64,000 bases of DNA. Origin: Raillietiella orientalis (Eukaryota). A model generated the notes under the pieces. The model was not told the DNA's origin. It ran no database searches and saw nothing but the letters and a program-made list of their open reading frames with translations. Where the stretch lies: assembly GCA_036172245.1 (NCBI GenBank), contig JAYWIR010000059.1, forward strand, positions 310,001 through 374,000, read 5' to 3'. Of the stretch, positions 1 through 64,000 are shown one piece after another. How positions within the stretch are numbered: the first letter of the stretch is position 1; the number at the start of each line of letters is the position of its first letter. The translations under genes and the position numbers were made by a program.

Positions 1-915
1 ATCAAAGCGATTCATCTTTTGAAGATTCAGGGCAGTCATTTCAGTCACCTACGAGAGCATGGTTTTGGTTATAAAGGGAATCGCATGGAGTAGTGAAGCA
101 ACGGTAAGCGAACCTCATCTTTTCCCTTTCGAAATCGAGGCATCTGCAACATTCACATTTCGAAAAGGGAAAAATCGACCAGATTTTCTCTTCATCAGCA
201 AAATATCTGAACCTAAAAAACAGATGCCAGGGCTAAAAAGACCTCTGGTTTGACAATTTGCCATGCGCAGGTTATATGCCAGACGTGGGTCCTAAGAGTA
301 ACCGAAACAGAAGGCGAAAAGTAGGCCTTTCTCTTTTCCTTAGAGCAAGGAAAGGATGGAGCTTTTTCATAGGCTCCGAAATGAAACAAGGTCTTCCATT
401 GCAATGTGGTGTGCCACAGAGAGCGGCCTCCTGTTTTCAGTTCTCACATCGCCCGTGCTTCCATGAGTGACAGGCTCGTACGAGGAGGCCCTTTCACAGG
501 GAGCTTTCGTGGGTTTTGAGGAAGATAGAAGTCATGAAAGGTGATGGAAGCCTCAAACGGAGAACAAGCGAAGAACGGAGCATTTGGCCGCGGGAATCAG
601 AGCGGGAGGAGACGCGCCTTGGGAGAACTCAAGAAGCGAAACTGATTTCCGTAAGCATGTGCTACCAATGAAAAAATCACCGTAGGGAAGAAGGTTTAGA
701 GGGGGACATCTGCAGGTACATCTGAAGTTTTTCACTCAGAGCTTCAAGGGCAACTGAGCTACCTCTGTACAGAATGAACTAGTGTATCAGGCGCATTATT
801 ATTTCAATGTTTTCCAAGATCTCAACGGAGATCAGCATGTTCCTCGTGTACGGAAGCAGCATTAGGAACCGGTGATTCATGCAAGGATAATGACGGATAA
901 GTTCTGTAAGTTATA

Positions 916-967
916 GCACGCTGATCTCAGGTGAGATTACTCATAATCTCACCTGAGATTAGCATGC
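916..967. repeat. Near-perfect inverted repeat (24-bp stem, 4-nt loop)
   Basis: GCACGCTGATCTCAGGTGAGATTA-ctca-TAATCTCACCTGAGATTAGCATGC: 16 bp perfect core, one G.T pair, one mismatch. Confidence 0.9.
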
Positions 968-1890
968 CATGCCGGATCCTGGACTTTTCTAATCATTCAT
1001 GTCTAGTATACCAGGCAGCGTATCCAGGACGGTAGATCCTTTGATTTCCCCTTCTCCTGTGAAAGGATGGAGACACAGAGACGTCAAAGCGCCGAGAAAC
1101 TTTTTCATCTTCGACTTGGTAGTCGTGTCCCATCAACTGCTTCTAAAAGCACATATCTCTATCTGCTATTCATTTCAATTTATGATTTTTTTCATTATAT
1201 CGAAATTACCGAAACTCACTAGTCGGTTTTATCACCATTTTCATGATGAATTACACGAAGTGAGCTTTGGTGCCTTGAAGTCATGGAAACAGGGTTTGAC
1301 AAACACTAACGGGATTGTGGAATCTGCGGTAACTATAAAGATAACAGAAAGATGATTCTCTGATTGTCAAATGCAAAACAAGCGATGTCTTAGTGATGCA
1401 AGAACAAAAAGACGTTCCATGAATGTCCCTGCGAAATTAATGAACCCGGAGTGAAGATTACCTCACTAGAATCAATGTAAAGAACATGTAAAGTTTTTTC
1501 TTGTGTTTCTTTCTTGATCGACTGTTAATTTCCTTCCGAGTATTTACTTTGAAGTTCTTTCTTAATCGATGCGAAGCACTCACAAGAATTTGGGATCGCA
1601 GTAGGAGTTGAAGAAATCTTAAAGAGCATGGCAGGAAAAGTCAGTCCACTTGTTCTAGGATTAGTCCTCAGGAGTGGAAGATTTAGAACTGATGCCACAG
1701 CACCAATTTGAAAACAGAGGAACAATAAGGCGATCTTTTCGGTTCTCCTCTGAGGAAAAAGATAGGCACTTTTTTTACTGTTCAAGGTTGTAAGATGTGT
1801 TTCTTCACGGAAGCACTCTCCGCTTCCTCGTTGAGCACATGTTCTTTCCACAGACCTCCAATGCTGCTGTTTCCGAGGATTTCGTAGTGC

Positions 1891-1904
1891 TCTTTTCATT
1901 TCAG
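1891..1904 (+). promoter_or_regulatory. Splice acceptor (cis or trans) upstream of the RasGRF start codon
   Basis: tcttttcatttcAG ends 56 nt before ATG 1961 and has the same TTTCAG form as several internal acceptors. Confidence 0.55.
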
Positions 1905-1960
1905 GAGATGCTGACTGCTACTGATAAGAAGTCGCTGACGTCAATTTTTCCTCCTGCAAC

Positions 1961-2248
1961 ATGCTGAGCCCCAAAATGCAAAGGACGATACGCATTAATG
2001 AAAATCAGTTGCTGAAGCTGGCCGAGAAAGCCAGATACGATCACATTCTGGCAGATTACTTGCACAAAAAGAGTTCGGAGAGTGGAAAATGGCAACTGCG
2101 CTGGTTCATCCTGTACCAAAACCTATTGTTTTACTACGACAACGAAAGTTCTCAAAGGCCTTCGGGTGTCATTTTCCTGGAAAGCTGCTACTGCGACAGT
2201 ATAGTGCTGCCTTCTGGGGGAAAGCTGAAAGATGCTTCTGACGAAACG
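1961..2248 (+). CDS. RASGRF: RasGRF coding exon 1 (N-terminal part of PH1 domain)
   Basis: [16 protein letters not shown]...[37 protein letters not shown]...DET. In-frame stop upstream at 1922-1924; donor GTGAGA at 2249; phase 0. The second ATG at 1976 (MQRTIRIN) resembles the vertebrate start MQKxIRLN. Confidence 0.95.
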
Positions 2249-5200
2249 GTGAGACCTCGTGAAATGGGAAAGGAAAGTTGTAATATTCCTGAATTAAAAA
2301 AAAAAGAGAGAGAGAAAACGCTAGCTTGACTTGTTGCATACTCGGAATTCTGCATGATGAGAAAGACGTAAACAAATAGCATAAACAATACGTGATAATT
2401 TCACTATTTCACAACGCTTTCACGAAAACACCAGTCAAGATGCCTTACAAATCGTGCTTTTTAAAGAACTCGACGCGGTGAAAAAGCGGCCAGGCATCTG
2501 TCGAGGAAACCTTTGCTCCTCTGATGACCAGCTTACAGAAGATGCGTCGGTCAGCAGCTAACTCATCTTCGCTCATCAGTGGTCCTGCTAAAAAGAATCG
2601 AAACCATGATCTCAGTGCTTGAAATCTCGCGGTTCTGTTGGAGATTTCTCCAGGCTGCCGACCCAAGGTAGCATTCGATAAGGAGGGCGATTTTAAATGG
2701 ACGCTGACACTGCAGCCCTTCCGACATCTTGACCACACCGGTCAAGGAAACCTTTATAGGAATTCCCTGGTCTCTTTCATTTTTGCTTTCCTTCGAAGAA
2801 GGCGTTCGCCCCCTGCATTTAGACAGAGGAAACGAACGGCTTCTTTTAATGATCCGGCAAATCCTTCGATTTCAATCTTTTTTTTCTTCTAAAGTCTTTG
2901 AGTTTTCTATTTCTCTAACTTTCCTTTCGAGGAATCCGTTAAGTTTCTCGGAGCAATCAACGGAAGATTTTTTTTCTATTTTCCTTTCCTGCTTGGTTCC
3001 AGGACGATCATCTTAGCTGTAAGAAAAACACCACAAGTCAAATGCTCTCAGGTACAAGAATAGAGAACCAAGGAGGCTGGAATGTCAGGTACTCGTTCTT
3101 CCATCAGCCGCTTGCTTGAGACTCCCACGTCCATCAGCGTGCCGAATTCATTTTCCGAGAGAATCAACCTGCCTATAGGTTCCCACGCATCGACCTACTT
3201 TTCCTCATCTATCGCTTTCGCTCCACCAAGGAGATCAGAGGAAGAGATGCAAGCAGTCTACAGGTTCGCAGCGATTGCCCAGGTCTTACTTTGTTGCGAT
3301 TTTGCAGTGGTTTGGACTTCTAGAGAGGAAGAAAAAAAAAAGAAAAAAAGCAGATACACGTGTAGTCGCACTTCACTTTATGAAGAGAGGCTTTATAGAT
3401 AGGTTTCAGTTTATGAAACCTCTCTCTATTTGTCGAGAACCCTCACATCCACAGATAAGCAGGAGTTATTTTTAGAGTTCAGTTTCATTTTGAGGGCTTC
3501 GAAGGTTCGAACGCTTCACCTTTGCTCACGGTTCTTAGGTTACCACAGTTGCGGTTAGGTGGCTTTCTTCCCTCTTCTGATGCAGTGAATTTCCTTCCCG
3601 GTAGAAGAGCAACCCACTGACACTATTGGGAACGCCACTATGGCTTACAAAGGAGGGGAGCATTCTCGATGCCTTATCCGTAACGCAGTGTTCCGTCTTC
3701 AAACAGAGGAGGTTCGACCGGTTTTCTCCCAGATGCAGTGTGGTAGAGCCTACCGTCAGCATCCTGTTCATGGGAGCACCGAGGTTTCCTTCCCACTTTC
3801 TCCGGTCATTTTGTCCCACTTCTGGATGAAGACACCTGAACTGCTCCTCATATCCACTCTCTGGACTTCCAAGAACAACTGCCAACAAGAATCGAGAATT
3901 TTCGAGCGTGTGGGCTCAGGATGATTTCCCCTAATGCGACCTGAACTCGGCGAGCCCCATTTCTCTGATAAGCCTTTTTTGGGTACCGGTGGGACACCCA
4001 GCATGTTCGTAAAATTCAGGAAGATGTTCCATTCAGTGCAAGAAGGACCATTACACCCTCATCTTCACAATTCGTTCATTACGCTCGAAAGATCCGCGGT
4101 CTACAAAGCAGGATATGATCCATCAATATTGCTTTCCCTTGATTGCTTTCGATTTCCACTCCTCCGAAAGGTCACGACCTTGCCCATGTTCCTCTTCTGT
4201 TCCTTTTCTGCTTATTTCTCCACGTGCGCGCACGGTCTGTCAGTCTTGGCCTTCGTGCTACTAGTGTTTGGCGAGCAGGTGGCCGACGGTCCACCCATCA
4301 GCACTTTCTATTGAAACCCACCGATCCCGGATCCACATCTGGAAAGTTCCAGGGCTCGAGAGGTACCGCCGCGGCAGATCAAAACTGTTTTAACGTGGGA
4401 AAAGGGAACTTATTCCTCCAGACCGTACAGAACCGCGAAACATTGCCGCCGTTGTTTCATACCAAGGTCTTTTCCTACTCCTGCTGTTCGGACTGCCAAT
4501 TTCTCACGGGTTGCTCGCTCTTCGACCAATCTAGAGTGCCGTACCAGACCTCGCTATATTCACCGGAGTATGGGCTGAATTCAGCACGCGCGCGCGTTTT
4601 TGTTTTCTTTTTCATCCTTTAAATCGATTATTGTGGATTCCACATAGAGAAAGAACTGCGAAAATAATTGTTTTCGCGACTGTTCTATCAAGAGTTGGGA
4701 GAAAGCAATTACAAATCATGAACAGTTCCAGAAGGATCGCCACTTCGGTGTCGCGTGATGGCAACGGAAGCACTAATTAGATAATGAGACGTGGACATAA
4801 CATATGTGTTCTGAATGGAACAATATAAGATAAAGCTCATAAAAAAGCACCGTTTTGTAAAAATAAATTACGTGTTTAGTTTGAAACTGTTTAGCATTGA
4901 ATTCAGAAAGATGCCGAAGAAAACAGCCTGGTGACCAATCCGCTAAAGATTTAAGAGTAAATAACTTTAAAGTGTTCATTTTGAAATCCATAATGCTATT
5001 GACCTTTTCTAGCATTATTTGGTAGCTCCGACAGATTGGACAGAACGAAAAAGATACTTATATGTAAGACAGCTCGGTGTTTTTATAAATATGTCTACTA
5101 GAACTAATGCTATTAACTGCTGCCAGAGCAGATCTGCAAGAGAAGGAATTTTCGATATCGCCGCCTCACCCGAGTCCATTTTCCTTGACAGCAGGCTATA

Positions 5201-8200
5201 GGGAGAGAAAGCATTTGAGAAACTAACATCTCCAGATGAATCTTCCGAATCCTGCTGGGTACTCCAGCAGATCAGAATCGGCGCTACTTAAGATCTGTCA
5301 CAGGTAGACAAGGTACCAAAAATTCGCATCATCATCGTCTATCCACTCTGAGCAATTAGGAAACTCATTATCCCACGAAGTATTCTGGATTTCGAGCTTC
5401 AAAGGAGCAGTTGAAGCAAGTACAATAAGCATTCGAGGTATACTGTCGCCTCCGATGATGACGAGTTTCTGCTACAATTAGTGATTCCACTTATGAATAA
5501 GCTGTTGCTGCGCTAGGTTAACGTCAGTTACGAATCGTAGGAGATTTCAAACCTATTTGAATTAAGCTGTCCCTTATAAAATTCATGAAGCTTCCGAACG
5601 ACTGTGGAAGCATGCCATTTCTTGTCAGGACAATCGAAGCTGCTTCTGCGTCTTTCCTTCGAATCTTCTGCTGAAGAGCTACTCAAAAATCAAATGGAAA
5701 TTCTGCCCATCCCCGCAGACAGATTTCATTTGATTTTGGAGAGAATTCCGCAAGAAGTTTCGCCAAACTCAGTGGCATGCAAGAACACGAAACGGAACCT
5801 TGATGGCAGATGGTTGTAGAATACTTGATAAAAATTGAATAAATTCAAACCACACACTCCAAAGAAGAAGAAGCAAATTCAGTGAACAAGAATGAATAGC
5901 TAGAGTGTTCATTAGATTTTGGGACTCTTAGAGGAAAACATGAGAAAAAAACCAACATTGGAAGCCGTTTTCATAGTGCCGCGAGCTATTAGTACCATTG
6001 AGCAGAAGGAAGGCGTTCCTTAATTCCATAATCAGATAACAACATCTAGGTAGAGTTTGGAGTTCATTTCCCATGGTGCGAAACCGTGTGTGCATCGGTT
6101 CCATCCCTTTCCTGCATGCACTTTCCTCTTAACGGAGTCATTTCTTTGCGTATCTGTGAATGTATTCCTTCTTTATTCACTTCTGTCATTTGCTTTCACA
6201 CATGGGTGTGCGTATTCCCTTCATTAGCACAAGCCATTATAGTGCGATGTGATTCTATTCTGATTTTTCGCTGCTTAGGAACCAAACTGGACCAGCGTGC
6301 TCTTAACAAAACCACTTGAATTATGAGGAAAGCTCGCTGAAGAGGAATTCTGCATCCCTCAGTGGAATCTGAGTTTGCTTATAATCCTTTAGCACGTTAA
6401 TGATTCGGTCAGGCTTTGCATTTTTCATCCTCCCCATCTTTCGGTCTCACATCAGCACATCGTAATGTCCTTTTCGCCATTGATGGAGTTTTTTTTTGAA
6501 CGTGTCGCGGACGAAACCATTTTCAAAGTTGCAGTCCTTCTGGCATTTGCCAACCTTTTGATTGCTTATGTAGAGGGCCAGGGTGTTTCACAACGGAAAT
6601 TCAGCTTTTTCTGGTTTCCTTACCCAACAGTTTCATTTCTTCGAGGAGAAAGCCCCTGCGATTCACTTCTCCCAGCTTCCGTTCCGATTCGGACAAACAG
6701 CTTCCACGCCAATTCAGGCTTCAGTATGATTTTTATTTTGAAACACTCCTTCAAGATTCCTTTGTCCCTGCTCTGAAACTGCTTTGAAGTCCAGAATCAG
6801 CTAGATTCCTTTGAAGCTAGCGCGGTGCTAACGAAGTGACTGATCTAGATGTATGCAACCCTCAGGCGTGCACATGTTTCAAGATCAGCACTGGATGAAA
6901 GGGTATGTGATTTGGATATGTGATTCTCCGCGTAACACTACGGTGGTTACTTGATAGATCGCGAAGCTGAATCAACCCGAGCCATTAGCTGAAAGAAACA
7001 TTTCTTTATGTTGTCTTCCTCCCGTTTCAGCGCTGCTTTTCAATAAGCTACAGAAGAGAGAACCAGAGGCAATACGAGCTCAAGGCAGAAACGGAAGCCA
7101 CATGCAAGAACTGGATCGAAATGATACGGCAAGCAAGGTAAGGAAGCCTCTCTTTCATCAGAGAGAACTCATCTAAGAAATCAGCTTAGCTAAGAATCAG
7201 TTTCGTAACACAATAATGAGAATGATTTCTTTTGAGACTAAGAAATCGAGAGTCCCTCCAAATCCACTAATCAGAAGAACTTTCGCTTTCAAAGAGTCGG
7301 TAAACTGGATGGCATGCTTGAATTAAGATCCCAGTTGGGAGTATCTTGTAACGAATGTTTCAAGCTGGAAGCATGAAAAGCTCCTATATCTAGGATTTCA
7401 TTTTATCATGCAATCAAGGTGTCCCACTTGAATTATCCAGAACAGCTTTCTCTTTCTCATTTTATACCAGGACTTCAGGATGTTTTTCCTAACCACACTG
7501 ACGAAAATCCACGCTTTTCTGTCACACCTTCAATGAGCGCTACAAGAATATTCTGGGCAATGTGTCTCCATGCTATTCTTAAATGCTAACAAATGCTTTT
7601 CTCAGAGTTTTCGGATCCTTTCTTGGATCTCAACCACTTTCCATCATTCGACTCGTTCGCTGCATGCCTGGAGCTATCCCAGACCTCTCAAGATCTCGCT
7701 CTTTTTCCACCGTATGGAAAACTCTTTCTTTGATTTCTCGGCTTCCAATGCAGCGTGAGAAATAATAAAAATAATAATAATTGATAAAATTCTGAAGCAT
7801 GCGCATTGGGATAGGCAAAGAGTAAACGTACCTTCACGAGGATGGTAAGGACGCTTTTCTTTGGTATGTCGCCTTCAAGCTTTGAAGACCTTTCTATTCA
7901 GCACGGCTAAAGTCTTAGAAGGACGCAGCAGCCGCTGTGACGAAAACCAAGTTGATTTTAAAAGATCATTATCGGTTCTAGGATCCGAAAAAAGAGATCA
8001 AAAACAGATCACGAAAGGCATATGAAAGATTCGCAGATAGATCCACTCTCGGCTTCTGAATTTTTGAGGGGGAAGGAGGTGTGGTCCCCGTCACGGGGGG
8101 GAAACTGCCCACCGCTTGTGCCTAGTGCTATAGAGCACCATTTCCTTCTTCAAGAGCTCCTCTTGCATGCCAGAGGTCTTGAGCTCCTTTGGCAGTATGC

Positions 8201-11200
8201 CATTTCTTGGACCTCAGGCTCTCAGAGATCCCACGACCAGTGCCCGCACCGAAGTACGTACGCCCCTCTAGAAGTGGAGATGCTCTCTTTTTTCGCTGCC
8301 TTGTTTTCTCCAGAGTTGTAAGCAGGAATAAATAACTTGCTCATCATTCTGAAGTATCGATCTCAGGCTGATATTGATAGCTAGAGACCATCATCTCTCG
8401 CTGCTTTTAATTTGATCACTGAATCGCCATATCTCTTGGTATGAGAGAAAAACTTCTTTCGCAGTGGTTGAGGATGTGTGGGTACGATTCTTTCTCACCC
8501 ACACATCTACTACACACAAGGTCTATGTTGCTTCTGGTGGGTGTTCTTTCGTGAGTAGCACGGTCAACAGGATCGCACACACAGATGGGTCATCAACGAA
8601 TCTTAGGTGCCTTTGGTGAGCAGAAAGTACCACGATGTTGGCCTTCCCTCCATTTAAGCCATGCTCTTCCTGCCTTGGACCACGAGCACGCTGGAAGAGG
8701 TAGCTTCCTCTTCGTGCTACGGTTAAACACAATCTCCCTTTGCTCGAGGATCTAGCGCTCCTGAACGCGGATGGATGTCAGAAGACCCGCTGCCCACACC
8801 GTCTTATATAACAGACTTGGCCTGTTGAACTTGCTGGATATTAACCTACCTAGGTCTTGATCTGTAGCTGGATTCTTTCCACCGCAACCGGTAACAGCCT
8901 CTAAGTAGAATGCAAGAGAGTGAAGCTATGACCATACCTCTTTACCTTGAAAAGCACTTCCATAAAATAGAGACCTGTTTCTAAAGAAGCATATTGTTTC
9001 CATAGTTTCTTCAGAAGCTAACATGATGCGAAAGCTGAAAACTGGAAGAAAAGCAAGATGCGGGTTTCAGGTGTCAGAAGCAGAACAGCATTTTGTTCTG
9101 CTTCTGACATTTTCCAAATGAGTATTTTTCCAAATGAGTATGCTTTAAAGGAAACCTAGCTTGGAAACCCACTGGAAGGATGCATTTAGAACTCAAGATG
9201 AAAAACCATGGAATGATCATCATCATATGCGCAGAATGTTCTGAAGATTGAACCATACATCTTGATGATTCATACTCAAGACCTAGGAACTCGTTTGTCA
9301 TTTTGATTCCTTTTTTTTTTTTTTCAACTGCGAATTATTAATCATTAATTATTATAGTTGGTTGACGTTTAGAAAATGAAAAAAACTGACAACTTGGGTA
9401 AAATTGCTTTTCAATTTTCAATTTTAGGAAAATGCACAGATATTGGTTCTTTATAATGGGAAGTTTCTGAATGAGACGTTTCTGCAATCATCCTGAAGCA
9501 TCGGTCCAGTTTACTCTTTTATTAAAATACTCGAGTTTCCAAAAAGATCTGCGTCCTTAATTCAAATGCTCTCTTTCCTGAGTATCAACTTTAAAATGGA
9601 GATGGCCAGAAGTTTGAGATTGTAATGGTATGATTCCAGATTTTCCTGGAAGCCATACCATCACGATCTAAAACAAAATGGCTTATTTTCAAAAAACACT
9701 GATCTAAATCAGATACATCAACATTCTAAGAGTTTAAGCATACATAGAATCTCAATTCATCATCTGAATCGATACTGGATGCATCTTTGCATACATTGGA
9801 ATGTTCTTTAGCTGCGAATGAGGATCTAGTCACTGCGTTCAATTTTTTGTTGAATGCAAAGAAGGGCATTCATTTTTTAATCCTTATATTTGGAAAAACT
9901 GCTTTCACGGCTATGCAAGGCTCAAGGTACCAAGAGGACCAAATTAAATAAATGGTTCCAGTCAGCGCGCGTAATTGCTAAACAAGAAAACCAATATAAT
10001 AGTGCTAGTGAGAAGCTGCACGTCCATTTGACCGCAAAGATGGGATCGTAACTGCTCCGAAAGATGCGAGAGAACTCGTTTGCAAAAATGGAGCAGTTTA
10101 AAAGAGTCAGTCCTCCATCAAAAGGCAAAGCAGTTTGGTTCTCACTTGATTGACTGCAGTTCTGGTTTTACTCAAGTGGATCGGGAGGCAAATTTCGGCA
10201 ACCTTTTGAGTGGGTTACTCTATTGGAATGCTTTGCTGCCAATAATCATTAAAAAGGATTTTGCAGTTTTGTACATTCTGCTAGCCATTCTGATCTTCCC
10301 GATTTCTTGAAAACTGCTGTTATATACTGTTCAACTCGATACCTTCTCGCAGATCTTTGAGGACCAAGAGTTCTGCTAACATCCGGAACCATAACTGCAT
10401 TTCGGCGTTAAAGTGGACATTTTTTTTCTCCCTCTTTGTGAAACTTGGACTTTTCCATAAAAACGAGAAAACTCAACTGTCAAGAAGTTCGACCGATGTG
10501 ATTCATTTTGCATAGATGTTTCAGTCACTTAGTTCCAAAAGTCTTGTTCATTTCCAACACTTTTTGCACAGTGTCTTCAGAAACCACTGAAGAGTGTTGC
10601 CTGATTCCTCGCTTGTTATTTACCCGTACTGTGACAAATCCATTTATAGGGAAAGAATTCGTAGTATTATAATTTGTAACAGACTCGCTCTCAATAAAAC
10701 TGGATATTCCAGAGAATCTGTCCTGAGTTCTGAGAATAATTGGGTATAGCTGAAGTCTTATCTTAAACGGAAATGGCCGCGAGAGAAATAAGAAAGATAA
10801 AAACAGCATCAAAGGACAAGGATCTGTTTGATGATCCAAAAACCATAAAAAAATGAAAGTTATACAAATTAAGAGGTGGGATATTCGTTAGAGCTGAGGT
10901 TTCTTGTCTCGTGGGAGGGAAATGTCTAGAGTTTCACAGGAATGGAGCGAAGAAACAAAAGCAAAAATGGAGAATGGAAGTGGCATGAAAGGATGAGAGT
11001 GGTTTTATAAGCCTTTAACAGTTTTGACAACCTTTATTGATTAGGAGGAGGTGGGTCCGATGGACTTGCAGATCGTCTGTTTTCTGCGATGTAACTACAA
11101 AATTTAAGGAAAAAGAAAACCTGAAAAGATAACATGCATACCTATTCGGAAAAACAGTAACAACGGAGAAAGTATGGATGTCTTTAAGCATCCCTTGACT

Positions 11201-14200
11201 GCGATATTATAATGAGGTCCCAAACTTTGTCATTCGAGGCATCAGGAAACAAGAGAATTTTGAAAAATAGCGACACGAAACACACCCTCTAACTAGAAGT
11301 TCCAGTTGATCTGGACAGTCTTCATTCTGAGAATGCCAAGGCACTTTCTTCAGTTCTTTAACGATCACAATCAAACCCAGGTGTTTCGTTTTCATTTTGA
11401 CAATCAAGATCCTTTAAAAAAGTAGAAAAGCCTCAGAACTGGTCAGCTATGAATGATCTAGGTGCCCCTCCAGCCTCCAGCCAGAAGATGCAATTTGGCG
11501 TTTTCATCAGCAGTGTTCAAGGATTGTTGAGTCATGGCTACGACGGAGGAAAACTGCAACTTTAACACGTAGCAAATCTTCTGAGAAAGCCGGTCATTAG
11601 AAATAGACTGGGACACAAACGAAAAGTTCCCTTAGGTGGAAGCGCCAAGAACATGCAATCTGAACCCTCAAAAAAAGGAAATCAGACAAGAAAGAGCATT
11701 CCTCTCACTTTGCACTTTAAGCAGAGTTCTGCAAACAAAGATGTGGCTCCACAAGAGTTGAGTCTGTGAACTGTATGAAAAAGCTAGAAACACTCCAAAG
11801 TTGTTGGAGCTCTGTCAACTGTCTTTTTTGCTTCCTTCCAGCCATTTGTTTTGATTCTTTCCGAGGTTTCCATGGTATACGACTTGCGCCGCTGAGATCT
11901 TCATAAGACTGAGAGTGTGTCAATGCATGAAAACTGAAAATTAATTCGTCTCTAAATTTACTACATCTCCGAGAAGATTAATTTTTGCTTTTCATCATCC
12001 GATTTCTTTCGAAGAAGATGAGATTTTGCATGCGGTTGATGTTATTGAATAGGCATGACCTTCAATGCAAACGTGTCTCATGCCATTGCATTTTGATGTG
12101 TAATATCACAAGTGACAGAAATTCAATGAATTCGAGGCCTATAGATGCTTAAGCATTGAAGAAGTTTGAGCTCATGACGTTTCCAGTTCATTCAGTAGAG
12201 ACAGGAAAATGTGAAACACATCTTCATCTTTTATCTGTTCTTTAAGAGCACGATGGAGCTGCCATTCTCAATACGTTCTTGACATTTTGCACCCACAATC
12301 TCATTGTATTATTTTCAGTGAAAATTATGCATCCATGGAATGTATGGTATTTCCTCGAAAAAAATGCCGCCAAGCAATGTTTTATTGGAAATATCAGAAG
12401 TATCTGAAGTAATGAAACTTCCCAAGTTCTTGCACGTACTACGCCATTGTGAATGAAAGTCTCTCCCCATAGCAACAATATTACATTCAGTGTTTTAGAA
12501 TTTATGTGCAATGCTGCTACTGTGCTATGCTTTCTGTATAAGAAAAGAATGAATGTGCAGGTAAATTCAATAATCAAAGGGTTCATGTTAGCAAACACTA
12601 GATATAATATTTACATTTTGCAATGGAAATAAACGAGATGTATCTCAGGCATCCGTCTATTTTTCGTGTTTTTTTGCCAAGTGACGTTAACTTCCGCTTC
12701 CAAAGTTCGAGAATATCTGAATTTCAGATGCTCTCAGCCTGTGGCACAATTGCTGACTCGAAAATGAATTAATATTTATGATAATCTGCTACGAAAGAAT
12801 GCGAATACGAATACCGATTGCAGCCATTTGTTTGACGAATTCGTTTGTCCACCGATCTTCACCACAAAAGTGGGAGAATTACACAGCTGTGAGCTTTCTC
12901 TTCGGATGGCTAACTCTGGAGAGTCCATTCTGATCAGCAGAAAGTGTTCAGCGGAGAGGAGTCTGTTGCGAAACTACCTTGTTTTTGAAAACATTGATTT
13001 CTAAAAGACTGCCACCAAATACAAATGCAAACCTGCGGGAGGGGGGATCAAAAAACCTTGTAAGCAAGGAAGAAATTAGTCCAAACTCTTTCACATTCCA
13101 GTCCTTCATTCATTCTGGATGGAGGATCAAAAAGCATCGTTAAGGCGAAATCATGATAATCCGGAAATTAATTGTGAACTGGGAAGTAATGATACGTTTC
13201 TGGTTTCCCTTGAGCTCAAATCCAGATTGGCACTCAACTAAAATCCTTCTTGGATTGCGGCGATGACAGTGCTATTGTATTAGGATTCTTTTTCTGAATC
13301 TCAATCATAATGTTTACCGTAGCGCTCAGCTTTTTTTTTGGTCCTTCAAAGAAGAAACGGAATTGCCTGGACAGATTTTATTGAATACCTCACAGGAAGA
13401 AATCTCACAGGAGTGAATCGCACAGAATCGTCATGGTCGTAACTAATGTGCCCTCCTGCAGTTTATTTATTAGAAAGGGCATAATCAAGGAAAACTATCT
13501 GAAGCAAGTTCAGTTTTCAATTCTCAGTAGCAGTTAGAGCAAATTATAGAGGGACTGTAGCTGGAAGCTCAGAATATGCCAGTTTGGCTCCCTCACAACT
13601 ATTGCTACCGGGTTCTTGTCTTGTCAAGAAGGTACGAATCATTTCTGATGCCTTCATATATACTTAAGATTTTCTTTCGTGTGTGTATTTTTCACGCAGT
13701 AGGGCCCACTGAGGGAAGCTGTAGTTCCATCGCTCAAACAAGAGTTCTATTTCTTTCAATGCTATTCCCATGCTAATTTTAGATTCCTCTTCTTTAAGCA
13801 GCATTTTCAATCATAGACGGACCGTTCGGATGCTGCTGTGGTTACAATGCTGCAACTGTTTGGTCTGGGCATACGGAAGCCAACATGGCTATTTTGACAG
13901 CATAAACGATAATAACAACAAAAATGTGGGGCATGCATGAGGTCGATTTCGACTTGTGGAGTTCCCATGCAAGAACTCCAATTTTCAAAGCAACTCTTCA
14001 AACTAAGGAGTGAACCGGCGGAGTGGCTGAATGCTGTTTCTCATTTCAAATCTTTCGAGTCCAGCTAACAGTCGGTCAATGAGCTCATCCGGTTTGCTTC
14101 CGCGTTCAGCTTTTTGGTCCTCTCATTCAAGACTGCAATGTCAGCGAAATCGTCTCCAAGCTAACGGCCCGGTTGATTCTTCTAAACTCATTCCATGAGT

Positions 14201-17200
14201 CTGAAGTGAACCCCGGACTTTCACGTCAGACGGACACAGGGGTTTCTCCTAGAATCCGAAACTCCTAGACTGATCCTGAGTGTCAGAGAAGCGTTTTTCT
14301 CTTTAGAATTTCTCGGAGGTTTCCGGTTCAGCGGAAGCAACCAGGATTTCCTGCCTTTCCTGATTAGCTTTGATGGTGCAAGTAGAAACGTTGTCATCCT
14401 CAAGTGATAGCTCATAGAAAATCTCATGCGGCTTTTGAAACAGGATGAAGATTTTTCCCCGCACCGTAGAGAGATACTGTAGGATAGCTTATCTGGAAGT
14501 ACAGGTTTTACCGCTTCGTCATCTCGAATAAGCATCCAAGTTTGCTTCTGTTGTTTTAAGACACCAAACTGTGAGGTATTTTGTTTCGAGATCAGTGTCT
14601 TATCCCTACGCTCCTCAAACTGGCAATCACTTTCCGGTCTGTTATTGCAAATCACTCTTTGCGCCTAATTTTGAATTCTACCCTCCCCACCCCCTCAAGT
14701 GCAACTGCCAAAGCAGATTTTCTTATTAGTGAGGAAAGGAAATCTCGCTGAGGTGTATCAAACATTCATTCGCACTATATAGAAGAAAAATAGGCAGGGT
14801 GCTCTCCTCATACATCTTGCGGTGTTTTAGTACAGTCGTTTTAATTAGACCGGCGCAAGGGTGAATTGAATTTACATTTTTCATGTTCAGATGTGGTGAG
14901 AGTCACTTGCTTGCTACACGAAGCTGCTACAGATCTCTCTGGCCATAGATGAGAAGTCTTTCAGGCTTTCACAAGCATCACTCTCTCACAGAGAGCATAC
15001 TTTTTGTCCTTAGATTTGAGGATGCCACATTCCTTCCTGGATTTCGTATTGCAACTGACCTGCACGCTAATGCCTTTCCTGTCTTCCAGTTTGGTTTCAT
15101 TTGGAGTGAGGAGGAAAATCTTAGGTGGTTTAGAGCTTCAGTAGAAAGACGAGCTTCTGACTTTATTCACTATCCCTTATTCATAGACTCTAACGATCCT
15201 AGAGCATTAACTCTTATGTATTGATACTTCATTTCTTTCGGTTGTGTTCTAAATTTCAGGGTTTTTTTTTCGTTTGTTTATTTAAAAAATAGGAAACTCT
15301 CGTTCTTCCCTTCTTCCTTGAAAATTCGGGAGGATGTCACGGGGAAATCTGGCGCTTTTATGCCACTGACACTGCCAAATCACTCCGAAACCAACGCACT
15401 CTGAAAGCAGCATTTGTTTCAAGGAAACTCTCATTTTGTCCTGATTTCGATACTTCGATTTCTGAACGTTTTCTGAACTGCATCAAATAAGAAACAGACC
15501 CTCTCTTAATGGCAAATGGATGAGAATAGAACTCCCAGGCACAGTAGTGCATAGTGCATGCACACCTGCCGTGTTCTTGACCAAGATGTATGTGTGACTA
15601 AGCTTTCACTTTGTCAATTAAATTTCTGCATTCGCAGTCCATTCAGGGATTGTGAATCTGCGAAGAAGAGAACACAAATTTTTTTCAGATGAATTTTCGA
15701 CCTGAAAACACTTGAGTACTGATTTGGATAAACACTTCTTGTGTAATATGCTTACACATCCAGCATCTGCTCTCTGGAATTTTTCCTTTCTAGGACATCC
15801 CTCGTGGAAAAAACTCATCAGTGGTTATACTCAATCTGATAATCTGACAGGGCTTAAATTGTAATTCATGGCAACCTGGCTCGTAAGAGAATCCATATCC
15901 TTTAAGATGAAGTGAAACCAGGCAGTTGTAGAGTGCTTTGCTTAGGAGGTAGTTCTTCTGCTTGCTATATTAGAAAAATTTGGACAGTTCTTCACAGCAA
16001 TCGGTGAGCAGCTGAGGAAAGCATCCTGTGATGAAGATTGTCTACCTATAAAGTGGGATTTCTCCTCTGTTTTCCGAAGCTGCTTCATCTGAAGGGACTC
16101 ATGGAGGAATGAACTTTACTGAAGTGTGGTGGCTGACTGATTTCAGCTATAGTCCAGTGATGTGTGGGATGTATAAAGCGGGGACAAAGTTCCGCGTTAT
16201 ACGAGTCCTACGGGTCAACACATTGTTAATATACTAGCATTTATGAAAAATCCGAAACGCATCCTAAATGCTATAAGGCTAGAATATTTAAATACCCACT
16301 TCACTTTAATATAACGAAAAACACAGAGCATTTATCTATCATTTAGTTTAAGATAATAAGAAACTTGAGTTAATATTTAGTGAATTTATCAGCTATCATT
16401 CTAGCTGTTGAAATTGCTTTTTTACTCGGTTTTCTTCACAAAAATTTGCAAAAATTGGATTCAACCTATTCAAATCATGTGTCAGAATTGTTTTCAAAGA
16501 CACTCCAGCTGACACTGTACCACAAAATTAAAATTTTTCCACGGTGTGGGGCTGATTTAAGGCGCTATACGAGAAGTGTCGCAATTTTTTTGTCGCGTTA
16601 TACGAGTCCATCCTTTACCAGAGATCCACTGTACTTTAATCACCTACACGCTTGTTTAAATTGCCAGGGCATTGAAATTATTCAGGACTGCTAGCTCCTG
16701 AATCTGACTCAGCTTTCTTGATTTGTTTTGGTTTCGAAGAACCTGGTGTCCATTCTGCAACATTTTCATCTGAGCTCTTCAGCTAACTTTGAGATGAGAG
16801 TCTTTCGTGTCAAGACATGCAAACTTTTTGCGATTTTCAGAAGAAGAAGAAGAAGAAGAAGAAGAAAAAAGTATGCTCGTTAGGTTTTGAAGTTTCCGCG
16901 GAAACACAATTTTCTGATGATGATTACTCCCACAATTTCTAAAACACTTTCATTCTTATTGGAAACTCAAACTACCTCTGAATTAGATGAAAGTTTTGAA
17001 ACTAGAGACATGACAATTTCATTTTGGTATTCTTTTTTTTTTATGAAGTGGCACCAAAAAGAAAGAAATAAAACTGCTCCTCCAAAAGTAGAAACTGTTA
17101 GGAAACTTCAATCAGGCTATTCCGTTTACCTTGGAGAATGCGAGAATACAATCATTGGAAGTAGCAATTCTGTGCTGGTGTTTCACAACGAAATTAAGCT

Positions 17201-20200
17201 GTTCCATTGATTTTCAGCTCACGTATACTCATTATGCTTGGCAATTATAGTGATTTTTCTTGTTCCCGTTTGCTTTTCCAATATCACAAGGAGATATGCC
17301 CTCATATCAGAGATGTTTTTTTGCGCATTTGTCACATTCTCTTTGCCAAAATTTTTATGAGTTGGAATTTCATCATTATCATCTCAGTGCTTTCGGTATT
17401 TGGATCACATGATCTTTAACGTGGCATCTTATTGTTTTTCTTTCAAGCCTGGATTCAGCAGCTTTGCTAGCATCTTTCTGTTTTGAGCCTCTTATCGAAA
17501 AGTGACCATTTAAGGTAAAGTGCAGCTCAGTTTGTTTAGCAGCATGCAGAAGAGTAGGCGAACTTTCGCTGCCGTTTTCCTGCTTTTGTATCCGTCGTTC
17601 TTAATTGTACTCTTCCACTGAAACACCGCTTTTTGATCGCAAACTCTGATCTATAGATGATTCCCTTAAAATTCTATAACTCTAAATGGAATCTTTGGTT
17701 CATATATTTCACTGAGCTTTTCCTACTTATATTGCATATCAAGCACAGCCTTGAACTTTCCAGCGTTAAAGGTACTGAAACCTCTTTTTTTTTAGTATAT
17801 ATACATGGCAAATTCTTCCCATGTTTGCTAAGCTCTCTCATTCGAAAGCAGATTCTTCACACAAGGACTTCATTCTGTTGGATCTGTCATGTGGATGCTT
17901 TGCCGTGTTCATCGAGAGTTTGCAATTTGCAAAGAACACTCATGTCGTATGTCGAAACGAACCGACTGCGGCTCTCTTTCTTCACACTTGAGCCGTGAAA
18001 GCACTCTCTCATCAAAGACGAAAGATCTCTTTCCAAGTTTGTTCATCCAGCCTGCTGGTCATGAATTCACAATTCGTCCTCATTAACGACTTCCATGATT
18101 CGTCTTCATTAACGGATGTCCTCGTAGCTGCATGCTTCTCTCATTTACTAGGTGGCTTGCATTCCCAGAAAATGGGTAGGAAAAGAATATATAGCCATTC
18201 TTTTTCTACATTGCATTTGCTTTTTCATCTTAGTTTGCAAAATTAAGCATTTCTGCAAATCCGATGATGGTATACAAAGACATAAAGTATGGCATCAGTA
18301 ACTTTAAATTCTTTTCACTGATCCCTTCGCTATGTTAATATTGTACACACATAATCCAGTTATTCTCTTAACATAAAAGATAGCTGCATGCACATAACGA
18401 CAACTTATTCATGATACTTATTGTGCATGTTCATAACACTTATCGCTTAATGCAGTGCCACTACATTAAGCGACCATTGGAAGATAGAGTATCGAAATCA
18501 AAGCATTTGTTTAAATCTACCTAAATGAGCACGATGAACACTCATTGAATTCAGCATGAGCTGTATCAGTGGATTTCCATGAAGCACTGAAGTTGCTGCG
18601 CTGGGGAGAACTCATTGACCAGGGAACTATTCAGCTGCTTCTTGATGTTTAAGGAGTCTTATTTCTAATGCTACGGTTTTGTGATTGCAAGGCGAGATCA
18701 GCGTGGGTGACTAAAAGCAAGGGCGACTAAAGATACGAAAGGGTAACCACGTTTTAAGGTTGAAGGTTTTGTGATCAAGAGCACAGATGTGAATTTTAGG
18801 GTGAAGACCTGAAAACCACCGTTGTGAAAAAGATCTGAAATCCACTCTAGAGTCCAACGGTCAGAAGCTCTTTGACATTCTGTTTCTTGACTCGTCTCGT
18901 GATGACCATTATGGATTCCAAATTTCTTTTTTTTTGCTTCTTTTTTTGCTTCTGGAACTTTTTCCTAAAGCAGAGTGGGTTGTTTTTAGTTCGTCCGCAA
19001 GCAAACCATCTTTCATTCCAACACCACACTCTACCTTTTGCTATACTCTTCAGTGATGCTTCGGAATTCAGATCCTTGGCCTTCCGCTTTCTTCTCAGTC
19101 TTTTTCATTTTGCCTTTGCCCCATCGAATATTTGTGAGGCCCGGAACAGCTCGCTGTCCGTGAACGCTAATTTCGAAGACTAATCAGCATCCTACCATCT
19201 TTATAAATTTCAACTGGAATGACTTGCACAACAGTTATAGATTGCCTGGATTTAACATGTGCAATCTGCTCCTAACTATTGAGTCCGTCAAGCACCTCTG
19301 AGACAACGATAATGCTAATTATTGAATTCCCAGCAATCTTCCGGCACAAGATTTTCAGTACGACATGCCTCACATTCCAATCGAACCCATGAGTTCCGCT
19401 GCGCTTGCGCCGCCGTGAAAGGAACTTCGCAGTGTGCAATTCGTATCTTCATGAAAATTTTTCCTGGCTCTGAATGCAGCTGGGCGCCACATCGCGATGG
19501 GGGTGCACCTCCTGTTGGCTAATCCGAAGCGTGTTTGCTTCTGGTACTCTCAGACTCCTATACCCAAGATCCTCACCCGTCAATCCTTGATGCACGCCCA
19601 CCATGACACTGTTAGCAGATGACCAGTTTCTCACTTCATTCATCGATTCTTAAAGTAGTAAGCTCTTGGGATGTGGAATTTGGTCGGCGCCACCAGGACT
19701 TTTACGCCGATCATTAGCAGTTCGATTCGCTCCGCCTCTCTATGGATTCTAATTTCTCCCGTTAGTTCACTTTCCTTCACAGTGAACCGATCTCATTCCC
19801 AAGCTAATACAAAGGGACTTTAGACTCTAAAACGAAAGCAAGATGGGACAAAGATAGTTCTCTGCCTCGTAGCTGTTCTGGAAGTGAAATTCCCATTCCC
19901 TACTTTATCATGTCTTCACCTCTGGATTGCAAAGTTTCTCATACTCTACAAAACAAAACCCGTCCTTTCAGCACCGTGGTCTCTTATTCGTCTCATCTCC
20001 ATAGCTGCCTCCACCCTCCTCTTAGTGTTTTGAATTTTGGGATGAAATCGCTTGCTGCTTCCCTTCAACGAGTTCCAGCCTTCGGAACTCCTCTGCTAAC
20101 GAAAAGCTCCGATGGCTGGTTGTCTGTTTCCTCTCTGTAGTTCCAAGAACACCCTGCACAGGGGCTTGTTTGTCTGGCTCCCGTTCTTTTGGCAGCTGCA

Positions 20201-23200
20201 AGGGCTGCACAGGAAGGGAAGTCTGTAGGGTGAGGAGTACGATTATCCTCCGGGAATCAGAGAGACACAGGAAAAACTTCGGCGCCTCTTTCACGTCTAC
20301 TTTCGAGTTCTTCCCTTGTCATTACCATAATTCTTAGTTTCACCGTATTGACAAAAAAAAAAAAAGAAAAAGAAGAAAAGAAACCTCTTTCCCTAATTCG
20401 GTTTCAGATCATATTATTCACGAAGTTCCCGTTTCTGCAGAAGGGATCCTGCAGATCTTATCGGACGGACAAGCCACCCTGCGGTCCTCGCCTCTGTTCA
20501 GAAAGAATTTGGCGAATGCGCGCGAATATCCGTCTTCGTTAGTTCCCAGGACAGGCTCGAAAGTCTTTCGTCATTCCCAATCATTTGATCCTCTCCAGAA
20601 AGTTTAACTGTGCATCAAGGTATTCCATTGAGGGTAAAACTTGAGGGAAGTGTGGAACACACCCCTCTCTGGATCGCCTGCCCCCGGAGAAAACCACCCG
20701 AGATTTCTTTCTTAGCTTGCATTCCGAAGATGAATCGAAGACAAGAACAGAGAGTCTAAAAGAGTGGAGAAAGATGGAAAGCTTTCAGAACCTGCGTCCG
20801 TAGCAACAGTCAGCTACCAGGGTTCCCTCTCTGGAGATCGAAGGCAGCAGCTCCACGATAAGCGATTGTGGATTCATGAAGATTCATGAAGACGAGGGTC
20901 TTCCGAACCCACATTGTGTTCTGGAGCGCGAGAGGTCCAAAACGTTAAAGCTGGATGGTCATTGCTTCAGTGAGATGAAACAGGGAAGAAAGGGCCAACC
21001 AAATGTGTGTATGGATTGAAGTGAAAGGGGAATCTCAAATGGTCATCCGGATGTCAGCAAGCACAAATTTCCGTTAAGAAACATTTGCACCTCCATCAGT
21101 GGTTTGCATACCACTATAGAGGAAAAACTTGCTGCTGCCGCTGCTGAATTTTCACGTCCTCGATTGTTTGAACCCCCAGCATAGGGCACAAGTTACCAGG
21201 CTTACCTGAGATGAGTTATAAAAAAAAAGCCAAAAAAAAAAAAAACTACTCTACACGAAAAATGCGATCTTCAATTAAATGTACTTTTCTGTCGATCGGA
21301 ATCAACAGGCGCCACAGAATTAGTTAGAAGCATCGATGGATGTGCAATTTGATTTCACGGTTCGTGGCTCTTGGTGTTCTCGGACAATGTGCTACACTCT
21401 GTCTGAGATCGGGAAAACAAAGCTCAGGATTTTTAAAAGCCACCAACCAACTGCTCTTTGTGGCTTTTTTATTGAAAGAATTTGTTCAATTCAGTTGAAT
21501 TGGAAGTCATCCTGTGATTTCGGAAACTGCATGGTAATCGAATTTGCTGCAACATTAAAGGAAACGCGACTGCAGTGTCGTCAAGAAGAAATGAAGACAG
21601 CAACCGAAGCATCCAGTGAGCTTTAACTCTTCTGAAGCTCTTCAAATCATTAAGATTCCAAGCTGTGAAGGATAGCTGATCATGGTCATCCTAAAGAACA
21701 AGAACTTGCAAAAATTGCCCAATAAAAACTTGCTTATGACTCAAGAAAACAGTCATTAAAGAAAGTCTGGAAGCTTCCATAGAATGAAAATGCAAATTTT
21801 CGATTTCCCACGAGCACCTGCAAGGCATCCGTCAGGATTTGCCAGTCTGATTTGGAACTCCAGTGGAAAATGAACTAATCCTTCAGAGTCGATTAGAGCA
21901 TGCACACAATGAATCTCCATGCTCTCAACGTTCTATAGAAGGTTCAGAAGATATTGATATATGTTTGACCGGTACTACTTGTGAGTGATTCCTTGAGTAA
22001 ACATACCGCATAATTTGATGAGTCTTCTGCTACGCATAGCGGGACATCCCTAATGGGTCCTTTAGGGGTGGAAATTTCGTGATAGTTAGATTTTTTCCGT
22101 GGCATCAGTTCCGAACAAAAATACTTCTACTTCCGGTATTCGTTATAGAAAACAGATATTCCTTCCCAAGTTTTAAGTAGATCTAGAGAATAGTCCTCTC
22201 GAGTCGTCGGTTCTTCCTGATCTCCGAACGAAAATTTCTTCCCAGAATTCCTCGATTTCTAACTCGAATTTTTAGTAAGTCAAATACTGTATTTTGCCCC
22301 CTCGCATTGTGAGCAATTTTTGAAAAAGGTTCTTCCAGCTCCCAGGTATTGCTCTCATCTTGTAAAAAAAGTGAACAAGTCATGTATGGGAACTTGATTT
22401 ACGGAGCAAGTTTTTCATGCATTTTTAAAGTTGCAGTTTGGTCCTTGTCATTTGGCCTATATTCTTCCTATTTGCAAAGAGTGCCTCGAAACTTAATTTT
22501 CAAAGATATTTCGGGAAGCATCCATGCTGCTAAAGATTTCGAAATACCTCTACACAACAGTGCTTAAGAACGATGTAGGTGAAATTTTCAACAGTTCATC
22601 GTTTGTTTTTTCAAATGTTTGCACTCCAGTGGAAGAAAAGGAAGCTTAGAATGATCAAGTTCAGTGTGATCTCGTCGGATGTAATCAATGCAATATTGAA
22701 ATCACACTCCTTAGCTATTTCGAGTTTCTTTGGCATACTTTTGTTTGCAAGTGGAGCACTGAATACATTGTGTTCAATGATGACAGGTGTTCAGCATATT
22801 CCTTATGCTGATCTTGCGATGAAAGGTCCAATTTATCATTGCATTTCCAGCTACAACAGAATCCTTTTGCAAAAAGAAGAAGTGGAACAGAAGCATCTGC
22901 ATTTGCTACAAATAGTGGAAAGTGAAAAGACTGCCAGGTGGCAGTACACTCAGCAATGTGAGGAGCTGACGATGGAGATCAAAAAGTTGCGCCAAGAGGT
23001 GAGTGCTTGGTTTCCAGAGCTGGATTTTCTGTGGCTTAAACTTTTCATCCTTCGGGCATCACTAATAGGAAAATTCTGATGTGACACCAATCAGTTCATC
23101 ATAATACTTTTTACTTTGACCACTTTTTACTTTGACCACAGTTCCTTTCAAAATTGAGCATTCTCTTGGATATTGCTCAAAATTGTGTCCGCGCTTAACA

Positions 23201-26200
23201 AAATTATAATATTCAAAGAGAAAGATGAGCTGTTCACTCAATCGAGCATTTTATGTAGCTGATTTTGGTATATTTCTTCCACGTGAGAAGGATGTAGAGA
23301 AAAGTTGACCTTTCCGCCAACAGGCGAGCAAAAGGAAAAAACACACAAAAAACACACAACAAACAACATCAGTTGAAGCTACAACAGTTCCACATACTTT
23401 CCATCACAGTGCAGACCTACGGAGAACACTTATTTCTGGTCATCTTATAAGTATAACGGCATGATGTGTGCCATGTAAAAGTCTTACATGAAGTCCTTCA
23501 ACTAGGAAACTCATGTGCATGTGAAGCTCATATGCATGTCATTGCAACTGCAGTGCATCAGTTTGTAGGTCACGTACTCATCTAGCGATGTACATCGGAA
23601 AACTCATCTCCATCCTCTTTGGATGAAAACCTTTGGTTTTCTTGCAACGCGTTGCAATGGAGAGTGTGTTCCGTTTTCTAGTCAGTGAGGGTTTTACACT
23701 TTCACACGAGGATGGCGTAATGTCATTGATCGCATCACTCTTCGATATCGATCACTATTCAGTCAGCAGCTTCTGATACCCTCAGTACTCAGTGGACAGA
23801 GCTGCTATTATTCTCTGGCTTCGTTCGCTCTTTCTGCTTGCACTGAAGAAGCTTTCAGAAGGAATCTTCCAGTGGGATTCATGAATGCTGAAGAACTCTT
23901 TGGAGGAGTCAGATATGAGATGCACACGACTTGCACAAAGAGATAAATAATGAGCAATAGTGGAAAATAACATTTCTACGATGAGATTTACAACCACAAA
24001 GGATCCACAGAAATTGAAATGAAGCACAACTTTTTCACGGTCGTCAGAAAACTCTGCATGTATGATTACTATATCTCGAACATTTTTTTTTCTATTCGTT
24101 CCATGTTTCGTATCCTTAAGTGCAGAGTCCGGCATACTTCTCGAAAGAATTTCATAAGGAATCCTTCAATAAAACGCCCCTGATCCAAGATCATAAAAGA
24201 ACCACTCACGGAAGAAGAAAAAAAAAAGTCTAAGAGCATCATAAGAAGGTAAACGAAAATTCATTTTTAAAACGCATCCAAAGGTGGGAAATGGAAAAAG
24301 AAATCAAAAGGCTTAATGTGCCTGACTCCACATCGACTACTCGGTGGCTGCTTAGTCTAGAGCTTATTTCTTGTGTAGTCAGGTCATAAGACGATCCATC
24401 TTATAGAAACAATACCGGAGCAAAGTAGCCACCCAGGAGCAACGCTGATCACGTTGCAAAGCCAATGGCTATCACCCACTAGAAAAATCACCGTGAATCA
24501 AGCCCCCCTGGGATTACCCTTGTGAAATAAAGTTCACATAGAATTTGCAAGCTCGTTTTCTTAATTTTCAAAATCTTCAGCTCTACAAAAACCAAGACGT
24601 GCATGTTTGCCAGGGATAAGAGAAAAGAGACAAGTTTTCATCCCTCTGTTATTACTAAATATATCTGGGAAATATACAGTTCTAGAAATTTTTATCCTAG
24701 TGAGCTCAAAAAGAAAGCTCTTGGCATCGAGACTGTCGCGTGATTAACTTTTTGCAACGTCATCAGTTCTTCCTTTTTCAAGCGGATGCTGCACAGATGG
24801 CAAACATTTGAATGAAAGCACCTGAGGTCTCGTCTGGAGGCAGTTTTCACCTGAGAAGAAGAGCTCCTTCTGCTTTCGAGGGTCCTAAATTCCTGAAAAA
24901 TCTTTGGAAGCTGGATGCCAGGAAGGTGAACTGGTGGAAAACTGTTTTTCGATCTTCTGCATACAGAGACACACTTTCCATAATATATCTTTTCTTCCTC
25001 TCTCCTCCTTTCGTGTGCAAAGTTTGAGGATACTGAATTGGCATGCGATTGTAAGCAGTATAGAGGAAAGAGGCTGAGAATAAAGATGGATTAACCTGAA
25101 TCGATGTTGTACATGCTGCAGACTGAAGTACTCTGATGAGACGCTGGAAAACATTTGAACGAATGCGTTGTTAAACGTTAGGAGGAATTCATTTCACTCT
25201 GTTTCATGGTCGCCTTGCATTTGACGTTTTTGATTGTGGTACAGGTCTCTATAGTGGCTTTAATCGCTAGATGATGATGATTCTGACAATGACTCAGTTG
25301 CATCACAGACTATTTTGTAAAGTCCCAATCACGGCAACAAATACGCATATGTATGCACACATATGCATGTAATGTACGTATGTATGCATATATATAATGT
25401 AACTTTGCTATGGCTGTCCAGAAATCGATATTTTGTTTATCTCAACTCTGGAGTCGCTCCACACTTCCCGCATTCGAGACAGATTTTAGAAAAAAAAAAA
25501 AGGAAAATTTCTGGACCAGAAAGAAAGGAAAAAAGGGCATTAAGTTGTCTTCAGGACATCTCGGAAGAGCAATATCTTTTCTGAGAGATGAAAAAGTGTC
25601 GAGGAGAATACCTGATTTAATCAGAACTAACGTAATTAGTGTAAGAGACCTCCAGTTTGCAAAAGCGAGGGGGGAGTTTTATTCGGTGTGGATCAGTGTT
25701 ATACGTTGGGACCCAGTTTGCAGCCCATTCACATGGCAACTGATTTCACAAAGAGACATATTCCACGGTTTTCTAATGGAAAATTCACGCAGTACGAATC
25801 CATGGACATCAGGGAAGTCATAATTCAGTTTGCTCGTCTCATGGAATTAATGTCGCTAATGTAAACGATGTGATTTTTAATGAGCAGGCATGTTTATCTT
25901 ACCGTACACTTATGTGACACGTGTGTTGTATAGACTATAGCTTGTTTGAATGAATGCCGCACTGTTTCGATACATCATTCAAGAATCCCCTCTACAGACG
26001 GTCGTTTCCTAGGAAATTTCATCCATACTGGCTTCACTGCATCGAAAGAATGCGCTTTCCTCCTCCTGACACTAGCTGCAGGCATTCGTCAATTCTAAGC
26101 AGGATGCGTGGATTCTGTGTGATGTGTTTCCTATTTTGCATGTTGTCTTTATGCTGATACTAAAGATGCTGGAAACCTGAGAAGCTTATAGGGGTTCAAC

Positions 26201-29200
26201 AGTTTCTATTCGTAAATCATGAAAACGGTCTGCATCAACGACTCGTCTATGCTTTCTCAGTGCAAGTACATTACGTAATACCAAGTACGATGGGGTACGA
26301 GCAATGAGTGTACTAGGACGTAGCAAGAACCAACAGCACCTCTGCATAGGTGGAACGCAGTTTCTGTCACGAAGACTCCTTTGCATGTGGGCTGATTTGC
26401 TTGATTCTGGTACCTCAGTTCATTTCTGAGGTATGCTACGCGACTTTGTGTCATACATAAAATCGGAATACATGCTCGAAGGCTCTATTTAGATAGTAGA
26501 ACATTCAGAAATCGCATCGGTCTGTTTGAGTGTGCCATCCAACAGTTACATTGACTACATTTTCACTAAAGCTAAGCCGAATCAGTAAAGAAAAGGAAAG
26601 AATCCGTTTCGTGCAGATAGTGTTTCGTACATCCATCGGATATCGAGTACGATGAGTGGCATTAGCGAGTAACCGTACAAACAATGACCGAACACAACTG
26701 AGCAAAAGGGAAGAACACATTTCCGGCTGATTTTCTCTTCCTTTAAAAGAAACCGTCTTTCCTGGTTCCAGAAGCCAGGTTTCTCGAACAATCCCTGCCA
26801 TCATACGGCTGTGTGCCACCCATTCCAGCTCCCGATAAAGTTCTCATAGGGAATGTCGCCACTGTATAATGGCAACCAAATACAACGCAAACTGTAGCAG
26901 AACCAGGCTGACTTCACTTTTTGTTGTTTAAGCTTGTGACCATTAAGAGAGAATGGGAAGCTGTTCTCAGTCAGAAGGCAGTCGCGCAAGAAAGAGAAAA
27001 CGTCGAAACTGAAGAAATTCGGAAAATCAAGAAAGTGCAGGGATTTTTCAGAGGGTGGTTATGCCGCAGAAGATGGAAACAAATAGTGGATGAGTACATA
27101 AGCAGTCCGCATGCTCAGAGTATGAGAAAGAGAAACAGGTTGGTCAAAATTCAGATTTATCTTTTGAAATCCGTGCGATCTGTTGCTTGAGATTCACAGC
27201 TAGGGGCTGTGGCTTCCCGGATCTAATTGCTAACACTGGGACACCTTCACGAAATGCGCTGTTGGCGGGGAAGTGTGTGGAATGATGCTCGTCGTCTGTG
27301 AGACAGTGCATGCACCATGTTCCCACTCATTGCAGAACTATTTTCTCTATTTTTATTAAAGGCTGGTTTGCACTGGTCTTCAAGGTGGGAGGGGGAGGGA
27401 GGAAGGGGAAAAAAAAGAATCAGACTTCATAACGAAATTCCTTTACAATGATCTGCACAGTAGCATCGAGAGTTCCATCGGCTGCTGTTCTTGGAAGCCA
27501 ATAATTCGATGATCAGAGAAGTCTGCATGCGAGCAAAAATGCAAATCAGCTGCACCTTCTGAATAACATGAGGGATGAGGTGGACTGAACGGAATGCTGC
27601 TGTCTTCGTTCCGATGTCCTCTTTTCTTCTGTCCGCGCGCCCGTGCGGGAAAGCGACCGGTTGATGCTCGTCTTGAACGTGCATGGGGTGGAGTACCTGT
27701 GGACTTCGGAAGAGATGAACAGCCAGCAGGGCTAAGAAACCTCATTAGATCGATTGCGGTCCAGTGCCAGGTGATGTTCTCTGGGGTGAGCCGTTCGCTT
27801 CTCTCTTGCGGAATCCTTTCCTGGCATCAAGAGAGGGTTAGCGACCGTTGCAATGAAAACGCTGGCACGGTGGTGCCACACATGCCGTGAGTTTTGAGAG
27901 GAGCATTCGAAGGGCACATCGGCGGCGCACGTGGAGTGAGAAGCACATGCTATTTGGCAGACGGACTCTGAATAAGCGATGCCGAGGGCGAAACTCTACT
28001 TCCGTGCCTTTGGGAACGGACGATGGATGGGATGCCATCTTGGAAGCGAGGCGCCGCCGTGCAAGGAAATCAAATTAAGGAACAGGAATCTGCGCTAGTC
28101 CCCATGACGATGGGGTGCTTTCGAAAGTAGCAAGAACGATAACGAGGACGATCAGGATGATAAGGGCGAGGTGCTAAATTTACAGGCGAATTCAAAGACT
28201 TCAGGAGGAAATTCACGCAGCTGCGTCGCGAGAGTAGGAAAGCCAGGAAGGAGCAGCAAGCTCGAGGAGAAGAACGGATGGTAGATCTGAAGGCAAACGC
28301 TTCGGAAACCAACCAAACCCTCATGACCACAGTAGCCAAATCCAAGGTGATTTCCGTGGAGGCTGTAGGGAGGAAATGCGCGCTTCCGTCATTTCGGTGT
28401 TATTCGGAACGCACAGTGCCGATGTGGTCGGAAAGGTGAGAATCAGGGGGTTTCCAAAGGCACGGATAAAGAGTGTAGCAGCGAAAGCGGAGAAGGCGGG
28501 ATCATTTTTTTTTTTACATGAGCGGGTTGCAAAGGGTTGCTTTCGGGATCACTGAAAAGTGATGGGCAGACTGCGTCTGGAATAAGATTAAGCAGACGAT
28601 GGTCTCAAATGCTGCGAGAGGATCCGAAGCAGACAAAAACGCTTTGATAGTGTTGAATTTTGATGCCTGTGGGATATCGAGAGAATATAGTTTCAGCTGT
28701 TGGTTTGATTCTGCTGCTTTTCATCTCAGGGAGTCAAGATAACTGGATCAGTGGAGAGAACCGCATTGAGCAGTGGTTATGCATCATCAAGAGATCCGTG
28801 CTGTGCTAGCAAAAAACTCACAAGCAATGAAATCTCATTTTATGAAAGTCAGACTGCTTCTGAAAGAAGAGGATAGATTTTTGGAAAAGCATTTCAAAGA
28901 AGCATAGATTGAATTGAGCAATGAGCTATCGATCTAAAACGAGAGTAAAAAATTCGAAATTTTTAATGAGTCCAGAAACTTAGTATAACGGGCAGATGGT
29001 CATGTAGCTTTTGGGGTAAAAGCATGTTGCTTCCCGAGCAGCAGACATAATCTTTCCGTTCACATGAAATAGCTGAGCAACTATGACGAGGAGAAGATGA
29101 TCGGCCCCTTTCACGAAGTATATGATGTTCCAACTGCAAGTGGTAATCTTGACGGAATTCATCACGAGGCAGGAATTTCTCGGAACTCTTCTCCAAGTGA

Positions 29201-32200
29201 GCAAACTGCAATCGCATTCGTCCAAAAGTATGAAGGCATTCAAGAGAATTCGTTTCCGGTAACATGCAATTCTTTCAAACCTTCTTGAACACCACCGCAG
29301 CGAGAAGAGTGTGCGAACGCAAGACTGCAGAGGAAGTTCAAGCAGAAGACAAGATTTCAGATCGAACATAAGATTTTTTTTTCTTATATTTCTTGTGGAA
29401 TTGTTCTTTGTAAATGATAAAGAAAACTGTGTGGTTTTTAGAAGAAGAATGAAAGGAATTCCTTATAAGTAATAAGGATAGCCACTGACTAAAATCTTTA
29501 CGAAAACGCCATAATCAGAAATTTTTCCTGAGACTCCCACCCTCTGCATCCATGATTCTGAGGAAATTATTTAGATGAATACAGCAGGAAAAAAGTCCTT
29601 CATCTACTGAGAAACGAACATCTTTTAGTTGTGATATGGCCAGCCAAGGATCGTCATATTCAAGATTCTGAAAGCAATTTTCCGTATAAGCAATGTCATG
29701 AGGAAAATGTATCAGATAAAGATAGAACAGTGTATTGCAGTCTCAGCTGTGAAATTAATGAGAATCAAATGCCAGAAATTAAGTGCCGTAGTTGAAACGA
29801 AAGGTAACGTCATAGTGCACTTGTTGCATCAGACTATTAGGGAAACCACAATCCAAGCTCAACATTTCTTATTAGTGTTTAGAACAAACTTCAGGCCCCG
29901 CATAATTAATCAAGTATATTAATGAATTCTCTCAAGCAAATCTTTTCAGGCTAGCAAACTCCGGAAAGTGAAGATTGTACTGGTTTAGTTTATGAGAAGA
30001 ATATAAGAAATTTTGAAATTACATTATAATGTTACAAAGTCAAAATCGTATATAAGCCATACAATGTACACTGTGGGTACATCATCGGAAGCAGGCATAA
30101 ATCCTCTTCCACTTCCTTCCACCACCTTCCTAACAAATACGAAATGCTATCAGTATGTAATTGGAAAACGGAGAACTCGAGTTTTCAGGAAAGCATTCGT
30201 TGGATATTCAAGGAAGGAGCACTAAACATGGAAAATTGAACATCTGGAAATACTGGGATGCTAAAATAAAGCTTTACCTATTTATTCAATCGAATCAAAA
30301 AATAAAATAAAATAAGACGTATTCATCATTGCTAATATGATGAAACAACAAGATGCAGTTGTTGGAGTGATTGGTCGAAAATTCTTGAGAGACTCCAGTT
30401 TACATTCTGGATCAGCTGGAAATCTACAGCAGCTTCAGTTTATGATTCTTCTGACAATCGGTACTTCTGTCAAAGAAAAGTAGGCCTCTTGTCAAAGTTT
30501 CTGAGGACACCAAATGGAAAGTAAGGTGTATTCCGGAGAAGATCTAAAATAATACTGACGAACATGGTCTCGGATGCAAGGTTCGTGTTGGTACTGCGAT
30601 GTGGCAGTGCATCCAGGGGAAAAGTTGAAGAAGAGTGTTTGCGAAACAGTACAAAGTGAGCTTTCAGAAGGTACGGTAGCTACTGCAGAAAGGCTTTTGG
30701 TAAATGGATATATGAACTATATGCACGCAAACTTTTGAAGTTTGGAAAACCAGAGAAACACTTTGCTGAAAATAGAAGAGCGATATCAATTATGGATGAT
30801 TTTGTTGGGCTCTATGAAATGAGACTTGAACATGAAAGCCCCTCCCAATAGGGAAACGGCGGAGAGATGTTTGTATTGCTATAGTGCCATGTCTGAAACT
30901 CAGGACATGTCCGAAAAAGCGAAAAAAAATAGGTATATGGAGACTAGAATCCGTTACGTTGCTTGGGAATTCAAATGGAATCTGCGTTTCTGCTCCCAGA
31001 TACGGGATGAACGATCGGAATCATGACGAGATACACACGCATCAAGAAGAAAAAGAAGGAAGAAAAAATCAAGAAGAAAAAACAAGGAAGATAATCATTA
31101 AAGCGCATTTTTTTTCCAAAGTTGTGATGACTCATAAATGATACATTATCCTTCGTGTGAGTACTCTGTAAAGGCGAATATACGTCCCTATTTAGAAAAT
31201 ACCTTTTTTCTACATACAGTGCACACATGTATGACAAATACATACCGGTAGATTCATTCAGTCTTAGATTCGCAAATCTCCGCTTGAAAAATCAAAGCAT
31301 TTCCTGTCATCTTTTCTAAATTCATAGGTTAAATGGAGTGGATTAACTGCTCCTTGGTGATGCTTTTCGTGCTGTTCTGAGAAAACTTTCAGATGAGCTC
31401 TTTCTGAGGAGCTTTGGAAACGCCGCTTCTCACAGCTCTGCAGAAAGTTTCAACCAATGCTTCTAAATGCACAAAGTCACTGCGGAAACAGTCCGTTCCC
31501 AAAGTTCTCTCGAGTTCCCTTGGAAACCTCCGTACCGATACAAAGGCATCATAGATCTGCAGCTAATGGTGCATAACCATCTCGCCGACCAAACGGACGA
31601 GCAAATAGATATTCTTTGGCAAAACGGATGCCTCTCTTTCGAAAGCCAAAATGAGTGCAGTAGCTTCGAGGAAAGACTTGCGAAATCATTTACGAAGGTA
31701 CACGAGCGGAGTATTCATGGACTCCAAGCCCAGAGGGTGCAAGCAACAGGAATAAGCTCGTTTTAAAAAATAATCATTGCTTCTCTTTGCTTCTTAAATG
31801 ACGATGGTAGTGCCTATTTCGGCATGCGCGAGGTTTCGTCGATCCTTCCAAAGGTTTTAGTTTTCGATGAATAGGTAAAATCGTATCGTAAACTAAGCAA
31901 GCATGATGACAGTTGATGCAGCGTTTTTCCCCTTAACAACGGTGGAAATAGAATCTTTTGAGAAAACATCATGGAGTGAGATGATATTAACATTTAACAA
32001 GAGTGGATTTTTGTGGAGACTCCAGTCTCTTGCAGTGAAGAGAAAATCCAGTTGCGTCGGCAATCCGAGTGGAGGAAAAAAGAAAAAAAAATCTTTTAAG
32101 CAAATACTTCCTAGAAAGAGAAAAAAGAGAGATGCAAAAGTAAAAATTCCCTCATCACAGTGGGAGGAATTCCCGTTTCGGAGTTCCGTTTTCAAAAATA

Positions 32201-35200
32201 TAGGAGCGCATCAAGAATCTGATATTCCAGAAATCTGCAAAGCTTAAGAAAAGGACTGAAGTAAATACTATAAGACCATATGAGACTCAAAATAACGCAT
32301 GAACTCTGGAGCTGCTTGATTGCGAAAGGAGGAGTCGAGAGCCAATGAGAAGAGGGGAGAGCTGTGGGCAATAGTCAGATCGACAGCTGAACTCATGGGC
32401 TGCTGCATGATCTAAAATTTCTTCACGGCATGATGAATTTTCTCCTTGTTAGCCATTCGAGAAAGGCTCGTATGAGTTTCCTTTTTCCTTTCCTAAGAAT
32501 AAGTTTGAAGACCTTATGTCATGGAACAGGTAATTTTATTTAAAACCACAGAGAAGCTGTAGCAGCAGCACATCTCGAACCGTTGCGACCGCCTGATACG
32601 AGTCGAACACTTTTTGTTGAACTGGACCTCTGGCCAGGTAGCACTCGGAACCTCTCTCCTCCTTAAGCCTGTGCTCTTAAAGTTTTCCTATTTATCAAAA
32701 CATTTCCTCAATTCATAGCATCTTCTATAAAGAGGTTTGATGGCGAAGAAAGCTGATCGATAATAGAAAGTCAAATGGATTATGGGCTGATCTCACTCTA
32801 GTATGAGGATGGATCACCTTGGATCCGCTTTAAACTGAGAACTCAACACTTCAGTTCTCTCGTGGATCTTGCCGGGGAGTTTCCTAAGGAAGGAAGCTGC
32901 CTCGAGGTGTATGAATATTTGATAAATTAGCGTGAATTAGTAACAAGTAAGGTGAAATAGTAATCTCAGATCTTTCGGACTTAAGGAATTTGAATAATTT
33001 TGCCGATGATTTGAATTATTTACGAGAAAAATGCGAGAGTCACTGCTCCTTTTTCGACGAAATTCTCAAGAAAACTATTGAAACCTTTTGCTTTTATTTG
33101 GATTCCCTATTCCTCTGCCAGCCCCTGCTTCGATACCCCTACTTGAAGCCATCCAAGTTTTGAATGAAGTTCAGGAACGTACAGAGAGCAAGGGATTCTT
33201 GGGAAATCACAATCAGCTGAGAATTTTCGAGTTTGTTTTTTGGGGAACATCATGACGAGGAAGCATCGGCGCAGAAGAGAGGAGGAATGAATTTCGGAAC
33301 ACCTGCCCCATTTTTCGAACCCTCGAAAGCTCCCAACGAAAACGGTCCTGCCTAGATTCGATGGACATCAAGCTGATGCATCGTCACTCGTGCAAGCCAT
33401 GGTTTGGTGGAATGGTTCCATCTTCATCTGCCTCACTAACCGCATCCTTTTTCACGCTATTAAAGTCCGGTGGACTACAGAACGCTAAGTTAATTGAGAA
33501 CTTAATAGAATAGAGCTTGGAAGCTACTTTAGATATTTCAAATAGATTGCATTCCCTAGTCTGGAATTTTAGGCCAGGTTTTCCGTTTTTAATGTCGCTG
33601 CAATGCTTTAGATTCTTTTAAGATAATCTTATTAAAGATTAGCACATTGTCTCTTCATTCATCTGTTCTTTTTCCATTGATGGATCTTTACGCACTAGTC
33701 AAAAGGAGTTTGGATTACAATCACAGCATTGTATCATATTTAGTGCAATCTATTACATTACTCAATTATATGGTAAGTGATCTCAAGTTACCAGCTCGAG
33801 GCAGATTTCGAGAAAGGCTTCAGTCTTCTCGTCTCTCAATTACGTGACGTTAATTGACATACCGATTGGTTATTGTATCCTCAGTTGGTTCTTTGAGGAC
33901 AACACTGTCGCCGTTGATGCACTGCTGGCAGTTTCAGAAATCACATCAAGTAGACTAAGCTGATGTTTCAGCGTTTTTCTTTTGCTGGAGTCGGCCTGTA
34001 CCTCAAGAGGGGATTCAACCTGGTCAGCAAGTGATAAGACTGTTGAATAGTAAATAGTTGTTTGATAGAATACTTCACCAATTTGCTATCTGCTTTTAGC
34101 CCTGGTGATCAAAAATGGTCCATTAATGTTAATCATTCAAACTAAATACAGCAATAAGATGATTGCCATTGCTTGTAAGAAAGGGTTCAGACTTCATCGG
34201 TAAATTAATAGACTTCTGATAAAGCGCTCACTCTGGAAGCTTTTCATTCTTCAGCTGTTATAATGATCTTGCTATTTTAGATTTCGGGAATTCAGAGTTT
34301 TTTCTCCCCATTCATTGCAGAAAGAAAAAAAAAAAATACCGATCTTGAATTATTGAAAAGTTCGACTATCAGTAACTGCATAATTCACTTTGATTCAAAA
34401 GCAGCAAATAACGAAGTGTAACTTATTTTATTTGTTTAGTTTGGTCTTCCAGCTAGTGGAAAATGAGGAAGAATATGTTGCACTACTCGAGATACTGACG
34501 ACACATTTCCTTCGCCCTTTCAAAATGGCGGCAAGCTCTAAGAAACCAATATGTTCCCATGAAGACCTAAATTCAGTTTTTCTTAACATAGAAACAGTAC
34601 TGTTTCTTCATCAGATATTTCTCAAAGGTCTGACTGCGAGGATGGAAAACTGGCCTACTCTTGTTTTAAGTAAGTTTCTAGACCTTCTGCTAATCCTCTT
34701 CAAAGAATTTCGTTCGCTGAAAACCTAAACTTTTTATTGAATATCCCGCCAATTATGCCGCTTGCTTTGGACGTATCTGCATAAAATATATCAAAACATC
34801 AACGTGGGCGTATTGTGCAGGCTTTTAGAAGAACATACTGCCCTTTTCAAAAACTCAAGAGATTGGCAGCAGAGGTTTCCTGCTGCCGTTGAAGAGTGCA
34901 GGGATGTTATGTATATTGTGATATTTTTTTGAATGACATGTGTCCGTTGGAGCCATGAATCAAAAGCATTTTTTTCCCCAAAACAGTACGAGGAATCCGT
35001 GATGACTGATGTGATGATTTATCATTTAAGTATCATGAAATTTTTGAGATATCACCGATTTGTAGATTAATGAGTCACAAGTTAATTGATGTTATGTTTG
35101 AGGATCACTCCAAGAGATTCTGCGAAAGTTGAACATTCACAGTCGTACTACTTTTTAGGTAGTTCGCATGTGATAGCTCATGTGATAGCTCATGTGTAGT

Positions 35201-38200
35201 TTTCATGTGATAGCTCACCAAATCTTAGATGGCACCTCACTGAAACTGCATGGCTAATTTCTTTCTTTCTTCCTTCCCTTTTCTTTCTTGGCAATGTTCG
35301 CGAGGAACGCGTCTTCACTGAGTTCCAGAATATTAACTGTGATTTCGCTTTTCGTGAGAAGCATTCCGTATTTATCAAGGGAGCTCATGCGTGAGAATGT
35401 TCAGTAAAAGAATTTCTCGTACCACCGAAATCCCAATCTAAAGAAACGGTGAAAAAGTTCTGCCAGCAGGGTTTCAAAAAAAAAAAAAAAAGGTCAAGGG
35501 AAAATGGGGTCCCCGTTGAAGTGGGACGGAGTCAGAGATGGGATGGAGTTCGTTCCCTTTCGTTAATGGAAAAATACTGGTTTTCCATGAAATCTATGGA
35601 CCTTGTTCCCATGGTTAAGTCTTGCGAGAAACGGGCTGGACCTAAACCTTGGGACTTTCCATCCTTTTCCCGTCTTAAATTCGTTGAGCTTGAGCTGCCG
35701 CGTTCTGTCCAGGCTTGAAATTTGGAGGTTTGGCTATTTCAGCCACTGCAGGGTCTGCCCGGAATTGACACGGTTGCTCCTGGAATTTGAACAGAACACG
35801 GCTTCAATAAACAGATGCGTTTAATTCGAACACTGTGAATTTCCCATCAACTCTCATGTCCTGATAACTTTGATCTTTGTTCATTAAAGAACTTGCACGG
35901 AGAAGCATCCATGGTCCAATGGCGGAAATCGAGGTGAGGAGCATAAAATTCCAGAAATCTCAACAAAAGAATCTGAAAATTAAAGGAGGGGGGGAAGGAA
36001 GACAGGATAGGCACATACAAGGGTTGGAAGATTTAATTTGAATTTTAGTGACTCCAAAAATCTAATATTTCAAAGAATGAATGATGCGAATTTCGTAAAC
36101 ATGATGGCAGTGGTCGCATCAGAGGATTGACTTAAAAGTCCAGAGATGGTAAGAGCACATCAGAAAAAGGAGAATTTTAAGTGACTTCCACTCTGAATTT
36201 GATCATTGAATTGAAGAAGTATTCCTAGATATATCGAAGAGAAGATCCATGAAATGAGTGCATCTCTTACTGAAAACGTATGATATCCATCGTCGGTGAT
36301 CTTACGACTGCTCACCTTTTTTCGTATGGAGCAAAATGATGCTTACACTCTCGCTTATATTATAAAAGACCCAATCAAAATCTACAATCAAATCACATCT
36401 ATTCCATGGTTTCTCGAGTTTGAATGGTACTTTCGGATCCCCAACTGCGGATTAAAGAAATTTCAGTGAAAGAGGGTCGTTTGCATGCTGGCTCAGTAAA
36501 AACGCTTTTCATGTCGGCCTCCTAATAGGTAAGCACCAGTTTTCTATTCCTTTGCTGAGAATGCAATGAGGATTCTAGTCTTTGCAATGTTTTCATTTCC
36601 TTCTGAATTCCAACAGCATCCCAACAAGAACCACCGAGTATCTTCACCGGATCAGCGCGGTTGCTCCATCTACCAGGGAAGAACTTTCTCCGACTCAGTG
36701 CTGGTGGCTCCTGTGAGATTATTTTTTCAAGTGATAAGCGTAGAAGGGAAGTCGAAATGATCTCAAGAGAATTGTTCGCAGTATAATTTTTCGGTGGATC
36801 CTGAATATCCCCCTTTTTTTCTAACCCATTCTCAGTTGTTCAGTGAGGATACTTTCTGTTTCTTTCCGTACACAGTCTCGCGCTGACGCATATAGCTCTG
36901 CAGGTTGAGTTCAGAGGAGCAATGAGCTCGTAAACAAACGCTACCATGGGATTCAAGATCGGGTGCTGTTATTCGTCTTGCAAAATTTTCTATCACCTTT
37001 CAACCACCTTGGTTTCAGCCAAGTCTTGTAGAACTCTGCAGAAAACAACACTCGAACTGGTTCCGTCTGATGCAACTGACTAGAAGGTGAAAAGATCATT
37101 TTAGATAACTCCTGTCCAGCTTATTACATGAAAAATATAAAAACTGACAGGATAAACGAGAAAAATGTGATTTTACAGCACGAAGAGAGAAAAGATGGGC
37201 CACATTCCTAGGAAAACTACGCTTCAAAAATGATCCAAAATATGACAAAAAAGAACGAACGGTGTCACTGTTAGTGGAAGAAGACCATAGTATAAATCGC
37301 TCAAATTAGACACACACAGAAAATCTTCATCACCAATATTCATCTAAGACGACTGCAAGAAGTGGCCACTGCAAGACAGTGTTTGTTTTCGTCTGTTTTC
37401 ACTCACAGCATTCAGTTCATTTAGAACTTGAAATTCATCGCAGTTCGCTTTATAATCCAAAATTGACCTCGAAAAATGGAATACTTGAATCCCTTAATCT
37501 CACTTGTCTGGGCGACGATGAGATTGCAAATGACTAAGAGGTGACTTCAGATATTCTTTCCATTGGGATTTTTCTCACTGATCACTCTTAGTCATCCACA
37601 ATGGTTTCTTCTGATTGCAAAATGATTAGAACATGAAGCTCCTGTATTATTCGGAATCCTCCATCCCCTTTACCTGAACAGATACGCAGCATAGTTTAAA
37701 GGCTTTCAAAGCCATAAAAGGCAACAGGGTTTGATTCTGGAGTGGAAACTCTCCGCTCGGAAACTGCAACAAGCGTCCCGAAAAACCGCATGACTTCCGT
37801 AACACATGCAAGTTTCATTTTTCAACGACTGCCAGTTGATTTCTTCAAAGTTATTTGGCCAAGAAGAAGCCCATTAAAGTTTAAAGCTGATTGTCTTTGC
37901 AGAATCAGCATCTTCCTCTGCTGTTTCAAATGACAATGAAGCGTACGTTCCGAGGGAAGTTCGCTATATTGGCATTCACCGTTTCATTGAGAAATTTCAT
38001 CGAGCTCTCATTATTTGTAATGGCATCTAACAGTCAAGATGCTGCTCACAAGGAAGCAACCAGATTTCAATCTATCAGTTCCTCTTTTCTGGTAGTCTTA
38101 CAGAGCCCATGGAGAACAGAGTGAGTTGGCATTTTGCCATTTGCTGCTGAATGAGAAAGCTTCCAGGTCTTCACGTAAAAAAGGTTTCGGCTGCTAATTC

Positions 38201-41200
38201 AAAGTAGAAGTTTCCAACCATCGTTGGCCTCAAAGGGATTTCAGAGTTGTTTTAGGGTCCATTTGAGTCCAGTTACCATTTTTTTCCCCTCTTCTCACCT
38301 AGATTTTGCTTAAGGTCACCCACTGATGGATCCATACTAAGAGATAGTTCTTGTGATCACTGAAGAGGTCTTCCCTCTTCCTTTAAAAACGAACGGAACT
38401 GAAAGCGCAGACAGGAAAAGCAGGATTTTCTTCTTGGTTTTCGGGAATTCCGTTTCCTATGCATTTTGTAAAAACTGATTCACTTCCTTGCTTTTAAACT
38501 AAAATTGCTGACCTCATAGCCTAAAGTTGCATAAATGGAGAGGACAGTTAGCGGGTTTGCTCCAAAGGAACGATATCAATAAATGAAAATGATCTGTAAA
38601 GAAACCGTAGAAGAATTTCTGGAAACGATCCTCTGAAGAGGTGAGAATATAGGAGCTGAATGCTTTTGTTGATCTTCGATCTGTATCCATGGATGTGACA
38701 TGTGAAACGTAACTCGAGATCCTGGTAGAAACGCAAACGCAAAGAAGAATCCTTGATTCCTCATCAATTTCGTAGAAGCGAGGTTTGAGCTGATGCAAGC
38801 TTCCTATTTCTTCTCATCCAATCCAAATAATAATGAATTTGTTTCCCTCGTTCAAGATTCCTTCATTTCCTATCTCGTTAAAATCCTTGATTTTTGTTGA
38901 GAGCTCCAAACCTCTTGGATATTCTCTCTGCGCTTTTTCAAGTTTGCGGCTCAGGTTCCTCTGTAGCTCACGCCTAAGAGGTCATGTTCCAGCCGGTTTC
39001 TAGGATATTGAAAAGGAAAGAGTAAAGAACTTCAAAGAAAAAACAGAAATAAGGAATTTTTTCCCTTAACAAAAAATGAATGGAAAAGGAATAAAAGGAA
39101 GCTGTTTGGCAATGCACCCTGTTGATCCAAGAAGCAATCTAGGGATGCTTTCATTCTGCCGCATCCAAACTTGAAAGGGGTAAAGACAAAAACAGAAGTC
39201 AGAACAGGGGATCGTAATTTCCAAGGAACAATTCCAGTCTAGTTCTGTCTTGCTCTGAAAGGACTGCATGGGCATCATGAATATCTCAAAGCCTTGTCAC
39301 CTGCTGCGTCTTTGAAATGTTTCTGCATAAATTGTTTACTTGCCGTTCAGCTGTGCACCTGGAAACAGCTGTACCTCACGGTGTCTTGAGAAAACGCGGA
39401 GGAAGCAAAAGTAGGGAAAGCGAGAAAAACTAACCTCCTTGGAAGTCTGAGATTTCTTGATCCATTTTGGGATCTTTGCGTCCTCCTGGCTTTCCACTGT
39501 CAGCTAGAACTTCCTGCTTCCTGTTTTGTTGTGGCAGAGAAAATGATGAGATGGACGGAACTACATGCACAGTCCTCTCTTTCCTCTTTTTGAGAGCTTC
39601 TAATTTTTTTCTTGCCTTATTATTTTGTCTGGCGACAGCTGTGACTGCGTATTGCACAACGGAGGGCACTGCTCCTTTTTGCTTGCGGCAAAATAGCTCA
39701 AAACTAACACCATGATTTTCTGTCATTGCACCTTTGCTATTTCGGCAGCCCCCGCCGAAGTTGAGTCGTTGGATGTTATTGAGGGTCCATGGAACTTCCA
39801 GTAGCACGAGAGAGAGGGAAGAAGGGAAAAAAAAGTTTCTCATGGAAGGGGCAAAGCAACCACAAGCGTACAGGATAGTACTGAAGTATGCCTCTCAACA
39901 TCATGGAGGACCACGCGTTCCTCGGTCAAAAAAGCATCTCTTGGCCTAGGTCTCGATCTTTCTTCGATGGGTATGATTCTGCAAGCTTGAAAACAACAGC
40001 AACGCAGTCACCGATGCCAATGCTGGTGATGGCTCCCAAATTTGGATCGGTGGCTCCTTTGTTGAAAAGCACACGTCACATTCCCGGAAATCTTGTAGGA
40101 ATAGGAACGCCGCGCCAATGACACAGATCATTGGATTATTGTTTACAGATGTATCTCTGAGGATTTAAAAAGCTTTAGGTATCAAACTGCCTTCTGAAAC
40201 GTTCTCAGAGCTTCATGGTTTCTTGGACGCTAACAGTTCTCACTGGGTGCAAAATTCTCTGCAGCCCTTTGAAGCAGTCAAACTTCGCAAAAAAGGGAGT
40301 TCCTGGAATGTGAAAATGCTTTTTTAAGGATAAGCAAGGGCGAACGGGACCTTCCTGCTTTCATTTCACTTCATTCCCACTGACTGCTTCGTAAGGATTG
40401 AAGCAACCCAACCCGTGCTGTGTGCGGCTACTCCGTCAGACTTTCAACATGCTGGTTGCCACTTTCGAACGGCTCAGAATACCATTTTTGTGGATTTTTC
40501 GTTTTTCCAAACAATGTGGTTCAGTCCCGCAAGCAACTGAAGACACGGCGAAATTTTCTGAAGCAGTTTGAAAGTGCCGAATGGAGCACTCGCAAAATCA
40601 AGAAGCACACACAAACAGAGCTTGGAAAATCGGTAGCTGTTTTGGCACATCGCCGGAAATTATCTACAGATGCTAACATTGTCTCTGCTACTGTCATCTC
40701 ATGTTATCATTATTTCATTCTGATCACCCTAGGCGACTTCCTCCAGAATTCCTTTATAGGGACATTCGAAAATTTGGTTAGTCGTGTTGCGTGAGAATTT
40801 TCACTCTTCTGATAAGGCACTTTGTGACGTCATTATTTCAGCATCCATTCCTTTAAATCAGGCCAAATGATCAATTCATTTAATTTAATTCATTGTTTTG
40901 TAATTCTTCTGATCTCTCTAGCATGAGATACATTTCCATGCTAAGACAATGAAAATCACAGAGAAAATTTCAAATCACAGAGAAATAAGCAAACCGAGTC
41001 GTCATCTCATATTTTCTAAGAGGATCTATTTTCTTAGGAAGCAAGCACATGAATTGTCAAAACAAATTTCTAATTTTGCAAAAGCGGTTTGCTCGTATCT
41101 ATGGATAAGATTTGAAAAAAGAATGAGGGAAACTAATTTGAACATTATTTGATCCTTCAAAAGACCACAAAGATATTCAATACCCAAAAGAGTATTGAAT

Positions 41201-44200
41201 GCAAATGTCCGTTCTGGTCAGTGGCTCTTGTTGAGAGTCAACCAATTTTCGGTTTTCAATACCTTAAAGCTCTTTCAAATTCCGGTTTGACTATCCTGCC
41301 GTTAGTTAGCGATACGAACCCTGACCAGCCTACTCCTGGAGATGGATGCGCGATATCCTGTACTTCGAAATTTCCACTTTTTATCCCCTGGACGAAAGCC
41401 TTCCTAGAGTTAAAATGCTCTGTAATGCAACCCTGCGGGTAAAGTGTACGAGTCAAGGATCGTCATCAACACTGACTAAAGGACAAAATTCTTGAAGCTA
41501 TTTCATTTTATTTAAGAACCCAACAAGTTTTGCAGTCATGAAATCAAGGATCATCATAACCAAGGAAGTGAAGTGTGTCTCTTGGATACTCCCAGATATC
41601 TAAATGAAAAATGCTTTTCTTTCCAAGAGCTGACTTTCAGCTTGCGAAGTTGTGAAAATTGCATTTTTATAGACAAAACGATCGTTTTTGTTCACAATGT
41701 TTGCTTCCTTGGACTGATTTGCTACAACTAAAGAGTACAGTATTAAGCATTTGCCCTTTCGAGTCATATGCAGTGCAGAGGCATGAATTCATCTGTTGCC
41801 TTCGTGGATCTCGTCTCAGAACATTAATAGCGAAATTCGTGATTAAAGTGGCAGATTAGAAGAAGTGAAAGTTGAGGAAAGGTAAAGCTTGAAAAATGAA
41901 AAATTCAAGCTTTTTAAAGTGAATAAGTACTTCAAGCTGAAGCCAAGTTCTCACTTTCGATGTCACTTAAAGTTTGGATGAACCACTTAATCAACTAACT
42001 AGTTTATTGACTCAAAGCAAACAAATGAACTAACCCTCGAGCAAAGTCAAAACTGCAACACTGAAACACAGCATCAATGATGAGTCCATCTCCTGACTGA
42101 AAGTTGTCGGAAACTTATAAACATATTTGATAAACGTATTAAATAAAGGGGCTAGAAGAAATCCGGAAAAAAAAAAGAAATTGCTGTTTAGCTTACGAGT
42201 ACCTACCCGGGTTACTCAGTGAATGAAAGTTCTGTAATGATTCGCAGCGATTCCCACAATAACGGAGTTCCTGAATTGGACGGAACAGAAGATTAAAATG
42301 GAATTCCTCAGATGAAAATTCCCTGATGAAGATGCATTGCATGTTCCATAAGCATATTAGTCATCCGGTAATTTCCCTCGAAGCACGGGAGTCCAGAAGT
42401 GATTTATTTCTGATTTGTTTCCCAGATTGCTCGTCGTGATAATCATTTCGAATGTTTCAGGCGATCTTTTCGACATGCTCCTGCCCATGCTAAACATATA
42501 TCAAGAATACGTCCGCAATCACCACTACAGCTTGCAGGTTCTCACAGAACTGAAACAAAATAATCCTCAATTCGCGGCAGTTCTGAAGAGGAAAGAAGAA
42601 AAGGTCATTTGCCAGGGAAGATCCTTGGAAACGTTTCTGACGTATCCTATGCATCAGGTAAGGAATTGTGAATAGGGACATCACAAATGACACTACCGTG
42701 AACAACAAACGACATTGTAGACAAGAACAAATTCAGAGATGACTGCTGAGACAGTCGAATGTGAATAAGTAGATGACAGTAGCAAATCTATTTCCTAGGT
42801 TTATTCCAGGATCACGGGTGTGGCGAGCGTATTCGTCTCCAATCTAACTATTTCAAAAGTAACAGGCTTCCACATTTTCGACATTTGTTTGTTTACATTA
42901 TTTTACATCACTTTCAACATTTGCAAAAGAACCATTCTTTGTGAAAAGAAGAGCATCTAAAGTGAAATCTCAAAGGAGTTACATGTGACTGCAAAAAACA
43001 TAAACTATAGAAGTATATATGCAGTGTAAAAAGAAATTAAAACGAAATGGTCATCCCGAAGTCTCCTAGATAGTAACCATGAATACGACTTGAAGAGGAT
43101 GCTTTTTTTGTGAGTTTGCCGATGCCTTTGTGCTGCTGGCTATTCGACACATTCATACCCCGGAGTGGGAATGCAAAAGAATCTTTCGAAAGTGGGGAGA
43201 AACAGAGGATTGAAAGTGCATCCCAGCACGAATGCACAGTGCCAGAATCAGCAGCTGTGAATGAGAATAAGGAGAAGAAAAAACCATCAAGACAATAAGC
43301 GAGATTACATGGGTGGTCAAACTGTGGAAGAAGATATTTGAGAAATAAATGCATGCCACAGAAATCTCGTAACAAGACTTTGAATAAAACAAGATGCTAT
43401 CACTGTTCGTTCCTATGCTATTGGTAAATAATTGTCACAGTCATGATCAATGAGAGGCACATCTTTATTTGCTGAAAGCATGCTGCAATTCATCAATGGA
43501 GTGGTCACTCGTCTCTTAGGAGGCCTAAAAAGGATGCTTTATAGATCGTAATAGTAAGTGTCAGTTGAGTGTAAGTCCATCGCTACAATTAGAACTTTAG
43601 AATGAAAAAAATTTGATTCCACTCAGGGAAAAATAAGGCCTTGCTCCATTTACAACAATTAAAGTAAACTGTGGAGGAATTAATACTATCATGTAAGTCT
43701 AAATACTGGTACGTGCCAGGTAGCGCAGTGCATCCTTAAGCATTAGATCAAGAATTTGAGTCATATGCTGGACATAAATTAAACCTCTATCTAAAAGCTC
43801 GGAAGCAGTCAATTCTTCAATCGAAGATCTAGGAGAAAACTTGCCAGAATGAATACAAAGGAAGCTATTTTTTTCAAACTGTTCATTTGATCATTCATTC
43901 TGATCTTGGTTTTGCCGTCAGGAAGCAGTGATGAGCTCGACTCAAAGCAACAAATGAAAATAATCTCCTAGTCGGAATTTAGACATCAAAACAACATCAA
44001 ATAGTGAAATCATCTCCTGACTGGAGGTTGTCGATAACTTTTGAGCATATTTGATAAAATTATTAAATAAAGGAGATAGAATTTTATTCGAAAAAAAAAG
44101 CAGTTGCTGTTGAGCTAACGATTATCTATCCGGGTTTCCCAAGAGTAAAAGTGGAAAAATCAGACTGATTTGGATGTTAAAGCTTTGGCCATTATGCATA

Positions 44201-47200
44201 ACTTGAGCAGATGGCTACAAATATGTTTGGTGACCAGACGAAAACAAACAATTCAACTTGAACTCAATTTGTGAATGGAAAATAATGTTTTCATCCCGAA
44301 ATGCTAATTCCAAATTAATCTTGCATCTAAAGTTTGCTCCATCCGAAAGGAGTTATCTCAAGGCCTGATTGAAAGCTGCCATTAGATGACATTTGGAGCA
44401 CTTTAATATGCCAAAATACCAATCACATGACAAGAAAAGTCTCTCGTGTTCCCAATTGCCGCGCCATCTATTCAGGAAGCTCATCCACAGCACGAGAGCA
44501 ACATGCAAGAGTCGAGTGTGTACCGAACTTCCCATGGTCTCACTCAGAGAAAGGTTTCGTGGATGCATTCAAGAGTTTGGCAGCATTCTAGGATGCTGGT
44601 TCTTCGAAGGCAGACGGCCAGATGCAGACTCCATCGGTTCGATTTTCGTGTGGTCAGGTAGTCATTCTTACAGATAAGAATTGATTCTATGATGACTGAA
44701 AAAAGGACTCGTGGACTCTCTCCTTTGATCATGAATCTTCCATGCAACAGATTTGTCGGGAAGCTATCCCTTCAGAGTCTCAGAGATACGCTCTGAAAAA
44801 TGCTACGCAGGACGTAGCATTTTTCAGAGTGGACCAGGCAGAAGCTGGCGAAGACATGTCTCTCTCAGGAGGACCTCAAGCAGGAACACGAAATCGTGTT
44901 GGGTTTGGTGGGAACTCGGGAAGGAGTAGAAAAGGATGGTGGCACAAAAGAGCACCCAAGACACGAATCGAAATTTCTGAAGCCTCAACAGGGGAAGAGA
45001 ACCTCGACTCAAACCAATGAGTGGCCCTAACCGAAGTGGGGGGCTAGAAACTCGGCAGAGAATCCATAAAAACCATAGATGAGGCACGTATTTGGAGAAG
45101 TATAGTCTCTGGAAGCTGGAATGGTTTACCAATTGTCGTTGTTAATCCTGAATTCAAGTTCGAAGCTCCATACATCAGGTCTGACTGCACCCAATTCATG
45201 CCAATGGAATTCGTGCTGCGTCGAACCTCTTGGGAGAAAAATTGCCAACACTAACAAGACAAATTGGGGGCTTTCTGCAGATCTTATCGATCAGATGTTT
45301 AATTTGCCAACAGGTGCTTCAACAGAAAAGATGAAGATTTATGGAAAAGGCTGAGGAAGACAAGTGAAAGCATCAGTCTGACATAACGTTTCACATTCGA
45401 CTTCACAGGAGCAGGAATTTTTTGAGCAATTGAAAACTCAGCCATATCTAAGGGAGTGAGTCCGATGCCGATTAAAGGATCAAAGGAACGAAGAAGAATA
45501 GAGATGTCCACTCCACAGATTATACCAAACTGTACCAAACCGCAGCAGGCACGGTGATGGATCTGCAGCAGTTCCCTTCAGCAATTATCGCGTCCTACCT
45601 TCTCTCTGTAGAGAACTAGATTCCAGTCCACACATACATCCAAAATTGTACTAGCATTTGGCTATATTGAGCGTTGTCTTCACTAAACACTGGTTTCTGA
45701 ATCCATGGATTCTCTTCCTGGACGCTGTTTTTTTTTTTACAACTGAGACTTAAGGTTGCGTGAGAGCTCAGCAGCTGCTGATACCTTTGCACAACTGTCC
45801 AGCAACGAAGTGCTATTCTTTGACTTACGTGTTTCGTTGAGCTGCTCATTCATTCGGCTTGGTCACATGGAAAAATGCTTACGTATTCATCATGTTCCCC
45901 GAACTTGCTGAAGGCTCCAGCTTAAGAGGTCCTATAGGTCAGAGCTGGAGACAGAGCTAGAAAACGAGTTGTTATATTTCTTTACAAAGTGATGTCCCTT
46001 TGGCGATGCAGATCACACAGAATCAAGCATTCTCAGCTACAAGCTGTTACACATATCAGGCTGAATCCGCGAGATCGTGCCTCAGGGATCACTTCGCGAG
46101 AACAGGGCATGGTGAGTCTCCATTTTTCCTCCCTCTACAAGATGGGGTTTGATGTTTGATGGCCTGCTGTTTGGTGAATGCCAGAATTGGTACACCTTCG
46201 AGTGCTCGGAAGTGTGCCATCATCACATCTCAACACGATCGTTCAGATTATATTCTCCGTCTTAGTACAACAGTCTCCTCTATTTTTAGATTCCTCGTTA
46301 CATCATCATTCTGCACGAACTCCTGGCTCACACTTCTCATAATCACGTGGAGAGGAAAAGCTTGGAGAATGCCAGGAGTCAGCTGGAAGACCTCTCTCGA
46401 CAAATGCATGATGAAGTAAGCTTCTCTTAGTGATTGTCCTCGTTTGAATAATCATTTTTTTTTTTTTTGGCTTTCACTTTACGAGATTTTGTTTATTGAA
46501 AGAGCTGCCGCTGAAAGTACTGCTATCTGCTCTGACAATCTTCATATCTAAAAAGAGCAGCAACTCATACTTTCTCAATCAAGAGACAATAAACTATTTG
46601 AAAGTAAACCACTGTATTCCTCCAATGTCAGTATGTTTCTTGCAAATGGTTCTTTCACTTCGTGTCCCAGGCATTGTAATAACCCATATCCCGAATGCTC
46701 AGAATCGTACATTCTATCAGAACTTAACTTCAATCCGCAACGCTGCAAGCAACACAGAAAGGATTTCTTTTTCTCCAAAATGTTTCAGTAGTAGGGTGTG
46801 CTTGATTTCAATCACCGTCTTGAACAACTACATCAATAGTACTTGCAATGATACAATAATTGCCAATGACATCCTTGCCAGTTTTTGAAGACACCTAAAG
46901 CGTGGTTAATTTGCTTTCAAAATAATACCCTGAACAACTGAGAACTAAAAGACAATCTCAGATGGGGAAAGATCCGTACTGGAAAGCGGAAAACTTAAAG
47001 GAATCTCAAGAGAGCTCCAAAGATGGAACTGCAACTCAAAAAGACAAATTAAGCGGAGAGACAATGAACGTAGCTCAATGGATCTGATCTGCTGACAAGA
47101 TTTCAAAATCCTAGTGATCCCCAAAGAGTGGATTTCAAGTTTCCAGCTTCTGTGGCAATATGTTTCCACTTTCCATCACGCTTAGAGATACCGGCTACTC

Positions 47201-50200
47201 CTATTCTTTTTCTTTAAGCATCTTCCCTCCAATGTTTAGATAGGACATCCAGTGGGACCAAAATCGGACTTTCTGTACGACTTTTGAAGAGGTTTGTCAG
47301 GATAACCCTGATTTTTCCAGACTAAGTAATAGCTTAAAGGAATAATCTTTCGAAGAACAAAGATCAACGTTTGTGCATCCTAATCAAATTTCCATCCTGA
47401 CAAAAGTAGCTTTGTTTTGCAGGAGATAGCAACAATCTGTTCTGCAGCATATCAGGATCACCTAAACTGACTTAAAGCTGTGAAAGAATTTACGAAAAAT
47501 GGAACCTATAGAGATTCCAAAAATATTTTCAGAAGGGAAATGCAGACTGTCCTATCATTATGCAATGAAAGATTAACACTCATGTTGATGTTAGACAGAA
47601 GAGTATCTATGACGAAGGAAATTGCACGAGATAGTAGAGCAATTTCCTTAACAGCTTCAGCTGTTTACGTGATCCGTTCGGGTCTACGAAGATGATCACA
47701 ATTTAATGGCTGCCCACATCGTAGCAAAGAGATCCTAGCCTTCCATAAATACTGCAATTCACGAGGAACTTAGCTATTCTATCCAACAGGAGGTCTCACC
47801 TCATCAAGTGCACCTAACAGGTTTACAAGATGAGAAGATGAACAGCGTTCTCTATTGTCATACGTGGTCATCTCATTGACACGAAGTGAGTGCTGTCAAA
47901 TGAAAAGCAGCATTGCCAAGAAACAGTATATCTCTTGACACAGCCAATGATCATTTCTTGTGGCAAGAGTCACATAATTCTTCAGAAACATTCATCGATT
48001 TGCGTGATGTTAGAGATGATATTCATTTGCTCCCGCGACAATCCGGGCAACTTTAATTTGCCCGAGAGACGTTTCCGACAGTGAGGAAAGATAAAGTGGA
48101 CAGCTGCTAAGAGTGAAATAGAATGGCAACGGAATGGAACAGTCCGCAACATTCCATATGTCCTTTTCCATCAAATCAGTCGACGAATAGATAGCAGTCA
48201 TTCAAAACAAACAAAGGTCTCAAGGAAGTGAATTGATTATTTCTTGTCTAAAACCTTTCGGTGTGACCGCTGAATCATTGATGCAAAATCTTTCAGGTTA
48301 GCGAAACAGAGAATATCCGAAAGAATCTGGCCATAGAAAGGATGATTGTAGAAGGATGCGACATTCTGTTGGACTGTTATCAAGTATTTGTTCGGCAAGG
48401 TTGGTATACACTTGAGATATCCTCCCTCTAAGAGCAGGCGAAGCCGAATTTCACCTTCGAGGCTCTCTAGAGAGTTTATATAAATATTCCAGTTTTTTTC
48501 CATCAAATTTTTTTTTTTTTTCAGAAACTTTCACCTTTTCATGCATTCATATGTTCAGCAGCCCGAATGGCATGCTGAACATATGAGCGGACAGCCGCCG
48601 GAAAAGCAAGTCCAGAATAAGAGCGTAGGGCACAGACAGTTCCGTTTCCACTGCTACAACATTTTTTGGATAATACCGCCAGCAAGCTGGTCACGTGGCT
48701 CCTTGGACGAACTGTCTTCAGCAGACTCGTAGGATAGGATTTAGTCAATCCCTTCTCATGATATGATACAGTCTTTCTCATTTATGAATGGAGGCATTCT
48801 ATAAATTGTACATACCAGAACGCGGCGAATACTATGAAGTAAGGATTGCAATGAGAAATATGGATAGAGATACCTGGCCAAAAAGACTCCAGGGAATCAT
48901 TGAGAATGCAACAAAGTCTAAGAAGTAAGCATGTAATAAAGAAAACGATGTGAAATCGAAATTGCTGTTATGGAGAAGAAAACCTCTGACATGAATTTTA
49001 GACTCGAAATGATGTTGCTTTTTCATCTTAAGGATGAGAGCATTTTTTCTCAAATCCAACTTTAATTTTCCTCGCAAATGCAGTCTTGTATGCAATGACC
49101 TTGCAACTTTGATTCAACTGATAAAGCAGAGCATACGTAGATCGACAGCATCATATTATTCGAAAGAGAAAGTCTAAAAATTACCATCTATTTTCAAAAA
49201 GACTCTACAGTTACTGCAGCCTGCAAACTTGAAGGGAATCTACTAAATGATCGTCGATTCCAACCGAGAAACATTGAAGCTCAACGTAAAACAAGTGCTT
49301 CACTTTTCGTGGAAAAGCATGTCAAATGAAAGAGAGACACAGAGGAAAATCAGCAGAGCTGCCATCCCATCAAAACGATATCGATCCAAAAAATTAATTC
49401 GTGGTGGCCATCCTTCTATTTTAAAAAGAACCGAAAAAAAGGATCAAATCTAGAGAACGCTGAGAAACAGAGAAAAACCTACTGCCTGGATGTACGGAAA
49501 AAAGCCTACAGACGCGCACTTGGGATGCCACCCAGAATTTCAGAGGGAGCTGCAACCTAGACGGGTTCCATAATATCCATTATAATGTATTTAATAACAG
49601 GGACACAGGAAAAGGAAAGCAAAAAATGCTGGCTGGTATCGAGCAGAAAAACAAATCGTTTTGTTAGTTTTCGCTGATGTAACCATGGTAGGAAGATTTC
49701 GTTTTAATGAATTATAGCCAAGGAACTGAGGAAATGAAATCATGGAAAAATTAACTGAGAGAAATGTGCACGAAACGGAGTCATTCATCGTGCGGAAAGG
49801 AAATCCATGTTGATAGTGTACTCTATAAAATACATAACGGTGGAGTTCGTGGTGAATGCAGCTCCATCAAAATCGGTTCGGAAGACGCTGACAAGATAAA
49901 TATATGCCTGGCTTGAAACTGCACCGTCCATCTGAATATTTAATGCCTTCAGGCTATGGACATTGCAGCGACTGGATGGTGTACCCAGTTTTCCTTCTTG
50001 CACTCTTTTAGGTTCATCCGTAGCGGAATTCCTCTGAGTTGCACCCACTTTTTTTCCAACCCAACTTTTGGTTTTCCAGTGCCGAATGTCGAGGAAAAAT
50101 GCTTGCGTCTTCCGTTTCAGATTGCTCTCTGAAATCTTGCAAGTAACTCAGGAGCTCACATCGAGCTCACAGTTACGATCACGATCACGTGTTTCCCTGG

Positions 50201-53200
50201 TTTGAAAGAAAGGACAGATCGCCACACAAAAACCGATTCGGTTGATAGGTGACTGAAGCCGTTGCAACAAAACTAACCAACAAGATGAAACAGGTAATCC
50301 AAGTCGAATCCTGGAAGAAGTTGATTTCATGAGACAAGAAAATAAAAGAGCTAATCAAGTTGCATTTCAGCTACTGTTAAAAAAAAAACGCAGCAATGGT
50401 AATCAGACTCTCGTCAGGCTAATCAATTTCTTGGAACACACGGAGACCAAAGGTGCTCCCAGTTTTTTGTTGGTTGCTTATTTTGAAAAGTGGGATATTC
50501 GAACCATAAATCATTGAATCCGACATTGAACTCTCTGAGAGCAAAGCGCCTTAATCCCTCTGTTACAGACTCGGACGTGCGACTTTCAGATGTCATTTTA
50601 TTGTAGAGCAAACTTGACTAAGTGGACAAACGATAATTCGATGGTGTTCGAGATGAAGGGTGATCTTCGGATAGAATTCAATGATTTTTCTCTTCCCGAT
50701 AAACAATTCAGATGCTGAGTTGATAGCACAGGAAATCCATGACTGCTCTCATGGCAAAATCGGCGGATCCACACCAGCTACTGATCAGTTTTCGTTCCAC
50801 TTTAATCATCTTTTGGAAGCACTCGTTGAGAAGCACGTCAAGTGACCTCTGTACAGCACAAGCTTTTTCAGGAAGGATGTATTTCACTTTTTTCCCCTCT
50901 TCTTCGATCAAATTCAAATATGCATTAGAGAAATAATTAAAATGAGATGATTCTGGAGAAAATCTTCAGAGTTGTACTTGGAATCAAAGTTCTTCTCGAC
51001 TACTCCTTGTATGGAACTGGCGAAATGAATCCCTCATTTTTGCTCAGAGTTTTGATAATTCTTGACTATTGATCAGGATCGCAAACGAGGATCGGACGAG
51101 TACTAGTGAATATGATAGACGGTAAATAACGAAAGGAGCTGCACCAGGCATCCTGGCCATTTGTTCAAAAACTGAATTAGCATGGAATGCTCGATAATTC
51201 AGTAAGTAGGGGGGAAAAAATCCCCTAGAAAATCACGTGATTTGCACTTGGCTGCGCTCACTTTCCAGAATTCACTAAGAAATTTCAAATGTTCCACACT
51301 AAACTCCTGTAATTTTGTGGTGTCTCTTGATGACCAGTTCACAGTTGATTTTGCTTTCAGGGACATTAATTCAAATTATTCCTCTGGAGAAGCAGAAACG
51401 AGGGCTAGGCACATTCAAGCCATCAGAAAGAGAGGCGATCCGCCAGTGTTTCTTGTTCACGAATCATTTAATCTTAACAACAAGGTAAGAAGAAGGGGTG
51501 TATGTTCGTTCACACTTCACGGGAGAATTCCTCCTAGAGTCGAATGGGAGTAGTCGCGGGACCAATTGGGTTTGACTGAATGACTTTTAAATTTCAAGCG
51601 GTCACTATCGAGGGAACAGATGAGAGAAAAATGGGATTCGTTGATTCGCGGTCCAGCACTTAGGATTGCACTCTGAAACAACACTTGCCGATTCCTCACG
51701 GCTACGGGAATGCAACGCTCATAAAGATTACTTGACAAGTGCCTGCAGAGAAACGTCTCTCAGAATTCCACGTGTATTCAGATGGCTTAACTTACCGATT
51801 TACATTGCTGCTTTGGAAAGAATGTGTGGGAGGGCGTGAAAAAAGGAAAAAAATACATGAACATTGGTCCAAACAATCTCAAGCTGTCTTGAAGGCTGGG
51901 TTTCGTGCTTCTCTGAAACTAATCGCGACTGAGGGGGCTCACCCGATGTGTTTTCAGGCTCCTTTAGAAGATTATCAAAAAGTGCAAAAATTGGCACTTG
52001 GCTTTCAACTCTACTTCGAAGCAAAAAAAATAACGAAATCACTTAAAGAAATTGCAAATCCAGAAATGGTAAACCTCCTTGTTTAGTGTACGCCCCTTCG
52101 CGTGTGGCGATCATTGAAATTTGATAGCAAAAAATTCACATCTCGATACTTCACATTCGTGACCAGAGAATCCGAAAGTGAAATTACGCGCTTTCGTTGT
52201 GCATCACTTTTGACATCTCAGGTAGAAAAACAGAGTTTGTCAGAAGGAGGAAATTTAGACTGCTTGCAGATCTGCTTGAATGCGCGCACTTTGGAGGAGG
52301 AATCCGTGACGTCACTTTGAGATGTTTGCTTGTTCGCGTAAGCGCAAGGATCCTTCACAACGTGCACGTCAAATTCCACTCTAAACAGCTGACCTGCTCC
52401 AAATCTTTCGATAGAATTCTCAGCTACCGTCCAGCTTCGACTGTTCTCTCAACAGATCGATCGACGTCAATAGAACTACAACTTGCATCACTATGAAACG
52501 TAAGGTGTGCTGATTTAGAATCCTTCTCTAACCTGAATTCAATTTCAACCACTTCCTTGAGCACATATCTTCATAGAGTTGCACGTAATGAGAATGATCT
52601 AGCACAAAAGCTTGGAAGCATTTTTGGGATCTCGAATATTTTTCCCAGTCTTTGCCTAGTTCCTTTCCTAGATATCCTCAGTACTTGAAGACATCCCGTG
52701 ACTTCGAAACGGAGTTTCAATAATAATCAAAGTCGAATATCTAAAAGAATAAACAAGATCACGATAAAACTGCTTACTCCTCCCCAATGAAACTGATTCG
52801 TGAATAATCGTCCTCTTAAGAGATTGAGACTTTTGTTCAAATCATTTCATAAGACCCAGTTCATGGGATTGGAGAAGTCGTAGACACGCACAGCGTCACA
52901 CGTGCACCAGAATACTGAAGAAATCTCTTACCGGCCCTTTGACTAAGATCAAAACGGATCGAAGGGAAGGCACCTTCCTTTCCGATTTGGGTGTCCCACG
53001 ATCGTACGCGGACAAGATGAGGTTACTTGTGGTTGCCTCGTGCATCCGCACACCCGCGATGCTTACTGGACCCTCGGCCTGGGAGTCTACTAGATGATGC
53101 CAAAAGTTTCCTACGATCACAGGAGGAAAATGTAGGGGCACAACTCTTTGAGTAGGCGGAAAGCATCGTCGAATGTCAGGAAACGGAAAGTCCCAAGAAG

Positions 53201-56200
53201 TGAGACCCGTGGTGACTTCCCTTTGAAAGCTCGTTCATCATGGAGGAAGGAAGATGGGTAGATTTCGAAGAGTTCTCTTCCGTTGCTACAGATTGCATCT
53301 CCTTTATTTACAAATTGGAGTTTCGCGAAGCCGAACGATAGTCTGCTGCTTGGAAAGCACGCAGATCACGGCCCGTGTCGGCGGCCGTGTGGCTGCGGTG
53401 GTTACGGTCTCCGGCAGGTGGCACCAAGGGTCGTGGGTTCGAATCCCCACGTGGAGGATTGAAACCCCGAGACACAGGCGCATCATGAGTTTCGAGCCCC
53501 CTCCTTAGGATAATGCTTACTGGCCCACGCGCTTCGGGTGTGGCACAGGTGGAAGCCGTTGACTGGCCTGGATAGGAAGTTGACCTTTCCAGGAAACATT
53601 CGACATTCCCTTCCGGTTGTGAAGATGGAGCCGTTCACCACGTACCATGGAGCTGGTTGATACCCCCTTCGGAGAGTTGCCTCTTCAGAGTGTCAGAAGC
53701 GTGCTGCCCCCTTCGGGGAGCGACCCTTCAGAAAAATTGGGGAGAGTCTCTTCGGTGTTCTCTTCAGAGGAACACCAACAAGGGGCGGTTCGCTTGCGGG
53801 TTCCCACAGGAGAAGGATCGGAACCTTTCCAGATCCCCTTCGGAGGAGAAATGAGCAGCGACCTCCCTCCGAGGACTCCTCCAGAGAGAACAAGGAAGAG
53901 GTTCCCTTCGGGGTTTATTCTTCCTGGATTCAGGTGGCTCCTGCTAGGTTACCGTCTATAACTTGAAGAGCTACACGCATCCTCGGGTGACTTAAGCAGC
54001 GTGAAGAGCTCCGTGAGCCCCTAGGAGAACATCTCTTGACTATTTCGCGAACCAAAGGAAAAAAAAAAGCACTCAGATCTGAGCAGTGTCCAGACTCATT
54101 CACTTTTGCCGATTCGGAATGGTTTTCTCGTTCAAAGATTCCTTTCGGAAATAAGAGCGTGGCAGCGCTGAGATTACAGTAACACAGGCGAGCACATGGA
54201 ATCGCCATGCGTATCAATGCAAAGCGGAATAACTTCTGTAGTGTTGCTGAGAAGAATTCCTACCTCTGGGAAGAATTGATTATCATTCTGAGTACAACCA
54301 ATGCCTCAAGCACGTCCCGCCAAGGAAAAACGAGTGCCTCGACGTTGGTCCAGGTCAGAGAGGACATGCGGAAGGCTGAAGGGATAAAATTTGGAACGAG
54401 GCTTTTGTGAAAAAAGTTGCACTGTCGGGAAAGGGATAAATGCAGGCAACACCTAATTGTAGTATCTTCTGCACTGGAGCATTTTCTGAACTGTTGCTTT
54501 AACTGAAGATCCATGGGGATCGTTGCCTCTCACTCCGAAAGTACAGCAACTTCCAGATGTTCTTGTAAGCGACGACTCGTGTTTAAGAACTTCGCTCATA
54601 GGCTCTTCGTCCTTCCAATGCATGCTTTTTTTTGTTTCTTTTCCTGGAAATGAGTAAATACAGTATTGATGCCACTGTCCTTTCCTGCCTCATCCCGTGG
54701 TACGAGCTCTTTCGGAAATTCTTGACACTGTTCCACCGAGCCTGACTAGGCAAAGTTTCCGATCTACTGTGGCTCCCCGTTTCGGATTCCTCATTCTTTC
54801 GACAGATGACTCCGCTTCACCGAGATGCTTTCATCAAAAGTAAAGTTGAATTCACAGTAACCTGGGGGCCAGTCTCCCATAGCTTGTCCTCTCTTGTAGC
54901 TACAAGGCTTCGTTTCACCGCCTCCGGTTCATTAGCGACATCTGAACGATACACCTATCCCCCCATTTACGCGGTACTTTATATACGCGGTGTCAATTTA
55001 TGCGATCTCATTTTACGAGGTCTTTGACAACGTTTTACCTATTTTTTTTTGACAACTTTTCATCGAGCTCTTTATATTTATTATTATTACAATTTTGAAC
55101 TCATCAATGCTCAATAATACGTAGGAAGAGAAAATCTGTCTTTGGGTATGGAAATAGAAATTTTAAATCGACTTGAAAAAGAAAAACCTTCATCAATTGC
55201 TAAGTCGTGTGAAATAAACGAATCCGCTGTCCAGACACTTCAAAAAAATGAAGAAAAGTATTAAAAGCAGTGTGCCATCTCGATCTTTGGAAAGCTCAAA
55301 GTGCTCTTATACAAGAAACCCTATAATAGAAAATATGGAGAAGGCATTGATGTTCTGGATTGAAGACAATACTCAAAAGAAAATACCCATGAGCATTTGC
55401 ACTCCTATCTGAGCACTTTTTAGAGGTTTGGAGAGTCTTTTGGAGATGTGAAAAACGATGATCAGGAAGGGAAAAAGACATCACAAAAGTCATGTTTCGA
55501 TTCCTTCCTCGTAGTCCGTCTCCTGTTGGGCAGATGACGGGCATGCTGAGGACCATGGATCATGATATGCAGAACGCGCTGCGCCAACTAGTGCCTAATT
55601 TACATCTCAACCCATTATGCAGAGCATAATAAAAAAAACTACGTAGAATTTTTGAATCTTACTAATGACTTCATAAAATGCGCGTTTGCTTCTGGGTCTG
55701 AGCACACTAAAACTTCCCCCTTTAAAAAAAAACAGCAACAAATGAGGTCAGTTTCGTTTCCAGTTTCGTTTTAATCATGTTCCTCTTAAGAATTCAGTAG
55801 ATATTTACTTTCATAGGTATCTTTACTAGAGAAAAAATGAGGATGGATAAAGGTAGCACTAACGTGTATGCATAGAATTTTCTGATTCTTCCTTCCTACG
55901 GACTCGTGCCGATTTCTAGACGTAATTTCTTCGAAAACATGCCTACCAGTTCGAGGATGCTAGAGCACTCCAATTCAGAATGCTGATGCACCAGAGGCAG
56001 ATTACACAAATTGTACTAATCTCCTTTATTAAATATGCTCTTTGAAAGGAAATTCCTGTTTCCATTGCAACTGACCAGTGGATCATTAGAATTGGAATCT
56101 CCTATGACATGGTTCATAATCTTCACAGCAATCTACTTTCATTTATATCTGCCACCTTCTTATCTGTCTGATCAGGAATTTCGTCTTTGTACTGTTTTAT

Positions 56201-59200
56201 TTATAGCATCCTTGTTTGCAGTGCTGTCAGCAAATCCCATCAAAACGTGAATCATCACAAGGAGGAATCTGCGAAACCCGTCGTCTCATCACAGCACGAG
56301 CAAATTTAGACGTTCTACGATTTGAATTGCGTTTCCAAGGCAGGTTTCTGAGCTGAAGGCTTCCTTATATCGTTTCGTCATCTATCCTGACTTTCATCAT
56401 TCCTGCCTTATCTCTTTTCTCGTCCAGCAAGCAGTGTGTCGGTTTAAGAACAAACCAGGTTTTTAAAAACATGCACTGCAGTGATTCATGTTTGCTTGTT
56501 TCCACTTGCAAATCGAATCAGCTACCACTCAATCCTGCAAACGTCTCAACTGCAGGAACTTTTCTCATGGACACACCAATACCAATGAAAGTGCAGCCAC
56601 TGGAGTGAAGCTTTCCATGTACTCTTCGTAACTTATTCAAGGTTGATGCTGCTGTCCAGAAGATGACAAGGAAGCAGACGTGCTTGTTCCAAGCACTTGT
56701 TGCTCTCCACATTTTCGGTTTTTAATTCCTGTCGATGCCATATGGTTATAGAATACAGTGTGACCAGTAAAAGGGAAAACACTAGTGTAATGGGGCACAT
56801 ATTTAAAAGCTTTCTCAATTGAGTTTTCACTTGAAAGCATGCAGATTTTCAAAGTGGTCTCAGTGGATTTTTAGCAGCATGTCTTAAATCTTGCTATGAA
56901 TTTCCAAATTTGCAAACAGTGCAGAATGGAGTGGTCCTTGTTTTCCTTAGTTGCTCTTCGCTCTTTCTCACTACTCTACAGAACCGATCTCCAGATGGCT
57001 CCACAGCTTTAGTCATGTTAGGCATCTCTTGGTATATGAGTGAATAAACCATACAGCTCATTGAATTGTTCTCAAGAAACAGCAGGAGGAAAACAGATCC
57101 TTAGTGACAAAGAAAACGATTTGCACATCCCGTTTCTATGTAATCTCAAGCTGATCATTACAGTTCAGAGAAATGAGCATCAGTGGAAAAAAAAAAAAAA
57201 GCCGCTGTAATTCAGCAGTGTAAAAATCAGCACCAGCTTTCAGAAAAGAGATTGGCTAATTTAAGCCACTTGTGGGAGAATTTATTCGGATTTATTCAAA
57301 AGCAATCTACTTTTGCATCTGAGTGAGTACGTCATACTGCAATTAATCTTCCACGAAAAGAAAAGATGCTTCACAAGAATAGAGAAGCACAAGCCGAACG
57401 TAGATGATTACAGCATATAAATGCAACTGAAGTGAGAGATCGAACCCTCAGAAACTGCTCGAAAAATCCGAAAACTTTTCAGTCATTTGGAACTGCACTA
57501 CTCTGCGGTCATTCCAGAGAACAGCCATAACTCTGATGGATACCATTTCCCACAGCTCTCATGACCACCAATTGGAATAGAGTTATCTGAATGGACTCTT
57601 GCGGAGATTCGCTGAAGACTATCAACAGCAGCAGCTGCAGACCATTTGTTGATGAGAAAGATATGCGTGCAAGGCATCGACTTTATCGCCCTTAAGGGAG
57701 TTTCGACTATAGAAATTTCAATTCCAGGAAAGGTTTCTCTTTAGTTCCTAAACGGAACCCAGATAACAAGTATCCATACTCCTATGCATTTGTAGGACGT
57801 GGTATTGAATTTTTGTGAAAAGGGGCTTTGGAAGACTTTTCCGTGGACACAGTAGAGGGCTCCCTGCTTTGTGACTCATTCGTTAAATACCTCAAGGACG
57901 TCATGTCTCTCCCTTAAAATGTGACATTTTCCTTTCATGGGTTTTGGTGAGAGCTTTGAACTGGAGTTATTTCGATATGATCACGTGCTTCTTTCGCACG
58001 GATGCTTTCTAAATCTGGAAACTCGTGTTACGTTCCTGTTTGGATTTTGATGTTTCCTCGAATCATCAGCTCCGTGTCCTTCATTTATTCGCACACTTCG
58101 AGAGCCGTGATACTATGAAGCTGCTTCCAAAGATTAAAGCCATCCAGGAGATTGTTCGCTGTTGCTATTAACGATCTCTAAATGCTCCTGGATAAAAGCT
58201 AATTTTTCCAATTATGTTTGGGGGACAGGAGAGGCAGGACTCGAGTGCTTTAGTTTGTTGAAATGTAAACTAAGATTTCAAGAAGTAAACAAAATTCAGG
58301 ACGACAAACTCTACAGAAAAAAAGGGTAGTTCTGATCCTTAAAGTGACGAGGAATCTTTAGGCCTGAAATTTCCCGACAAGAAATATTGCATCCTAGGAA
58401 TTGTGGTTCAACCTAGTCAGTATTCTTTGAATACAACCAGTAGTAAAACATATTTTCAGTAAAGGAGAGGTTGACTTTATGTTCGTTCTTTTTGTGAGAG
58501 AAAATAATGAATGGAAATTTGTCGCTTTTTTATTTCTTAAAGCACTTAATCACGGGAAAAGAGAGTAACTGTTCAGTCAGAAGCATCGAGAATCGCACAA
58601 TTACTGCCTCAATCGGTGTTTCCAGGAACGAGTTCAAAAAATGCTCTAATCTGGAAAAATCAATAAAAGAATTGTTCAATGAAGTTTCTTAAATTGCATG
58701 TGCTTTGCGATGCTCCTAAGTGTGGAGTTTCATTCATAAGATTCCAGTTACCAATCATCTCATTTGTCTTACTCAGGTCTCAGGGAGGCAGACTTCATCT
58801 CGTACCTAATTACGGGAAAATACCTTTGGCCAATGTCACGCTAATTGAAGAACCAAACGAAAGTAATATTCAGGATGAAGACAGAGGTGAGATTTCGAAT
58901 GCTTTGTTTGCGGATTTTCCCTGGTGGTTGAACATCTTGCAACTTTCGGCTTGTCGCCATTTTGGACTGAGTGCACTCTTTCTGAAACAGACGAACCCCG
59001 TAGCACCAAACATAAGAACGATAGGATTTCTCAGAATTTTGGAGATAAAAAAAAGTAAAAAGAAAACGAAAACAACTTAAAGCATCAGTTGATCATTCTT
59101 TTTCATATGGATGATTCAGTGGGGCAGTTTAATTTGGATGACGAACCATGCTATCAAGATTTCAAAAGATTATGACGGTGAAGACCATGAGGGTATATTA

Positions 59201-62200
59201 GTGTGACCAAACGAAATCCCCTTTATGAATAATGTGAATACATTTAATGGAGGTTGATGTAGAAAAATAGGAAACACGCGAAAGTTTCCTCCGATACATT
59301 TGTTTGCTGGCTTTGTCCCTAATTTGCTGAAAATTTGAATTTTCAGTAGTTACGTTCTTTTTTCTCTCATTAAAGTGATGGCTAATTATGATGCTGCTGT
59401 GATTAAACAGTGAACATGCACTGTCAAGTGATGTATGTTTATTCGTCGTTAACCTCGCTGCTTACTTTTCAATTTATACATCGTCATTATGCTCTGCTTG
59501 AATTCTACCAGGAGTCTGAATGTGCTGAAATGTTCCCACATTCCTTAAAGAAGAGATATAAAAAAAAGCTGTAATCCTATATTTAAATGAACTCTTTTCA
59601 TTTTTAAAATCTGTTTCATTTTGAAAAATCACCTCCGTTCCTCCCACTGTTTAATTTTTTGTCAAACAAAATCTCCACAGTGATCACAGTTCACAGTGCT
59701 CCCGTGTCTTCTAGATCCTAAGACTGCAGATACCAGGAATTTTTTGTACAGCAATAGCTTGGAAAAGTGTTTGAGACAAAAATGCCAATAAATCACCGTT
59801 TCCATGTTAACTAAAATTCGGGAAAGCTGCGCTCGATAAAAGTGGACTCGTATTTTTGACGTGCAGCCTGGGAATTGCCTTTGCGACATGGTTGCCTAGA
59901 GAAAACATTCATCATACTTATCAGTTCTATAACCAATCCAATTTATGTTCTTCTGTCCTCAAGAGGATTCTTTCATTGTATTACAGAGTGCATCTTTCAA
60001 CAGGCCTTTTGATCTTCCGAATTTGCATCTCGGAGAAGGCTTATCGCAAGCATTTCTGTTTCTTCCTTCATGGATCACCCTAGGGTTATCATGTAGTTCT
60101 CAGTTGCATTATCTATTTATTTTTTTTTCCTGCGATCATATTTACTCAGAGTGCTCGTCCTGTCAAACTTGAAGTTTTTGATCTAGGTACTCTTGTCAAC
60201 TTCTTCACTTCATGGAACCTACCTTTTCCTACTGTCAATTTTCACGCCTGCTAACTTCGCAAGACTGTTCTCCCCAACTTCACTCCCTAACCCATTTGCA
60301 TTCTTTTCGAAAAATTTCACCATGAGCAATTTGAGAGCATCTTCAGAGGACAGCAGGGATGGCTGCATGAACCGTTGTCCCAAAATCTCTTATTTATCAG
60401 CGCAGGATTTTGACTCCTTTCGGACTCCTTTCGTCTCCATGGTTTTCGCAGAATTTTTCTTAATTTTTACTTTTTATCGTCGCGCGAGACGCCACCGTTA
60501 AAAATCTGCCTCGCGTGTTTTCACATCAGCAAATGGGTTCACATTTTCTGCGCAGTTTGAATGCCATAATGTGCCTCTTGCTTATAATGCTTCGGAAGGA
60601 GACATCTGAAAACTTGCCACATTTCTTGCCGAGCTGCTCGGATCGTGCCCTTGCCTTGACTTGGCTTACGAGGTTGTGTACAATTCGATTCTCATGGATC
60701 CCAAGACCTTGTTCTTCCAGCAGTTTTATCACACCATGCTCAAGCGCCAACCTTTTTGAATGTTGAAAGACGGATGAGACAAATTGCCCTCGAGCGAAAA
60801 GTTGAAGCTTCCATGTCCGGTTTCCTTTTTGAAGCTGTGACACAGCGTTCTTAAAGAAATATTCACGTAGCTACCAGAAGCAGATATGTTTCCAATAGGT
60901 TAAGGATTGGGATTCAAGGTACACTTCTTAGCAGGAATGTTGGCTTGTGCAGCAGTCAAACTTTAGGAATGGCTGTATACGTGTGAAGGATCGCACGAAT
61001 AAGTGGATAGTGGACAAGTGATCACACACGATTCTTAGAAGTCAGGAAGAAAATATTGGTTGAAAATTCAACAGTGGCAAACGCACTGGCGCCTCTGATT
61101 TGAGGCAAAAACTGAAAAGACGAAAAGACCTTTGAGCAAAATGAATTCAGATCGGGAGGACAATAAATAAAGAGTTCAGCGTTGGTAGGCACCCTGCCAA
61201 TTCTTTTTTTCAAAAGACAAAAGAAATCAATGAAATCCCTGTGGGAAAAATCCTCAGAAGTCGGCTAAGAGGTTGAGTATGAGAAAAGTTCCAGGCTGCT
61301 AGCTTGCAAACAACTTATTTCTTCTGATGACCAAAGAGTTATGATGCGGTATTTGCTTCGAGAAATGAATGAGGAATCGAAGGACGCAGACATCGAGAAG
61401 ATGTGATCCGGTGAGGCCAGACCAAAGAGCTCAAAGGACACAGCAACCATCAGCTGTCGCCCCTAAAAGGCAAAACTCTTCCTCCATTTGATCCACTGTG
61501 CAAGAGCTAGTGAAAGAGGAATAACTGGATTGACGGAGATCGTCGGTCTACAAGTTTCTGTGAGTTTGGAAGTTCCCGCATGCCGTGGGAGTGATAAGAA
61601 GGTTCTCTTACGACTGAAGAACGAGAGGAAAGCTTTAGATGAGGTATGTTGGTCCACGCACAAGACAACCCTTGAGAAAATTGAGCTGTGGATGCAAGGG
61701 CACACTCTATTCTAGACAACTGACACATTGGGAGGCTCAGGACTCGTTTATCAACTACTCATTTCTTTCTTTCTTTTTTTAAAGAGAAAGGCCAGTGGCA
61801 ATTTCACTGGGAGATCGTTACTATTGGCCTAAGATGATGGCAATCCTTTTGGGTTCCTCTGTTTTCGCTGCTTTCCTCCCAATCTCTTTTTTTGGTTCTC
61901 AAGGAGTGCTGAAGAACCGTCCGCCTCTTTAGGGAAAGGTTCACAAAGTTCTTTAAACGCCGTCTGAGCCACCCGAGGGTGCGTTTAACTTCAGTTAGGG
62001 GGCAACCTCGCAAGGACCACCCTATGAATACAGGAAGACTCCGGAAGGAGTCTGTTCCACTTGAGCTTGATAGGGAGCGTCGAAGGGAACCTCTTCTTTC
62101 TTCTCTCCGGAGGGATCCCTCGGAGGAGGGTCACTGCTCATTTCTTCTCCGAAGGGCACCCGCAAGGAACCGCTCCATGTTGGTGCTCTGAAGAAAACCC

Positions 62201-63679
62201 CGAGGGGACCCAGTTTCTATAAAGGAATCTCCGCTCTCCGAAGGGAGCAGCTCGCTTCTGAAACCCTGGAGCTGGTTGATAACCTGGGCGTTTCAAAGGG
62301 ATGGTAGCAACCATCTCCATGGTACGCGATGTATGGGTCCATCTTCACAACAGGAGGGGAATGCTGAAGCCTCCTCAATTCCTGGAAGGACCCCGGAGGA
62401 TCAGATTCCAATCCCAGCTGGTCAGTGAGGGCATCCGATTTCCGGCTCCCACCTGTACCGCACCTGGAGGGCGTGGGCTAGTCAGAGTCATCCTGCGGAG
62501 GGGACTCGAGACCCACCACGCGCCCATGTCTCGGGAGATTCGACACCCCGCGACGCGTGGTGCCACGCGCGGAGACCGCAGCCACGCCCGCTAACGCGAG
62601 CTATTCCTTTGCAACAGCGCAGAGGATGAATCCAGTAATCTGGAGATGGACGAAAGTTCTAAAGGAATTTCGAGAGGTTGATGATGCTAACAAGTTTTGG
62701 GCTCCCCGAAGAGGAACGGAACCACTTCGTTGCATGGACTGGGAACATGCTTGGAATTTCTTCTGGTAGAATTCACGAGATCATCACAAGTGAAGAAGCA
62801 CTCGCCAAACAACGGCGAAATGGTTGTCGGAAAACAGATGCAGGAAAGCCATTCTTCCACGACATAGCGAAACCTGGGAAGAGTTGGCCTCTGTTGCAGC
62901 AAGTGCACAACGCAAAGGCAGGATTCCTGCACTGGACCGGAGGACGTTTCCAAAAGTTTTTCAAAAATCGAATCATTCCGGTTCTCTTGGATTTGCTCTC
63001 TTCTTCCCAAGTATTCTCCTCATGCATGATGTTTTCGAAGCTGCATTTTTCCTACATCTGCTTTCTGTTCATCCCTTTTTTGTGCTTCATGAAACACGAC
63101 TTTCTTCACAGCTAGAGATCCAATTGCCGTTTTTTTTTTTTTTGGAAATTCTTTTCAAGATTGCCATTTGCCCGATAGAATGGCATCACCCCCTTTTGTT
63201 CCTAAGAAATTCTCAGCCACCCAGTTTTCGGACCAATGATTTTTTTCCCTTCCCAGTTTCAAGATGAAAAATGAGTCAGTGTTTCTTGCAGAATCTCTGT
63301 CCTCTACATCGAGTCAGTCGAGTGAAGGAAGCGTCGCCACATCTTCAGGAACTTCACTTCAAAGGGATCATCAGAATCTAGATTTCAAGCTCCTGGTTGA
63401 CCTGAACAATGGGTCAATCCACTCCGTTCACTTGGTAGCCATCAATATGCAGGAGAAGCAAGCCTGGATCAGTGACATCATTCAGGTAACTCGATTGTCA
63501 GTCCTCGGAGTTGACCATTTCCTCTCCAGTGCGTGGATAACATACAGTTTTACTCTCTGCTACATCGCAACTCTGGTGAATTTTCAGCTGTGGCTCTTCC
63601 TCATTCGGTTCGCAATGATCCAAAGCTCTTCAAAGATGACGTTGACATTCGCTTCAGCAAAACACTCAATTCATGCAAG
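1961..63679 (+). CDS. RASGRF: RasGRF-family Ras/Rac guanine nucleotide exchange factor, multi-exon, 3'-partial (12 coding exons, 661 codons in window: PH1-CC-IQ-DH-PH2-start of REM region)
   Basis: The spliced exon chain is one uninterrupted frame with GT-AG junctions and matching phases (0,2,0,2,1,0,0,1,2,1,0). Motifs match vertebrate RASGRF1/2 as I recall them: [108 protein letters not shown]. Confidence 0.97.
7031..7137 (+). CDS. RASGRF: RasGRF coding exon 2 (C-terminal part of PH1)
   Basis: Acceptor cccgtttc[37 protein letters not shown](S) includes the terminal PH helix Trp; donor GTAAGG at 7138; phase 0 to 2. Not in the ORF track. Confidence 0.93.
10495..10700 (-). pseudogene. Possible LINE RT relic
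   Basis: [26 protein letters not shown] resembles the iNG...RGVRQG RT motif; a weak YADD-like remnant lies near 10500-10515. Confidence 0.4.
16193..16631. mobile_element. Terminal fragment of a Tigger/pogo-like DNA transposon or MITE
   Basis: Ends ...GAGATCCACTG|TA, i.e. TA followed by CAGTGGATCTC on the other strand. Subterminal direct repeat CGCGTTATACGAGTCC at 16193-16208 and 16594-16609, variant at 16562-16573; AT-rich interior. Confidence 0.6.
16840..16866 (+). repeat. (GAA)9 microsatellite
   Basis: Nine perfect GAA units. Confidence 0.95.
19340..19640 (-). pseudogene. Possible Tc1/mariner-superfamily transposase relic
   Basis: Frameshifted SVM/WACI (cf. SVMVWGC) followed by QQ/GAPP (cf. 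QQDGAPPH) in the expected order on the - strand. Confidence 0.4.
22851..22998 (+). CDS. RASGRF: RasGRF coding exon 3 (coiled coil)
   Basis: Acceptor gcatttcc[51 protein letters not shown]; donor GTGAGT; phase 2 to 0. Confidence 0.94.
23106..23137 (+). repeat. 16-bp tandem duplication
   Basis: ACTTTTTACTTTGACC twice. Confidence 0.9.
26200..26480 (-). pseudogene. Possible piggyBac-like transposase relic
   Basis: [15 protein letters not shown] (cf. MSRxRFxxxxxxLRF), LLRP and ESIDESLM (cf. SIDExM) in the expected order across frames. Confidence 0.35.
26933..27138 (+). CDS. RASGRF: RasGRF coding exon 4 (IQ calmodulin-binding motif)
   Basis: Acceptor ttttgttgttta[10 protein letters not shown]...[41 protein letters not shown]; donor GTTGGT; phase 0 to 2. 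Confidence 0.93.
30529..30850 (+). pseudogene. Decayed pogo/Tigger DDE_1 transposase catalytic region
   Basis: Ordered frameshifted motifs YSGEDL/NTDEHGL (cf. NxDETGL), [15 protein letters not shown] (cf. CxNAxGEKL), [21 protein letters not shown] (cf. LLxxDN) and PPN. Confidence 0.7.
34440..34669 (+). CDS. RASGRF: RasGRF coding exon 5 (DH/RhoGEF domain, N-terminal part)
   Basis: Acceptor tttgttt[78 protein letters not shown]; donor GTAAGT; phase 2 to 1. Confidence 0.95.
35167..35217 (+). repeat. 12-bp tandem repeat CATGTGATAGCT, about 4 units
   Basis: Three exact units and one degenerate unit are visible. Confidence 0.9.
42009..42215 (+). repeat. ~200-nt diverged direct repeat, copy A
   Basis: Shares GACTCAAAGCAA, CATCTCCTGACTG, AGTTGTCG-like, CATATTTGATAAA, TATTAAATAAAGG, an A-run, TTGCTGTT and CCGGGTT with 43939-44136. 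Confidence 0.85.
42461..42657 (+). CDS. RASGRF: RasGRF coding exon 6 (DH domain)
   Basis: Acceptor aatgtttc[29 protein letters not shown]...[11 protein letters not shown]; donor GTAAGG; phase 1 to 0. Confidence 0.96.
43939..44136 (+). repeat. ~200-nt diverged direct repeat, copy B
   Basis: Colinear with 42009-42215. Confidence 0.85.
44791..44829. repeat. Perfect 17-bp inverted repeat, 5-nt loop
   Basis: CTCTGAAAAATGCTACG-cagga-CGTAGCATTTTTCAGAG. Confidence 0.95.
46290..46415 (+). CDS. RASGRF: RasGRF coding exon 7 (DH domain)
   Basis: Acceptor tattttt[44 protein letters not shown]; donor GTAAGC; phase 0 to 0. Confidence 0.95.
46640..46860 (-). pseudogene. Possible LTR-retrotransposon RT C-terminal relic
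   Basis: [13 protein letters not shown]...LQCLGHEV resembles RLxxxGLxLxxxKC...YLGHxV; no intact YxDD seen. Confidence 0.25.
48297..48399 (+). CDS. RASGRF: RasGRF coding exon 8 (DH end / linker to PH2)
   Basis: Acceptor tctttc[36 protein letters not shown]; donor GTTGGT; phase 0 to 1. Confidence 0.95.
49965..50670 (+). pseudogene. Decayed non-LTR (LINE) reverse transcriptase fragment
   Basis: Ordered degenerate RT motifs: LDGVPSF (cf. GxDGxPxEF), VSLV*KKG, KPIRL (cf. RPISL), [16 protein letters not shown]...RS...LLVAYFEK...INH (cf. QxGF...DxEKAFDxVxH), GVR. Confidence 0.55.
51361..51484 (+). CDS. RASGRF: RasGRF coding exon 9 (PH2 domain)
   Basis: Acceptor ttgctttcAG; (G)[40 protein letters not shown](R); donor GTAAGA; phase 1 to 2. 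Confidence 0.93.
53368..54068 (+). mobile_element. tRNA-derived SINE-like element, ~700 nt, copy 1
   Basis: A box TGGCTGCGGTGG at 53390-53401, B box GGTTCGAATCC at 53436-53446, A-tail at 54059-54068. Target-site-duplication-like flanks AAAGCACGCAGATC (53354-53367) and AAAGCACTCAGATC (54066-54079). A colinear homolog lies at 61887-62602 on the - strand. Confidence 0.85.
54952..55395 (+). mobile_element. pogo/Tigger-type DNA transposon 5' fragment with degenerate transposase N-terminus (CENP-B-like HTH domains)
   Basis: TA followed by TIR-like CACCTATCCCCCCATTTACGCGG and subterminal TACGCGG repeats. Frameshifted translation from ~55123: [51 protein letters not shown]...[27 protein letters not shown]. 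Confidence 0.85.
58777..58886 (+). CDS. RASGRF: RasGRF coding exon 10 (PH2 domain)
   Basis: Acceptor ttgtcttactc[38 protein letters not shown]; donor GTGAGA; phase 2 to 1. Confidence 0.92.
61887..62602 (-). mobile_element. tRNA-derived SINE-like element, copy 2 (inverted, diverged)
   Basis: The reverse complement shares ordered blocks with copy 1: GTGGCTGCGG, CCCGAGACA, GCCCACGC, GTTGTGAAGATGGA, CGTACCATGGAG, TCAGAAGCG, CACCAACA, CTTGCGGGT, AGAAATGAGCAG, GAAGAGGTTCCCTTCG, CCTCGGGTG and terminal GAACCAAA plus A-run. Pol III boxes are degraded. Confidence 0.85.
62610..62850 (+). pseudogene. Decayed mariner-type transposase N-terminal (HTH) fragment
   Basis: [17 protein letters not shown] (cf. 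RWxxxFxxGxxxxxD), [12 protein letters not shown] and AKWLS (cf. RWVP), in order across frameshifts. Confidence 0.5.
63292..63485 (+). CDS. RASGRF: RasGRF coding exon 11 (Ser-rich loop and end of PH2)
   Basis: Acceptor gtttcttgc[15 protein letters not shown]...[36 protein letters not shown]; donor GTAACT; phase 1 to 0. Confidence 0.92.
63530..63679 (+). CDS. RASGRF: RasGRF coding exon 12 (linker into REM domain)
   Basis: Acceptor tttcctctcc[13 protein letters not shown]...[21 protein letters not shown]; donor GTAGGA; phase 0 to 0. Confidence 0.94.
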
Positions 63680-64000
63680 GTAGGAGTCTCCAACGCGTCC
63701 GCTTCCCGTTCCTGCTGCCGTTACTGGTGGCAGCTCCTTGTTTGCCTCGAAGTTTTCATCCCATCCATACAGCTTATTTAGCTAATCTTTGATTTAATTA
63801 TGGACTGCTTAGCAACGGTACATGACATGCTATCTTTATCGAAGAAACCCTTTATTTATGGTACATTATCATTGTTGATTATGTAGTTATTGGATAGTAT
63901 GAGTGAAAAATTGAGTTAATTTTTTATTTTCAAAATAAATAATTCAACCGAAAGCATCCATTCGCCCTAAAGCAAAATGAATAGGAGCATCGGAGCATCG

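Follow-up and report, generated by a model that had tools for sequence, protein, structure and literature searches.

The 64,000-nt window analysed here (positions 310,001 to 374,000 of contig JAYWIR010000059.1, Raillietiella orientalis, assembly GCA_036172245.1; window positions are used throughout) contains an insertion of about 700 nt with a tRNA-like head and a body rich in the hexamer CTTCGG, and it raises the question of whether this is a retroposon or the trace of a structured RNA. The earlier note took it for a heavily structured Pol III RNA, either an unusual SINE family or retrocopies of an undescribed structured non-coding RNA. The unusual, long SINE family is retained here, and the heavily structured RNA and its retrocopies are not: the element (copy 1) is probably one dead copy, cut short at its 3' end, of a tRNA-derived SINE about 874 nt long, which is old and lineage-specific and lies in an arthropod genome.

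Copy 1 and its genomic setting

Copy 1 occupies 53371-54068 on the + strand, shows an intact 5' end, spans consensus positions 1-779 and ends at the internal A-tract of the family (54054-54068, + strand); its identity to the family consensus is 85%. As had been proposed, it is flanked by a 14-nt target-site duplication (TSD), whose 5' copy (53354-53367) is identical in 13 of 14 positions to the 3' copy (54066-54079), both on the + strand. The start moves from the 53368 given previously to 53371, with three extra nucleotides (53368-53370, + strand) between the 5' TSD and the element, and the supposed A-tail is the internal A-tract, beyond which complete copies run on for about 95 nt. The two bases after this A-tract match the family sequence and the TSD alike, which gives a 5-nt microhomology: the first five bases of the TSD are identical to those at the A-tract boundary.

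Exons of a host gene, probably RasGRF-like, lie on the + strand upstream (51361-51484, with an open frame and splice sites) and downstream (58777-58886) of the element, so copy 1 is intronic and in sense orientation. The gene is named from an exon at about 22.8 kb that matches RasGRF proteins, the named matches among the best 120 of 196 being from arthropods; the two flanking exons presumably belong to this same gene, to judge by their similarity. A nematode host, which the splice sites had suggested, was rejected in view of these arthropod matches and of the absence of an SL1 match, which says little on its own. RasGRF-like exons are found on the + strand at 22777-23001, 46289-46416, 48297-48400, 51361-51484 and 58777-58886, with multi-kb introns. 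The window shows a GC content of 43%, against 51% in a genome sample, and contains a direct repeat pair of 150 bp, 78% identical (42065-42213 and 43988-44136), which is unrelated to the SINE. ARAGORN and Rfam (gathering score) gave no match anywhere in the window, and lower-threshold Rfam scans of copy 1 and 10 other loci gave only scattered, non-recurring sub-threshold matches.

Copy 2

The second copy reported earlier is real and lies on the - strand, from 62601 to 61787. It is full-length except for one missing repeat unit, is 85% identical to the consensus and is antisense to the host gene, probably in the next intron after that of copy 1. Between 61893 and 61787 (- strand) it shows the A-tract, a 3' domain of about 95 nt, a terminal hairpin (61830-61790) and a T-run, which are absent from copy 1 beyond its stop point. 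An A-rich tail follows (61761-61786, - strand) with a possible, weak 8-nt TSD, matching 62603-62610 in seven of eight positions.

Copy 2 also contains, at 62268-62281 (- strand), the 14-nt perfect complement of an upstream arm, as the earlier note had observed; the perfected palindrome is shared with locus L017 and also seen in L163. Its reading as the remnant of an ancestral stem does not hold, as the perfect complement occurs in only three of 101 copies. The consensus keeps unit-type sequence at this site, so the palindrome was perfected secondarily, and its perfection in copy 2 looks derived rather than ancestral. Template switching can perfect a palindrome in one step, as described for RNA genes in PMC8794818. 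The three copies thus indicate that a non-selective route to stems exists in this SINE family.

The tRNA-derived head

The head of copy 1 (53371-53456, + strand) shows a tRNA-like D-arm and T-arm, and its best parent, although not a certain one, is tRNA-Arg(CCT). The consensus head matches the tRNA-Arg(CCT) of this genome in 48 of 79 columns (61%; score 61, best shuffle 47), narrowly above the threshold of SINEBase, which asks for 60% or more identity with a tRNA, 5S or 7SL RNA across 60 nt or more. Among individual copies, tRNA-Arg(CCT) is the best tRNA in 13 of 34, and the Arg isoacceptors together in 20 of 34. The tRNA-His likeness suggested before finds no place here: tRNA-His ranks 16th of 36 tRNA types for the consensus and is best for none of the 34 copies.

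Of the two Pol III boxes claimed for copy 1, the B box is clear (53436-53446, + strand), but the A-box region (53381-53393, + strand) is degenerate and lacks the invariant T8 and A14; among copies with a base at these positions, position 8 is C in 29 of 41 and position 14 is T or C in 41 of 42. A second B-box-like motif (53488-53499, + strand) is a weak candidate for a partial duplication of the tRNA 3' half, with a tRNA score of 41, under the 95th percentile of the shuffles (43). The consensus contains no TTTT, a condition found in 13 of 500 shuffles (487 have one), and this fits Pol III read-through. Taken as indications only, the B box and the missing TTTT, beside the degenerate A box, suggest that source loci may have been transcribed by Pol III.

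A 5S or 7SL module in the consensus was rejected (sense-strand p = 0.49 and 0.11); the antisense 5S score has p = 0.01, as one of four 5S/7SL tests. In the genome a single 7SL gene is clear (C7:953877-954173), and 5S genes are dispersed, frequently as inverted pairs about 1.3-1.7 kb apart. Arthropod 7SK (RF01052) has no match in the genome, nor on the SINE copies.

The tandem body and the tetraloops

All six CTTCGG hexamers listed for copy 1 (53532, 53667, 53711, 53750, 53838 and 53906) are present, as are the CCGAAG at 62149 and 62238 in copy 2. Their number in copy 1 exceeds chance, as had been asserted: none of 2000 dinucleotide shuffles of 701 nt contains more than three, with a mean of 0.32. 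Window-wide, CTTCGG occurs 30 times against 23.6 expected, which is no enrichment. The statement that the hexamers mostly close short stems fails, since only those at 53711 and 53906 close a stem of at least 3 bp. In the whole-copy ensemble the tetraloop forms only at 53906 (p 0.32-0.61; 0.03 or less at the others). The hairpin at 53711, cut out alone, folds in a shifted register, and the stem cited at 53532 has a G-G mismatch beside the loop.

The body of copy 1 (53570-53995, + strand), which contains five of the six CTTCGG, is a degenerate tandem array of a unit of about 40 nt (self-alignment E = 1e-10). The unit occurs about 12 times and shows the layout C-rich arm, YYCG loop, G-rich arm, second CCYYCGG sub-repeat and purine linker. 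Eleven loop sites are spaced 30-44 nt apart (mostly 38-44), with two gaps of 72-75, and nine of the 11 are YYCG. The cUUCGg, cUCCGg and cCUCGg loops come from this degenerate array of a palindromic unit. The unit explains both the hairpin density and the insertions and deletions of whole hairpins, which the earlier note had described correctly and which are caused by loss or gain of a tandem unit; 36-43 nt are missing from consensus 440-530 in 13 of 81 copies, many with the same breakpoints.

Two loci show further duplications: in L027 a unit of about 42 nt is triplicated almost perfectly, by recent slippage, and in L004 the 3' region is tandemly duplicated. On the antisense strand of the consensus, one frame is open over 217 codons, which is probably compositional.

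Size and age of the family

The searched genome comprises 210 Mb in 491 contigs. A search with copy 1 gave 3182 candidates, 40 of which were scored. In 40 evenly chosen 10-kb stretches (400 kb) there are 19 matches, about 16 elements, which cover 6,935 of 400,000 bases (1.7%), and the family comprises roughly 8,000 copies or fragments. The duplicated loci L040 and L156 were excluded before counting, and L012, L015 and L023 were also left out from the 3'-end counts onward. SINEBase sets at least 100 copies and a short (<1 kb), interspersed element: more than 100 distinct copies were retrieved, dispersed over many contigs, with a consensus of 874 nt (including the first base) built from an alignment of 77 copies.

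All copies examined are old. Identity to the consensus shows a median of 85.6% and a maximum of 89.7% among the 77 copies, and none of the alignments longer than 150 nt among 24 further loci exceeds 88.6%. The tree of 68 copies is star-like, with a terminal length of 13.4 against 0.97 for internal branches. Genome-wide searches for two exact motifs found 19 and 24 places, all of which were retrieved and none of which is young. Among 101 copies, which include those at the 19 and 24 places and sample the candidates in part, there is no source gene near the consensus.

A distinct head marks a subfamily that includes L046 (from 2284, - strand), L192 (from 3638, - strand), L205 (from 8950, - strand) and L210 (- strand, from 6169); in three of these four members internal deletions join the body or the head to the 3' domain.

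3' ends and insertion

In complete copies the 3' part runs from the A-tract at consensus 766 through about 95 nt closed by a hairpin, and a T-run and an A-rich tail come next. Among 43 ends of full length, 24 of which were selected on the T-run, T's follow the hairpin, and 39 of the 43 have at least eight A in the next 30 nt; of the 19 ends not selected in this way, 14 show at least three T and six at least four. AATAAA, sought upstream of the terminator, is absent within 60 nt in all 43 ends, and absent from the consensus. Among 53 ends of copies not selected on the tail, 20 are at the A-tract, 15 at 816-855, four at full length and 14 elsewhere; copy 1, which stops at the A-tract, belongs to the first class.

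TSDs with at least eight matches are found in nine of 35 copies with both ends, compared with 3% of 1,190 control pairs, and the other 26 show no clear TSD. None of the 20 A-tract ends runs into LINE sequence, whereas at least five of 22 ends at 816-840 do. Self-priming from the terminal hairpin as a source of the 816-840 ends was set aside, because LINE 3' ends join the SINE at 820 in five loci. The search for a partner LINE that has its 3' end in common with the SINE gave none within the one LINE family covered: the 30 best reverse transcriptase loci are all L1-like, with a 3' UTR that shares nothing with the SINE tail, and tail-only matches are truncated or interrupted SINEs.

Those 30 loci (L123-L152; for example G000:C71, C96, C114, C33 and C53) are one young family with long open frames, and frequently sit in clusters, at spacings of about 5.5-6 kb, on small contigs or close to the ends of contigs. 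No telomere repeat, as a telomeric role would suggest, was found in six contig stretches.

A LINE that inserts into the SINE

A non-LTR element that ends in a short hairpin after AATAAA joins the SINE repeatedly at the same positions: 173-174 in antisense (six loci), 820 in sense (five loci), 70 in sense (three loci) and 654-656 (two loci). Site 174 is occupied in L173, L159, L014, L058, L010 and L166, and site 820, above the score threshold, in L045, L218, L221, L227 and L230. The six inserts at site 174 range from 48 to 1089 bp and differ in their 5' ends, and are therefore independent insertions. The bases beside the 3' end of this LINE vary with the target. The LINE copy at L174 contains a reverse transcriptase, which we take from its motifs to be of Tx1/L1 type. 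The reading of the inserting element as a DNA transposon with terminal inverted repeats was rejected, since the motif is present at one end only.

One end motif of the LINE has 515 exact matches genome-wide, of which 40 were sampled from the first 100 listed (L242-L281). Six of these 40 (15%) are followed by SINE, four of them fitting site 174, against 1.7% expected (p = 6e-5). Recurrent insertion of this LINE is also seen in further repeats, among them the coding regions of LINEs.

A possible history of the family can be outlined. One or few source loci would have been transcribed by Pol III, and the RNA copied by an L1/Tx1-type reverse transcriptase via target-primed reverse transcription. 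Priming on the 3' A-tail would give full copies; the commoner priming site would be the internal A-tract, and in copy 1 a nicked T-rich target may have primed there, inside the RNA, with a target end that matches 5 nt of it. After insertion the copies would decay neutrally, whole units being lost or gained between direct repeats and palindromes occasionally perfected, possibly by template switching, and the Tx1-type LINE would later have inserted at fixed sites in many SINE copies.

Selection on the RNA fold

The covariation analysis proposed with the structured-RNA reading was carried out on 94 copies; alignments shorter than 150 nt were excluded, and the 24 pattern-selected loci were left out of the terminal-hairpin test. 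Twelve of 13 helices show neither covariation nor excess pairing. Substitution in stem and non-stem positions is 0.174 and 0.168 for G/C and 0.137 and 0.137 for A/T, and two-sided stem changes number 80 against 68 expected over 4,812 cells. Nor are the UUCG loops preferentially conserved: depending on the site, 16-37% of copies retain CTTCGG, and the average hexamer is retained in 31%. Measured against the refutation criterion given with it, the structured-RNA reading finds no support. In dead copies the fold is not under selection and decays neutrally, which is a weak test of the source. Three observations stand on the other side: helix u2 is an exception (p = 0.002-0.004), with three of nine contributing copies sharing one shifted variant; CpG columns in the loops are a little less mutated than CpGs elsewhere (p = 0.02), and the loop TT gives p = 0.11-0.22; and the stems are unit-specific, which could reflect selection on the source RNA. 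This last signal is the summed stem length of cognate arms, 51 against 39.9 once arms are exchanged between units (p = 0.003, or 0.09 for the outer pairs alone). As arms pair better with their own partners than with swapped ones, the stems took shape in the source lineage, through either selection or template switching; selection on the source RNA is neither shown nor excluded.

Folding energies give a similar picture for the two strands. Copy 1 has a somewhat more stable fold than its shuffles (z -2.84, 20 shuffles), head and body windows on the sense strand fold no better than shuffles (z -0.54 to 0.02), and the whole consensus gives z -2.28 and -2.19 for its two strands, without asymmetry. 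A comparison of extra-stable DNA hairpins, looked for on the antisense strand, found no difference between strands.

Alternative explanations

The alternative that survives best, although we regard it as rather doubtful, is a selfish SINE in which selection favoured the hairpin array because it aided the element's own movement, through RNA stability or LINE-protein binding, and not because it served the host. It would account for the source-lineage signal in the cognate arms, for the growth of the array to about 12 units and for the recurrence of unit-lacking copies, and the neutral decay of dead copies is no test of the source on which such selection would act. Unit-lacking variants and the internally deleted subfamily (L046, L192, L205 and L210) have spread as well, which makes the array dispensable at least in part, and the lack of strand asymmetry in folding likewise argues against selection for mobility.

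Less probable still are retrocopies of a host-serving, BC1-like structured Pol III RNA, with a hairpin array selected in an existing or former source gene; we consider this unlikely. The tRNA head, internal A-tract, unique 3' hairpin and U-run end do resemble BC1, folding is better than in shuffles for the terminal hairpin (z -2.95) and likewise for region 660-765 (z -2.12), and the T's after the hairpin with A-rich sequence beyond them, the missing internal TTTT, the better pairing of cognate arms and the YYCG loops at most sites all agree with it. Against these stand the absence of a locus near the consensus among the 101 copies, the absence of Rfam matches at gathering score in the window (elsewhere only sub-threshold, non-recurring ones), the antisense strand, which folds as well as the sense strand, and the palindromes perfected without selection in three of 101 copies, by a process described in PMC8794818. 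Thousands of copies also suit a SINE better than pseudogenes, judging by the families set out in PMC3531059. That the family descends from a functional Pol III RNA of about 870 nt in this arthropod lineage has a low probability. It is a long shot, too, that this RNA would have carried about a dozen YNMG-capped hairpins as a multivalent protein-binding scaffold, with a U-end adenylated without AAUAAA. We are similarly sceptical that it would be BC1-like and several times larger, its source gene having been missed because it kept evolving or was among the unscored candidates.

Hammerhead retroelements such as schistosome Sm-alpha and the retrozymes are known, and the GC-rich hairpins and recurrent 3' end points would suit a ribozyme-bearing retroelement of hammerhead or HDV-like type, but this is very improbable here, as there are no hammerhead core motifs and no Rfam ribozyme match, a loose HDV-like descriptor also matches 19 of 40 shuffles, and the A-tract and, in part, LINE insertions account for the end points.

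The preferred reading, a tRNA-derived SINE, has its own difficulties: the A box is degenerate, the search for a partner LINE among the L1-like loci gave none that has its 3' end in common with the SINE, a clear TSD is missing from 26 of 35 copies, and a length of 874 nt is above both the <700-bp wording and the 75-662-nt range given in SINEBase (PMC3531059).

Comparison with known systems

The family adds one unusually long SINE, undescribed as far as the literature shows; a literature search did not turn it up, which is weak evidence. SINEBase, as presented in PMC3531059, lists 175 families with a maximum of 662 nt. The family is also a clear case in which tandem duplication and palindrome perfection mimic a selected RNA fold. 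In two features it goes modestly beyond what is known of such elements: its terminator-before-tail end without AATAAA, and its role as a landing site for a Tx1-type LINE. Only a conserved and expressed source gene would give it greater importance.

BC1 RNA has an internal A-rich region and a 3' hairpin and is linked to ID elements. The SINE shares with BC1/ID a tRNA head, an internal A-tract, a unique 3' hairpin and a terminator-like T-run before the tail, but is about six times longer than BC1 and has no conserved source gene among the copies found. BC1 RNA is tRNA-derived in the account of PMC4233971.

The T+ SINEs (B2, Dip, Ves and Can), as characterised in PMC9599045, likewise show a short T-run directly before the A-tail, here in full copies; compared with that description, the family lacks AATAAA (none in 43 ends), has a hairpin before the T-run and stops earlier in most copies. 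In the survey that PMC9599045 gives of them, T+ families are reported only from placental mammals. Tailless retropseudogenes, in the description of PMC5322556, are likewise truncated at defined internal single-stranded positions with TSDs. Tx1 in Tx1D and Tx1-Mar in Mariner-N4_AMi, two cases treated in PMC4494074, are also independent 5'-truncated insertions at one nucleotide of a repeat; here, compared with the cases described there, the target is a SINE body, the 15% (six of 40) is under the 20% specificity threshold, and other repeats are hit.

SINE bodies are known to come in some cases from the 5' parts of LINEs, according to PMC5786205. The closest architecture is that of the quasi-oligomeric SINE CHRS, as outlined in PMC3531059, with a tRNA head, a non-coding body, an A-rich end and thousands of copies. 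In CHRS, too, on the same outline, a degenerate motif occurs more than 10 times in the body and variants differ in the number of units, whereas the unit described here is palindromic and about 40 nt long, against about 20 nt in CHRS, and belongs to a family with a degenerate A box in an arthropod host.
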